A DNA stretch of 64,000 nt from Squalus acanthias (Eukaryota), in contig CM059431.1 in assembly GCA_030390025.1 (NCBI GenBank), positions 148,678,001 to 148,742,000 of the forward strand, in the 5' to 3' direction. How positions within the stretch are numbered: the stretch's first letter is position 1; every line of letters starts with the position of its first letter. The translations under genes were made by a program, and so were the position numbers. Below the pieces are notes generated by a model that saw only the letters and a list, made by a program, of their open reading frames with translations, was not told the DNA's origin and made no database searches. Of the stretch, positions 1 through 64,000 are shown piece after piece.

Positions 1-43
1 TCTCTCTCCTAGTCTCTCTCTCTCTCCAGTCTCTCTCTCTCTC

Positions 44-74
<31 letters not shown>

Positions 75-465
75 AGTCTCTCTCCTATCGGTCTCTCTCT
101 CTATCTCCCTGTCTCTCTCTCGCACAGTCTCTCTCCTTATCCCTATTATCTCTCTCTTCCCAGTCATTCTCTCCCCCAATCTCTCTCTCTCTCCCTCTGC
201 CCCAGTTTCTCCCTTTCCCCCAGTCTCTCTCTCTCTCCAGTCTCACTCTCTCGCCAATATTTCTCTACCACAATCACACTCTCTCCCCATTCTCTCTCTC
301 TCTCTCAGTCTCTATCTCCCCAATCTCTCTATCCCCAGTTTCTCTCTCCCCAAGTTTATCTCTCTCCAGTCTCTCTTTCCAACAGTCTGTCTCTCTCTCC
401 CCATTATCTCTTCTCCCCAGTCTCACTCTCTCCATTCCCTTTCTCTCACACTGTCTCCCAATCTC
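1..465. repeat. CT-rich low-complexity repeat
   Basis: Degenerate (CT)n with recurring CCAGTCTCTCTC units. Confidence 0.9.
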
Positions 466-1715
466 ATAGAAGCATACAAACATAGAAGATAGGAGCAGGA
501 GTAAGCCATTCGGACCCTCGAGCCTGCTCCGCCATTCAATGAGATCATGGCTGATCATCCAAATTCAGTACCCTGTTCCTGCTTTCTCCCCATATCCCTT
601 GATCCGTTTGGCCTTAAGAAATATATCTATCTCCTTCTTGATTATATTTAATGAATTGGCCTCAACTGCCTTCTGTGGTAGATAATTCCACAGGTTCACC
701 AATATCTGGGTAAATAAATTCCTCCTCATCTCAGTCCTAAATGGCTTACCCCTTATACTTAGACAGTGACCTCTGGTTCTAGACTCCCCCGCCATCGGGA
801 ACATCCTTCCTGCATCTAGTCTGTCTAGTCCTGTTAGAATTTTATAAGTTTCAATGAGATCGCCTCTTATTCTTCGAAACTCTAGCGAATATAAGCCTAA
901 TCGACCCAATCTCTATTTATATTTCATTCCTGCCACCCCAGGTATAAGTCTGGTAAATCTTCGCTGCACTCCCTCCATGGCAATTACATCCTTCCTCAGA
1001 TAAGTCGACCAAAACTGCACACAATTCTCAAGGTGTGGTCTCACCAAGGCCTTGTACAACTGCAGCAAGACATTCTTGCTCCTTTACTCGAATCCTCTCG
1101 CTATGAAGGCCAACATACCATTTGCCTTCTTAACCGGCTGCTGCACCTGCATGCTTACCTTCAGCGACTGATTCGCAAGGACACCCAGGTCTCGTTGCAC
1201 TTCCCCTTTTCCCAATCTATTGCCGTTCAGATAATAATCTGTCTTCCTATTTTTGCCACCAAAGTGGATAACCTCGCATTTATCCACATTATACTGCATC
1301 TGCCATGCATCTGCCCAATCACCCAACCTGTCCGAATCATACTGGAGTTTCTCTGCATCCTCCTCACAGCACACACGCCCACCCAGTTTTGTGTCGTCTG
1401 CAAACAGAGATATTACATCTAGTTCCCTCGTCTAGAGCATTAGCATTAATATATATTGTGAATCGCTGGGGTGCTAGCACCGATCCCTGTCGTAGCCTAC
1501 TAGTCACTGCCTGCCACTTGGAAAAAGACCCGTTTATTCCAACTCTTTGCTTCCTGTCTGCCAACCAGTTCTCTATCCAAATCAGTACCTCACCCCCAAT
1601 CCCATGTGCTTTAACTTTGCACGCTAATCTCTTATGCGGGACCTTATCAAAATCCTTCTGAAAGTCCAAATACACCACATCCACTGGTTCTCCCTTATCT
1701 ATTCTACCAGTTACA
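466..1715 (-). mobile_element. CR1 LINE 3' fragment, decayed
   Basis: Minus-strand ORFs with VDVVYLDFQK.FDKVPH, QGSVL and LGLYSLEFRRIRGDLIETYKIL; 3' tail near 466-490. Confidence 0.9.
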
Positions 1716-2148
1716 TTCTCTCTCTCTCCCCCAGTCTCTCTCTCCCCAGTCTATCTCTCTCCGACTATGTCTCTCTCCCCATTCTCTTTCTCTCTCCAGT
1801 TTCCCTCTCTCCCGTATCTGTCACCAATCTCTCTCCTCTAGTCTCTCTCTCTCTCTCAGCAGACCCTCACTCTCTCCCAAGTCTCTCAGTCTTTCACCCC
1901 AGTCTCTCTCTCTCCTCAATCTCTCTCTCTCTCCCCGTCTTTCTCTCCCCCAGTCTTCTCTCTCCAGTCGCTCTCTCCCCAGTCTTTCTCTCTCCCAGTA
2001 TCTCTCATCTCTGCAGTCTCTCTCTCCCACAGACTCTCACCCCCTCCCCATTGTCTCTCAACCTAATTCCTTCTGTCTCACCAGTCTCTCTCTCTCTGCT
2101 TTTTATCTCTCCCCGTCCCTCTCTCTCCCCAAATCTCTCTCTCTCCCG
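1716..2148. repeat. CT-rich low-complexity repeat
   Basis: Degenerate (CT)n. Confidence 0.9.
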
Positions 2149-3115
2149 GTGCGCTGGCGATGGAGGGAGTGAATGTTAAAGGTCCTGGTTTTGGTGCCAA
2201 TCAAACAGGCTGCTTTGTACTGGGTGATGTCGAGCATCTGGAGTGTTGTTGGAGCTGTGCCCATCAAGGCAAGTGGAAAGTATTCCATAACACTCCTGAC
2301 TTGTGCCTTGTAGATGGTGGAAAAACATTTGGGATGTCAGGATGAGAGACAATCGTCGCAGAATAACCAGGCTCTGACCTGATTTTGTAGCCACAATGTT
2401 TATGCGGCTGGTCCCGATCCAGTTAAATTTCGGTTGAATGGTGACCATCAGGATATAGTTGGTGTGGGATTTGATCGTGGTAATGCCATTGAATGTCACT
2501 GGCAGGTGGCTCTTGTTAGAGATCGTCATTGCCTGGCACTTGTGTGGTGCGAGTGTTACTTGCCACTTATCAGCCAAAGTCTGAAATTCGTCCAGGTCTT
2601 GCTGCATGCGGACACGGGCTGCTTCATTATCTGAGGAGTTGAGAATGGAAGTGCCCATTGCAAACTTAAGCGAATATCCCCATTTCTGACCTAATGATGA
2701 AGGGATGGTCATTGATGAAGCAGCTGAAGATGTTTGGGCCTAGGAAACTTCATTGAGCAACTCCTGCAGCGATGTCCTGCGTCTGAGATTATTGATTTCC
2801 AACAACCAGAGCCATCTTCCTTTGTGCTAGGTATGACTCCAGCCGATGAAGAGTTTACCCCCTCATTCCCATTGACTACAGCTTTACGAGTGCTCCTTAA
2901 TGCCACACTTGGTCAAATGCTGCCTTCATGTCCAGGGCATTCACTCTCACCTCAACACTGGAATTCAGCTCTTTCTCCATGTTTAGACCAAGGCTGTAAT
3001 GAAGTCTGCAGCCGAGTGTTCCTGGCTGAAACCAAACTGAGCGTCGGTGAGTAGGTTATTGGTGGGCAAGGACCACTTAATAGCAGTGTCGATGACACCT
3101 TTTATCATTTTGCTC
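2149..3115 (-). mobile_element. Second LINE family (CR1-like), RT fragment
   Basis: MQQDLD..WQVT.APHKCQAM and KAA.LIGT motifs; same family as 30972-33012. Confidence 0.75.
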
Positions 3116-3169
3116 ATTTCACCAGTCTGTCTCTGTCTATATATATATATATATATATATAATCTACAT

Positions 3170-3720
3170 CATTAATATTTTTCAAAGTTATCAATGGTTC
3201 GAATAGGGAACCCTGGGCTAAGCACTGGATACTTCCATCCAGTCTGAACAACAGCCATTAACCACTACTTTTTGTTTTTTGTCGCATAGCAAAAGTGAAA
3301 TCCCCATTGCCACTGCCCCCTTAGTCTTAACACGTTTTTTTAATGGCACTTCATTAAATGAATTTTTTAAGTCCATATACACAACGTCAACCACGCCAAA
3401 CTCATTAATCCTCGACGTTACTTCATCAAAATACTTAATCAAGTTTGTCAGACACACTTTGCTGTTAGCATATCCGTGCTGCTTGTCATTTAATAATCCA
3501 TGTTTCTTTCCAAGTGACAAACAATTTTCTCCGGGAATATGGCCTCTAGAACTTTCCCCACCACCGACGTTCGCCTGACTGTCCTGTAGTTACATTGTTT
3601 ATCCCTCTCTTCTTTTTTAAACTGGGAGTAACATTGGCCCCACTGGAATATCCAAGGAGGATTTAAAGATTCTGGCCAGATCATGCGCTATTTCCACCAT
3701 TCATTCCCTCAGCAACCCTC
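3170..3720 (-). mobile_element. Old CR1 RT fragment
   Basis: NYR.V..TSVVGKVLE, QHG...K.CLTNLI.YFDEVT and VDVVYMD remnants. Confidence 0.75.
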
Positions 3721-3973
3721 ATACATACATCTGGACTGCGGAAAAGTTCTAATTTACTATGGTAGAAAACGTGCTGGATTGAAAGGGGTTAACAGAAGCT
3801 GTTTGTTCAGTGATTGTAATTAACGTCAGTCTCCATGGACCCTTATTGCATCAGTGCAGGGTTTCCCTCTTCTATTAATAAGGGACTCATTTCAATGTGT
3901 TATCCCATAGTATCTGTGACGGCATTACCTCTGGTACTAAAGGATCAACGCGCTGCTCCACAGAGAGGGAGTC

Positions 3974-4056
3974 GGAATCTGAGCACAGTAGATTGGAATG
4001 TTATAACAATGGACTGGAATCTGAGAACAGTAGATTGGAATGGTACAACAATGGAA
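3974..4056 (+). repeat. 42-bp tandem duplication (21-bp subunits) at the GPCR N-terminus
   Basis: GGAATCTGAG.ACAGTAGATTGGAATG.TA.AACAATGGA present twice. Confidence 0.85.
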
Positions 4057-4189
4057 AAGAGTTTTTCCTCGGCATTTGACGTTCTTTCTGAATATTATGA
4101 TATGCTATCATTACAAAGTCGGATCCTTTACGCACTTCAGACGATTCAGTTATTTTACTATCCCCTCCTTGCTGTTGTTGGTGTTCCTG
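4009..4189 (+). CDS. GPR139/GPR142-like class A GPCR, coding exon 1 (start codon uncertain: 4009 or 4051; 3835 and 3895 are also in frame)
   Basis: Encodes N-terminus plus first half of TM1 (FYYPLLAVVGVP); phase-1 donor CCTG|GTAAG at 4189/4190 joins exon 2 in frame to give GVPVNLVTIMIL. Confidence 0.85.
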
Positions 4190-4769
4190 GTAAGGCTCTC
4201 TATATTGCTATTAAGTCTATAAACCGTGTTTAACAGCATTATCTTTTTCTCTCCCCTCCTTTGCTGCTGTTGTAATTCCTGGTAAAAAGAAAAATAAATA
4301 CTTGCATTTATATAGGGTCTTTCACAACAAACGTACATCTCAAAGTACGTTACAGCCAATTAAGTTATTTTTGAAGTCGAGTCACTGCGGTAATGTTGGT
4401 AAGTCTGTCTATTCAGATATTATCTCTCCAAACCTTTGCCTACTGTATTGCTATTCTCGTAAGTTACTCTCTCAAATGCGCTGCTGTTGATGTTCCTGTT
4501 AAGTCTCTACATCCAGCAACTAGATCTGTACACCACGTCTCACTGTATATACTGTGTTTGTTATTTAAATCTTGGGAACACCAAAGCATTGTCTCCGGTC
4601 CCCGTTACAAAGTCCATTTTTTTAATCTACCAATTCAATCACCCTCCCTGGACAACGTGTGAGGATGAACCACACTGTTCGCAACCACTGCGTTTTCTTT
4701 TACCTTGAACTGAGTATCGACCTCGTATCCTCTGAATCACCAGCTCTGCCTGAAACCACCTCTATAATA

Positions 4770-5050
4770 TCGACCGTGTGTGCCTCTCGTCAGCCGTTCC
4801 ACTGCAGAAACCCTCACCCATGCCTTTGTTAAACTTGAATGGACTATTGCAATAATCTCCTGGCTGACCTCCAAAACTCTGCTGCCTATAACCGAACACG
4901 CATCAAGTCATGTTCACCCACCAACCCTTTGCTCGCTGAGCTACATTTGCTTCCAAGCGGGAAAAGCCTCGATCTTAATAATCTCATCATTAAGATCAAA
5001 TCCCACCATGACCTTATCCCTACAATTAGTCCCATTCCCCAGTTCTTTTC
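4770..5050 (+). mobile_element. L2 LINE 3' fragment, decayed
   Basis: AETLTHAFV, DYCN.LLA.L and P.LAELH.LP remnants across frames. Confidence 0.65.
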
Positions 5051-5199
5051 CCGTAGACCTGCAAATTGTTACGCTTCAAATATTTAAACAAATCCCCTTT
5101 TAAAGTAAATTTCTTCCCTGCTGTGCCTCTCCCAGTCATGCTTTCTCTATTTTTTATTTATCTCTGTCTCTCACTTTCCCACTTCTCTCTCTCTGTCAC

Positions 5200-6975
5200 C
5201 TGCTCATAGAATCATAAAATGGTACAGCTCAGAAGAAGGCCATTCGTCCCATTGTTTCTGTGCCATCTGTTTGAAAGAACTGTCTCATTATTCCTACTAT
5301 TTAGCCAGAGCGCTGTAAAAAAATTCCTCTTCAACTAATTAACCCATTCCCTTTCGAAAGTTACTATTTAATCTACTTCCACTATGTTCTCAGACAGTGC
5401 ATTCCAGATCACAGCAACTCACTGCAAAAAGAAAATTCTCCTCATTTCTCCTCTGGGTCTTTTGCCTATTACCTTAAATCTGTGAACTCTGGTTAACCAC
5501 CTTTCTGCCACTGCAAAAACAAAATGACAAATGCATCCTTTAAATCCAATCAAAGTTTTGAAATCCATATTAAATCTCCCTTTTTGAAAAAGGACACAGA
5601 TAGACAAGGTGTAAACTCTTTCAACTTGGGAAAGGCCAATTTGACAAAGCTGAGATGTGATTCAGCAAAAGTGTACTGGAAACAGTGACATAAAGGTAAA
5701 TCAGTATCACACCAATGGGGGTCATTCAAGGAGGAGGTAGTGAGGCTTCAGAGCAAATATATTCCGACAAAGAAAAAAGGAAAGGAAAGACTTGCATTTA
5801 TATAGCGCCTTTTACGACCAGTGGACGTCTCAAAGCACTTTACAGCTAATGAAATACTTTTGAAGTGGAGTCGCTGTTGTAATGTGGGAAACACGACAGC
5901 CAATTTGCAAACAGCAAGGTCCCACAAAGAGCAATATGATAATGACCAGATAATCTGTTTTGTTATGTTGTTTGATGGATAAATATTGGCCAGGACACCG
6001 AGGATAACTCAAGTGCTCTTCTTCGAAATGGTGCCATGGTGTATTTTACGTCGACCTGAGAGAGCAGACGGGCCCTCGATTTAACATCTCATCCGAAAGA
6101 CGGCACCTCCGACAATGCAGCACTCCCTCAACATTGCACTAGAGTGTCAGCATAGCCTCCTTCTGTGCCATATATTTCTATGATTCTATAATTCTATGTT
6201 TCTTAACCTTCGCTCCTCTAAAAAGAACAATCCCAGCTTCTCCAGTCTCTCCACTTAACTGAAGTCCCAGATCCCTGGTACCATTTTGGTAAATCCCTGC
6301 ATTTCTCTAATCCTTGATATGCTTGCCAAAGTGTGGTGCCCAGAATTGGAAACAATTCTCCAGCTGGGACCTAACCAGTGATTTATAAAATGTTAGCATT
6401 TCTTCCTGGATTGTGTTAATCTGTGTCTCTGTTTGTAAAGCCAAGGAATCCGTATGTTTTATTAGCAGCTGTCGCAACTTGCCCTGCCACCTTCAAAAAA
6501 TTGTATACTACTCCCCAGCTCTGTCTGATCGTGCACCCACTTTAAAATTGTACCGTTTATTTTCTATTGCCTCTGCTCATACTTCCAACCAAAATGTATC
6601 ACTTCACACTTGTCTGTGTTAAATTGTTTCTGCCATGTAACTGACCATTCCACCAATCTGTCTATGTGCTCCTGAAGTCTGTTACTATCTTCTCACTGTT
6701 AATTAACATTTCCGAGTTTTCTATCATCTGCAAGCTTTGAAATTATGTGCTGCATACCCAATTCCATGGAATCGATATACATGAAAAGAGCAATGGTCCC
6801 ATAACCGACCCCTGGGGAGCACCACTTTATACTTCCCTCCAGTCAGAAAAACAATCGTTTACCACTACTCTTCGCCTCCTGCCTCTTAGCCAATTTCAGG
6901 GCAATGTTGCCACTTCCCCTTTAATCCCATGGGCTTCAAATTTGGTACTATGTGATACTTTATTAAACAAGTTTT
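5200..6975 (-). mobile_element. Cluster of decayed CR1 fragments (mostly minus strand) interrupted by a SINE
   Basis: CATAGAATCATA-type tails near 5205 and 6175; FKVIGKR..GEMRR.FF remnant; RT remnants at 6200-6975. Confidence 0.65.
5783..6155 (-). mobile_element. Deu-domain-type SINE, partial
   Basis: L2-like tail (AAAGACTTGCATTTATATAGCGCC on +) and core CATCCGAAAGACGGCACCTCCGACA.TGCAGCACTCCCTCA. Confidence 0.7.
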
Positions 6976-7353
6976 GAATGGATAGGTAAATTGGGAAAGT
7001 GTGAGCAGTATCAATCAGAAAGCCATAGAAATGCTGGGCCAAGTTGCTTCGACAATTTGTGTAGCGGAGCATGACGTCCGCATGGATAATAGGTCTCGCC
7101 TGTTTTCAATCAATGAATTATAAAATCAGGGATTTTATTCCCATTTTATTATTTATATTTATTTGTTCTCAGGATATGTGTGGCGCTGTCAAGGCCGGTA
7201 GTACTTGTCCATCCCTAGTTACCCATGATAAAATGATGGCCTTCATCTTGAGCCGCTGCAGTCCGTGAGGTGAAGGTGCTCCCACAATACAATTACGGAA
7301 CTAATTTCAGACTTCTGACCGAGTGACGATGAAGGAACGGCGATATATTTGAA

Positions 7354-7543
7354 GGGTGCGGTTGCATAGTGGTTATGATGCTGCAGTAGTAAACCAGATG
7401 CCCGGACGATTGACCCTGAGTTCCAATCCCAACAACTGGGGAAATTAAACTTAATTAATTAAACAAATCTGGAATAAAAAGCTAGTGTAAGTAATGGTGA
7501 CCATGAAACTACCGGATTGTAGTGAAAACCCATCTGGTCTTCT
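7354..7543 (+). mobile_element. tRNA-derived SINE, 3' truncated
   Basis: A-box-like TAGTGGTTA and B-box-like GAGTTCCAATCC; homologous to 14762-15212 and 33425-33838. Confidence 0.7.
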
Positions 7544-9230
7544 TTAACAACAAAAACAACAACTTGTTATATAGCGCATTTAACGTAGTAAAACGTCTCA
7601 AGGCGATGCACAGGAGTATTATGAGACAAAAAAAATGACACCAAGCCACGTAAAGAGAAATTAGGGCAGGTGACCAAAAGCTTGGTGAAAGAGGTGCATC
7701 TTTAAGGAGGACAGAGAGGTAGCGAGGCGGAGAGGATGAGGCAGGCAATTCCACAGGTTAGGGCCAAGGCAACAGAAGGCACAGCCACAAATGATTGAGC
7801 AATTATCATCAGGGATGCTCAAGAGGGCAGAATTAGAGTAGCGCAGATATACCGAGGGGCGGGGACGGAGGAGGTGAGGGCTGTGGCTGAAGAAGATTAC
7901 AGAGATAGGGAGAGGCGAGGCCAGGGAGGGAATTTAAAAAAGGATCAGAAATCTTAAATCGCGGCGCTGCTCAACCAGGAGCCAATCTAGTTCAGCGAGA
8001 GCATGGGTGATGGGCGAACAGAACTTGGTTGATTTAGGATATGTGCAGCCGTTTTTTTATGACCTCAAGTTTCCGTTGGGTAGAATATGGGAGGCCAGCC
8101 AGGAGTGCATTGTCATATTCAAATCAAGAGGTAACAGAGGCATGGATGAGGGTTTCACCAGCGGATGTGCTCAGGCAGGTGTGCAGACGGTCGTAGTTAC
8201 GGAGGTGGAAAATTTGCTGTATTAGTTCTGCTGCAGATATGTGTTCGGAAGCTCATTTCAGGGTCAAATATGACACCAAGGTTGCGAACAGTTTTGTTCA
8301 GCCTCAGAAAGATGTTAGGAAGAGGGCTGGTGTTAGTGGCTAGGGAACGAAGTTAGTGTCAGTGGCCAAAAACATGGCATCGGTCCAAGCACAAATTAAT
8401 TCGAGAGCATTTCTGCTCATCCAGAATTATATGTATGACAAACAGCGGAGAGAAGAGGTAGTGAGGTAGAGCTGGGTGTGTCAGCCTACATGTGGAAACG
8501 AACGCTGTTTTTGGATGATGTCGCCAAGGGGTAACATGCATGAGAAATAGGAGGTGGCCAAGGATAAATACTTGAGTACACCAGAGGTAACGATGCGGGT
8601 GCGGGAACAGAAAGCCGCTGCACGTGATTCTCTGGTTACGATTAGATAGATAAGAATGGAACCCGGCGAGTGCAGTCCCACCCAGCTGGACGACGGTGGA
8701 GAGGCGTTACAGATGGATGAAGTGGTCGACCTTGTTAAAGGCTGCAGACAAATCAAGAAGGATGAGGAGGGATAGTGTACCTTTGTCACAGTCACAAAGG
8801 ATGCCATTTGTGACTTTGATGAGAGCCGTTTCGGCACTGAGGGAATGGCGGAAGCCTGATTGCAGGGATTCAAACAAGGAATTGCGGGAAAGATGCCACG
8901 GATTTGGGCGCATTCAATTACTTTGGAGAGGAAATGGAGGTTGGAGATGGGGCAATAGTTTGGAAGGCCGGTGGGGTCAAGGGTTCTTTATTGAGGAGAG
9001 GGGTGCTGACGGCTGTTTTGAATGAGAGGGGGACAGTACCTGAGGAGAGAGAATCGGTAGCAACGTCAGCTAAAAAGGGAGCCTGAAAAGGAAGTTGGGT
9101 GGTCAGCAGTTTGCTGGGAATAGCGTAGAGGGAGGAGAAAGTGAGTCTCATTGGCAAGTTGAGCGCGGAGAGGTCATGGGGGGAGATCGGAGAGAAACGG
9201 GAGAAAGATGTGAGTTGGAATTGGGGGGGG

Positions 9231-12200
9231 TAATATACCAGCATGGATTGAGAATTAGTTAACAGACAGAAAACAAAGAGTAGGAATAAACGGGTCTCTT
9301 TCAGGATGGCATGTTGTGACTAGTAGGGTACCGGAAGGATCGGTTCCTGGGCCTCAGCCATTCACAATCTATGTGAATGATTTGGATGAGGGAACTAAAT
9401 GAAACATTTCCAAATTTGCTGATGATACAAAGCTAGGTGGCAGTGGCATAGTCATAGAGTCATAGAGTTATACAGCAAGGATAGAGGCCCTTCGGCCCAT
9501 GGTGTCCGCGCCGGCCTTCAAGCCCTGTCTAATCTAATCCCATATTCCAGCATTTGGTCCGTAGCCTTGTATGCTATGGCATTTCAAGTGCTCATCCAAA
9601 TGCTTCTTGAATGGTGTGAGGGTTCCTGCCTCCACTGCCCTTTCAGGCAGTGAGTTCCAGACTCCAACCACCCTCTGGGTGAAAAAGTTATTTCTCAAAT
9701 CCCTTTTAAACCTCCCGCCCTTTACCTTGAATTTATGCCCCCTTGTTATAGACCCCTCTACTAAGGGAAAAAGCTCCTTAGTATCCATCCTATCTATGCC
9801 CCTCATAATTTTGTACAACTCGATCATGTCCCCCCTCAGACTCCTCTGCTCCAAGGAAAACAAACCCAATCTGCCCAGTCTCTCTTCATAACTGAAGCAC
9901 TCCAGCCCGGGTAACATTCTGGTGAATCTCCTCTGCACCCTCTCCAAAGCTATCACATCCTTCCTGTAGTGTGACGACCAGAACTGCACACAGTATTCCA
10001 GATGTGGCCGAACCAGTGTTTTATACAGCTCCATCATAACCTCCTTGCTCTTATATTCAATGCCTCGGCTAATGAATGCAAGTATCTCATATGCCTTTTT
10101 TACCACGTTATCCACCTGTTCCGCCGCCTTCAGGGATCTGTGTACTTGCACACCAAGATCCCTCTGACCCTCCGTCTTGCCTAGGGTCTTACCATTCATT
10201 GTGTATTCCCTTGCCTTGTAAGTCCTTCCAAAGTGCATCACCTCGCACTTTTCCGGATTAAATTCCATTTGCCACTGTACCGCCCATCTGACCAACCCAT
10301 CTATGTCGTGCTGCAGACTGAGGCTACCCTCCTCGCTATTTACCACCCTACCAATTTTCGTATCATCCGCGAACTAACTGATCATACCTTTTACATTCAT
10401 ATCCAAGTCGTTAATGTAGACCAAAAAACAGCAAGGGACCCAGCACCGATCCCTGTGGTACCCCACTGGCCACAGGCTTCCAGTCACAAAAACAACCTTC
10501 GACCATCACACTCTGCCTTCTGCCACTGAGCCAGTCTTGTATCCAAAGTGCCAAGGCACACTGGATTCCATGGGCTCTTACCTTCTTGACCAGTCTCCTG
10601 TGCGGGACTTTATCGAAGGCCTTACTGAAATCCATGTATACCACATCCACTGCGTTACCCTCATCCAGACACCTAGTCACCCACTCAAAAAATTCAAACA
10701 AATTAGACAGACATGATCTTCCCTTGACAAAGCCATGATGGCTAACACTGATTAATCCTTGCCTCTCCAAGTGGAGACTAATTTTGTCCCTCAAATTTTT
10801 TCCAATTATTTTCCTACCACTGATGTTAGGCTCACTGGCCTGTAGTTCCCCGGTTTTTCCCTACTCCCTTTCTTGAATAATGGTACTACATTAGCTGTTC
10901 TCCAGTCCTCTGGCACATCCCCTGTGGCCAGAGAGGTTCTGAATATATGAGTTAGAGCCCCCGCAATCTCCTCCTTTGCCTCACACAGCAGCCAGGGATA
11001 CATTTCCTCCGGACCTGGGGATTTATCCATTTTTAGACCTGCTAAAACCGCCAATACCTCCTCCCACTCGATGTTAAAATGTTCGAGTATATCACAGTCC
11101 CCCTGCCCTAATTTTATGTCTGCATCGTCCTTCTCCATAGTGAAAACAGATGCAAAAAAATCATTTAGAACCCACCTACACCTTCTGGCTCCACACACAG
11201 ATTGCCACTTTTGTCACTAATGGGCCCTATTTTTTTCCCTAGTTATCCTCTTAACCTTAATATACTTATAAAACATCTTAGGATTTTCCTTTGTTTTGCT
11301 CGCCAGTGTTATTTCATGGCCCCTCCTTGATCTCCTAATTTCTTTTTTAAGTATCCCCCTGCACTTTTTATACTCCTCTAGGGCTTCCTCCATCTTTAGC
11401 ATTTTGTATCTGCCAAAAGCCCTCTTTTTTTTCCTGATCCATTCTCGTATATCTCCTGACATCCAAGATTCCCTGGGGTTTTTGGAACCACCCTTGACGT
11501 TTACGGGAACATGCTGCCATTGTATGATCTCAATCTCCCTTCAGAAAGAATCCCATTGCTCCGATGCAGATTTTCCTACAAGAAGCTGATCCCAGTCCAT
11601 TTTGGCCAGATCCTGCCTTATCCTATTAAAATCGGCCTTCCCCCAATTTAGAATCTTTATTTCCGGCCCATCCCTGTCCTTTTCCATGACCACCTTAGAT
11701 CTCACCGTATTATGAACACTGTCACCAAACTGCTCACCTACTTGCACTTCTTCCACTTGGCCGGCCACATTCCCTAGAATTAGGTCCAGTACCGCCCCCT
11801 CTCTTTTAGGACTTTCTGCATGCTGGCTCAAAAAGCTCTCCTGGATGTACTTTAAGAATTTTGAACCCTCTAAGCCTTTCACACTCTGACTATCCCAGTT
11901 AATATTGGGGAAGTTGAAATCCCCCATTATTATGACCCTATTATTTGCACATTTCTCTGAGATTTGCCTACATATCTGTTCCTCTATCTCCCCCTGACTG
12001 TTTGAGGGCCTATAGTACGCTCCCAGCAAAGTGCTTGAAACCTTTTTGTATTTAAGCTCCACCCATATAGCCTCATTGGAGGAACCTGCTAATATTTCAT
12101 CCCTCCTCATGGCAGTAATTGATTCCTTAATTAATATTGCGACACCCCCTCCTCTTATACCTCCCCCTCTGTCTCGCCTGAAGATTCTGTACCACGGAAT

Positions 12201-13540
12201 ATTGAGCTGCCAATCTTGCCCCTCCCTCATCCATGTCTCCGTGATCGCAACAATATCATAATCCCATTTGTTTATCAACACCTTCAGTTCATCCACCTTA
12301 TTCGATAGAGTCATTGCATTAAAATAGATGCCTCCCAGCCTTGCTCTTACATCTTTGCCCTTTCTTCCAAGCTGACTTGTTTTTTTTCTCTATATTTTAC
12401 TGTACATCACCCCCTATTGCAGTTCCACTCTGTATCCCATTCCCCTGCCAAGTTAGTTTAAAGCCCCCCCAACAGTGCTAGCAAACCTCCACGCAAGGAT
12501 ATTTGTCCCGCTCTGGTTCAGGTGCAAACCGTCCGACTTGTACACGTTCCACCTTCCACAGAAGCAGGCCCAGTGATCCAGGAAACTAAAACCCTCCCTC
12601 CTGCAAAAACTCTTTAGCCACGCATTCATCTGTTCTATCCTCCTGTCAGTTGTGAAGAGTTTATGAAGAGGCTTCAAGGGGATCTCGACAGGCTCAGCGA
12701 GTGGGCGAGGATATGGCAGATAGAATATAGCGTGGATAAGTGTGAAGTTATCCACTTTGGTAGAAAAAACAGAAATGCAGAGTATTTCCAAAATGTTGAA
12801 AGTTTGGGGAATTCAAATGCTCAAAGGGTCCTGGTTGTCCTTGTACATGAGTCACTGAAAGTGCAGGTGCAGCTAGCCATTAGTAAGGCAAATGGTATGC
12901 TGGCTTTCATTACAAGAGCATTTGAGTACAGGAGTAAAGAAGTCTCACTCCAATTATATTGGGCCTTGTTGATACCACACCTGGAGTACAGTGTAGAAGT
13001 TTGGTCTCCTTACCTAAGGAAGGATATACTTGTCATAGAGGGTGTGCAACGAAGGTTCACGAGATTGATTCCTGGGATGGGAGGACTGTTGTATGAGAAG
13101 AGATTAAGTAAACTAGGCATGTATTCACTTGAATTCTGAAGAATGAGAGGGGATCTCATTGGAGCATACAAAATTATTACAGGGCTTGATAGGCTGGATG
13201 CTTGGAGAATGTTTCCCTTTGCTGGGGATTCTAGAACCAGGAGCCACAGCCTCAAGATAAAGGGTAGGCCATTCAGGACTGAGATGAGAACAAATTTCTT
13301 CACACAGAGGGTGGTGAATCTTTGGAATTCTCTACCCCATAGGGCTGTGGAGCTCAATCATTGGGTATATTCAAAACATAAGTCGCTAGACTTATGACAA
13401 CTAAAGGCATCAAGGGATATGGCGATAGGGCCGGTGAATTGAGTTGAGGCAGAAGATCAGCCATGATCTTATTGAATGGCGCAGCAGGATCGAACTGCCG
13501 TATGGCCTACTCCTGCTCCTATTTCTTATGTTCTTATGTT
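9231..13540 (+). mobile_element. CR1 3' fragment (9231-9445 and 12645-13540) split by an antisense CR1
   Basis: SKFADDTKLGG before the insertion resumes as RLQGDLDRLSEWA after it; TTCTTATG tail near 13522-13540. Confidence 0.85.
9446..12644 (-). mobile_element. CR1, 5'-truncated within ORF1, ORF2 frameshifted
   Basis: ORF1 end DGLHLN..ALN*, endonuclease (AITETW, MGDFNFP), RT; CTATGACT tail. Confidence 0.93.
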
Positions 13541-13861
13541 GTTAGTTGAGGGCTAGTGCAGGGGGGGGGGACCTCAGAGGAAGTTTGGCACGGTGGGCGT
13601 GAGGAAGGAAGGAGAGTGGCAGATGCAGCTGAAAGGATGTTCTCATTTTAGAGACAAAGAAGTCCATGAGCTCCTTACACTTGTTATCGGAGGTGAGGGT
13701 GGAGGACACAGGCGAGAGGGGTTTAAGAAGACGGTTAGCAGTAGAGAATAGGAACCGAAATTTATCTTTGCATTCCAGAATGATTCTGGGATACTGAGCA
13801 GTTTTGGCAGATGAGAGCAGGACCCGAAAATGAATTATGAGGTCCTGCCTGATCTGTCACA

Positions 13862-14520
13862 CCAGTTAAAGACACAACAGTCACACAGGCTTCTTTAACA
13901 GACAGGACCAGTCACACAGGCTTTTTAAACAGAAAGATCCAGTCACAATGTTTATTAAAGAGACAGTATCAGTCGCACAGACTTCTTTAAGAGACATGAC
14001 AAAACACACTCCTTTTTAAAGAGAAAGACCAGTCACACAATCCTTTTAAAGAGACAGGACCAGTCGCAGAGCCTTTATAAAGAAGCAGGAACAGTCACAT
14101 AGGCTATTTAATGAGACTGAACGAGTCACACCAGCTTTTTAAGGAGACAGGAAAATTCACGTAGGATTTTTAAAGAGACAGGACTTGTCTCACATGCATT
14201 TTACATATACAGGACTGTTCACCAAGGCTTTATAAAGAGACAAGTCCAGTCACACAGGTTTTATAAAGAGACAGTACCTGTCATACAGACATTTTAAAGA
14301 GACAGGACCAGACACAAAGGCTTTTGAAAGAGCCAGCACCAGACAAGGAGGAATTTTTAAAGAGACAGGATCAGTCATACAAGCTTTTTAAAGAGACACG
14401 ACCAGTCACAATGGCTGTTTAATGAATCAGAAACACTGAGAAAAGCTTTTTCTAGAAACAGGACCAGACACACAGATTTTTTAAGAGACGACCCAGTCAC
14501 GCAGGCGTTTTAAGGAGAAA
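13862..14520. repeat. About 31-bp minisatellite, roughly 20 copies
   Basis: Unit approximately AAGAGACAGGACCAGTCACACAGGCTTTTTA. Confidence 0.9.
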
Positions 14521-14761
14521 CAATGGTGAAAGTTCAAGGGTCTAGTAATCCCTCTCGAGCGAAGGCACTAAACAGAAGGTTTCGGACCGGAAATTCTAGG
14601 CCCTCATATCTTTCCTTACAGATTCTTAGACAATTAATGGTCGAACACAGCTGGAAATCTTATCCTGAATATGATCCCTTAGAACCTGTTTATTTTTGCT
14701 GACTCTTAGTTTTAATATGTTTAATTATGCTTAATTTTGAGAAAGGTTCGGTGTATTTTAT

Positions 14762-15212
14762 TTATTCATTCATTCACGGAATGTGGGCATCGCTGGCAAG
14801 GCAAGCCACTTCCTAATTGTCCGTCAGAATGTGGTGGTGAGCCGCCTTCTTGAACCGCTGCAGTCATTGAGTTTAAGATACCCCCAAAGTGTCTGACTTT
14901 GGTGCAACTGTGTGGCTTTCTGGGAAATTTCAGAGGGTAGTTAAGTGTCAACCATATAAGGGCAGCCCAGGTAAGGATGGCAGATCTCCTACCTTAAAGA
15001 TACTCATTGAACCAGTTGTTTTTTTTAACAACAATCCGGTAGTATCACGGTCTCCATTACTGATACCAGCTTTTTAATTCCAAATTTATTTAATTAACTG
15101 AATTTAAATTCCCCAGCATCCGTGGTGGGATTTGAACTCGATGTCTCACGCATTATTAGTCCAGGCCTCTGGAATACCAGTACAGTAAAATAACCACTAT
15201 GCTAATGTATTC
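14762..15212 (-). mobile_element. tRNA-derived SINE
   Basis: B box (GGGATTTGAACTC on +), A box (TAACCACTA on +), (ATTC)n tail shared with the second LINE family. Confidence 0.75.
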
Positions 15213-15629
15213 GGTGTCTACAGATAGTAATCCATAATGCTCTTGACGTGTGCATTTTAGGTTTTGCAAATGCTTTGGGGAGTCAGGAGGTGAGTTACAC
15301 ACCTCAGAATCCCCAGCCTCTGACCTGCTGTTATAGTCATTTATGTGGCTTTTCCAGTTGATATTCTGATTAATGGCGCCGCCTAGGATATTGATGATGG
15401 AGGATTCGGTGATGGAAATGCAATTGATGTCAAATGGAGCAATTAAAAATATCCCTTCCTGGAGGTGGTCATCGCCTGTTGCTTGTGTGGAGACAATTTA
15501 CCATAATATCACTAGGGGTGAGGACCTTCAATTATGTGGGAGATTGGAGAATCAAGGATTCTTCGCTTTAGGACAGAGAAGGTTAGGGGGAGATTTAATA
15601 AAAGTGTTCAAAACTTTGAGGCTTCCGAT

Positions 15630-16010
15630 AACCCGCGAGAGTTCAAAAGCAGCGTGAGCAGAGCGAGAGCGATAAAACCCGGGGGAGTTCAAAAGAAACG
15701 GGAGCAGAGCGAGAGCGCCAAAACCCGGGAGAGTTCAAAAGCAGCGGGAGCAGACGCCAAAACCCTGGGGAGTTCAAAAGCAACGGGAGCAGAGCGAGAG
15801 CGCCAAAACCCGGGAGAGTTCCAAAGCAGCGGGAGCAGAGAGAGAGCGATAAAACCCGGGAGAGTTCAAAAGCAGCGGGAGCAGAGCGCCAAAACCCGGG
15901 TGAGTTCAAGAGCAACGGGAGCAGAGCGAGAGCGCCAAAACCCGGGAGAGTTCAAGAGCAGCGGGGGCAGAGCGAGAGAGCCAAAACCCGGGCGAGTTCA
16001 AGAGCAACTG
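15630..16010 (+). repeat. About 40-46-bp tandem monomers (8-9 copies) upstream of CR1 ORF1
   Basis: GAGAGTTCAAAAGCAGCGGGAGCAGAGCGAGAGCGCCAAAACCCGG repeated. Confidence 0.88.
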
Positions 16011-19000
16011 GAGAGGCTGAGATACAAAGTGAGTGTGAGTAAAAAGTAATCGAAGTTTGACGTCACCAGAAAGCAGGTAAGTGATTGGTTGGTGAGTATT
16101 TCTCTATTTCTCGTTTTTTTTTCCAAACTTGAGCGTCTAAAAACTAATTAATTAATTGAGATTGGAGAAAAGGCAATGTGTTGTTGCTGTTGCATGTGGG
16201 AGCTGGTGGACACCATTGAGGTCCAAGGCGACCACATCTGCAGCAAATGATGGCTGCTCGAGGAACTTTGGCTCAGAGTTGATGATCTGGAGTCCGAGCT
16301 TCAGACACTGCGACACATTAGGGAGGGGGAACGTTTCCTGGACACTATGCTCCAGGAGGCAGTCACACCCACTAAATAATTACTTCCAATTTGGCCCATG
16401 GTCAGGGACAAGAGGGTGTGATTAAAAGCGAGGCAGGTATTGGGATCCAGGAAGTAGTGGTGGAGGAGCCTCAGCCCATGGCCATATCCAACAGCTATGA
16501 TATTCCTGCTCCCTGTGTGGAATTGGCCAGGGACTGCAGGGAGGATGAGCAAACTGACCACAACACCGTGGTACAGGGAGCCATTCAAGTGGAGGGAGCA
16601 AAAATAAATGTTGTAGTGATGGGGGACAGTATAGTGAGTAGGATAGATATAGTTCTCTGCAGCCGACAGCGTGAGTCCCGAAGGCTGTGTTGCCTGCTCG
16701 GTGCCAGGGTTAAGGACATATCCTCTGAGCTGGAGAGAAACTTGAAGTGAGAAGGGGAAGATCCAGTTGTCATGATCCACATAGGTACCAATGACATATG
16801 TAGGCCAAAGAAAGAGGTTCTGCTGACAGAGTATGAGCAGCTAGAGGCTAAATTAAAAAAGCAGAAACACAAAGGTAATAATCTCTGGATGACTACCTGA
16901 GCCACGAGCGAATTTGCATAGGGAAAATAAGATCAGATAAATGAACGAGTGTCTCAAAGACTGATGTGAGAGAAATGGGTTTTGATTTGTGGGGCACTGG
17001 CACCATTACTGGGATAAGGGGGAGCTGCTCCGTTTGAACGGGCTTCACTTGAACCATGCTGGGGCTAGATTCCTGGCGAACCGAATAACTAGAGCTTAGA
17101 GAGGGCTTCAAACTAAATAGTGGGGGGGAGGATCCAGGTGAGCGGGAAAATAAGAAGTCAATGAGAAATGAGAAAGCAATAGAGCAGGTTAGAGATGGGG
17201 GAAATAATAACCAGACTGTGATAGGAAGGGACAGAATGCTTAAAAATGAGTGCAACAGAAAAAAAGGCCAAAACAAGGAAAATGTTAATAAAGACAAAGT
17301 TAGAAGTTCTTTATCTGAATGCACGCAGCATTCGTAACAAGATAGATGACTTGACGGCTCAATTAGATACAAATGTGTGAGATCTGATCGCCATTACAGA
17401 GACGTGGTTGCAAGGCGACCAGGGCTGGGAACTGAATATCCCAGGGTATATGACAATTCGGAAGGCTAGAAAGAAAGGAAAGGGTGGTGGGGTTGCTTTC
17501 TTGTTAAAAGTTGGGATCAGTGCAGTGGTGACAAGTGATATTGGCTCAGAATATCAAGATGTAGAACCGGTTTGGGTGTAGATAAAAAATAATAAGTGGG
17601 AAAAGTCTCTTGTCGGCGTAGTCTACAGGCCCCCGATCACTAGCAATGCTGTTGGACAGAGTATAAATCAACAAATAATGGTAGCCTATAAAAAAGGTAC
17701 GGTAATAATCATGGGTGATTTTAATCTCCATATTGATTGTACAAATCAAATTGGCCATGGTAGCCTGGAGGAGGAATTCATAGAGTGCATCCGGGATGTT
17801 TCCTAGAACAGTATGTAATGGAACCAACCAGGGAGCAGGCTATCTTGGATCTGGTACTATGTAATGAGACAAAATTAATAAATGATCTCATAGTAAAGGA
17901 TCCTCTAGGAAAGAGTGATCATAGTATGGTTGAATTTCAAATTCAGTTGGAGGCTGAGAAAGTTGTATCCCAAACCAGTGTACAGATCTTAAACAATGGC
18001 AAATAAAATGTCATGAGGCAGAACTGGCTAAAGTGGACTGGAAAAACAAATTAAAGGGTAAGGAAGATGAATTGCACTGGGTGACATTTAAGGAGATATT
18101 TCCTAACGCTCAACAAAAATATATTCCAGTGAGAAAGAAAGATTTTAAGAGAAAAGTGCACAATCCGTTGCTAACTAAGAAAGTAAAGGATGGTATCAAA
18201 TTGAAAGCGAAGGCGTACAATATTGCCAAGATTGGTGGGGGACCAGAGGATTGGCATTTTTTTTAAAAACCAGCAAAGGATGACTAAAAAAATAATAAAG
18301 AGAGAGAAGATGAATTATGAGATTCAGCTGGCAAGAAACATTAAAACAGGTAGTAAGAGCTCCGACAGATATATAAAGAGGAAGAGGAACGCTAAAGTAA
18401 ACGTTGTTCTCTTAGAGGATGAGACTGGGGAATTAATAGAGGTTAATGTAACACCCCTATTTAAGAAAGTGGGGAGACAGAAAGCAGGAAACTATAGGCC
18501 AGTTAGCCTAACAGCTGCTGTTTGGAAAATGCTGGAGTCCTTCAATAAGGAAGCAGTTGCATGGCTTTAGAAAAACATACTGTAGTCAAACAGATTCAGC
18601 ATGAATTTAGGAAAAGGAAATCATGTTTAACAAATTTGCTGGATTTCTTTGAGGATGTAACACGCAGGTTGGACAAGGGTGAGTAAGTGGATGTGGTGCA
18701 TTTGGATTTCCAAAAGGCATTCTATAAGGTGCCTCATAAAAGGTTACTGCATAAACTAAGAGCTCACGGAGTTGGCGGTAACATATTGGCATGGATAGAG
18801 AATTGGCTAACTAACAGAAAACAGAGATTCTGGATAAATGGCTCAGTTTCTGGTTGGCAAACGGTAACTAGTGGAGTGCCACAGGGATCGGTGCTGGGGC
18901 CTCAACTATTTACAATCTACATAAACGACTTGGATGAAGGGACCTAGTTGAATGTAGCCACGTTTGCGGATGATACAAAGATGGGTGGGAAAGTTGTGCA

Positions 19001-19890
19001 GATGACTCAAAGAATCTGCAAAGGGATATTGACAGGTTAGTTGAGTGGGCAAAAAATGGCCAGATGGAGTATAATGTGGGAAAGTGCGAGGTTATCGACT
19101 TTGGCAGGAAAAATAAAAAAGCAAACCATTATTTTGATGGAGAGAGATTACAAAATGCTACATTTCAGAGGGACCTCTGGGTCATTGTGCATGAAACAAA
19201 AAAGGTTAGCATGCAGGTACAGCAAATAATCAAAAAGGCAAATGGAATGTTGGCCTTTATTGCAAAGGGGTTGGAGTATGAAAGCAGTGACGTCCTGGTA
19301 CAACTGTACAAGTTATTGTTGAGACCACACCTGGAGTACTGCGTACAGTTTTGGTCTCCTGATTTAAGGAAGGATATAATTGCATTGGAGGCAGTTCAGA
19401 GACGCTTCTCTAGTTTAATTCCAGATATGAGGGGGTTGACGAATGAGGAAAGGTTGAGCAGGCTGGGCCTGTACTAATTGGAATTTAGATAAATGAGTGG
19501 TGATCTCATCGAAACATATAAGATACTGAAGGGTCTCGAAAGGATAAGTGCACAGAGGATGTTTCCCCTCGTGGGGAAATCTGGACCTCGGGGCTACAGT
19601 CTCAGAATAAAGGGTCGCCCTTTTAGAACTGAGATGAGGAGGAACTTCTTCCCTCAGAGGGTCGTAAATCTGTGGAATTTTCTGCTCCAGAGAGCTGTGG
19701 CGACTGAGTCATTAAATACATTTAAAGTGGATATAGAAACATTTTTGCAAGATAAGGGAGTGAAGGGTTATGAGGAGTGGGCTGCGGAGGGTCTTTGAGC
19801 CCAAGCTCAGCCATGATCTTATTGAATGGCGGAGCAGGCTAGAGTGGCCAAGTGGCATATCCCTGATGCTATTTCTTATGTTCTTATGAT
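15630..19890 (+). mobile_element. Near full-length decayed CR1 with a tandem-repeat 5' UTR
   Basis: ORF1 SGNH remnants (VVMGDSIV, LCCL.GARV, IHIGTND), endonuclease and RT remnants with an internal deletion near 18440, TTCTTATG tail. Confidence 0.9.
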
Positions 19891-20084
19891 AGAGGAAGTA
19901 AGGGGGAATTTTTCCACTGGCTGACTTGTTATTACCAACTGGCCGAACTTTGATAACGCAGTGAGATGATCTGGAATTAACTCTCTGAAAGGCTGGTGGA
20001 AGCAGATTCAATCGGCTCAGTTGCTAGCAAACTCGCCTCTGAGTTTGTTCAATTCCTACTCCAGCGACGTGATTACAAAAATCG

Positions 20085-21455
20085 AGGATTACACTCCAGT
20101 GCAGTACTTAGGGAGCGCTTCACTGTCGGAGTGGCAGTACTGAGGGATCGCTGCACTGTCGGAGGGGCAGTGCTGAGGGAACACTGCACTGATGGAGGGA
20201 CAGTACTGAGGGAGCGCTGCACTGTTGGTGGGTCAGTACTGAAGGAGAGAAGCACTGTCAGAGGGTCAGTACACAAGGATCACTGCACTGTCTGAGCGGC
20301 AGTACTGAGGGATCGCTGCACTGTCGGAGGGTCAGTACTGAAGGCGCGCTGCATTGTCGGAGGGGCAGTACCGAGGGATCACTGCAGTGTCGTAGGGGCA
20401 GTACTGAGGGAGCGCTGCACTGTCTGAGGGGCTGTACTGAGGAAGAGCTGCACTGTTAAATGGGCAGTACCGAGGGACAGTATTGATGGAGTGTTGCACT
20501 GTCAGAGTAAAACTACTGAGGGAGAGCTCTACTGTTGCAGAGGCATTAATGAGGGAGCGCTGCACTGTCCGAGGGGCAGTACTGAGGGGGCGATGCACTG
20601 TCGGAGGGGCAGTACAGAGGGAGAGCTGCACAGTCGCAGTGCTGTACTGAGGGACCGATGCACTGCCGGAGTGGCAGTGCTAAGGGAGTCCTGCACTGTC
20701 GGATGGTCATTACTGAGGGAGCTCTGTATTCGCGGAGGGGCAATACTGAGGGAGCGCTGCACTGTCTGAGCGACAATACTGAGGAAGAGCTACACTGTCA
20801 AATGTGCAGTACTGAGGGAGCGCTGCACTGTCGGAGGGGCCGTACCGAGGGATCACTGCATTGTCGGAGGGTCAGTACTGAGGGAGCGCTGCACTGTCTG
20901 AGGGGCTGTACTGAGGAAGAGCTAAACTGTCAAATGTGCAGTACTGAGGGAGCGCTGCACTGTCGGAGGGGCAGTACTCCGGCATGGCTGCACTGTCGGA
21001 GGGGCAGTACTGAAGGTGCGCTACACTGTTGAAGGGTCAGTACGGAGGGAGCGCTGAACTGTTTAAGGGACAGTACTGAGGGAGCGCTGCACTGTTGAAG
21101 GGTCAGTACTGACGGAGCGCTGCACTGTTGGAGAGGCAGTACTGAGGGAGCGCTGCACTGTTGTAGGGTCAGAACTGAGGGAGCGCTGCACTGTCGGAGA
21201 GGCAGTACTGAGGGAGCGCTGCACTGTCGGAAGGGCAGCACTGAGCGAGTGCTGCACTGTTGGAACTGCAGGGAGCACTGTATTGTCGAGGGACAGTATT
21301 GGCGGAGTGTTGCACTGTCAGAGTGAAAGTACTGAGGGAGTGCTCTACTGTTGTAGAGGCAGTACTGAGGGAGTACTGTCCTGTCGGAGGGGCCGTCTTT
21401 ATGATGCTCTCTTTGGTCGTTAAAGGCGCTCTATAACTGCAAGTCTTTCTTTCTT
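20085..21455 (+). repeat. 33-bp minisatellite (about 39 copies) expanded inside a SINE
   Basis: Unit GAGGGAGCGCTGCACTGTCGGAGGGGCAGTACT, flanked by SINE core and SINE tail sequence. Confidence 0.9.
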
Positions 21456-21569
21456 AATAGAAATATTCAAAAGGTAATTCGATATATACTTGAAAAGGAG
21501 AAATTTTCTGGACTATGGGGAAACAGCTTAATTGTTCATGACCATTCACGAAAGGAAATGACAGCTTTG

Positions 21570-22260
21570 AAATAATCTGATATAATGGTTGTGGAATCGC
21601 TTGAATCTGTCTAATTTCATCCCACTGAGCACGATGGTAGTGGCACATGATATGGTGGATGTTGTCCTCAGTGTGAAGGCGAGACTTATTCTGTGCAGTG
21701 GTCAGTCCTACTAATATCGTCATGGACAGATTTTTACGCGATATCTAGATTGATGAGGACGAGGTCATGCAGGATATTTTCCCGTGTTGGTTCTCCCATC
21801 ACCTGTCACAATCCTATTCTGGCAGCTCTGTTCTTCAGGGCTCGGTTAATGATGGTGCTTCCGAGTCACTCTTGATGATGGACATTGAAGTCTCCCACTC
21901 ACCATCCAGAGCGTTATATGTTGTGACCTTTCTGCTCTCGGTGCGCCCATCAACTGGTTTTCAGCATGAAGATATGCTGATTCATCAGCAGAATGATGGC
22001 GGTAGGCGGTAATCATCAGGAAGTGTCCTTTCTCATATCTGACTGGAAGCCATGATACTTCATTATATCCTTAGGCAATGTTGAGGGTTCGCAGGATCTC
22101 TCCCAGTCGACTGTATATCCCTGTGCCACCGCCTCTGGTGAGTCTGTCCAGCCGTTGGAACAGGACATACACTGGGATGGTGATGGAAGAATCGGGAATG
22201 TTGACTGATAGTATTGGTTCTGTGACTATGATTGTCCGAGAATTCAATGTTTCCGGAGCG
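21570..22260 (-). mobile_element. Highly decayed LINE endonuclease-region fragment
   Basis: Resembles a LINE APE region (GDFN.HH-like GGAGACTTCAATGTCCATCA on the minus strand). Confidence 0.5.
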
Positions 22261-22462
22261 TTTCATGGAGTATTGAGACGATAACAGGGTATTTATCTCA
22301 TTGGTTAATATTTTAAGCGTTTTCCTTTGATTCCGTTGTGTTAAACATTTGCTGGCTTTATAATTTTCTCCCCCTCTGTAAATCACCATTATAAGATTGG
22401 CAGGTTGATCTCAATCATCAGAAGCACCTTGTTGTTCTTATTCTAGATTCAGGCAAATAGAA

Positions 22463-22650
22463 TGCCCTGGGAATCATCTTGCTGGACGAAGGCGGGAACA
22501 TGTAACCTTGGCAGCCTTGGGAATGAAATTCCTGGACAGAGTCGGGAGCAGTGTTATCTAGGGAGCACTGGAAATGAAATTCCTGAACTGAGGCGGGAGC
22601 AGTGTAATCTCGGCTGCCCTGGGAATTAAATTCCTAGACTGAGGGAGGGT
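22463..22650. repeat. About 52-bp tandem repeat, 3.5 copies
   Basis: GCCCTGGGAATGAAATTCCTGGAC.GAGGCGGGAGCAGTGT.ATCT units. Confidence 0.8.
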
Positions 22651-22989
22651 GAAATGTTGTGCATACGCTCACTTTTAATTTAAAGCTGTGTACAATAATG
22701 TGAGCTAAATTTTGTTGCAGTGAAGTGTTCGGATGATAATGGCTCCATGATTCTGTTGTTGAATGACTGTAATTAATGCCAGTTGCAGTGAGCCCTAATG
22801 ATGTCACTAGGGGATTTCCCTCTGCTCTGAATAAGGAGTTCCATTCACTGTGTGACCTCACACAATCAGCGCGTTCCCTCCAGCACAAAGACTACCAGCC
22901 TGTCACAGAAGGAATGTCATGGGTTCGTGGAGCTCCATGGAAAGTATTCTTGAACTGTGGCAGTTAACTACAATACTTTGGAATAACAA

Positions 22990-23775
22990 CATAAAATGTG
23001 AAAAACACTCAGTAGGTCAGGCAGCATCCGTGGAGAGAGAAAGAGTTAACGTTTCAGGTCTGTGACCCTTAATCAGAACTGAAAAGGTTTCGTGCTGCAA
23101 CAGATTTTAAGCAGGTGCAGGGGCAGGGAAAGGGGGTAGGAGAGGAAAGAACAAAAGGGATTGACTGTGATAGGGTGGAAGGCAGCAGTGGTTAAATGTT
23201 TCAAATAGGGGATGGGAGAATCATCAAAAGCTGCCGTCTGAAAAAAAGGCGTCGAGGTTATGGTCTCTAATTGCAGGACGCACTGCTGAGTCCAGTAGGC
23301 TGTAAAGTGCCTAATAGAAAGCTGAAGTGCTGTTCCTCGAGTTTAAATTGAGCTTCATTGGAACAGTATAAGAAGCAGAGGCCGGAAATGTCAGAATGGG
23401 AGGGGAGCAGAGAATTAAAGTGACAAGAAACCGGAAGCTCAGCGATACGCTTACGGAATGAACGGAAGTGTTCCGCAAACCGATCACCCAATCTGCATTT
23501 GGTCTCCCCAATGTAGAGGAGACCGCATCGTCAGCAGCGAATACAGTATTGTAAAATGCAAGAAGTACAAATACATTGCTGTTTCACCTGGAAGGAGTGT
23601 TTGGGGCCCTGGACATTGGAAAGGGAGAAGTTAAAACGGACGGTGTTGCATCTCCTGCGGTTGCACGGGGACGTTCCGTGGGGATGGTAGGGGCTGTTGA
23701 TGGTGATTAAGGAGTGGACCAGTATATTGTGGAAGGAGCGGATCCTTCGGAATACTGAAAGGGAAGGAGAGGATT
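22990..23775 (-). mobile_element. Penelope-like element 3' fragment (GIY-YIG region)
   Basis: LYIGETK...GDRFAEH, PVSCHFNS and KLEEQH..F.LGTLQP.GL remnants; terminal repeat with degenerate hammerhead core. Confidence 0.8.
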
Positions 23776-23856
23776 ACCAAAGATTTACTATCCCCTTCTC
23801 GCTGTTGTTAATGTTCATAGTAAGTATTTATTAACAATTATTAATTCTCTAAACCA

Positions 23857-24510
23857 CAGTCTACAGAGCTGTAGTGATACCCGCCCTCCTGCATGCTTCA
23901 GAGACGTGGACGATGTACAGCAGGCACCTGAAAGCACTGGAGAGCTACCACCAATGCTGCCTCCGCAAGATCCTGCAAATCCATTGGCAGGATAGGCGCA
24001 CCAAAATCAGTTTTCTCGCTCAGGCCATCAGCCCCAGCATCGAAGCTTGGTCCATGCTCGATCAGCTGCGAAGGAAGGTTCACATCGCCCTCATGCTCGA
24101 TACTAGACTGCCAAAGCAAGCGCTCTACTCGGAGCTCCGACACGGCAGTAGAGCCCCAGGTGGGCACAGGATACGCTTCAAGGATAACCTCAAAGCCTCC
24201 TTGAAAATGTGCAACATCCTCACCAGACTTCTGGGAATGCCTGACCCAAGACCGCACAAAGTGCAGGAGAAGCATCCGGGAAGGCGCCGAACAGCTCGCG
24301 TCTCTTCGCCGGGCGTAAGCGGAAGCCAAGCGAAAGCAGCACAAGGAGCGCTCGTCAACCCAAGCACCCCAACCACCCGCCCCGTCAAACACCGTCTGCC
24401 CTACTTGTGACAGAGACTGTAGGTCCGCATTGGACTCATCAGTCATCTGTGAACTCATTTTTAGTGCGGAAGCAAGTCATCCTCGGTTCCGAGGGACTGC
24501 CTAAGTAGAG
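23857..24510 (+). mobile_element. RTE-clade LINE 3' fragment
   Basis: LLHASETWT, CLRKILQIHWQD, LPKQALYSEL, RFKD.LKASLK; flanked by AAACCA at 23851-23856 and 24511-24516. Confidence 0.88.
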
Positions 24511-24639
24511 AAACCATGTTACACTCTAATATTATTCTTGCAATTTATCGTAAAATACTCTGTTATTAATGGTATTCTGTGTTTCATGTTGTTGCATCTT
24601 TGTTAATGCAAGAGTCGTTTAAAAAGACTGATACTTCGT

Positions 24640-24925
24640 CACTGCTGTTGGTGTTCCTGGTAAGTATATGTATCCAGCGGTTAATTCTATAAATCATGTT
24701 TAACTGTATTACTGTCTTGTCATTTACTGCCCCCACACCCCCTCGCTACTGCTGGTGTTCCTGGTAAATCTCTGTATCCAGCTATTAATTCTATAAATCA
24801 TGTTTAACTGTGTTACTTTTCTTGTCATTTACTGCCCCCACACACCCTCGCTACTGCTGCTGTTCCTGGTAAATCTCTGTATTCAGCTATTAATTCTACA
24901 AATCATGTTTAACTGTATTTCTCTC
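24640..24925 (+). repeat. 104-105-bp tandem repeat derived from the GPCR exon 1/intron junction
   Basis: Three copies of GTTCCTG|GTAA...TTAATTCTATAAATCATGTTTAAC matching 4170-4235. Confidence 0.85.
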
Positions 24926-25129
24926 CATGCCATTCCTGATTCCATCGGCACTGCTGTCGGCTATTGATTCTGAAGGTGATACAGCGCTAATAAGATTCAA
25001 TTGTTCTATATTCAACTTAAGAAAATATATTGGACGAGACTCTTTGCTCAACGAATTCCGTTCTGCTGTCTACACTGAACATGAGTAACAGATCAGAAGA
25101 ATATTGTCTTGGTTGAGGAGATTTTCACC

Positions 25130-25265
25130 TAAAGACGAAAGATCATCGACCTGAAACGTTAACTAACTCTCTCTCCACAGATGCTGCCTGACCTGCTGAG
25201 TATTGAAAACATTTTCTGTTCTTATTTCAGATTTCCAGCATCCACAGTAATTTGCTTTTGTTTTC
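25130..25265 (+). mobile_element. Penelope-like terminal fragment
   Basis: GACCTGAAACGTTAAC...CCACAGATGCTGCCTGACCTGCTGAGT, an inverted homologue of 22995-23080. Confidence 0.7.
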
Positions 25266-26321
25266 ATCTAATGCACGGCATGGTTACTGACACAGAGTCA
25301 CAGGAACAAATCCTGGCAGATCACACCCACATCTTTAAATGTCTGAAATATTGGCGAATCATTCAGTTCCAGTCAGTGAGTTCTTTCCCACCATCTCCAG
25401 CTCTGCATTAGTGGCACTGCTTCTGAAGGTTAGAAAAGGATTACTAGGATAATTTACATTCTCAAAAAACGTTCACTCAGACATATTTCAATGCATTTAT
25501 TTCCAATCTTTGGTTTGAATTTACAATTGGATCCCATGCACACATGTCACAGTTCAGTGGATCTCTCAGTGAGACCCAGAGTGATTCTATATCGCCTCCT
25601 GCTGTACTGCAGGATAAACAATCCCAGATGATTGTAACTGAAGCACTGAAGATAAGAAAATCCTTTAATATTTTCTCGACTAATATTCTCTGCACAAGTT
25701 GGAAAACAACAGGCGAAAAAGTACAAGGATAAATCTCTTCCATTTGAGTTCAGATACTTTACAAAACCATTCGACGGCTCGTTGCCTGTTGAATAAGTCG
25801 CGTGATTATGATGCGAATAAATGCATTTAGTGGGATATTACCTGATCAATTTTAACTATTTATTTTAATTCAGAGTCCATTCTTTGCAATGTTATTTGGA
25901 AAATCTTCCTTTCAATGAGCCACAAATTGAGTATTTCAACAAAACTTTAGAAAGCTCAATCTTCAAATCACTTCTTACATCCCAGTTATCTTTATAACTG
26001 CAGGGCACTTGTATTTATTTTATCAATATTTTCCTATTACAAGCGCAAATTTTAAATTCAGTTGGCTGTAATTAATGCACGCCAAGTTTACAGTTTCTGT
26101 ACTTCGCCGTTGCATTCATTTTCAGTCCTCAATCTAATGGATATCTAACCAGAAGCAGGAATACACGCAGTATTTCCCCCTCTCTAACATAAAGGGCACT
26201 GAACCAAATTGCTCCGCTCCAAATGCTGACTGATCCCGGGACACGGAGGCTTCCTGAGAGCTTCTGGTCCTTTGTGTCCCTGGTACCTCGGGCGGTGCTT
26301 TTGTCTGCTGAGCTAAATGTA

Positions 26322-29300
26322 GATCATAGAATCATAGAATATAGGAGCAGGAGTAGGCCATTCGGCCACTCTAGCCTGCTCCAGCATTCAATGCGAATAT
26401 GGCTGATCATCCAAATTCAGTACCCTGTCCCTGCTTTCTCCCCATATCCCTTGATCCCTTTAGCCTTAAGAAATATATCTAACTCCTTCTTGAATCTATT
26501 TAATGAATTGGCCTCTACTGCCTTCTGTGGCAGAGAATTCCACAGTTTTACCTCTCTCTGGGTGAAGAAATTCCTCCTCATTTCTGTCCTAAATGGCTTA
26601 CCCCTTAGCCTTAGAATGTGACACTTGGTTCTGGACTCCCCGACCATCGGGAACATCCTTCCTGCTTCTAGTTTGGCCTGTCCTGTCAGAATTTTATATG
26701 TTTCAATGAGATCCCTTCTCATTCTTCGAAACTCCAGCGAGTATAAGCCCAATCGACCCAATCTCTCTTCATACGTCATTCCTGCCATCCCAGGTATCAG
26801 CCTTGTGAATCTTCGCTTCACTCCTTCCATGGCAAGAACATCCTTCCTCAGAAAAGGCGACCAAAACTGCGCACACTACTCAAGGTGTGGTCCCACCAAG
26901 GCCCTGTACAACTGCAGCAAGACATCCTTGTTCATGTACTCAAACCCTCTCGCTATGAAGGCCAAAAAACATTGGCCTTCTTAAACGCCTGCTGCACCTG
27001 CATGCTTACCTTCAGCGACTGGTGCACAACGACACCCAGGTCTCGTTGCACCTCCCCTTCAACCAATCTATTGACATTTAGATAATAGTCTGCCTTTCTG
27101 TTTTAGACACCAAAGTGGATAACCTCGCATTTATCAACGTTATAATGCATCTGCCACGCTTCTGCCCAATCACCCAACCTTTCCAAATCATCCTGGAGTT
27201 TCTCGGCATCCTGCTCGCAGCACACACGCCCACCCAGTTTTGTGTCGTCAGCAAACATGGAGATATTACATCGAGTTCCCTTGTCTCGATCATTAATATA
27301 TATTGTGAATAGCTGTGGTCCAAGGACCGATCCCTGCGTTACCCCGCTCGTCACTGCCTGTCACTCGGATAAAGACCCGGTTATTCCAATTCTTTGCTTT
27401 CTGTCTGCCAAACAGTTCTCTATCCAAGGCAATACCTTGCCCACAATCCCATGTGCCTTAACTTTACACGCTAATCTCTTATGCGGGACTTTATCAAAAG
27501 CCTTTTGGAAGTCGAAATACACCACATCGACTGGTTTTTGCTTATCTATTTTTCCAGTTACATCCTCAAAAAACTCCAGTTGATTCGTCAAGCATGATTT
27601 ACCTTTTGTAAATCCATGTTGACTTTGACCGATCCTGTCACTGTTTTCCAAGTGCTCAGCTATTACATTTTTTATAATGGACTCAAGCGTCTTTCCCACT
27701 ACCGATGTCAGGCTTACCGGTCTGTAATTCCCCGTTTTCTCTCGACCACGCTTTTTGAATATTGCGGTAATATTAGCTACCCTCCAATCCATGAGTACTG
27801 CTCCAGATTCCATCGAATGTTGGAAGATGATCAGCAATGCATATACTATTTCTAGGGCCACTTCCTTAAGTACCCTAGGATGTAGATTATCAGGCCCTGG
27901 GGATTTATCGGCCTTCAATCCCTTCAATTTCCCTAACACCATTTCCCTACAAATATTGATTTATTTCAGTTCCTCCCTTTCATCAGACCCTCTGTTCCCC
28001 AATATCTCTGGGAGGTTATTTCAGTCCTCCAATGTGAAGACAGAATTAAAATATGTATTTAATTGGTCTGACATTTCTTCTTCCCCCATTATAGGTTCCC
28101 TGATTCTGACTGCAAGTACCTATGCTTGATTTCACTAATCTTTTTCTCTTCACATATCTATAAAAGCTTTTAAACTCAGTTTTTATGTTCCCTGAAAGCT
28201 TACTCTCATAATCTATTTTCCCCTTCTTAATTAATCCCTTTGTCCTCATTTGTTGTATCTTAAACTACTCCCAATCCTCAGGGTTACTGCTTTTTCTGGC
28301 AAATAATATGTCCTCTCCTTGGATCTTATGCTATGCCTAATTTCCCTTGTTAGCCACGGTTGAGTCACCCTTTTTTGTTTTAACCTCATGCCAAATTTGG
28401 ATGAACAAATTCTACAGTTCGTCCATGCGGTCTTTCAATGTTTGCCATTGCATATTAACCGTCAACACTTTGAGTGACATTACTCAATCAATCCTGCCCA
28501 ACTCGCACCTCATGACATCGTAGTTTCCTTTAGTTAAATTCAGGACCCTAGTCTATGAGTCAACTACTTCACTCTACATCCGAATGAAGAATTCTATCAT
28601 ATTATGATCGCTCCGACCCAGGAGGCCTCGCAGAACAAGATTGCTAATTAATCCTTTCTCATTGCATATTACCCAGCCTAAGATAGCCTGATCTCTGGTT
28701 GGTTCCTCGACATATTGGTCCAGGAAACCATCCCGTAAACACTTCAGGAATTCCTCCTCCATAGTATTGTTACTAATTTGGTTAGCCCAATCTGTATGTA
28801 TATTAAAGTCACCCATGATGACTGCTGTGCCCTTATTCCACGCTTCCCTAATTTCCGTTTTAATGCCATCCCCAACCTCCGCATTACTGTTTGGAGGTCT
28901 ATATATCACTCCCACAAACGTTTTCTGCCCCTTGTTAATTCTCAGTTCAACCCATACAGATTCCACATCATCAGAGCTAATATCCTTCCTTCCAATTGTG
29001 TTAATCCTCTCTTTAACAAGCAATGTTACCCCACCTCCCTTTCCTGTTTGCCTATCTTTCCTGAATGTTGAGTACCCCTGGATGTTGAGTTCACAGCCTT
29101 GGCCACCCTGGAGTCATGTTTCGGTAATCCGAATCAAATCATATTCGTGTACCTCTATTTGCGCAGCTAATTCATCCACCTTGTTCCGAATGCTCCTTGC
29201 ATTAAGACAAAAAGCCATCAGGCTTGTTTTTTTAACGCTCTTAGACCTATTAGAATTAGTATTTACTGTTGCCACTTTTGATTTAAATCGTTGCTTTCTC

Positions 29301-29730
29301 TGACTGCCACTTTTGTTTTTTCTCATTCCTATCTTTTGCTATTATCATTGTTTCCCTTTCCTCTGACTCCCTGCTCAGGTACCCAACCCCCTGCCATTTT
29401 AGTTGAACCACTCCCCCTAGTACATCGGTCCCGGCCCTGCCCAGATGTAGACCGTCTGGTTTGTACTGGTCCCACCTCCCCCTGAACCGGTTCTAATTAC
29501 CCAGGAATTTGAATCCCTCCCCTTTGCACCATTCCTCTAGCCACGTATTCATTTGAAATATCCTTCTATTTCTACTCTGACTCGCACGTGGCACTGGTAG
29601 CAATCCTGAGATTACTACTTTTGAGGACCTATTTTTTAATTTACCTCCTAACTCCCTGCTTTTAGGACCTCATCCCGTTCTTACTCCCCTTCGAAAATGC
29701 TCTGTAGCCGCTATGAGACATCCTTGACCA
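26322..29730 (-). mobile_element. CR1, 5'-truncated in ORF1, decayed
   Basis: [42 protein letters not shown] tail at 26322. Confidence 0.93.
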
Positions 29731-30015
29731 TTTAATCTCTCATTGATCAAACATCTGTTACTTTCCTGTTGTATTCAGCCCCGATTCATTGATCGATTCT
29801 TCAATGTATTTCCGATTATTCTTACAATAAACCTGTATTCAGCTTCACGGGTAATCCAATGAGATTATATAATTGAATGTCGCTAATGAGTTGCTGATTT
29901 CTCCCCGAATTCCTTCAAACTGCTGCTCCTGCTCCAAGCCTGATGTATAATTTCCCTCTTTATTTCCCCTCCTAGCCTGATGTATAATGTCACTGTTTAT
30001 TTCCCTTGCTCACAG

Positions 30016-30917
30016 TGAACTTAGTGACGATTATGATCCTGTCTCGGGGAAAGTGCGGTCTCTCCAAATGTGTCACTCGCTACCTGCTGGCCATGGCAGC
30101 GGCGGATCTACTGGTCGTTTTCCTCGACCTGATATTGAGGCACATTCCGATTGTTTATTTGGAACATTTTCAGTTCGTGCGATCCATCCCCGTGTGTAAT
30201 ATCCATGCCGTCCTGCTTTATGCAGCCACAGACTGTTCTGTCTGGTTCACCGTCACTTTCACCTTCGATCGATTTGTGGCCATTTGTCGCCAGAAGCTGA
30301 AAACGAAATATTGCACGGAGAAAACGGCGGCTGTGATTCTGGGAACAGTGACTGTGCTGAGCGGCTCAAAGAACATTTCCTGGTATTTTATGTTCGAAAC
30401 TTGGTATGGGCTTTGGAACATGCCCTGGTTTTGTGAGGTAACAATCGATGTTATGAAATCACGTGCCTGGGCAGCAATCGAGCTCCTTCATTATAGTTTC
30501 ACCCCGGCGGTCCCATTTGTTCTGATTCTGCTGTTCAATGCTCTCACAGTCAGACACATTTTAGTGGCCAGCAAAGCCCGCAGGAGACTCCGGGGTCCCT
30601 GCATTGGGGAGAGTCAGAGAGACCCAGAGATGGAGAGCCGCAGGAAATCCATCACTTTACTGCTTGTTATCTCGGGCAATTTCATCCTGTTATGGGCAGT
30701 GTTTATGGTGATTTATATATGGAGCCGGATAGGGTCTATCAGTCCTGTGTCTGTAAATGCTCCTCTTTATTTACAGGAATTGGGATTGATGCTGCAGATG
30801 CTGAGTTGCTGCACAAACACAGGGATTTATGCCGTGACCCAGACTAAGTTCAGAGAGCAGTTGAAGAATATGGGAAAATATCCCTTTACTCTGATTGTAA
30901 CATTCATTAAAGGATAA
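30016..30917 (+). CDS. GPR139/GPR142-like class A GPCR, coding exon 2 (TM1 to TM7)
   Basis: Acceptor TTGCTCACAG|TG; YLLAMAAADLL (TM2), FTFDRFVAIC (TM3), NFILLW (TM6), SCCTNTGIY (TM7); open to TAA at 30915-30917. Confidence 0.93.
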
Positions 30918-30971
30918 TGTTAAACGGATAATTTGCAGCCTGACAGCTATCTTGGTGTGATTTTTTTTAAA

Positions 30972-33012
30972 CATTTTTATTCGTGTATGGGATCTAGGCG
31001 TCGCTGGAAATGCCAGCAATTATTGCCCATCCCTATTAGCCCTTGAGAAGGTGGTGGTGAGCCGCCTTCTTGAACAGCTTCAGTCTGTGTGGTGAACGTA
31101 CTCCCACAGTGCTGTTAGGTAGGGAGTTGCAAGATTTTGTACCAGCGATGATGAAGGATGGGCGATATTTTTCTATTTCAGGATGTTTTGTGACTTGGAG
31201 GGGAACTTGGAGGTGGTGGTGTTCCCATACACCTGCTTCCCTTGTCCTTCTAGGTGGAAGAGGTATCGGGTTTGGGAGGTGCTGCCGAAGAAGCCTTGGC
31301 GATTTGCTGAAGTGCATTCTGTAGATGGTATACACTGCAGCCACGGTACGCCGGTGGTCGAGTGATGAATGTTTAAGCTGTTTGATGGGATGCCAATCAA
31401 GCGGGCTGCTTTGTCCTGGATGGTGTCGAGCTTCTTGACTGTTATTGGAGCTACACTCATCCAGGCAAGTGAAGAGTATTTCATCACACTCCTTATTTGT
31501 GACTTGTAGACTGTGGAAAGGCTTTGGGGAGTCACAGGTAAGACACTCGGCGCTGAATACCAAACCTCTGAACTGCTCTTGCTCCAAATATTTATGTGGC
31601 TGGTGCAGTTAAGTTTCTGGTTAATGGTGACATCCAGGATGTGGATAGTGGGGGATTCGGCGATGGTAATGCCACTGAATGTCAAGGGGAGGTGTTTAGA
31701 CTCTCGCTTGTTGGAGATAGTTATTGCCTGGCAGTTCTGTGGTGTGGATGTTACCTGCCAATTATCAGCCCAAGCCTGAAAGTCGTGCAGGTATTGTTGC
31801 ATGCGGGCATGGACTGCTTCATTATCTGTTGAGTTGTGAATGGCGCTGAACAATGTGCAGTCAACCAGCGAACATCCCCATTTCTGACCTTATGTTGGAG
31901 GGAAGGTCATTGATGGACCAGCTGAAGATGGTTGGGCCCAGGACACTGCCCTTAGGAACTCCTGCAGTGATATCATGGGGCTGTGATGATTGACCTTCAA
32001 CCACCAAAACTATCTTCCTTTGTGCTAGATATGAATCCAGCCAGTGGAGCGTTTTCCCCCTGAATCCCATTGACTTCAGTTTTAGGGGCTCCTTGATGCC
32101 ACACTCGGTCAAATGCTGCCTTGAAGTCAAGGGCAGTCACTCTCCCCTCACCGCCAGAATTCCACTCCTTTGTGCATGTTTGCACCAAGTCTGTAATGAG
32201 GTTGGGAGCCGAGTAGTCTTGGCGGAACCCAAACTGGGAATCAGTGAGCAGGTTATTGGTGAGTGTGCCGCTTGATAGCACTGTCGATGATACCTTCCAT
32301 CACTTTGTTGAGGATTGAGAGTAGATGATGGGGCGTTAATTGGCCGGTTTGGATTTGTCCTGCTTTTTGTGGACAGGACATACCTGGGCAGTTTTCCACA
32401 CTGTCGGATAGATGCCAGTATTGTAGCTGTACTGGAACAGCTTGGATAGAGGCGTGTCTAGTTCTGGAGCACAAGTCTTCTGCACGATAGCCGGGACGTT
32501 GTCGGGGGCCCATCGCCTTCTCTGTATCCAGTGCACTCAGACGTTTCTTGATATCACGTGGAGTGAATGGAATTGGCTGAAGATTGGCTTCTGTGATGGT
32601 GGGGATCTCGTGAGTAGGCCGATATGGTCCATCCCCTCGGCAGTTCTGGCTAAAGTTGGTTGTAAACGCTTGAGCCATGTCATTTGCACTCACATGCTGG
32701 GCTCCACCACCATTGAGGATGGGGATATTCTTGGAGCCTCCTTCTCCCGTTAGTTGTTTAAGTGTCCCCCACCATTCATGACTGGATGTGGGAAGCCTGA
32801 AGAGCTTTGATCTAAGCGTTCATTTTGGGATGCTTCGCCTTGTCTATAGCATGCTGCTTCCGCTTTTTAGCATGCATGTAGACTTGTGTTGTAGCTTCTC
32901 CAGTTTGGCACCTCATTTTAAGTTGCACCTGGTGCTGCTCCTGGCATGCTCTTCTACACTCGTTGTTGAACCAGGGTTGGTCCCCTGCTTGTTGGTAATG
33001 GTAGAGGTAACC
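30972..33012 (-). mobile_element. Second LINE family (CR1-like), 5'-truncated and decayed
   Basis: SQFGFR, ALDFKAAFDRVWH, GVP.GSVLGP, IQDKAARLIG. Confidence 0.88.
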
Positions 33013-33080
33013 ATTCGATATATTGTGGAGAGCCGCAATCCCCGGGCCGCACGACCTCCCGCTGGCGTGGAAATTCACAT

Positions 33081-33372
33081 CACAAAGATGGCGCAAACGG
33101 CGCCCGTCACAACTAGGGCGACGCAGTTTCCTCGCACAAAGATAACGGCGCCGCCGCGCCGCCGCGCCGCACAAAGTTGGTGGTTCCGTTACCTAGCACC
33201 AAATGGCAGAACGCACGTTCCGCACAAAGATGGCGGCTCCGGAGCCGGGCACAAATATAGCGGCTCTGGCGCCCCTAACAAAGATCGCGGCGCTGGCGCT
33301 ACGCACAAAAATGGCGGCTCTGGCGCCCCGCGTAATAATGGCAGCTCCGGCGCCCGTAACAAAGATGGCGGC
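33081..33372 (+). repeat. About 27-bp CpG-rich tandem array carrying YY1-like motifs
   Basis: About 10 units of CACAAAGATGGCGGCTC.GGCGCC.. Confidence 0.8.
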
Positions 33373-33424
33373 ACTGGTTACAACATTATAACCCTTTGTA
33401 CAACATTATGATAATAAATAAATG

Positions 33425-33838
33425 TTTTTTTATTCATTCTTCTAATGTGGGCATCGCTGGCAAGGCAAGCGTTTGTTGCCCATCCGTAATTGCCCTGGAG
33501 AAGGTTGTGGTGCGATGCCTTATACAATTGAGTGGCTTGCTCGGACATTTCAGAGGAGCAGTTAATAATCAACCACATTGCTGTGGATTTAGAGGCACAT
33601 TGTGTCCAGGATGGGTAAGGACGGCAGATTTCCTTCCCTGAAGGACATTAATGAACCAGCTGTGTTTTTACTACAATCCGGTAGTTTCATGTTCATCATT
33701 ACTGACATTAAACTTTTGTTCCAGATTTGTTTAATGAATCCAATTTAAATTCCACAGCTGTTGGGACTTGAATTCAGGATCATTCATCCACGCATCTGGT
33801 TTACGAGTCCAGCAACAAAACCACTATCCTAACGTACC
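33425..33838 (-). mobile_element. tRNA-derived SINE
   Basis: Homologous to 14762-15212. Confidence 0.75.
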
Positions 33839-34294
33839 CTTCAAATATATCGCCGTTCCTTCATCGTCACTGGGACAAAAGCCTGAAATTTCTTCCGTAA
33901 CAGTTTTGTGGGAGCACCTTCACCACACGGACTTCAGCGGCTCAAGATGAAGGCCCACCATTTTCTCATGGGTAACTAGGGATGGGCAAGTAATACCGGC
34001 CTTCACAGCGCCGCCCATATCCTGAGAACAAATAAATATAAATAATAAAATGGGAATAAAATCACTGATTATGAAATTCACGGATTGAAACCAGGCGAGG
34101 CCTGTGATCAGAGCGGAGCATCATGTTCCACCAAAAACATTGTCAACTCAACTTGGCTCACCAATTTTATGGTTTTATGATTGATATTTCTTTCACTTTC
34201 CCAATTTCCCTATACTTGCAAAAGGTGCTTGATAAAGTAACACATTTTTCCAAAATTGAAGCCCATGGGATTAAAGTGGCAGTGGCAACAGTGA

Positions 34295-35265
34295 GTGGTG
34301 CGACTTATGTCAGTATTACAGTGAGTGGTGTGGGGTGAAACCTTCCAGAGTGTGGCATGTATCAGAGTGCTACAGTGAGGAATGTGAGGTATATCAGTAT
34401 TACAGAGAGTGGTGTGGGAATAATAGTCCAGTGTGTGGCATGAATCAGAGTGTTACAGTGAGGGGTGTGGTGTATGTAAGATTGTTACAGTGAGGCGTGT
34501 GTGATATATAAGAGAGAGTGAGAATTGTGGGGTATATCAGATGTTTAAAGTAAGGGGTGTGGGGTATATCAGTGTTAGAGTAATGGGTGTGGAATATATA
34601 AGTGTGTTATAGCGAGGGATGTGGGATAACGAAGAGTATTACAGTGAGGGATGTGGGAATATCATAATGATACAGTGAGGGTGTGGGTTATATTAGAGTA
34701 TTACATTGAGGTGTGTGAAGTATATCGGTGTATGTTACAGTGTGGGGTGTGGGCTATATAAGAGTGTTACATTGAGTGCAGTGGTGTGTAATATACTGTT
34801 CCAGTGAGGGGTGCGGGCTATATAAGAGTGTTACAGTGATTGGTATGGTGTATAGCAGAGTGGGTTACAGTAATGGAGGTGGAGTATATCAGAGTGTTAT
34901 AGTGAGGGGACCGGATTATATCAGAATGGTGTAAGATATATCAGTATTACAGTGAGGTGTGTGTGGTATATGAAAGGATTACAGTGAGGTGTGTGTGGTA
35001 TATCAGAGTGTTACAGTGAGTGATGTGTGGTAAATCAGAGTGTTACAGTGAGGTGTTTAGGGTGTAACAGAATGTTCCAGTGAGGGGTGTGGTCTATTTC
35101 AGTGTGTTACAGTGAGGGGTGTTGTGTATATCAAAGTGTTACAATGAGTGATGCCGGGTAAATCAGAGTGTTACAGTGTGGGGCGTAGGGTATATCAAAG
35201 TCTTAAATTCAGGGGTTTGCGGCATATCAGAGTTTTAAAGTATTGTGTGTGGCGTATATCAGAGT
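34295..35265. repeat. About 32-bp minisatellite, roughly 29 copies
   Basis: Unit approximately GTGTTACAGTGAGGGGTGTGGGGTATATCAGA. Confidence 0.9.
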
Positions 35266-35700
35266 GACCTCCATGGTGAACTCCATGATGAAGCAGAAGA
35301 CCTCAAAATGGTTAGTTTTGGAATCAGTGAAAAACCGAGGTATGGCCTCTCAAAAGCTTTATTTCGGCGGTAGTAGAGAAAGATCCCTAAAGCCGGTTCC
35401 TTGGGAATACTGTGAGTCCCGTATGCGGGAGACCAGGAAGACTCCCTGAACCAGGTGGAATGGGACACACCCAGCGCCCTATATAATTGCAGTAAGACCA
35501 TTCTGTACCACATTCATCACAAATGTCACATAGGGGCTACACACGATTCCTCCATTAAGGTCCTGATTCTGGTTAACCTCATTGTTTGCAAACAATCTTT
35601 CTAATTGCCTCTTCATTAACTCGTCGTGTTCCTCCATACTTTCTATAGGTATTCTGCTAACTCCCGCTAACCTTGCCATGGCTCCTATTCATCGCCAATC
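35266..35700 (-). mobile_element. Possible internally deleted Gypsy-type LTR element remnant
   Basis: Minus strand: PBS-like TGGCGATGA, gag-like MARLAGV...LERLFANN, purine tract, then TGT.. segment with TATATA and AATAAA. Confidence 0.35.
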
Positions 35701-36573
35701 TGACAGCCCTGGCTTCCTTCTCGATTTAAACTGACTCTCCTTCTGCTCCTCGTCTTCCTCAGCCCTTGGTTCCTATTTTCTGTTCTTTACTAGCACATTA
35801 TTTACTAATTCTCCTTCCATTTTGCCTATTAATTGTGAATAACTCCCATCACATAATCTGGTTTACAGATTCAAGTTCAACGTAAACGCAACCAGTATAA
35901 TTTCAACACACACATCATTATATAATACATTTGCTGATTCAATTATTTCTAGTCCATCAACGTTTGGGTTATTTTGCTGGATCGGACAGGTAGAGATCTG
36001 TATGTGAGGTGGGATGTCTTTCTTTTGGTCTCACAAAGTTTTTAGTGTTACGTTGATCACCATCAGCGTTTGTACTTGGCAAAGCAATAGTTAATATTAC
36101 TTATCAACATAAGACATTTGTTACTTTAAAATAACTTGCTGAAGTTTTCTTGTAAGTTGTTATTGAAGTCTTTTACAATGTTCTCGAATTACTTTTTGTC
36201 CGAGTCTGATATTAAGGGGTAGAAATTAGGTCGCGCCCCATTTGGGGCGCAAATATCGTCCGCGCGCAAATATTAGCGCCTGGCGCTAATTATCGGCACT
36301 GACAGGAAACTTCACTTTTACCGCCCCGGGAGGTGAGTGGAGCGCTAAATTAGGCGCTGCACACCTCTCTTAAGGCGCAAAGGCCTAGGAGTGAGGCGCT
36401 ACCTCAGCGCACGAGCGCAGCGCAGCTGCTGCCAGTTAGCGAGGGAACACAGACACACTGGCGCCGGACACTTCTTAAAGCGGGGGGGGGGCACTTGCTC
36501 CCCAGCCACACCCTGCTCATTGCAGCCTTGAATCTCAGCCTGGAGAGACCTGTAATCCATTTTGCTGCCAAGC

Positions 36574-38659
36574 ATGGAGAGGGTGAGAGAACGCGCTCAT
36601 CGCTTCACCGAGCGGGCCTTGGATGCTCTGGTTGACGCAGTGGAGCGCAGACGATGCATGCTGTTCCCGGAGAGTGGCAGGAGGCCTTTGCCACGCGAGT
36701 TCAGAAGAGTGTGGAGGGAGGTGGCTCAGAGCGTCTCCTCCAGTAGCATGGTGCCCAGGACCCATGATCAGTGCCGCAAAAAGTTCAACGACCTCACTCG
36801 GGTCGTCAGGGTGAGTGGCTTTTTCTCAATACCTCTCCATCCCTCCATCTCAACCTCACTCTATGGCCAGAGGGTCTTAAAACCCCAATGCACAACACTC
36901 ATGCAACACCTATGGCCCTTTCATCAAACACACACACACATTCCACACTTTGCATACAGTAAGGGCTATTCACCTATGGGAGGCACATCAGGCAAGACCA
37001 TGGCTGCATATTGTAAGGGCTATTCACCTATGGGAGGCACATCAGGCAAGACCATGGCTGTATATTGACTCAGATGCTGTCCTTTTTCTTGCAGGCTAAG
37101 CTGGCTCATAATCGGAGACAGCAGCAACGGACGGGTGGAGTGCGGCTTCAGCTGCAACCCCTCAGCGATCTGGAGGAGCGCGTCCACAGGATTGTGGCAA
37201 GCCGGGTGATCGGTCCCGTCGCCACTGGGGACGCCGACCCCGTTGTGGACAGCAATGGTAAGGTCATCACTTTTTTGTCCTCTGTCCTTCCACTTGTCCC
37301 TCACAATACCAGACTTTGACACTTTCAATCCAACTTGCTAACTCCCTGCACTTATTCCTCCCTTACTGCCACCCTGTCCTCACGCTAAAGCCACTCTTGT
37401 ACCTCCCTGCTTTCAGATGGTGATTCACCAGCTGAGGAGATGGTCCCTGAAGCTGCCACTGGGAGTGATGCTGCAGCTGAGGAGGAAGAGGAAGCCGGAG
37501 CATCAGTGCCACCCTCTCCCGAGGAAGCCCATGGCCACACTGGGAACACGCCTTCCCCGGAGGGGAGCAGGGGGGAAGGGGCTGATGATGGTGAAGTTCC
37601 AGGACCCAGCGGGCTGCAGCAACACCATTGGGGGGGGAGGGAAGAACGGGGGAGCAGGGGGGAAGGGGCTGATGATGGTGAAGCTCCAGGACCCAGCGGG
37701 CTGCAGCAACGCCATTGGGGGGGGAGGGAAGAACGGGGGAGCAGGGGGGAAGGGGCTGATGATGGTGAAGCTCCAGGACCCAGCGGGCTGCAGCAACGCC
37801 ATTGGGGGGGGGGAGGGAAGAACGGGGGAGCAGGGGGGAAGGGGCTGATGATGGTGAAGCTCCAGGACCCAGCGGGCTGCAGCCACGCCATGGGGGGGGG
37901 AGGGAAGAACGGGAGCCTTCTCCCCAGAGGGAGAGTATGCCAGACACTCCTAATGCAATGGACGCAGAGGAGGAGCGGCTGATTGCAGAAATGAACAGCC
38001 AGGCGGTGGGCATGCACACTGAGCTCATGGGTGCAGTGGGAAGGGTGCCCGAATGCATTGAGGCACTGGCAAGGAGTGTGGAGCACTTCGCTGTAGCACA
38101 GGCGGATGCCACACTAAAGCTTAGTGCTGCAATTCAGTCACTGGCTGCCAGGAACCCATCTGAGACTGCTCTCATGCAGACTCAGATTGAGGCCACGCGA
38201 GCACTGACTGCTGCCATCCTCGATGGTTCGTGCACATGTCCCCGGGGCTGTCACCGTGCCGCAGCAGGCCAGCAATCTGTTCTCCGGCAAATTGCTCCGG
38301 ATGCTGAAGTGCTGCCCCGTGGGAGTGCCAGTGTGTCGGGCGAGCAGGGAGTTGCTGTCCTCTCTCACGATGACAGCATTCCTGCTGCCAACACTGTCAC
38401 TTCTCCACTGCACTTGCCACCGCCTGTAGGACAGACTGCTGCCGCCCATGCAGAGTTGGTGCAGTCTGCAGCCGGGCCCTCCAGGCCCAGAAGTGGTCGA
38501 GGCCGTCCTTCAGGGGCATCTGCAGTGTCAGGGTCTGACAAGCAGCAGCCTTCCACCAGCCTTGCTGCAGCCACTGAGGTCCCATTACGGAGGAGCAGTA
38601 GGGTTAGAAGGGGGGAAGTGCGCAAGGGAAGGAGATCACCCTCGAAGGGCAAAAAGTAG
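36574..38659 (+). CDS. Harbinger Myb/SANT-like DNA-binding protein; exons 36574-36810, 37095-37257, 37417-38659; one frameshift in a G-run near 37804-37813
   Basis: RFTERALDALVDAV..W.EVA..V..RT..QCRKKFNDL; KLAHNRR...TGG; GT-AG introns with matching phases 0 and 1. Confidence 0.85.
37563..37912 (+). repeat. 87-bp coding tandem repeat, 4 copies
   Basis: GSRGEGADDGEAPGPSGLQQRHWGGREER unit. Confidence 0.92.
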
Positions 38660-38953
38660 GAGGTGTGCCAAAATGCTGGTCATTTTTTTATTAAAGGCCG
38701 CGGTTCATGGCCCAACTTTTGTTTAGTGTTTTGGACATTATCTCCAGGTTGTGAGAACCAGTTATGTTATTGACTGTTTTTTTGTGTTTATTTCTATGAG
38801 TTTGTCATGAGGAATTGACACACACAGAGTTTGTAAAATAAATAAGTTTCTGTATTCAAAATATACATGGCTGGTGGTTGGAATTATTGGTGCCTTGGCC
38901 GGCTTAGGGGTTGCGTGCTGGGTTGATTCGTGTTTGTAGCAATGGCAGGGGCC

Positions 38954-40114
38954 CTAGAAGCGGCTTGTTATTAGTCGTTGACGGACGGCCCTTGCATTTT
39001 GACCATTGTGGGCCGCCCTCCTGCCTTGGTGCTGCTGCTGATCATCGTCCTCGGCCTGTTCCTCCTCTTCCTCCTCCTCCTCTTGTGGTGCTGCAAGGCC
39101 TGGTGGCATTGGCTGCGTCCTGAGGATTGCCATGTTGTGCAACATGCAGCACACCACTACGAATTTGGAAACTTGCTCAGGCGAGTACTGCAGGGCTCCT
39201 CCGGAATGGTCCAGACAGCGGAATCGTTGTTTGAGCACGCCGATTGTGCGCTCAATAATGTTCCTGGTTGCTTGTTGGCTTTCCTGGTACCGCAGCTCAG
39301 CAGGGGTGTTTGGCGCACGGAGCGGTGTCATCAGCCAGGTGCTCAATGCGTACCCCTTGTCCCCCAGAAGCCAACCAACTGGCTGATGCGGTGCCTCGAA
39401 AATTTCTGCCACAGTACTCTGGCGCAGGATGAAAGCATCGTGGCAGCTGCCCGGATAGTGGGCATTGACAGCGAGAATCACCTGTCTGTGGTCACAGACC
39501 AACTGCACATTCAAGGAATGGAACCCCTTTCTGTTCCGGAACTCCTCTGCATTCTCTCGCGGAGCACACAAAGCCACATGCGTGCAGTCAATGGCGCCCT
39601 GCACCATGGGGAAGCCCGCTACCCTCGCAAAGCCCATAGCACGGTCATGCTGCTTGTCTGGGGTCATAGGGAAGGAGATGAAGTCTCATCTCCTTGTGAA
39701 GAGGGCATTGGTGACCTGCCGGATGCAGCGATGCACCGCAAACTGGGAGATATTGGCGAGGTCCCCAACAGCAGCTTGGAATGAGCCAGTGGCGTAGAAG
39801 TTCAAAGCCACTGTGACCTTCACTGCCACCGACAGAGACGTCCTGGACCTCAGCTGAGGCTGCAGATCTGGCTGCAGCAGGTGGCAGAGCTCAGTGATCA
39901 CCTCCTTGCTGAATCGCAGCCTTCGCAAACACAGCTCCTCGGACATATGGATGTAGGAGAGCTGTTCACGATATACCCTGGGAGGGTAAGCTCTCCTGTA
40001 CATGCGCCTGATGGCCCTCCTCCGTCTGGCCATCATTGCCACTCTCTGTCTGCGTCTCACTATCCTCCGATTGAGCTGGAGCAGAACGACGCCCCCAATC
40101 ATTGCAGCCCCCAT
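38954..40114 (-). pseudogene. Harbinger DDE transposase (HARBI1-like) with a single in-frame TGA at 39688-39686
   Basis: ALNFYATGSFQ, GAIDCTH, NRKGFHSLNVQ, PGSCHDA, LLGDKGY, RNIIERTIG.LK.RFRCL; the two ORF pieces are in the same frame. Confidence 0.93.
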
Positions 40115-40631
40115 AATCTCTTTGCCAGAAAAGTAATGAGGTACAGCAACGAAAGTAGCAGCAAAGTTAGGATGAACTAGGCAAAACTACCTCACAAAGC
40201 GTTGAGTCAATGTAGAAGTCTCTCTCTCTCTCTCTCCGAATCTCTCTCTCTCTCTCAGAACGAGTGGTGCATAAATGTCGACCACAGAAAAAGACAGGAA
40301 GAGGCCCCCTTTAAATAGCGCCCACCCCCCAGCCCCACACCGATTGATAACGTTCCAGTCTTCCGGTCGTTGGAAGCGCCAGGCGGTAAGGCAGGGGGCG
40401 CCACTCAATTTCCGCTCCGGGGCGCCCCAAGGGCGTTGCACCACGGAATGACGTCACAATCTGCGCGCGCAGGTGGTCGCAGCGGTAAGTTTTAGCGCCG
40501 CCGCACAATCTCAAGTTAAGTTCTCGAGCGGCGCAAACAGCGCTGCGCCCGGGCGTTAGCGCCTTAACGCCCCATTAGCGCCCTCTTAAGGCGCTAACGG
40601 GAGGCGCAACCAACTGAATTTTTACCCCTTA

Positions 40632-41524
40632 GGGGTAAAAATTCAGTTGGTTGCGCCTCCCGTTAGCGCCTTAAGAGGGCGCTAATGGGGCGCAAAGCCG
40701 CTAACGCCCGGGCGCAGCGATGTTTGCGCCGCTCGAGAACTTAACTTGAGATTGTGCGGCGGCGCTAAAACTTACCGCTGCGACCACCTGCGCGCGCAGA
40801 TTGTGACGTCATTCCATGGTGCAACGCCCTTGGGGCTCCCCGTAGCGGAAATTGAGTGGCGCCCCCTGCCTTACCGCCTGGCGCTTCCAACGACCAGAAG
40901 ACTGGAACGCTATCAATCGCTGTGGGGCTGGGGGAGGCGCTATTTAAAGGGGGCCTCTTCCTGTCTTTTATTGTTGGTGGCATTTTTGAACTACGCATTC
41001 TGAGAGAGAGAGGGAGAGACTTCTGGAGAGATTCAACGTTGTGTGAAGGAGTTTTGGGTACTGAGCAGCACTTTGCAGGTTCATTTTGATTTGCCATTCC
41101 TTGTATCGATTTAGCAGAGACCGTGGGAGCTGCACTCTGAGCTCTTTGCCTGGTGCTCTCCATTGTTCTTTCCAGCACATTTGATGTGCAAGTCTCTCCA
41201 GGCCGAGATTCAAGGCAGCAATGAACAGGATGTGGATGGAAAGCAAGATTAACCATCCCCTTTAAGAACTGGCCCGTGCCATTGTGTGTGTGTTCCATTG
41301 CTGACTGACATTACATGAGCTTCGCCAGCGCTCCGAGTTAGCGCCTCACTGCTCGGCCTTTGCGCCTTAAGAGAGGTGTGCAGCGCCTGCTTTAGCGCTC
41401 CACTCACCTCCCGGGGCGGTAAAAGTGAAGTTTCCCGTCAGTGCCGATAATTAGCGCCAGGCGCTAATATTTGCGTCCGGACGATATTTGCGCCCCAAAT
41501 GGGGCGCGACCTAATTTCTACCCC
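40632..41524. mobile_element. Non-autonomous 893-bp derivative of the adjacent Harbinger, in inverted orientation
   Basis: 40632-41060 is the reverse complement of the right end and 41325-41524 of the left end of 36216-40628; no coding region. Confidence 0.92.
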
Positions 41525-41544
41525 TATGACTCTATGAATCTATG

Positions 41545-42655
41545 ACTAAGTGTGGAAGAACTAGTTGTGGAAGGATACCTGTGGTGTTAGAATGTCTGGG
41601 AGGACGTGTTGCGGAAGGACTTATTGTGGAAGGTAGGTGTGACAGGACTAAGTATGAGAAGACTCGGTGTGAAAGGACTAGTTGTGGTAGGACTAGTTGT
41701 GGGAGGACTAGGTGTGGAAGGTCTAGTCGTGGAAGGACTCGGTTTGGGAGGACTAGATGTGGGAGAACTAGGTGTGGGATGAGCAAGTTTTGGTGGATTG
41801 ATGTGGGAGGAGGAGTCGTGAGAGGAATAGTTGTGGGATGTCTAGGTTTGGGAGGACGCGTTATGGAAGGCCTACTTGTGGACGGCCTAGGTTTGCCAGA
41901 ACTTGTTGTGGGAGAGCTAGGTGTGTCAGTACTAGGTGTGGCAGGATTAGGCTTGTGAGGACTAGATGTGGGAGAACTAGGTGTGGGATGACCAAGTTTT
42001 GGTGGATTGATGTGGGAGGAGGAGTCGTGAGAGGAATAGTTGTGGGATGTCTAGGTGTGGGAGGACGCGTTATGGAAGGCCTACTTGTGGACGGCCTAGG
42101 TTTGCCAGAACTTGTTGTGGGAGAGCTAGGTGTGTCAGTGCTAGGTGTGGCAGGATTAGGCTTGTGAGGACTAGGTGTGGTAGGACTAGGTTTGGGAAGG
42201 CTAGATGTGGAAGGACTATATCGGTGAAATATCTCGAGGGTAAGATGCGGCAGCAATAAATATGGGAGGACTACGTGTAGGAGGACGGGTTATGGCAGGA
42301 CTAGGACGTTCCGTTAGCTGTGGGAGGACTAGGTGTCAGAGAGCAAAGTGGGAGGACATTGTGGGAGGACTAGCTGTGGGGAGTCTAGTTTTGGGACGCC
42401 TGGATGTGGAAGGACTAAGTTTGGGAGGACGAGGTGCTGCGGCTGGAGGTGTGCGAAGACTAGGTGTTGGATGACCCGGTGTGTGAGGACTCCGTGTGGA
42501 AGGACTAATTTTGCAATGACTAGGTGTGGGAGGACTAGATTAGAAGGACTATATTTGGGAGGACTAGGTGTTGGAGGACTTGGTGTGGGATGCCTCGGTG
42601 TGGAAAGATTATTGTGGAATGAATAGATGTGGGAGGACTAGATCTGGGAGGGCGA
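41545..42655. repeat. 15-bp-unit degenerate satellite
   Basis: AGGACTAGGTGTGGG units with a 209-bp near-exact internal duplication. Confidence 0.9.
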
Positions 42656-42930
42656 GGTACAGCACGGGTTAGATACAGAGTAAAGCTCCCTCTACACTCT
42701 CCCATCATACACTCCCAGGGAAGTTAAAGCATGTGTTAAATACAGAGTAAATCTCCCTCTACAGTGTCCCATGAAATTCTCCCATGGAAGCTACAGTACG
42801 GTTTAGATACAGAGCAAAGCACCCTCTAATGTCTTCCATCAAACAGAACCAGGGCAGGTACAACACGGGTTAGATACAGAGTAAAGCTCCCTCTACACTG
42901 TCCCATTAAACAGGTCCATGGTAGGTACAT
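42656..42930. repeat. About 65-bp tandem repeat, 4 copies
   Basis: GGGTTAGATACAGAGTAAAGCTCCCTCTACACTGTCCCAT.AAACACTCCCAGGGCAGGTACA units; a further copy near 45440-45495. Confidence 0.88.
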
Positions 42931-43849
42931 CATAGGATCATAGGGGAAAATATTCAGCAGCTTAGCGCCGGAAGATATCGCTCGAGCATTATCGCCGGGG
43001 AAATGGTTCACTGAAATGCCGTGAAATGATTAACTAAACAAGGGCTGGAAGCCTGGTAAATCAATAATCAGAGACCAAGTCCAAAAGGAGAAGGGCTCCC
43101 AACGGTACCACAACGAAATCGGTGCGACACAGGGATCCGACTGCCGCTCCTCGGAAGCGAGCGCAGTCGGCTTGTGTAAAGTGCAAGCAGTGAGGGCTGC
43201 CCTCCAGCGGTGGAAACCGCCCATCAATGGCAGAACTGTTTTTGCTCCGGAGTTCCGTGTCCCATTTCCTCCGGGGATCGCTGGTTGGAATGCTCGGTCG
43301 CTGGCACATGCTATGTCGGTGCACTGGCCCAAGAGCGAGCAAGGGAAAGTGTGTAAAGGGCGCTTCAACTGACAGCCGGGCTTTTACTGCGCCGGACGTC
43401 GGTGATTACTTCGGAAGGCAACATCGGATCTGCTACGAGTCAACGGTGGGTGAAAGAGATTGCGGAGCTAAACAGGGCAGTACCGTGCCTGTGTGGCTGC
43501 GCCTTGGTCGGACGAAATGACAGCAATGAGGCGGCAGGCCGCTTTGCAACTGATAGATTCCGCGAGCTGGCGACCGACCTCCTTGATTGCACCATTTCTG
43601 CAAGCCAAAGCGAACCGGCCTCCAGCCGTACCAGAAATAGATCAGTCCCACACATTGTAGCTTTGCGGGTGTCCCCGAAACCTATGGAGGCGGACCCGGC
43701 TGGAAAAGGTGAAATCATGAAGCAAGATGTCGCGAATAATGCCCAGTGTGTAAGGTCGAAGTGGGACATTTTTAACGGAAAAGCATTGAAATGGTTAAAT
43801 CAAAAAAGACTGGAAGGGAGGGAAATCAGTAAGCAGAGACCAAGTCGGA

Positions 43850-43990
43850 AAGGAGAAATGATTAACCAAAGAAGCTGGGGAATGAGTAACCAAAGAATTT
43901 CGGAAATGAGTAACCAAAGAAGCTGGGAAATGGGTAACGAAAGAAGGTAGGAAATGATTAACCATAGAAGATGGGAAATGATTACTTAAA
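43850..43990. repeat. 24-bp tandem repeat, 5-6 copies
   Basis: GAAATGAGTAACCAAAGAAGCTGG units. Confidence 0.85.
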
Positions 43991-44605
43991 ATTTTAAACT
44001 GGCGTTTAAAAGTTTGGAAATGATAAGGCAAATAAGCTCAAATAACAGGGGGAGGCTAAAGTCCGACTAGGTCAGCTGGTGAACCCGCTTGGGGAACTGA
44101 TTCAGCAAGTTGGAACTTTTTTCAGTAAAACCAGACGAGAAATCGAAATTCCTGCCCTGCCGCCAGGGGCAGCATTCGACATTGCATGGCGATCGGAGTC
44201 AGAAGCGGGCGGTTGGCCTCCGTGAGTACAGAGATATTGCTGTCAATGTTTGACCGAAAGAACGCAAGTGAAAGATGTGAACTGATTTTTTGGAAAATTA
44301 GTTCCAGGACGTTGTTCACCAAAATCAATTTCGTCCCGCTGATTGGGTATCTGCCTTTCGGGTACTTAGGGGTTGGCGGGGTATCTGCAGAATGGTAGGA
44401 GGCGGCAAATCGAGTCTGGCGGGGAGGAATTCCGTATCGCCCAGATTGGGGGCGGTATCTTTTGTAAGCTGGGAGATTTCGTGCAAGGCGCTAAAGATTC
44501 CCAGCTTATAAAAAAAATGGGTTTTAGGGCTCCAGGTATGAAGTGGAGTACAAAGTCAAGTCCCTTGAAGGGAAGACACATCGCTGCAGGCTCTGCAAGG
44601 CGAAA

Positions 44606-44787
44606 AATTGGAAATTTTGGAGGATGTAAATGGTAGAATAGATAAGGGAGGACCAGTGGATGTGGTGTATTTGGACTTTCCGAAGGCTTTCGATGAGGTC
44701 CCGCATAAGAGATTAGCGTGCAATGTTAAAGCACATGGGATTGGGGGTAAGGTACTGATTTGGATAGATAACAGGTTGGCAGACAGG
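44606..44787 (+). mobile_element. Short CR1 RT fragment
   Basis: VDVVYLDF.KAFD.VPHKRL. Confidence 0.85.
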
Positions 44788-45397
44788 GCGAAGCCAGAGG
44801 AAAGCCCGTAGCGGTCCTGACGTGCAAATTGTTCATCCGACCTGTTTGTAGGGGCGAAAGGCTAGTCGAACCATCTGGTGGCTGGTTCCTTCTGAAGTAT
44901 CTGGTGCACGTCCATATGCAGTTTTATCTGGAAAACCAATGATTAGAGGTTTTGGGGCAGAAACAATCTCAACCTATTCTCAAACTTTAAATGGCTAATA
45001 AGCACGACTCGCTGCTTGGAGCCCGGCGTGGAATGCGATTGCCTAGTGGACCACTTATGCTAAGTAGAACTGTCACTGCGGGATGAACCGAACGCTCGAT
45101 AAGACGCCCAATCCCGACACCCATCAGCCCCCCAAAATGAGTTGGTTGATGGAGGACGGTGGCCTTGGAAGTCGGAATCCGCTAAGGAGTGTGTAACACC
45201 TCACCTGCCGAATTAACTAGCTCTGAAAATGAATGGCGCTACAGCGTTGGGCCCACACCCGGTCGTAGCAGGCAATGGAGAGCACGCGGGGGATAGGCCG
45301 TGATGAGTAGCAGGTGCAGATCTTGTTCGTCGCAGCAAATATTCAAAACGAGAACTTTGAAGGCCGAATTGGAGAAGAGTTCCACCTGAACAGCAGT
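44784..45397 (+). pseudogene. Decayed eukaryotic 28S rRNA fragment
   Basis: Conserved LSU tracts GGGCGAAGCCAGAGGAAA, CGTAGCGGTCCTGACGTGCAAAT, ATCTCAACCTATTCTCAAACTTTAAATGG and GGAAGTCGGAATCCGCTAAGGAGTGTGTAACA, with many substitutions and deletions. Confidence 0.93.
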
Positions 45398-45495
45398 GCT
45401 TTATCGGCACAGTCATATCAAGCACTCACAGCCAGGTTTACCAAGTGTAAGATACAGAGTAAAGCACCCTCTGCACTGCCGATCAAACACTCCCT

Positions 45496-47720
45496 CATCT
45501 GTCTCTCTCTGTGTCACCCATCATCTGTCTCGCCCCAGTCTCTATCCATACATCTCTCACCCTGTCTTCTATATCCCCCTCTGGTCTATCTCTCTCCCTC
45601 AATCTCCCAAAATATGTATCTCTAATTGTCTCCCCCTGTCGGTCTCTCTCTCTGTCTCCAGTTGACTGTCTCTTCAGTGTCTCTCTCCTCCAGTCTGTCT
45701 TTCTCTCTGACACCCCTCACCTGCCCTCATCGTCTATGTCCACCCTGTCAGATTCCCCCGTCTGTCTTTCTCGCTATCTATGCATGTCTGTCTCCCCCGT
45801 CTATCTCTCCCCCCTCCCTCTCTTTGATTCACCGTCTGCCTCTCCATTTGTCGCCCCCATTCTGTCTACACCGCGTCTGTCTCCCTGCATCCGTCTACAC
45901 ACCGTTTGTCTCTCTGTTTGTCTCTCTCCCTCTGCCTCCACATCTGTCTCTGCATCATATTTCCCTATCAGGCTTAGCCCTTCTCTCTCCCCGTCTGTCT
46001 CCCCCAACTGTCTTCATCAGAATCTCTCCACCCGTCTTTCCCCAACTTGGGTCTGTCATTCAATCCTTCTCCCTCATATGTCTCTCTTTCTCTCTCTGTC
46101 TCTCCCCCTCTGTCTTCCCCGCGTCTGTCTCCCTGCATCTATATCCCCCAATCTGTCTATTTTCCTGTCTCCCCCGTATGTTTCCCCATCTCACTCTCTG
46201 TCTTTCTCCTCCGCGTCTGTCTCTGTCTCTCTGTCCCACCTCGTATGTCTCCCCCGTCTGTCTCCTCCCCCTCTGTATCACTCTGTTTCCAGCCTGTCTC
46301 TCTCTCTCTCTCTATCTGTATCTCCCACATCTGTCTTCGTCGTCTGTCTGTCTCTGTCTCCTTTCCATCTGTCTCCACGTTCTGCCTCCTCGCGTCTGTC
46401 ACCCCAGTTTGCCTCCCCATCTGTCTCTCTCTATGTCACCCACAACCTGTCTCCCCCAGTGTGTAACCATGCATCTCCCCCGACCCGGTCTGTCACTCGC
46501 TCACTATCCCCCACCGTTTGTCTCTGTCTTTCTCCCAACTGACGGTCTCTCTCTCAACCCCACCCCCAAGATTTCTTCCACCCATCTCACTCTATCCGTC
46601 TCTCTCTCTCCATCTCTCTCTCTCACTCCGTCTGTCTCTCTCTCTGTCACCCACCATCTGTCTCACCCCGCCGGTCTGTCTGTCTCTTCCTGCTTCCTCC
46701 CGTTTGCCTCCCGGTCTGTCTCCCCCCATCTGCCTGCCTCTCTCTCTGTCTCCTCCCTACACATCTGCTTGCCATCTCTCTCCCACCATCTCTCTCTCTC
46801 TCTGTCTCTGTCTCCACCTCATCAGCCTCTCTCTTTTTCTACCCTTCTGCCTCCCCATCTCTCTCCCTCTCTGACAGCCCCGTCTGTCTCCATCCCATCA
46901 GTCCCACCCGTCTGCATTCATAAAGTCTGCTTCCTCCCATCTATCTACTACCTGTCTCTCTCCATCCATCTCTCTCCCCGCCAGTGTGTCTCCCCGCTAC
47001 CGGTTTGTCACTCTCTCTCGAACTCCCACCTGGCCGTCTCTCTCTCTGTCTCTCCCAGTCTGTCTCCTCTGCATCTCTCTCCCACGTCTGTCTCACTCTC
47101 TGTCTTCCCTCAGCTGTACGCCTCATCTTTCTCCACACAATCTGCTTCTCTCTCTGTTTCTCATCACCGTCTTTCTCTACCATTTTATGCCCATGTCTGT
47201 CTCCCTTCTGTCTCCACCCGTCTGTCTCTCCCGTCTGTCTTCACCCGTCTGTCTCCCCCGTCCTGCTCTCTGTGTCTCATTCTATCTGTGTTGTCGTCTG
47301 TTTCTCATCTCTCTCTCTCTCTCTCTGCATCCCCTTCACCTGTCTCCCCCTCTGACTCCCCAGATTTATTTATTTCTCTGTCTCCCGCGTCTCTCTCTCT
47401 CTCTTTCTCTCTCTCATTCTCTCTCTCTCTCTCTCTCTCTTTACCATCCCCCATCTCTCTGTCTCTCACTCTCTCTCCTCCATCACGCTCCAATTATCTC
47501 TCTCTCCCAGCCTTGATCCTAGAGTCTCTCATAGGCTCTGTCTCGCCCATATATCTCCCTCGCTCTCTCTCACCTGTTTGTCTCCAACAGTCTGATTCAC
47601 CATGTCTGCTTCCTACTGCCTGTGTCCTTCTGTCTGCCTCTCTCTCTGTCTCCTCCCTATCCGCCTCCCTGCAGTCCGTCTCCACTATCTGTCTCTCTCT
47701 CTCAATCTGTCTCCACCCCT
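45496..47720. repeat. CT-rich degenerate satellite
   Basis: CCGTCTGTCTC/CCATCTGTCTC motifs interspersed with (CT)n. Confidence 0.9.
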
Positions 47721-47915
47721 TTTAAAGTGCGGGACGCAGTGGTTGCTGGGTAGGTGATTAATTTTTACCTGTATATAAGTTGGGCGGTTCCTAAACCCGA
47801 GACACTACACTTGTAGTGTCCCCCACCTTTCCTCCTCCTCTAACCTAAAGGAGGTGAGTGACTATCAGGTAAGCTCTTTTTTGTTCTAGTTTAATCTGCA
47901 AGTTAGCTGGAGGGG

Positions 47916-48842
47916 ATGGCAGGGGAGGCAGTGAAATGTTCCTCCTGCAGAATGTTTGAGCTGAGGGACGCCGTAGGTGTCCCTGCTGATTACACCTGTG
48001 GGAAGTGCACCCATCTCCAGCTCCTCGAAAACCGTGTTAGGGAACTGGAGCTGGAGCTGGATGAACTTCGGATCATTCGGGAGGCAGAGGAGGTCATTGA
48101 TAGAAGCTTCAGCGATGTAATTACTCCAAAGCATGAAGATAGATGTGTGACGGTGAGAGGGGCTAGGAGGAAGCAGTCAGTGCAGGGATCCTCTGTGGTC
48201 GTTCCCCTCAGTAACAGGTATACCGCTTTGAATACTGTTGACGGGGACGACTTACCAGTGGTAAGCCACGGTGACCGGATCTCCGGCGCTGGGTCCGTCC
48301 CTGTGGCTCAGAAGGGAAGGGGGGAGAGCAGGAGAGCAATAGTTATTGGGGACTCAATAGTCAGAGGGACAGATAGGAGGTTCTGTGGCAGCAAAAGAGA
48401 CTCACGGATGGTATGTTGCCTCCCGGGTTCCAGGGTCCGTGACGTCTCGGACCGTGTTTTCAGAATCCTCAAAGGGGAAGGGGAACAATCACAAGTCGTG
48501 GTACACATCGGTACCAACGACATAGGTAGGAGAAGGGACGGGGATTTAAAACAGGAATTTAGGGAGCTAGGTTGGAAGCTGAGAGCCAGTACAAACCATG
48601 TTGTAATTTCTGGTTTGTTGCCGCAGCCACGTGCTAGCGAGTTGAGGAACAGGGAGAGAGTCCAGATAAACACGTGGCTGCAGGGATGGTGTAGGCGGGA
48701 GGGTTTCAGTTATGTGGAGAATTGGAGCACATTCTGGGGAAGGTGGGACCTGTACAAACAGGACGGTTTGCACCTGAACCAGAGGGGCACCAATATTCTG
48801 GGAGGGAAATTTGCTACGGCTCTTCGGGGGGGTTTAAACTAA
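47916..48842 (+). CDS. CR1 ORF1p (Cys motif, coiled coil, SGNH esterase-like domain)
   Basis: CSSC..CGKC, heptad leucines, IGDSIV, HIGTND, DGLHLN. Confidence 0.93.
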   Translation: MAGEAVKCSSCRMFELRDAVGVPADYTCGKCTHLQLLENRVRELELELDELRIIREAEEVIDRSFSDVITPKHEDRCVTVRGARRKQSVQGSSVVVPLSNRYTALNTVDGDDLPVVSHGDRISGAGSVPVAQKGRGESRRAIVIGDSIVRGTDRRFCGSKRDSRMVCCLPGSRVRDVSDRVFRILKGEGEQSQVVVHIGTNDIGRRRDGDLKQEFRELGWKLRASTNHVVISGLLPQPRASELRNRERVQINTWLQGWCRREGFSYVENWSTFWGRWDLYKQDGLHLNQRGTNILGGKFATALRGGLN

Positions 48843-51739
48843 TTTGTCAGGGGGATGGGAAAAAGGGCTGTAGTCCACGAGCCAGTGGTGAGTGTAGGGA
48901 GGTACTGAGGAGGGTATCAAGGTCGCAGGAATGTACCGGCAGACAGGAAGATGGCTTGAAGTGTGTCTACTTCAATGCAAGGAGCATCCGGAATAAGGTG
49001 GGAGAACTTGGAGCGTGGATTGGTACTTGGGAATACGATGTGGTGGCCATTACGGAGACATGGTTAGAACAGGGACAGGAATGGTTGTTGGAAGTTCTGG
49101 GGTATAGATGTTTCAGTAAGAGTAGGGAAGTTGGTAAGAAAGGTGGAGGAGTAGCATTGTTAATCAAGGATAGTTTAACAGCGGCAGAAAGGCAGTTCGA
49201 GGGGGATCTGCCGTCTGAGGTAATATGGGCTGAAGTTAGAAATAGGAAAGGAGCGGTCACGTTGTTAGGAGTTTTCTACAGGCCCCCAAATAGTAATAAA
49301 GATGTGGAGGAAGAAATTGCAAAGCAGATTATGAATAGGTGTGGAGGTCACAGAGTAGTTGTCATGGGTGACTTCAACTTTCCAAATATTGATTGGAACC
49401 TTTATAGGTCAAACAGTTCGGATGGGATAGTTTTTGCACAGTGTGTGCAGGAGGGTTTCCTGACACAATATGTGGATAGGCCGACAAGAGGTGGGGCCAC
49501 GTTGGATTTGGTACTGGGTAATGAACCGGGCCAAGTGTTTGATTTGTATGTGGGAGAGCACTTTGGAGATAGTAACCACAATTCGGTAACTTTCACTATT
49601 GCAATGGAGAGGGATAGGGCCATACGGCAGGGCAGGGTTCATAATTGGGGGAGGGGTAATTATGATGCGATGAGGCAAGAATTAGGGAGTATAAGATGGG
49701 AACAGAAACTATCAGGGAAAGGCACAAACGAAAAGTGGAGCTTTTTCATGGAGCAATTACTGCGTGTCCTTGATAGGTATGTCCCTGTCAGGCAGGGAGG
49801 AGATGGCCGAGTGAGAGAACCATGGTTCACAAAAGAGGTTGAATGTCTAGTCAAGAGGAAAAAGGAAGCGTATGTAAGGATGAGAAAACAAGGTTCAGTT
49901 GGGTCGATTGAGGGGTACAAGGTAGCAAGGAATGAGCTAAAAAAAGAGCTTAAGAGAGCTAGGAGGGGGCATGAGAAGTCCTTGGCGGGTCGGATCAAGA
50001 AAAACCCCAAGGCTTTTTACTCTTATGTGATAAATAAAAGAATGACCCGGGTGAGGGTAGGGCCGGTCAAGGACAGTAGTGGGAACTTGTGCATGGAGTC
50101 AGAAGAGATAGGAGAGGTGATGAATGAATACTTTTCGTCAGTGTTCACCGAGGAGAGGGGCCATGTTCTTGAGGATGAGAGTGTGATAAAGGTGGATAGG
50201 CTGGAGGTGGTAGATGTTCTGAGGGAAGATGTTTTAGCAATTTTGAAGAACCTGAGGGTCGATAAGTCCCCTGGGCCAGATGGGATATATCCTAGGATTC
50301 TTTGGGAGGCAAGGGAGGAGATTGCAGAGCCTCTGGCTTTGATCTTTGGGTCCTCACTGTCCACGGGGATGGTGCCAGAGGACTGGAGAGTGGCGAATGT
50401 TGTTCCTCTCTTCAAGAAAGGAAATTGGAATGACCCTGGTAATTATAGGCCGGTTAGTCTTACTTCGGTGGTTGGTAAGATAATGGAAAAGGTACTGAGG
50501 GATAGGATTTATGACCATTTGGAAAGGGGCAACTTAATCAGGGATAGTCAACACGGATTCGTGAAGGGTAAGTCTTGCCTAACAAATTTGATTGAATTAT
50601 TTGAGGAGGTAACTAAGTGTGTAGATGAAGGTAGAGCAGTTGATGTCGTATACATGGATTTTAGTAAGGCGTTTGATAAGGTTCCCCATGGTCGTCTCAT
50701 GAAGAAAGTAAGGAGTTGTGGGATAGAGGGAAATTTGGCCGATTGGATAAGTAACTGGCTATCTCATAGAAGGCAGAGGGTGGTGGTGGATGGAACATTT
50801 TCGGACTGGAGACCAGTTACCAGCGGTGTGCCACAGGGGTCGGTGCTGGGTCCTCTGCTGTTTGTGATTTTTATCAATGACTTGGAGGAGGGGACTGAAG
50901 GGTGGATTAGTAAATTTGCTGATGACACCAAGATTGGTGGAGTAGTGGATGAGGTGGAGGGCAGTTGTAGGCTGCAAAGAGACATTGATAGGATGCAGAG
51001 CTGGGCCGAAAAATGGCAGATGGAATTTAACCCTGATAAGTGCGAGGTGATTCATTTTGGTAGGTCAAATTTGAATAAGGATTACAGGGTCAACGGCAGG
51101 GTTCTGAGGAACGTGGAGGAGCAGAGGGATCTGGGGGTTCATATCCACAGATCTCTGAAGGTTGCCACTCAAGTGGATAGAGCAGTAAAGAAGGCCTATG
51201 GTGTGTTGGCGTTTATTAACAGAGGGTTTGAGTTTAAGAACCGTGAGGTTATGCTGCAACTGTACAGGACCTTGGTGAGACCACATTTGGAATATTGTGT
51301 GCAGTTCTGGTCACCTCACTATAGGAAGGACGTGGAAGCATTGGAAAGAGTGCAAAGGAGATTTACCAGGATGCTGCCTGATTTGGGGGGGAGGTCTTAT
51401 GAGGAAAGATTGAGGGAGTTGGGGCTTTTCTCTTTAGAGCGGAGCAGGATGAGAGGCGACTTAATAGAGGTTTATAAGATGATGAGGGGGATAGATAGAG
51501 TGGATTTTCAGAGACTATTTCCTCGGGTAGAGGCAGCTGTTACAAGGGGGCATAACTATAAGGTGCATGGGGGGAGATATAGAAGGGATGTCCGAGGTAG
51601 ATTCTTTACTCAGAGAGTGGTTGTGATGTTGAATGGACTGCCTGCTGTGATAGTGGAGTCGGACACTTTAGGAACTTTCAAGCGGTTATTGGATAAGCAC
51701 ATGGAGCACACCAGAGTGATAGGGAGTGTGATAGCTTGA
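48833..51739 (+). CDS. CR1 ORF2p (APE endonuclease plus reverse transcriptase); start shown at the ORF1 overlap because no early ATG exists
   Basis: FNARS, AITETW, GDFN, SNHN, YMDFSKAFD, QGSVLGP, FADD; uninterrupted frame. Confidence 0.93.
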   Translation, partial: FKLICQGDGKKGCSPRASGECREVLRRVSRSQECTGRQEDGLKCVYFNARSIRNKVGELGAWIGTWEYDVVAITETWLEQGQEWLLEVLGYRCFSKSREVGKKGGGVALLIKDSLTAAERQFEGDLPSEVIWAEVRNRKGAVTLLGVFYRPPNSNKDVEEEIAKQIMNRCGGHRVVVMGDFNFPNIDWNLYRSNSSDGIVFAQCVQEGFLTQYVDRPTRGGATLDLVLGNEPGQVFDLYVGEHFGDSNHNSVTFTIAMERDRAIRQGRVHNWGRGNYDAMRQELGSIRWEQKLSGKGTNEKWSFFMEQLLRVLDRYVPVRQGGDGRVREPWFTKEVECLVKRKKEAYVRMRKQGSVGSIEGYKVARNELKKELKRARRGHEKSLAGRIKKNPKAFYSYVINKRMTRVRVGPVKDSSGNLCMESEEIGEVMNEYFSSVFTEERGHVLEDESVIKVDRLEVVDVLREDVLAILKNLRVDKSPGPDGIYPRILWEAREEIAEPLALIFGSSLSTGMVPEDWRVANVVPLFKKGNWNDPGNYRPVSLTSVVGKIMEKVLRDRIYDHLERGNLIRDSQHGFVKGKSCLTNLIELFEEVTKCVDEGRAVDVVYMDFSKAFDKVPHGRLMKKVRSCGIEGNLADWISNWLSHRRQRVVVDGTFSDWRPVTSGVPQGSVLGPLLFVIFINDLEEGTEGWISKFADDTKIGGVVDEVEGSCRLQRDIDRMQSWAEKWQMEFNPDKCEVIHFGRSNLNKDYRVNGRVLRNVEEQRDLGVHIHRSLKVATQVDRAVKKAYGVLAFINRGFEFKNREVMLQLYRTLVRPHLEYCVQFWSPHYRKDVEALERVQRRFTRMLPDLGGRSYEERLRELGLFSLERSRMRGDLIEVYKMMRGIDRVDFQRLFPRVEAAVTRGHNYKVHGGRYRRDVRGRFFTQRVVVMLNGLPAVIVESDTLGTFKRLLDKHMEHTRVIGSVIA

Positions 51740-51823
51740 TCTTGGTCTCGGACAATGCTCGGCACAACATCGAGGGCCGAAGGGCCTGTACTGTGCTGTA
51801 CTGTTCTATGTATCTATGTATCT

Positions 51824-52383
51824 TCCATCTCTCTCTCTTTTGCTTCCCCATCTGCCTCCCCGTATGTCTCCATTCCGTCTGTCTCCATTCCATCTATCGC
51901 CCCCGTCTTCCTGCTTTTGTTTGCTTCCTCCCATCTATCAACAATGTCAGTCTCACCGATTTGAATCTTTTTGTGTCACCCACAATCTGTCTCTGTCCCC
52001 ATCAGTGTGTCACGCCCCTGCCGGTCTGTCACTCTCTCTCCCTAACTTCCAGCTGTCGGTCTCTCTCTGTTCCCCGAGTCCGTCTCCTCCCCATCACTCA
52101 CCCCCGTCTGTCTCTCCCTCTGTCCCCCACACTTGTACTCCGCATCTGTCTCCACCTCGTCTGTTTCCATTGTCTCTCTCTCTCTCTGTCTCTCCACCGT
52201 CTCTCTCTCTTGTGTATCCTCACGTCTGTCTCTCCCTGTATCCACACGTCTGTCTCCACCGTCCTCTCTCTCTCTTTCTGACTCCCTCGTCTGTCTCAAC
52301 ACCTGTACATCTCTCTCTCTCTCTCTCTGTCTCACCACCATTGGTCACGTTGCCTGTCTCCTCCATCTCTCGCCGTCCGCTTC

Positions 52384-52429
<46 letters not shown>

Positions 52430-52915
52430 ATTTGCCCTGCGCATACTTCTCCCCAAAGGTCTGCTACTCGCTTTGTCTCCCAGATATGTCACTCTCGCTG
52501 TCTCCACTGTCAGTCTACCCTCTCTGTCTTACGCTTTCTGTCTCTCCGGCATCTCTCTTAACCCGTCTGTCTCATTCTTTTTCTCAGCAATCCCTCGTCT
52601 GTTCCCCCACACTCCGCCGGTCTGTCTCTCTCTCTCTGTCTCAACCCCGTCTGTTCTCTTTCAGTCTTCCAACTCCCACCCACGACTTGCTCTATCCCTC
52701 TCTGTCTATCTCTCACCGTACATCTCTATCTCTCTGTCTCCACCAATCGTTCTCCTCCTCGTCTCTACTTAATTGTCATCGTCCTTTCTCTGTTTCACAC
52801 ACCATCTGTCTCTCCCACATCCCGCGGGTCTGACTTTCTCTTTCTGTCTCCTCCCATCTGTGTCCCCGTCTACCTCTCTCTCTATGTCTCCTCTCCAACC
52901 ATCATGAGGTCGTCT
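51824..52915. repeat. CT-rich degenerate satellite
   Basis: Same motifs as 45496-47720. Confidence 0.9.
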
Positions 52916-52919
52916 GTCT

Positions 52920-54999
52920 GATAAGAACATTAGAAAATAATAAGTAAGAACATGACTAGGCCAAACTACCCGTCGAACCTGCTCCGACATTCAATAAGAT
53001 CATGGCTATCATTAATCTCAAATCCACTTTCCGGCACAATCTCCATATCCATTGATTCGCCTACAATCCAAATATCTATCGAACTCAGTCTTGACTATAC
53101 TCAAAGACTCAGCATTCACAGCCCTCTGGTGCAGACAATTCCAAAAATTCACAACCCTCTGAGTGAAGAAATTCCTCCTCATCTCAGTCTTAAATGGCCT
53201 ACCCATTTTCCTGAGTCTATGCCCCCTAGTGCTAGACACTCTAGCCAGGGGAAACACCCAATCAGCATCTACCCTGTCAATCCCCTTCAGAATCGTGTAT
53301 GTTTCAACGAGATCACCTGTCATTCGTCTAAACTCCAGAGATTATAGGCCCATTCTACACAATCTCTCAACATAGGACAACCCTCTTTTCCCAGGAATCA
53401 ATCTACTGAACCTTCGTTGCATGGCCTCCAATGCAAGTATATCCTTCCTTAGATAAGAAGAATAAAACTTTTCACAGTAGTCCAGGTGTGTTCTCACTAA
53501 GGCCCTATACAATTGTAGCAAAAATTCCTTAGTCTTATACTCCAACCGCTTGCAATAAATGCCAACATGCCATTTGCCATCCTTATTGCTAGCTGTACCT
53601 GCATGCTAGCTGTCTGTGTTCCTTGCACGAGGACACGCAAATCTTTCTGAACACCAACATTTAAAAGTTTCTAACCACTGAAAAAACATTCTGCTTTTCT
53701 ATTCTTCCTTCCAAAGTGAATAACCTCTCATTTCCTGCATTATACTCCATCTGGCAAATATTTTTATTCGTTTATGGGATCAGGGCTTCGGTGGCAATGC
53801 CAACATTTATTGCCAATCCCTGGTTGCCCTTGAGAAGGTGGTGGTGAACAGCGTTCTTGAAACGAAGCAGTCCATGTGGTGAAGTTCCTCCCACAGTGCT
53901 GTTACGGAGGGAGTTCCAGGAATTAGACCCAGCGACGATGAAGGATCGGCGATATACTTCTTACTCAGGATGCTTTGTGACTTGGAGTGGAACTTGGAGT
54001 TGGTGGTGTTCCCATGAGCCTGCTGCCCTTGTCCTTCTAGGTGGAAAAGTTCGCGGGTTTGGGAGATGCTGCCGAAGAAGCCTTTGGGAGTTGCTGCAGT
54101 GCATTTCGTAGATGGTACACACTGCGGCCACGGTAAAGCGGTGGTATACGGAGTAAATGTTTAATGTGCTGAATGGGGTGCCAATCAAGCGGGCTGCTTT
54201 GCCTGGATGGTGTCGAGCTTCTTGAGTGTTGTTGGAGCTGCACTCATCCAGGCCCCCCTCACTTTGTCCAGTTATATCCCTTTGCAGACTCTTTGTGTTC
54301 TCCTCGCAGCTTACTTTCCCACCTAGCATTGTATCATCAGCAAACTTGGATACATTAAACTCGGTCCCTTCATCTGGATCATTAATATAGATTGCAAATA
54401 ACTGAGGCCTCAACACTGATCCTTGTGGCACACCACTAATTACAGCTTTCCAACCTGAAAAAGATTCTTCTATCCCTACTCTCTCTTTTCTGTCCGTTAA
54501 CGAATCCTCTATCCATGCTATTATATTCCTATCAACCCCGTGAGCCCTATCTTGTATTATAAACTTTTATGTGGCACCATATGGAATACGCTTTGGAAAT
54601 CCAAATATAGTACATCCACTGATTCCCTTTCATAAAACCATGTTGAATCTGCCTAATCATGTTTGATTTTTTAACTGCTTTGATACCACTTCCTTAACAA
54701 TGGATTTCAGCATTTTACCAACGACTGATGTCAGGCCTGTAGTTCTGCCTCCTTTCTTGAATAGTGCGGTTACCTTTGCGATCTTCCAATCCGGTGGGAC
54801 CAATAAACAATCTAGGGAATTTTGGAAGATCATAATCAAAGTATCCACTATCTCTTCAGACTCCTCTTTTAGAACCATAGGATGTATGCCTTCAGGTCCA
54901 GAGGATTTGTTGGCTTTTAATGCCATTCGTTTCTCTGGTACTTTTAGTCTACTTATATTAATTACGTTAATTTCCTCACCCTCATTAAACCCTTGGATT
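52920..54999 (-). mobile_element. Decayed CR1 RT/3' fragment
   Basis: GP.G.HP.VLKE, PQGSVL.PQLF, FADD, GDL.ETY.ILKG; tail near 52920. Confidence 0.88.
53760..54254 (-). mobile_element. Second LINE family 3' end inserted in a CR1
   Basis: Homologous to 30975-31470; KAARLIGTP. Confidence 0.82.
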
Positions 55000-55423
55000 G
55001 AAAGAAGACGCCTATTATGTTGCAAATAATAATAGTAAGCCTGAGGATTGGGAGAGTTTCAGAAACCAGCAACGGCTGACCCACAAATAGAAAAAATGGA
55101 AAAAATAGAATATGAGAGAAAACTAGCAAGAAATAGCAAAGCAGATTGTAAGAGTTTTTACAAGTATGTAAAAAGGTAAAGAGTAGCAAAAGTAAACGTT
55201 GGTCCCTTAGAGGCTGAGACAGGAGAAAATATTATGGGGAATATGAAATTGGCAGAAAAGTTAAACATATGTTTTGTATCTGCCTTCACAGCAGAAAACA
55301 CAAAAAGCATACCAAAAATGGTGGGGAACCAAGGTTCTAATGAGGGTGCGGAACTTAACGTAATTAATATAAAAATGAGAAGACACACAACACCAGGTTA
55401 TGGTCCAACAGATTTATTTATAA

Positions 55424-55461
55424 TTACAAGCTTTCGGAGCTGTTGCCCCTTCGTCAGGTAA
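55424..55461 (-). ncRNA. Minimal type I hammerhead ribozyme motif
   Basis: UUAC-CUGACGA-A-GGGGC(AACA)GCUCC-GAAA-GC-UU-GUAA. Confidence 0.75.
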
Positions 55462-57084
55462 AGGTACAATGAGGGATTAACAGTATTACACAGTATATAA
55501 ACACAGAAAGCAATTTGTCTGCAGAGATGCAATCTTTCAGGGAGGCATTGCATCAAAGACACACCAGAGCACAGCCAAGACAATGAGATGGGTCACAGGG
55601 GATCCAACGTGTCAAATCCTGCCGTCTGCAGTTGAGCTTTTAACCTTGTTTTTTGTGTTTTTATTTAAAACTGGAAAGACAGACAACGATGTCGAGTCAC
55701 GTTCTGTAGCGTGACATGAACCCAATATCCCTATTGAGGCCGTCCTCATGGGTGCGGAACTTGACTATCAGGTTCTGCTCGATAATTTTGCGTTGTCGTG
55801 TGTCTCAAAGGCCGCCTTGGAGAATACTAACCCGCAGATCCGAGGCTGAATGTCCTTGACTGCTGAAGTGTTCCCCGACTGGAATGTAACAATCCTGCCT
55901 GGCGATTGTTGCGCGGTGTCCGTTCATACATTGTCTCAGTGTCTGCATGGTCTCACCGAAGTACCATGCTCTGGGGCATCACATCCTGCAATGTATCAGG
56001 TAGACAACGTTGGCCGAGTCACATGAGTATGCACCATGTACCTGGTGGGTAGTGTCCTCACGTGTGATGATGGTATCTGTGTTGATGATCTGGCATGTCT
56101 TGCAGAGGTTGCCGTGGCAGGGTTGTGTGGTGTCGTGGTAGCTGTTCTCCTGAAGGCTGGGTAATTTGCTGCGAACGATGGTACTTTTGAGGTTAGGCGG
56201 CTGCTTGAAGGCGAGTAGTGGAGGCCTGGGGATGCCCTTAGCAAGGTGTTCGTCATCATCGATTACATGTTGAAGGCTGCGAAGAAGATGGCGTAGTTTC
56301 TCTGCTAAAGCCATCCCCACGCCTCCATTACTCGTCTTCAAGCAGCCGCCTAACCTCAAAAGTACCATCGTTTGCAGCAAATTACCCAATTGTCAGGAGA
56401 ACAGCGACCACAACACCACACAACCCTGCCACGGCAACATCTGCAAGACATGCCAGATCACCAACACATATACCATCATCACACGTGAGGACACTACCCA
56501 CCTGGTACAGGGTACGTACTCATGTGACTCGGCAAACGTTGTCTACCTGATAGGTTGCAGGAAAGGATGCCCGGAGCATGGTACATCGGCGAGACTCTGC
56601 AGACACTGAGACAATGTATGAACGGACACCGCGCAACAATCGCCAGGCAGGAATGTTACCGCCCAGTCGGGGAACACTTCAGCAGTCAAGGATATTCAGC
56701 CTCGGATCTACGGGTTAGCGTTCTCCAAGGCGGCCTTTGAGACACACGACAACGCAAAATCATCGAGCAGAAACTGATAGCCAAGTTATGCACCCTTGAG
56801 GACGGCCTCAATAGGGATATCGGGTTCATGTGACGCTACAGAACGTGACTCGACATCGTTGTCTGTCTTTCCAGTTTAAAAAAAACCCACAAAAAACAAG
56901 GTTAAAAGCTCAACTTCAGACGGCAGGATTTGACGCGTTGGACCCCCTGTGACCCATCTCATTGTCTTGGCTGTGCTCTGGTGTGTCTTTGATGTAATGC
57001 CTCCCTGAAAGATTGTATCTCTGCAGACACATTGCTTCCTGTGTTTATATACTGTGTAATACTGTAGATTCACTCATTGTACAT

Positions 57085-57122
57085 TTACCTGACGAAGGGG
57101 AAACAGCTCCGAAAGCTTGTAA
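57085..57122 (+). ncRNA. Minimal type I hammerhead ribozyme motif
   Basis: UUAC-CUGACGA-A-GGGG(AAACAG)CUCC-GAAA-GC-UU-GUAA. Confidence 0.72.
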
Positions 57123-58570
57123 TTTTAAATAAATCTGTTGTCTATAACATGGTGTTGTGCGACTTCTCATTTTTGTCCACCCCAGTCCAGCACCGGCATC
57201 TCCGCATCGTAATTAATATAAGTAGAGCAAAAGTAATAGAGAAATTAGTGGGACTAAAAGCTGACAAATACCCTGGACCTGACGGCCTACATCCTAGGGC
57301 TTTAAAAGAAATGGCTGAAGAGATAGTGGATGCATTGGTTTTGATCTTCCAAAATTCCCTAGAATCTGGAATGGTCCCAGCGGATTGGAAGGTCGCAAAT
57401 GTAACACTGCTATTCAAGAAAGGAGTGACAAAAAAACAGGGAACTACTGGCCAGTTAGCCTGACATCAGTCGACGTGAACATTCTGGAATCCATTGTTAT
57501 GGAAGTGGTATCAAGTCATTTAGAAAAGCATAACATGATTAGGCAGAGTCAACATGGTTTTTTGAAAGAAATCGTGTTTGACAACTTTTATTAGAATTTT
57601 TGGAAGATGTAACTAGCAGGGTAGTTAAAGGGGAACCAGTGAATGTAATATATTTGGGTTTCCAAAAGGCATTCGATAAGATGCCATATAAAAGGTTATT
57701 GCACAAGATTTGGACTCATGGGGTTGGGGGTAATATAATAGCATGGATAAAGGATTGGTTATCGGACAGAAAACAGAGAGTAGGGATAAACGGATCTTTT
57801 TCAGTTAGGCAGGATGTAACTATTGGGGTGCCGCAAGGTTCAGTTTTGGGTACTCAGCTATTTACAATCTTTATTAATGACCTAGATGAAGGAACCGAGC
57901 GTAATGTATCCAAGTTTGCTGATGATACCAACGCTAGGTGGGACAGTATGCTGTGAGGAGAACACAAAGAGCCTGCAAAGGCATATAGATATGCTAAGAG
58001 AATGGGCAGTAAGATGACAGATGGAGTATAATGTTGTGAAATGTGAGGTTATTGATTTTGGTGCGAAGATTGGAAAAACAGAATAATTTTTAAATGCTGA
58101 GAAACTTTCAGATGTTGGTGTTCAGAGAGTGTTGGGTGTCCTCGTGCGAGAAACACAGAAAGCTAGCATGCTGGTACAGCAAGCAATAAGGAAGGCAAAT
58201 TGTATGTTGCCCTTTATCGCAAGTGTTTCGAGTATAAGAGTAAGAATGCCTTGCTATAATTGTACAGGGTCTTAGTGTGACCACACCTGGAGTACAATGC
58301 ACTGATTTGGTTTCCTTAGCTAAGGAAAGATATCCTTGCAATGGAGACAGTATAACGAAGGTTCACTATATTGATTCCTGGGATGAGAGGGCTGTCCTTT
58401 TTGAAAGATTGTGCAGAATGGGCCAAAACTCTCTGGTGTTTAGAAGAATGAGGGGTGATCTCATTGAAACATACAAGATTCTGAAGGGGATAGACAGGGT
58501 AGCTGCTGAGAGGTTGTTCTCCTGGCTGGAGTTTCAGGATCTATGGTACATTGTTTCGGGATAAGGGGTA

Positions 58571-60372
58571 TGCTCCCTCCACCAACTCTCTATCTCTCTC
58601 TTACCCCTTCAACAAGACTCTGCGTCTGTCTTCACCACGGCTGCTTCCCCTGTCTGTTTCATTCTTTCTCTCTCCATAATCTGCCTCTCTCTGTTTATGC
58701 CTACGTCTGTCTCCCCCGTCTGTTTCTCACCATCTGTCTCTCTCTGTCTTCCACGTCTGTCTCCCCGTCTGTTACCCATCTCACTCTCGCTCTATTCCCC
58801 TTCAATTGTCTCCCCCAGTGACTCCCCATGTCTTTCTATTTCTCTGTCCCACACGTTTATCTCTATCTCTCTGTCTCACTCTATCTTTCTCCCCGGTCTG
58901 TCACTCCTCTGTCTGTCAGTCGGTCTATTTGTCTCTCCGTCTCTCTCTCTCTCTCTCTGTCTCCCCACTTCAGTCTCCCTGTCTCCCTCCCCGTTCGTCT
59001 CTCTCCCTCTCTGTCTCACTCTATCTGTCTCCACGATCTGTCCCCGCAACGGCTGTCTGTCTATTATTCTGCTCCGTATTTCTCTCTCTCACACTCTGTC
59101 TCCCCACATAAGTCTCCCCGCCTTTCTCTCTTGATATCTCACCCAACTGTCTCTCTGTCTTTGTTTCCCCTATTCATATCACCAAAGCCTGTCTCACTCG
59201 TCTGTCACCCTTTCGCTCCATCTCCCACTCGGGCTGCCTCCCCGCCTGACTCACCCTGTCTGTTTATTTCTCTGTCTCCCGCATTTCTCTCTCTCTCTCT
59301 ATGTCTCACCCCGTCTGTCTACCCCCATCTATCTCCATCAGATTCTCAACCCCGCGATCTGTCTCTCACTCCGTCTCCCCCATATGTCTCTCTTACTCTG
59401 TCTCCCCAGCTATCTCCTAAGTCTATCTCCCACGTCTTTCTCCCCTATCTGTCTCCCCAGTCTGTCTGCCCATAAGTCCCGCTCATCTGTCTCCGCCTTC
59501 TGTCTCCCTCATCTGTCTCACCCGGCTGTCTTCCTGTCTGTCTTTCTCACTCTGTCTCTCCCATATGTGAATCTCACCGTCTATACCACCTGTCTGTCTC
59601 CCGACTCTGTCTCCCACACATGTCTTGAGCTGCTTCCCGCTGCTGTCTCCCCAGTCTGTCGGTCTCTCGCACCTGTCTCACCCCATCTGTCTCCCTGTAT
59701 CTGTAACACCCCACCATCTGTCTCTCTCTCTCTCTGCTTCAATACCGTCTGTTCACTTTCTTTCTTCCCCCGTCTGTCTCCCCATCTGTCTATTTCTGTG
59801 TCACCCACCATCTGTCTCCCCTCAGTCTGTCTCCATCAGTCTCTCACACCGTTGGTCTGTCTCTCCTCCCCCGGGTCTGTTGGTCTCTCTCTTTCTCAAG
59901 CTGCATATATCTCTCTCTGTCATGCACCATCTGTCGACCACCCCCGTGCCACCCACACCCGCCGGTTTCTCTCTCTCTCTCTCTGTCACCGACCGTCTGT
60001 CACCCCGAACTGTCTATGTCTGTCTGCCTCAAGCCAGCATTGTCCCCCGTGTCTGTCTCACTCTGTCTCCACTCATATGTATCCCCACCTGTCTCACTCT
60101 CTTTCTCGTCCCATCCATCCCTCCGTATTTATCTCTTTCTCTCACTGTCACCGCTGTAATTCTCTCTCTATCGCTGTCACCCTCATCTGTCTCCCTCCGT
60201 CTGTCATCCCCGTCTCTCTATCAGTCTCGCCCACATGTGTGTCTCTCTCTCTTACTCCCAATCTGTCCCCAAATATATGTCTCCCCCGTCTATCTCCAAG
60301 CTGTCTGTCTCCCTTCAGTCTGCCGCCCACCTGTCTCTTTCTGTGTCTCCCGACCTGTCACCTCTACACCTG
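58571..60372. repeat. CT-rich degenerate satellite
   Basis: CCGTCTGTCTC motifs. Confidence 0.9.
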
Positions 60373-60787
60373 TCAGGGAGACTGAGAGAATGAAAGACGG
60401 GGAAGACGGTCACCAAGGAGATGGACGGGCAGGGACCGAGAGAGAGAGAGACTGGGGAGAGGCATGGGTTTAGCGAGAGAGAGAGAGATACGGTAGGAGA
60501 TAGCAAGAGAGAGAGAGACAGAGAGAGAGAGAGACAGAGTCAGATGAGTGTGAGATAGACCAGGGGGTGGGAGTGGGGGTTGATAGACTATTAGAGACAC
60601 ACGGGGGGAGACAGACAGTTTATTTTAGAGAGACAGACGAGCACACAGAGCGTGAGAAACAGGGGTGCCAGAGAAAGTGTGACAAACCTGTAGAGGGAGA
60701 AATATGTTTGGAGACAGGGAGAGCATCAGACCGGGTGCGAGAGATATGACTGGAGATAAACGGGGTTAAGAGACACACGACGGGTGT

Positions 60788-60835
<48 letters not shown>

Positions 60836-63027
60836 GAGATAGAGATAGTGAGATAGAGAGGGGGGGAGACAGACGTTCGGAGATAGAGAGAGAGACAGAT
60901 GAGGGGAAAGTGAGAGAGCGAGAAAGAAGGGGAGACAGATATGGGGCTGAGAGGATGAGAGAGATGGGAAGACAGACGGAGAGGATACAGAAATTGATGG
61001 GAGGGCAGCAAGAGAGAAACTGACGGTTGGTGTAATCGAGAGAGAAACGGGTTAGGAGACACAAGGTTATGAGACAGACGTTGGGAGACAGAGATAATCA
61101 CAGATGGGGAGACAGAGAGAGACAGACGGGTGAGACAGATAGAGATAGAGATTGGGGAGGCACAGAGAGAGAGACAGATACGGGGCGACTGGTGGGGGGA
61201 GACAGATAGCGTAGACAAGCGAGGACGACAGAGAGAGTGAGAGATATGGAGAGAGATAGAGAGACAGAGGGGGGAAGAGAGAAATAGAAATGGAGGGTAG
61301 GCAGACGGGTGGACACAGACGGGGAGAGAAAGAGAAAGACAGACGTGGAGACAGACGTGCGGAGGCAGAGAGTGGCACTGATTGGGGGGTGGCAGACGGA
61401 CAGGAGGCAGATTGGGTGAAAAAGAAAGAGACTGATTGTGAGGGAGACAGAGAGAGGGAGAGATGGTGTAGACTAACAGAGAGGTGACAGATCGGGGAAA
61501 GAGAGTGAGCCTGACGGGTGGACAGAGAGAGAAAGACTGTCGATGGGGTTGATAGAGAGAGAGAAGTGTTAGCAGACTGACCGGTGTGAGACAGACGGTG
61601 TGAGACAGGGAGAATCACAGTTGAGAGAGACAAAGATAGATGGGGGAGACAGACTACGGAGACTGACGGCGGCAGACAGGTAGAGGAGACAGAAAGTGTC
61701 AGATGGTGAGAGAGAGATGGAGACAGGGAGAGTAAGACAGGGGTGGCAGATGGGGGAGACAGAGAGCGAGAGAGAGAGACTGGGGCGACAGACTGGGGAG
61801 ACAGACGGGGCAACAAAGAGAGATAAATAGATGGGAGACAGAGAGAGAAATACTGGGAGCGACAGACGGAGGATATAGACATAGAGACAGAAACAGAGAG
61901 ACAGACGAGCATTGATGGAGAGAGAGATAAAATAGACGGAGGAGACACATGGCTTAGACTGACATGTCAGACAGAAACTGGGAGACAGAGGGAAAGAAAG
62001 ACGGGCAAAAGATGAAGAGAGACAGTTGGAATGGTGATAGACAAGGAACGCAGAAGGGGGAAAGAGAGAGGACAGACTGGGGAAATTCAGCGAGAGTGAC
62101 AGTCAGGAGGGAAAGAAAGGGGGAAGATAGATGGGGGTGTGACATAGAGAGAGAGACACAGAGACAGATTGTGGGAAACAGAGAGAGAGAGAGATGGGTT
62201 CAGAAGGGTTGGGGAGGCAGACAGGGAGAAAGAAAGAGAGAGACAGAGCGGAGAGACAGAGAGAGAGAGAGCGAAACAGATGGGGAGGCAGAGAGAGAGG
62301 GATAGGGGGGTGACAGACAGGTAGATGGAGAGAGAGGCAGATGGGGGAGACAGCCAAGGTAGAGAAGGATAGACAGAGAGAGAGAGAGAGAGGGGGAGAC
62401 AGAGAGAGAGAGAGAGAGATAAATGGAGGGAAGGCAAGCAGCGGGTAATAAGAGAATGTGACAGACGGGGAAGACAGCTTAAAGGAGACAGGGTAAAACG
62501 AGAGGTGACAGACGGCTGGGAGACAGACGAGGGCGAAAGCGATAGAGACAGTTGGGGAGAGACAGAGATAGGGAGAGATGTGGGCAGAAAGATGGGGCTT
62601 GCCAGACGTGGAGATAGATGGGAGCGAGACAGAGTTAGAGACAGACCAGAGGAGACAAGAGAGAGACAGATGGGGAAAACAAAAGTGGCGGAGACAGACG
62701 GGGGAGACTGATGAGGTGCAGTCAGGTAGGGAGAAACACAGATTGGGAGAAAGGGAGAGAGAGATGTAGGGAGACAGAAATGGGAGACAGACGGTGGGGA
62801 AACAGGTCGAGAGAGATAGACAGACAACGGAGTCAGATGGGTGAGACAGTTGGGGGAGACAGAGTGAGAGTGAGACCGGCGAAGTGAGGACGTGGTGGTT
62901 GAGAAGTGAGGCAGACGGGGAAAACACACGTTGAAGACAGAAAGTAACAAACGGGGGGAGACAGGCAGGAGGCGACAGAGAGCAGCAAACAGACGGGTGT
63001 AGTCAGGAAGGAGTCGACAGATGGGTG

Positions 63028-63073
<46 letters not shown>

Positions 63074-63247
63074 TCGAGTTGTGGCGACAGACGCTGGTGA
63101 TTTAAATACTCCAGACATGGAAAAAGACAGAAGGGGGAGAGAGAAGGGGAGACAGATTATTTAAAACGTTTGAGGAGACGGACAGTGTGAGACAGACAGG
63201 GAGGCAAAGAGGGAGCCAGACGGGGAAACAGATGGGAGAATCAGAGT

Positions 63248-63314
<67 letters not shown>

Positions 63315-64000
63315 GGTGGCAGAGAAAGATAAAGATGGGGAAACAGACGAAGAGACAAAGAGAGAAATAAAAAGGAAGACAGAGAGAGATGGAGACGGGG
63401 AGAGAGTGGTCTTGGACATGGATGGGGGGACACCTAGGGAGAGAGGGACAGACCCGGGGAGGGTCACGCGTGGAGAGAGAGAGAGAGTGATACGATGGGA
63501 GCCAGAGAGAAAGTGACAGAAGAGGGTGAGACAAACCGGGTTGAGGGGGGAGAGATGAATGGACAAACTCTAGGGGAGACAGATGGTGTACGACAGAGAG
63601 AGATGGAGACCGATAGGAGAGACAGACGGCAGGGAGACAGATGGGGCGAAGAGAGAGAGAGAGAGGGAGATAGATTGACAGACGGGGAGATAGGGAGAAA
63701 AAGACGCGGGTGAAAGACTGGGGCACAGAAAGAGAGAGTCAAACAGGGGGAGACAGTCAGTTGAGTCAGACATGGGGAGATTTCGGGAGCGAGAGAGAGA
63801 CAGACGGGATGAGACGGAGAGAAACAAACGGAGTGAAATGGATCTGGGATTCAGATGAGGGTAAGTGATAGACAGAGGGGAAAGAGAGAATGAGAGAAAC
63901 AGGGCGAGACAGAAGGGGGAGACACAGAGAGAGAGAGTCGTGGCAGTAGACAGACAAAGAGGCACAAATGTGGGTGATTGAGAGAGGGGGACAGACACGG
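60373..64000. repeat. GA-rich degenerate satellite (same family, opposite strand)
   Basis: GAGACAGACGG/GAGACAGATGG motifs and (GA)n. Confidence 0.9.

What the first reader, a model, noticed from the sequence alone, without database searches (positions are those of the whole stretch)
36216..41524. Composite Harbinger: full element and inverted mini-element joined through one TTA, forming a large palindrome
Seen: ...AATTTTTACCCC-TTA-GGGGTAAAAATT... at 40617-40643 with about 340-430 bp of mirrored arms; the outer ends (36216-36410 and 41325-41524) are inverted copies of each other. The three flanking triplets differ (TAA, TTA, TAT), so no simple TSD closes either unit. Known: Harbingers duplicate TWA-type targets. 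Inference: targeting of the element's own end, possible mobilisation of the 5.3-kb unit by its outer ends, cruciform potential, and perhaps an adjacent rearrangement. The transposase promoter end is duplicated back to back.
Basis: partly seen in the sequence, partly recalled or inferred. Interest (0 to 1): 0.75.

Follow-up and report, generated by a model that had tools for sequence, protein, structure and literature searches.

The report
Two Harbinger transposons joined end-to-end
A broken full-length Harbinger jumping gene and a short, very abundant relative sit end-to-end as a DNA palindrome, most likely the one-off scar of a faulty transposition that removed the DNA between them, not a new mobile unit.

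Summary
The structure is in the sequence. A 4,413-bp two-gene Harbinger (E1; transposase with a premature stop, Myb gene frameshifted) and an inverted 893-bp non-autonomous relative (E2) meet right end to right end across TTA. It is not a fold-back: the arms differ at 10 of 304 positions and E2 matches its own high-copy family. The TWA premise fails for this family: 1 of 15 other flanks is TWA, while the flanks follow A-N-N-Y/R-N-N-T. TAT inside a CR1-type tail, as at E2's outer end, recurs at other loci, and the CR1 body is missing here. TTA is TAA read on the other strand. Best reading: two separate insertions, then E2's inner end was joined to E1's target triplet by alternative transposition, losing the DNA between (0.45). 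No exact 3-bp end-to-end junction appears among 27 of 30 joint rows shown, so self-targeting and a mobile composite are unsupported. No listed contig spans this junction, so independent confirmation is lacking. Inverted dimers and such deletions are known for P, Ac/Ds and mPing. Earlier scan notes cover Harbingers in this genome, but none describes this junction type.

The parts
36209..36215 (+). Left flank of E1: ATAT + triplet TAA; fits the A-N-N-Y half of the family's target motif
   Evidence: motif tally, arithmetic
36216..40628 (+). E1: 4,413-bp two-gene Harbinger (PHIS) element, both ends intact, both genes interrupted
36216..36227 (+). E1 left TIR (12 bp), followed by subterminal TTAGCGC / TAAGGCGC-type words shared with the right end (presumed Myb-protein sites; inference)
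36574..38659 (+). Myb/SANT-like gene, three predicted exons (36574-36810, 37095-37257, 37417-38659); four 87-bp tandem units in exon 3; +2 frameshift in the G run at 37804-37813
   Evidence: Pfam PF13873 E=1.1e-09; splice sites and frame; tandem units
38954..40114 (-). DDE transposase gene, 386 codons, in-frame TGA at 39688-39686; DCTH, GDKGY and IERT catalytic-motif residues present (motif assignment recalled)
   Evidence: PF13359 E=8.1e-38; best relatives are shark/ray 'putative nuclease HARBI1' proteins, 53-66% identical in the top 20
40310..40456 (-). Putative transposase promoter words in E1's right arm: TATA-like TATTTAAA (40317-40310) and CRE-like TGACGTCA (40449-40456)
   Evidence: function inferred, no RNA data
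40326..40934 (.). Palindrome: 304-nt arms, 97% complementary, perfect for 62 nt each side of the single central base 40630
40617..40628 (-). E1 right TIR
40629..40631 (+). Junction triplet TTA (TAA on the other strand); read as E1's right target triplet with its middle base flipped or mutated
40632..41524 (-). E2: 893-bp non-autonomous element of a very high-copy family; about 400 bp right arm (93% to E1), about 125 bp own middle, about 370 bp left arm (85% to E1) ending just past the Myb ATG
40632..40643 (+). E2 right TIR (inner end)
40804..40948 (+). Second copy of the putative promoter words (TGACGTCA 40804-40811, TATTTAAA 40941-40948), pointing into E2
41513..41524 (-). E2 left TIR (outer end)
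41525..41545 (+). Right flank: triplet TAT + GACT (fits R-N-N-T) inside a CR1-type 8-bp tail repeat whose element body is absent
   Evidence: compare complete 3' ends at 9440-9520 and 26310-26390; same flank at other loci; the label 'CR1 tail' is recalled

Best explanation
A one-off product of aberrant (alternative) transposition in a genome crowded with this Harbinger family. Step 1 (one half-site shown, rest inferred): E1 inserted at ATAT-TAA-RNNT and duplicated TAA. Step 2 (inferred, well supported): E2 inserted separately, in the opposite orientation, at the TAT of a CR1-type tail further along. Step 3 (inferred): transposase supplied in trans cut E2's inner (right) end while its outer end stayed in place, pairing it with an end from the sister chromatid or another copy. 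It joined that end to the TAA beside E1's right end, a half-good target. The DNA between, including the CR1 body and E1's old right flank, was deleted or inverted away. A variant is cutting at both inner ends followed by end-joining. Step 4 (inferred): the unpaired middle base of the new palindrome went from A to T, by a flip inside the 62-bp perfect arms, a point change or consensus polishing. The result has no function of its own. It is a fragile inverted dimer with two divergent promoter copies, one ahead of a transposase with a premature stop.
For: Both inner ends stop exactly at the TIR with a TSD-length spacer. Both outer flanks fit the family's motif: among 15 other half-sites, R at +1 in 14 and T at +4 in 13 (binomial P 5e-4 and 2e-6). 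TAT is a native triplet: TAT/ATA in 4 of 15 half-sites, and left ends followed by the same tail occur at other loci in X1 and X15, and in reverse orientation in X7. Complete tails in the window follow a GC-rich hairpin-like 3' end that the left flank lacks, and the 946-bp left flank has no match elsewhere in the window, so the two flanks do not read as one site. Both end types are abundant in four runs. Precedent: 9 of 16 rice rearrangements start exactly at mPing ends (PMC7584900 section 10); Ds ends joined to new targets give flanking deletions, and 11% of events were inversions by recombination between inverted Ds copies (PMC3239180).
Against: The model predicts TAA at the junction but TTA is seen, so an extra unshown step is needed. 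No empty or pre-deletion allele was seen. The right-flank tail is only 21 nt and could be a free microsatellite. The tally rests on 15 half-sites from cut tables (24 of 527 loose ends shown) and leans to flanks that resemble the window's own. The junction itself is not bridged by any listed contig. Ectopic recombination between copies gives the same end product and cannot be told apart here.
Confidence: 0.45

Rival explanations
1. Double insertion followed by ectopic recombination. E2a inserted into E1's right target triplet (an inverted dimer sharing a TSD), then recombined with a same-orientation E2b in a CR1 tail further on, deleting the DNA between. E2 is then a chimera.
For: Dimers sharing a TSD form readily in bursts: P-element head-to-tail in 55 of 85 strains and head-to-head in 8 of 85 (bioRxiv 10.1101/158386). 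Copies of this family are very numerous and over 90% alike. Mismatched TSDs after ectopic recombination are documented for Galileo (PMC2775673).
Against: Needs two rare events, and still needs TAA to become TTA. Rough chance expectation for an exact E1-E2 shared-triplet insertion is 0.004-0.17 per genome (uniform) or 0.04-1.6 (motif-weighted), on assumed copy numbers. No exact junction among the 27 joint rows shown.
Confidence: 0.2
2. Plain double insertion at one site with no loss of DNA. Both elements went into the same TAA, and two of the three triplet copies later changed by one base.
For: The outer flanks together spell a perfect target, ATAT-TAW-GACT. The triplets differ from TAA by one base each. 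The mechanism is known (Tourist multimers, PMC5172404).
Against: Needs two changes in nine bases beside elements only a few percent from their families. The T of TAT is exactly the base the tail repeat predicts, and TAT-GACT flanks recur at other loci. The left flank is not a CR1 3' end.
Confidence: 0.13
3. Mobile composite. The dimer formed elsewhere and moved as a 5.3-kb unit by its two outer left ends, with one TSD base changed afterwards.
For: The outer ends are intact and 48 of 50 identical at the tip. Left and right TIRs differ by 1 of 12 bases. The outer flanks fit one target motif. An mPing 'megatransposon' using distal termini is proposed in PMC7584900.
Against: TAA versus TAT; the tail argument above. 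In the low-coverage run X15, where only high-copy sequence assembled, both right-end contigs start at 40632 and the junction-bin depth is accounted for without a bridging contig (X15 carries another organism label and is contigs only). 0 junction matches in metagenome contigs (weak, since the family itself was not found there).
Confidence: 0.08
4. Recurrent self-end targeting. The family prefers the triplet next to its own termini, so this junction is one of many.
For: The terminal CCCC/GGGG supplies Y at -1 and R at +1, and the outer half-site is already a good one. Four other loci show two ends close together: spacers of 11, 34 and 42 nt, and one of unknown length seen in both X1 and X2.
Against: None of those four is shown to be an exact 3-nt junction. 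In the 11-nt case both elements sit in consecutive units of the tail repeat, so the shared hot spot explains it. Left-to-right 3-nt junctions would be listed as joints and are absent from the 27 of 30 rows shown. It does not explain the mismatched outer triplet.
Confidence: 0.08
5. Assembly artefact (fold-back or mis-join).
For: No listed contig bridges the junction. Palindromes are hard to assemble. The central base and the G-run frameshift could be consensus errors.
Against: The arms differ at 10 of 304 positions. Four of these (40693, 40694, 40698, 40720) are the variants that separate the two right-end contigs in run X15. Each arm continues into its own family's interior, and both stop at a TIR with a 3-nt spacer.
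Confidence: 0.06

Closest known systems
Head-to-head and head-to-tail P-element dimers sharing a TSD (McGurk and Barbash, bioRxiv 10.1101/158386; passages read)
   Same: Two family members joined end to end across a TSD-length spacer; the inverted form is rarer and cruciform-prone.
   Different: There the spacer is the site's own TSD on all sides. Here the three triplets differ and the flanks look non-contiguous, and the partners are an autonomous-type and a non-autonomous element of a vertebrate Harbinger family.
mPing-mediated deletions and megatransposon in rice (PMC7584900; passages and section 10 read)
   Same: Same superfamily; breakpoints exactly at element termini; linked copies; aberrant transposition during a burst.
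   Different: The text read describes single or rearranged mPings left at breakpoints, not an intact inverted dimer across one triplet. Figure 5 and the supplements were not seen and might show one.
Ac/Ds sister-chromatid and single-chromatid alternative transposition; P-element hybrid element insertion (PMC3239180 passages and section 14; PMC2775673 passages)
   Same: One end stays in its old flank, the other is joined to a new target, and the DNA between is deleted or inverted.
   Different: hAT and P elements with 8-bp TSDs. The new target being another copy's TSD is not described in the passages read.
Harbinger3_DR of zebrafish (target AAACAC-CWG-GTCTTT as quoted in PMC3016246, passage read) and the NuwaI group (PMC4482050, passages read)
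   Same: Two genes (DDE + Myb/SANT), about 4.4 kb, TIR starting GGG, 3-bp spacer, flanks that fit A-N-N-Y / R-N-N-T.
   Different: The central triplet here is degenerate and W-rich (ATA, TAT, TTG, TTT, AAG, TAA and others), neither CWG nor strict TWA.
Tourist MITE multimers (PMC5172404, passage read)
   Same: Adjacent or nested insertion of Harbinger-mobilised elements next to or into each other; more than 10% of 6,600 rice MITEs are in multimers.
   Different: Plant MITE-MITE pairs from independent insertions; no loss of flanking DNA is described in the passage.

Membership tests
PIF/Harbinger-type (PHIS) DNA transposon, E1 | DDE transposase of the DDE_Tnp_4 / HARBI1-like family | tested here: met
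   PF13359 E=8.1e-38; 270 relatives at E<=1e-30, nearly all of the 120 listed named 'putative nuclease HARBI1'; premature stop present
PIF/Harbinger-type (PHIS) DNA transposon, E1 | Second gene with a Myb/SANT domain | tested here: met
   PF13873 E=1.1e-09; frameshift in predicted exon 3
PIF/Harbinger-type (PHIS) DNA transposon, E1 | Short TIRs starting with G | tested here: met
   12-bp TIR, 11 of 12 identical between ends
PIF/Harbinger group in the strict sense (Han et al. 2015) | TWA target site duplication | tested here: not met
   E1's own triplets are TWA but not direct copies; 1 of 15 other half-sites is TWA. Both sides of single insertions were not seen, so TSD length is inferred.
NuwaI group (Han et al. 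2015) | CWG target site duplication | tested here: not met
   0 of 15 half-sites and 0 of 3 window triplets are CWG
NuwaI group (Han et al. 2015) | Transposase falls in the Nuwa clade | not tested
   No reference set of named PHIS transposases was fetched
Non-autonomous Harbinger / Tourist-like MITE, E2 | Both ends shared with an autonomous element, no coding capacity, high copy number | tested here: met
   Ends 93% and 85% to E1; the one long ORF scanned has no Pfam hit; covered end to end in 4 of 4 runs, including one with 184 contigs
Composite (macro)transposon moved by outer ends | One TSD duplicated around the whole unit | tested here: not met
   TAA versus TAT
Composite (macro)transposon moved by outer ends | Further copies of the unit with other flanks, or an empty site | tested here: inconclusive
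   No genome; no bridging contig listed, tables cut; negative but uninformative
Double-insertion dimer | Same triplet at the junction and at both outer ends | tested here: not met
   TAA / TTA / TAT
Alternative-transposition flanking deletion | Breakpoint exactly at a terminus, with the new target's triplet at the junction | tested here: inconclusive
   Exact at both termini; the triplet is the reverse complement of E1's TAA, not TAA itself
Alternative-transposition flanking deletion | Progenitor allele with both elements and the DNA between them | not testable with these tools
   Needs another haplotype or a related assembly

The most novel reading that the evidence does not exclude
This cartilaginous-fish Harbinger family, during a recent burst, repeatedly joins an end of one copy to the target triplet of another copy, because that triplet keeps three of the four preferred flanking bases. 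It thereby makes inverted dimers and flanking deletions genome-wide, and some dimers then move as composites by their like (left-left) ends. That would be natural evidence of alternative transposition by a vertebrate Harbinger and a built-in source of palindromic fragile sites.
Probability: 0.15. Interest if true: 0.62.

Novelty: new member of a known kind. Interest (0 to 1): 0.3.

Why it matters
As a single locus it is a tidy natural example of Harbinger ends being joined to each other with loss of flanking DNA, a process documented for mPing, Ac/Ds and P. I found no report of it for a vertebrate Harbinger in searches (open-access library only). A 304-bp, 97% palindrome with a one-base centre is the kind of structure that stalls forks and breaks (PMC7999016, passages), so it is probably young or polymorphic. 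It would matter more if a genome-wide count showed such junctions enriched, because abundant Harbingers would then be a direct source of deletions and fragile palindromes in these genomes. A side result: this family's targets are set by flanking bases rather than TWA, which makes CR1-type tails hot spots.

Tried and rejected
Whole-genome search: no genome is held, so junctions and composite copies could not be counted. Metagenome scan for exact end-to-end junctions: 0. TIR scans gave 3 metagenome loci and 1 viral locus, none with BLAST similarity to the element region, so these are chance matches and one search is uninformative. The left flank (35270-36215) could not be identified: no Pfam hit for the 5 short frames scanned from it, nor for one ORF at 43357, no match in the window, no look-alike note. 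Runs: 21 listed, 4 laid, contigs only, on 40580-41545 only. Absence of a bridging piece is no evidence of absence, and summed depth is not a copy number. RNA was not asked for, so the promoter claim is untested. Gene conversion between the arms was considered: the E1-type contig of X15 has two variants (40675, 40676) inside the perfect arm that the window's E1 lacks. I did not accept this as evidence, because X2 depths suggest more than one E1-like subfamily. A TAT-origin double insertion was rejected as needing three changes. E1's end attacking E2's triplet was rejected because it predicts TAT at the junction. Papers opened that did not help: PMC3439972, bioRxiv 10.64898/2026.05.26.728016 (its 'head-to-head' refers to gene order), PMC10288884, PMC12368964; passages only. 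No supplements were read; those of PMC7584900 list breakpoint sequences and may show a similar junction.
Full report
1. Observation. The window comes from a repeat-rich vertebrate-type region; the best transposase relatives are shark and ray proteins. E1 runs 36216-40628 (4,413 bp), TTA lies at 40629-40631, and E2 runs 40632-41524 (893 bp, inverted). The flanking triplets are TAA, TTA and TAT. The 12-bp TIR pattern matches 4 times in 64 kb, exactly at these ends; 0 of 100 shuffles reach 4. The central arms are 304 nt at 97%, perfect for 62 nt on each side of base 40630, with 10 mismatches in 304 offsets, and extend to 402 columns at 93% with gaps. The outer ends are 269 nt at 89%.

2. What E1 and E2 are. 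E1 carries a Myb/SANT gene on the + strand (PF13873, E=1.1e-09) and a DDE_Tnp_4 transposase on the - strand (E=8.1e-38). The transposase has an in-frame TGA at codon 143 where the three homologues aligned have an amino acid. The predicted spliced Myb gene shifts frame by +2 in a G run of the third 87-bp tandem unit; a homopolymer error is possible. E2 shares about 400 bp of right end and about 370 bp of left end with E1, with identity falling inward, and has a middle of about 125 bp found nowhere else in the window. Laying four runs on 40580-41545 showed E2 covered along its length in 4 of 4. That includes X15, which has only 184 contigs, of which 21 were laid; six of its eight listed pieces differ from E2 at 0-3 letters. 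X15 also holds a second right-end contig with 7 differences, four of which are the bases by which E1's arm differs from E2's. Loose ends at 40969 and 41335 match E1's arms as read by eye. So both types are abundant families and the palindrome is a meeting of two family members, not a local fold-back. Summed depth is about a million over E2 in X1 and X2 against about 650 in the flank bin; the tool warns that this is not a copy number, and I use it only as 'very high'.

3. Target sites. I tested it. From table 7 I used 7 of the 8 rows at a terminus, dropping the X1 row with agreement 0.47; 24 of 527 loose ends were shown. From table 5c I used 8 half-sites from 5 of the 12 rows shown, dropping rows that join interior positions or give no flank. 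Read outward, 14 of 15 have R at +1 and 13 of 15 have T at +4 (binomial P 5e-4 and 2e-6; 2e-3 and 2e-5 after removing the two rows selected by matching the window's flank, counts by eye). The triplets were ATA, AAG, TTG, TAT, TTT, TTT, CAA, TCT, CTT, ATA, TAT, AGA, AAA, TTG and TAA: one TWA in 15, four TAT/ATA. The display favours flanks that resemble the window's. The same flank pattern is in the Harbinger3_DR consensus quoted by PMC3016246 (passage). Both outer flanks of our unit fit the motif. The junction fits only at +1.

4. The right flank. The 21 nt after E2 are in phase with the 8-bp tail repeat that ends two LINE-like 3' ends in the window (9440-9520, 26310-26390; the name CR1 is recalled). 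Those tails follow a GC-rich hairpin-like stretch that E1's left flank lacks, and the left flank has no match elsewhere in the window. Left ends followed by the same tail occur at other loci: X15 (match to 41531, then different), X1 (joint at 41533), and X7 in reverse orientation. A second Harbinger-like end at 42943 also sits at a tail TAT. I infer that TAT is E2's original triplet and that the body that should lie on E2's inner side is gone. This is the main argument that the two flanks were not one site; it rests on a short repeat and is not proven.

5. Mechanism. TTA is TAA on the other strand, and the differing base is the single unpaired centre of the palindrome. A crossover or template switch within the 62-bp perfect arms, a point change, or short-read polishing would each convert one into the other without other trace (inference; inversions by recombination between inverted Ds copies made up 11% of rearrangements in PMC3239180, abstract passage). 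With that, E1 keeps its TSD on both sides, E2 keeps its outer one, and E2's inner end has been joined to E1's triplet. That is the signature of alternative transposition, in which one end moves to a new target while the other stays (PMC3239180; PMC2775673). For mPing, 9 of 16 rearrangements began exactly at element ends (PMC7584900). Under the staggered-cut model for mPing (5' TSD overhangs; PMC4561436, passages), joining two cut inner ends would give TAA or TAT, so that variant also needs the TAA-to-TTA step. I give this family of explanations 0.45, double insertion plus ectopic recombination 0.2, plain double insertion 0.13, mobile composite 0.08, recurrent self-end targeting 0.08 and artefact 0.06.

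6. Is it recurrent? One search shows four other loci with two ends close together: right-right with 34 nt, left-right with 11 nt and 42 nt, and one of unknown spacer seen in both X1 and X2. All have the low depth of a single locus. In the 11-nt case the two elements occupy consecutive units of the tail repeat. An exact right-right junction is collinear with my reference and cannot appear as a joint, but exact left-right or left-left junctions could, and none is among the 27 of 30 rows shown; X1 was read to about 55%. In X15, no contig runs over the stretch's ends, one fits two places, and the junction-bin depth is accounted for by two contigs starting at 40632 plus one ending at 40630 (two equations with two unknowns, so consistent rather than proven). 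X15 has a different organism label. With assumed copy numbers, chance gives 0.004-0.17 exact E1-E2 junctions per genome (uniform) or 0.04-1.6 (motif-weighted), so a single case is rare but needs no special targeting. None of the 32 listed pieces (of 45,843) bridges our junction, so it is not independently confirmed.

7. Consequences. The palindrome folds very stably in prediction (-136.5 kcal/mol for 40530-40730, -426 for both arms; no shuffle control was run). Long, similar arms with a short spacer are the risk class for breakage (PMC7999016, passages), and head-to-head P dimers are scarcer in nature than head-to-tail (8 versus 55 of 85 strains). TATA-like and CRE-like words are duplicated back to back, but one set faces a transposase with a premature stop and the other faces non-coding E2; expression was not tested. 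The outer left ends are intact (48 of 50 identical), so mobilisation in trans remains physically possible.

8. Comparison and verdict. E1 works like, and by gene content belongs to, the Harbinger branch of PHIS. It does not meet the strict TWA definition of the PIF/Harbinger group or the CWG definition of NuwaI (PMC4482050, passages), and its clade was not tested. The joined structure is a new member of a known kind: an inverted transposon dimer, probably with a flanking deletion. I found no paper on such a junction in a vertebrate Harbinger in searches; searches were for mechanism, target and palindrome background. The library lacks most subscription papers, and no supplements were read. Look-ups in the scan's own notes found several Harbinger notes for this genome but none on an end-to-end junction. 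Interest 0.3; the bolder reading (recurrent end-to-TSD joining with composite mobility) has probability about 0.15 and would merit about 0.6.

Noticed in passing
window 42931-42990: A different Harbinger-like end (GGGGAAAATATT..., with a TTAGCGCC word) sits at the TAT of another CR1-type tail; I found no matching far end or CR1 3' body in the window.
   Followed up: partly
window 53253-58519 (core 55480-57065): A larger inverted repeat: arms of 496 nt at 94% and 270 nt at 91% around a 59-nt spacer, with older inverted LINE-like segments outside.
   Followed up: no
window 35270-36215: E1's left flank is unidentified: no Pfam hit, no match in the window, no look-alike note. TATA-like and AATAAA words on the minus strand hint at a cut-off mobile element.
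   Followed up: partly
loose ends at 40651 (X1, X2): 60-70 contigs show a related subfamily whose right TIR starts GGGGAAAAATTCGG; one locus seen in both runs has a left end followed closely by such an end.
   Followed up: no
joint 41533 to 40632 (X1): Two family ends 11 nt apart in consecutive units of the 8-bp tail repeat: the tail acts as a periodic hot spot.
   Followed up: partly
window 29988-30917 +: A 309-aa intronless frame that looks like a seven-helix receptor (resemblance recalled, not scanned).
   Followed up: no
window 47907-51739 +: A LINE-like pair of long frames (311 aa and 1,014 aa, the second uninterrupted), suggesting a young CR1-type copy (not scanned).
   Followed up: no
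window about 44780-45400: Sequence that reads like a degraded large-subunit rRNA fragment joined to a LINE fragment (resemblance recalled, no Rfam search).
   Followed up: no
window 36951-37067 and 37562-37913: Inside E1: a 54-bp duplication in Myb intron 1 and four 87-bp units (97% alike) in exon 3, one with a longer G run that shifts the frame.
   Followed up: partly

Follow-up and report, generated by a model that had tools for sequence, protein, structure and literature searches.

A slippery heptamer conserved at the end of ORF1 points to −1 frameshifting in CR1 retrotransposons

CR1 elements keep a slippery heptamer at the end of ORF1 and hence most likely make their ORF2 enzyme by a −1 slip of the ribosome. 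We analyzed a window of 64,000 nucleotides from Squalus acanthias, in which one CR1 LINE has both ORFs open; judged from its sequence and that of its relatives, programmed −1 frameshifting very probably yields an ORF1–ORF2 fusion of about 1,274 amino acids. A gag-pol-like fusion had been suggested in a first-pass annotation of this DNA, and conservation at synonymous sites now supports this putative product. According to the available part of PMC13343379, the CR1 group dominates among the retrotransposons of most vertebrates; reviews, as far as their text was accessible, portray the translation of LINE ORF2 as reinitiation, a view drawn from L1 and SART1. No statement on CR1 frameshifting was found in the open literature; the 1997–2001 papers on chicken and turtle CR1 and the Repbase notes lie outside this scope and may mention the overlap.

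The ORF1–ORF2 junction in the window

The element and its junction comprise the following features:

47916–48842, plus strand: CR1 ORF1, 308 aa from its ATG (open 47907–48842), C-terminus Gly-Leu-Asn-stop
48695–51739, plus strand: CR1 ORF2 in the −1 frame, with linker, APE endonuclease and reverse transcriptase (RT)
48830–48836, plus strand: second canonical heptamer G_GGT_TTA, overlapping T_TTA_AAC in the same phase
48833–48839, plus strand: slippery heptamer T_TTA_AAC (U_UUA_AAC), in X_XXY_YYZ phase relative to ORF1
48840–48842, plus strand: ORF1 stop TAA, immediately 3′ of the heptamer (relatives also use TAG or TGA)
48850–48859, plus strand: conserved G-run GGGGGATGGG, beginning 10 nt past the heptamer, a candidate non-structural stimulator

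ORF1 is an SGNH esterase (PF13472, E 3.8e-12; profile match to the ZfL2-1 ORF1 esterase 4c1b, E 3e-41) with a Cys-rich/coiled-coil N-terminal part, for which a structure model predicts a long helix at residues 32–72. The putative CR1 assignment rests on the likeness of the junction to CR1-named rows in the supplement of PMC13343379 (2026; first 400 nt of each cell); the RT tree—a quick tree only, from which no order of events was drawn—holds no named CR1 references.

Direct reading bears out the first-pass annotation of the junction. ORF1 ends GGT TTA AAC TAA with T_TTA_AAC in phase, the −1 frame reads TTT AAA CTA across the heptamer and is open there, and the first in-frame ATG of ORF2 (49331) is codon 166 from the heptamer, behind the NARS (48974) and ITET (49049) motifs. 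Counted from CTA 48839, ORF2 has 966 codons; it carries PF03372 (APE endonuclease) followed by PF00078 (RT). Ten out-of-frame AUGs lie between the ORF1 stop and 49331; these and the overlapping G_GGT_TTA had both been overlooked in the first reading. G_GGT_TTA is confined to families ending in Gly-Leu-Asn and does not occur in GCT-TTA-AAC families. AUG 48855 lies within the G-run in the ORF1 frame and is thus out of frame for ORF2.

Splicing might supply ORF2 instead, with CTAAT as branch point and TTTGTCAG (to 48850) as acceptor. The window sequence CTAATTTGTCAG indeed looks like a 3′ splice site, and donor-like motifs occur in the 5′UTR. However, the branch point would be only about 8 nt from the AG, the branch motif is broken in TAG-ending families, the AG is missing in several families and the first AUG past it is out of frame, which makes splicing extremely improbable.

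Further CR1 copies in the window carry related junctions:

12453–12462, minus strand: ORF1 end, with the same heptamer and TAA, of a second CR1 that is decayed and belongs to another subfamily
17107–17116, plus strand: decayed junction T_TCA_AAC TAA of a third CR1
about 29399–29409, minus strand: decayed junction GGTTCAACTAA of a fourth CR1, after a deletion

The exact 10-mer TTTAAACTAA occurs twice in the window against 0.08 expected. As the first-pass annotation had noted, the second site belongs to a different CR1; it ends a homologous ORF1, and the two sites are therefore homologous rather than independent chance matches. The decayed versions with G-tracts reported at two further sites were also recovered, and a G-run lies downstream in 4/4 window copies.

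Contigs of four sequencing runs, compared as DNA and carrying no expression information, were aligned with 48660–49040. Among the 40 differences listed, none falls in 48827–48877 and 28 lie in the 48755–48826 region or in upstream-dense blocks, which is weak evidence because 40 of 50 differences were covered. Diverged contigs from the four runs stop aligning at 48855–48861.

Conservation of the heptamer

Among 74 ORF1 homologs compared as proteins, 49 have LN as their last two residues, and many of the remainder are fragments. An alignment of 41 ORF1 sequences shows 8 invariant columns, the terminal Asn among them. A canonical heptamer could encode the C-terminal dipeptide in 59 of 92 scorable C-termini, drawn from the best 150 representatives of 50% clusters, as compared with 2–14 at other offsets. 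Residues without a T-ending codon (Q/E/K/M/W) directly precede LN in 1/58 cases against a background of about 20%. Gln directly precedes GN in 9/10, as G_GGA_AAC would require; both this heptamer and A_AAA_AAC are predicted from protein sequence, since DNA of the QGN/SKN families was not obtained (three matches from the search for it were rejected as not being LINE ORF1s). Searches with a single ORF1 protein gave no relatives in viral or genome contigs, and searches with the ORF1 alignment gave no match in viral contigs.

A lack of conservation at the nucleotide level had been named as an outcome that would refute the earlier proposal; at synonymous positions the heptamer proved to be conserved as nucleotides. 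With ORF1 ends placed by HMM and first stop, independent of the motif, TTA AAC was found at the ORF1 end of the window elements A (described above) and B, of L001, L004, L051 and L101 and of 16/17 distinct G001 copies. In six elements the final Leu-Asn is always TTA AAC, whereas 10 of 11 other conserved ORF1 columns—codons of the catalytic motif included—use mixed codons, and the background share of TTA among Leu codons ranges from 3/112 to 16/38. The heptamer is kept across elements whose ORF2 proteins are only 28–64% identical.

These synonymous-codon counts largely refute the idea of a constraint on the protein only, in which the esterase needs a C-terminal Leu-Asn and the codons are inherited by descent. 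In a structure model the last helix reaches residue 310, so that Leu310 could be packed, but Asn311 has a pLDDT of 34 in the model. Moreover, the solved ZfL2-1 esterase construct aligns only up to profile position 306, without LN, and LN follows the catalytic DGxH motif at a spacing that ranges from about 25 to 39 aa. A protein constraint is hence extremely improbable.

Related lineages change the heptamer only to other valid slippery heptamers: L001 has G_TTA_AAC (G_UUA_AAC), and L052 and a G006 family (5/7 copies) have T_TTT_TTA (U_UUU_UUA) one codon before the stop, with a −1 frame open as far as NARS. As the lineages are related, such counts do not represent independent events. From the heptamer, the −1 frame is open for 968 codons in window A, 973 in L001 and 1006 in L002, and the −1 register is found in 10/15 scorable G001 copies, the others being shifted.

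The published consensus sequences (PMC13343379 supplement, same 400-nt portions) show a similar picture. Among motif matches, 17/33 of 'ttaaacta' and 1/6 of 'ttaaactga' mark ORF1 ends, in sharks, rays, a chimaera, bowfin, a teleost, coelacanth, frog, crocodilians and a lizard. The first base of the heptamer, which was not part of the search, is T in all 18 junctions—giving T_TTA_AAC—and the stops are TAA, TAG or TGA. Synonymous variants gave 0/35 matches at a junction, in a search that excluded TTA-AAT-TAA as well as Leu codons other than TTA followed by AAT or TGA. The gappy consensus rows of this supplement were left out of reading-frame tests.

Initiation of ORF2

Termination-coupled reinitiation would restart translation in the −1 frame at a codon overlapping the stop (TAATG, or a non-AUG codon such as ATT 48842) and release a separate ORF2p. 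L1 ORF2 tolerates the loss of its AUG. Such a restart would fix the −1 register, and a TAATG overlap is present in 3 of the 17 TAA/TAG consensus junctions of the supplement portions. Reinitiation has been put forward as the mechanism of SART1 and L1, and its viral counterparts accept non-AUG restarts (PMC5972666 and PMC2881922, available text). However, the UAAUG overlap is not conserved: it is absent in window A and occurs in 0/7 DNA junctions, and the stop-overlapping codon varies (ATT, ACT, GTT, GGT, GTA and others). A TURBS-type UGGGA is absent in 3/7 junctions and otherwise located at −41/−96, −108, −30 and −79 from the stop, and in the U_UUU_UUA families the heptamer sits one codon off the stop. 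Reinitiation would account neither for the X_XXY_YYZ pattern of the 7 nt ahead of the stop nor for their exchange between valid heptamers. We therefore regard it as improbable.

Alternatively, ORF2 might start by lineage-specific AUG initiation or scanning reinitiation, with the heptamer serving another RNA or DNA role, such as binding a protein or allowing the exchange of ORF1 by recombination. In-frame AUGs do precede the endonuclease in L001, L002 and L004, as well as in the chimeric proteins P0041, P0074 and P0260, and similar 8–10-mers occur in four CR1 5′UTR rows of the partially available supplement. Nevertheless, these AUGs differ in position between elements (codons 4, 22 and 28), and no in-frame AUG lies ahead of the NAR motif in window A, L056, L101 and three open G006 copies; in window A, scanning would have to pass ten out-of-frame AUGs. 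A binding site is also not expected to alternate between U_UUA_AAC and U_UUU_UUA and still hold its phase, leaving these alternatives highly improbable, even more so than reinitiation at the stop.

Stimulatory structure

No stem-loop or pseudoknot was found 5–9 nt downstream of the heptamer: the folding z-score of window A is −0.16 (folding without explicit pseudoknots), and those of 6/6 TTA_AAC junctions range from −1.3 to +0.5. Only L052 reaches −2.1, and the U_UUU_UUA junction of G006 has +0.7. An Rfam search of the junction gave no match, and a search for long-range pairing found no conserved partner for it. A G-quadruplex is predicted in just one of the four window copies, a decayed one; the data favour a single G-run over a quadruplex. 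As the canonical 3′ RNA structure is lacking, the junction resembles the coronavirus signal in its heptamer only, the feature pointed out in the first-pass annotation.

Proposed mechanism

In the favored frameshifting mechanism, most ribosomes would terminate at TAA and free the 308-aa esterase ORF1p. A minority would slip one base back, with tRNA-Leu and tRNA-Asn on U_UUA_AAC, and bypass the stop; these ribosomes would resume at CTA (48839) and translate a short variable linker, then endonuclease and RT, making the fusion in a fixed, small proportion, as with Gag-Pol. According to the accessible parts of PMC5009743 and PMC3542737, mammalian ribosomes shift most readily on a set of heptamers that includes U_UUA_AAC and G_GGA_AAC, and they tolerate G_UU(A). 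More speculatively, as there is no 3′ structure, the pause would probably come from the adjacent stop and/or from a factor on the G-run about 10 nt downstream.

A broader reading is tentative and may well fail: CR1 frameshifting might predate the vertebrate radiation; its structure-free signal (heptamer, adjacent stop and G-run at +10 nt) might be read by a trans-acting protein, possibly ORF1p; endonuclease and RT might always be tethered to the coiled-coil esterase; and recoding—CR1 frameshifting, stop readthrough in sister esterase LINEs—might be the general route to ORF2 in this LINE group.

Comparison with known systems

With canonical −1 frameshifting, as in coronavirus IBV (U_UUA_AAC) and retroviral gag-pol, CR1 shares the in-phase heptamer at the ORF1 end, the long −1 polymerase ORF and the C-terminally extended fusion, here a predicted one (PMC3542737 and PMC5009743, in part). 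It differs in that no stem-loop or pseudoknot is seen 5–9 nt downstream, where the stop instead adjoins the heptamer and a G-run follows at about +10 nt, and in being a non-LTR retrotransposon. Arterivirus nsp2TF and cardiovirus protein-stimulated frameshifts use 11–14-nt spacers and a trans-acting protein (PMC5009743, in part); the CR1 G-run lies at a similar distance, a possible analogy of spacing only.

A −1 frameshift has already been stated for other non-LTR elements: in Dictyostelium TRE5-A and TRE3-A (APE-type), translation of ORF2 requires one according to a review legend (PMC5911963, seen in excerpt). These belong to another clade and host, whereas CR1 combines an esterase ORF1 with a site that is conserved vertebrate-wide. 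In Penelope-like elements, ORF1 can, according to a figure legend, be set off by a frameshift with a pseudoknot (PMC8557442, available portion), and some bear the same esterase (PMC3905857); they are, however, GIY-YIG elements and not APE LINEs, and no pseudoknot was found in CR1. L1 and SART1 resemble CR1 in their bicistronic LINE RNA, and their ORF2 output depends on ORF1 translation (PMC2881922 and PMC5972666, available text). They give separate ORF2p—L1 by a spacer, SART1 by a UAAUG overlap—whereas in CR1 a slippery heptamer is kept and no AUG is conserved.

If frameshifting holds, the CR1 enzyme would be fused to the esterase ORF1p in the manner of Gag-Pol. Models of CR1 particle assembly would then change, and ORF2 annotations without the N-terminus of the endonuclease would be explained. 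The junction would also represent a deeply conserved natural −1 signal without RNA structure; natural G-quadruplex frameshift stimulators were not known at the time of a 2016 review.

Further observations

A search for long natural ORF1–ORF2 fusions gave one protein, P0260. This protein and P0041/P0074 display the −1 frame (FKL...NARS); they were rejected as evidence of recoding and are probably indel-fused copies. Motif matches in the Suh 2014 supplement were left uncounted, as they represent an unrelated site close to the 3′ end of ORF2. In the window, a short repeat of the TCTATGTA type can be seen near 51805–51822.

The CR1 ORF1–ORF2 junction

The window holds a CR1-type LINE with both reading frames open, whose main features are as follows.

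CR1 element and its junction, window coordinates
about 47.7-51.8 kb, (+): CR1-type LINE, both ORFs open (ORF reading and domain matches)
47916 (ATG) to 48842 (TAA), (+): CR1 ORF1, SGNH esterase (domain match; profile match to 4c1b, the solved esterase of ZfL2-1 ORF1)
48695-51739, (+), -1 frame relative to ORF1: open frame of CR1 ORF2, APE endonuclease and RT (domain matches)
48833-48839, (+): slippery heptamer T_TTA_AAC, in phase (ORF1 ends GGT TTA AAC TAA)

The first-pass annotation had placed T_TTA_AAC in slippery phase at the end of ORF1 with ORF2 in the -1 frame, and 48833-48839 bears this out; a second canonical heptamer, G_GGT_TTA, overlaps it. As also claimed there, the first AUG of ORF2 lies behind the NARS and ITET motifs; it stands 166 codons downstream, preceded by 10 out-of-frame AUGs. 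The three further sites listed in that annotation are genuine and homologous to this one, each decayed to a differing extent. The closest named ORF1 homologs come from sharks and rays, which points to a cartilaginous fish as host.

Tandem slippage on U_UUA_AAC would allow a minority of ribosomes to skip the ORF1 stop and enter ORF2 at CTA 48839, giving a fusion product of 308 + 966 = ~1,274 aa. A stop codon adjoining the heptamer may aid slippage, judging from known examples. The heptamer itself is listed among the most shift-prone in mammalian ribosomes (PMC5009743).

Conservation of the heptamer

Junctions were collected from eukaryotic DNA in metagenome and MAG records via protein motifs elsewhere in the element, and ORF1 ends were placed by HMM and first stop, independently of the heptamer (for locus L002, by motif and tblastn position). 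T_TTA_AAC followed by a stop was thus found in the window element, in the decayed CR1 at 12453-12462 (-), in three LINE loci on other records (L004, L051, L101) and in 16 of 17 distinct copies in genome record G001; L001 reads G_TTA_AAC-stop. Six of these elements share ORF2 identities of 28–64%. Nucleotide-level conservation, a check set beforehand, was found over the last 70 ORF1 codons of six elements: the final two are TTA and AAC in 6/6, whereas 10 of 11 other conserved columns—the catalytic D-G-x-H-L included—use mixed synonymous codons. This comparison is anchored on the motif, but all six ends had already been placed without it. The joint background chance of TTA and AAC is ~1e-7 under independence of the six lineages, an assumption that holds only in part. 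The HMM search also brought up bacterial esterases and esterase elements further removed (L003, L006, L009, L011-L013, L019, L033 and others), all lacking the motif, so the signal is clade-limited. Weak support comes from contigs of four runs on the window junction, which show many differences at 48755-48826 and none at 48827-48877 with ten rows left out and biased alignment ends; diverged contigs cease aligning at 48855-48861.

Published vertebrate consensus sequences agree, over the opening 400 nt of every entry in the supplement of a 2026 CR1 survey (PMC13343379), a range that leaves most junctions outside. By manual reading, 17 of 33 matches to 'ttaaacta' and one of six to 'ttaaactga' are ORF1 ends, drawn from chimaera, sharks, rays, bowfin, a teleost (row labelled Crack), coelacanth, frog, crocodilians and lizard. 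T precedes TTA in 18/18, a base outside the query, and the stop is TAA, TAG or TGA. None of 35 matches to synonymous alternatives (14 + 15 + 6; TTA-AAT-TAA outside the queries) falls at a junction in this range. Anchoring on the downstream G-run instead gave nine matches, two of them G-rich L2 rows and seven CR1 junctions, with the full heptamer in six and the seventh ending inside it. The feature is genuine, and its conservation reaches from cartilaginous fishes to reptiles and into animal CR1 lineages further removed.

Host contamination accounts for animal LINE DNA in many MAG records of GTDB and in two bacterial entries at NCBI (L050-L129, G001, G003, G006; P0008, P0079). In the CR1 family of L051 (1270-2403), an SH3 domain (PF14604, E 5.5e-09) precedes the esterase within ORF1.

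ORF1 C-termini and heptamer swaps

Leu-Asn is the C-terminal end in 49 of 74 ORF1 homologs, the final Asn being among eight invariant columns in an alignment of 41 sequences. C-termini were scored in 92 of the best 150 representatives of 50% clustering, those with a DGxH-like catalytic motif 20–45 aa from the end. The end dipeptide can be encoded by a canonical heptamer in 59 of the 92 (47 LN, 10 GN, 2 KN), against 2–14 at other offsets. Among the named hosts whose ORF1 ends in LN are snake, turtles, monitor lizard, eel and sturgeon. An amino acid without a T-ending codon precedes LN in 1/58 (background ~20%), and Gln precedes GN in 9/10. These residues fit T_TTA_AAC and G_GGA_AAC, the latter as read from protein sequence alone. 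A purely protein-level constraint that keeps the Leu-Asn end fits poorly: the esterase fold does not require LN, since the alignment to the solved esterase goes no further than position 306 of 310 and the distance from active site to LN varies.

L052 and one G006 family end F-L-x-stop with T_TTT_TTA in phase, which is kept in five of seven G006 copies; in three, the -1 frame is open to NARS without Met. A quick RT tree places L053, at ~80% DNA identity to this family, beside the elements of the window (support 91). A changing sequence with X_XXY_YYZ grammar and phase retained is what selection for slippage predicts, and a fixed binding site or protein motif would not show such swaps.

Two CR1-like loci with non-esterase ORF1 open ORF2 in the -1 frame through A_AAT_TTA in phase right before TAG (L086:2156-2165) and T_TTT_TTA in phase 180 nt before the stop (L071:1297-1303); with one copy each, these heptamers could be chance. 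Nine distant esterase LINEs of G003 (L155, L157, L159, L161, L163, L165, L166, L168, L169) carry ORF2 in the same frame after a single TAG (TAG-G in 7/9). Their open stretch ahead of the endonuclease spans 87–168 codons, without any AUG in two, and most bear GGCA(T/C)TACTGCC-like inverted repeats 6 nt past the stop; they form a candidate class of stop-codon readthrough. More esterase LINEs have ORF2 in frame past one TGA or TAG (L003, L009, L012, L019, L006).

The stimulator and other routes to ORF2

The weak point of the frameshift reading is the stimulator. A -1 signal is defined with a structure 5–9 nt downstream (PMC3542737, in the part consulted); folding and Rfam predicted no 3' structure downstream of the CR1 heptamer, which in this respect departs from the canonical signal. 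What follows it is a conserved run of at least four G from 7–10 nt onward in 7/7 DNA junctions (chance per 8-nt window 0.6–7.7%) and, by hand count, a G-run at 6–13 nt in 13 of 18 rows from the examined part of the consensus supplement. At this point the Gly codon of the -1 frame is GGG in 6/6 (background 16–37%). An intramolecular quadruplex is not general, since L056 has one G-run only; the spacing resembles protein-stimulated viral frameshifts (11–14 nt; PMC5009743). The sole junction here with a classical stimulator is L052:480-540, where U_UUU_UUA precedes a hairpin (z -2.1; 6/200 shuffles equally good).

ORF2 protein might instead arise by termination–reinitiation, the route described for L1 and SART1 in the parts consulted of PMC5972666 and PMC2881922. 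TAATG occurs in 3/17 of the examined consensus junctions, and AUGs stand ahead of the endonuclease in L001, L002 and L004. Yet the junctions have no conserved AUG and no conserved TURBS motif, and reinitiation leaves the heptamer unexplained; in AUG-bearing lineages both routes could operate side by side. Splicing as the supply of ORF2 fits poorly. The CR1 site very probably functions like a -1 frameshift signal.

Among non-LTR elements, frameshifting has precedents in Dictyostelium TRE5-A and TRE3-A, for which a figure legend gives a -1 shift (PMC5911963), and in some Penelope-like elements (PMC8557442). No statement of it for CR1 was found in the open literature, a scope that leaves room for a prior remark in paywalled CR1 papers of 1997–2003, Repbase or bioRxiv supplements. 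'Frameshift', 'overlap' and 'translation' do not occur in the main text of PMC13343379, nor 'frameshift' in the searched text of the esterase structure paper (PMC3905857), nor 'CR1' in the first 300,000 characters of a 2016 frameshifting review.

Further features of the window

The ORF1 start context GGGGATGG (47910-47920) matches the G-run past the ORF1 stop (48849-48859), whose AUG begins a 17-codon zero-frame ORF; the match is probably coincidence. The CR1 5'UTR (47745-47920) holds splice-donor-like motifs (GGTAGGT, GGTGAGT, GGTAAG) and, ahead of the ORF1 ATG, a pyrimidine tract with terminal TAG. The copy at 16075-16110 has similar motifs, as do published 5'UTRs of shark CR1, and an intron is possible in this 5'UTR. 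About 12 more LINE ORF2 fragments, truncated or decayed, lie in the window (595-1720, 18445-19768, 26447-29260, 53048-54977 and 57209-58531 among them).
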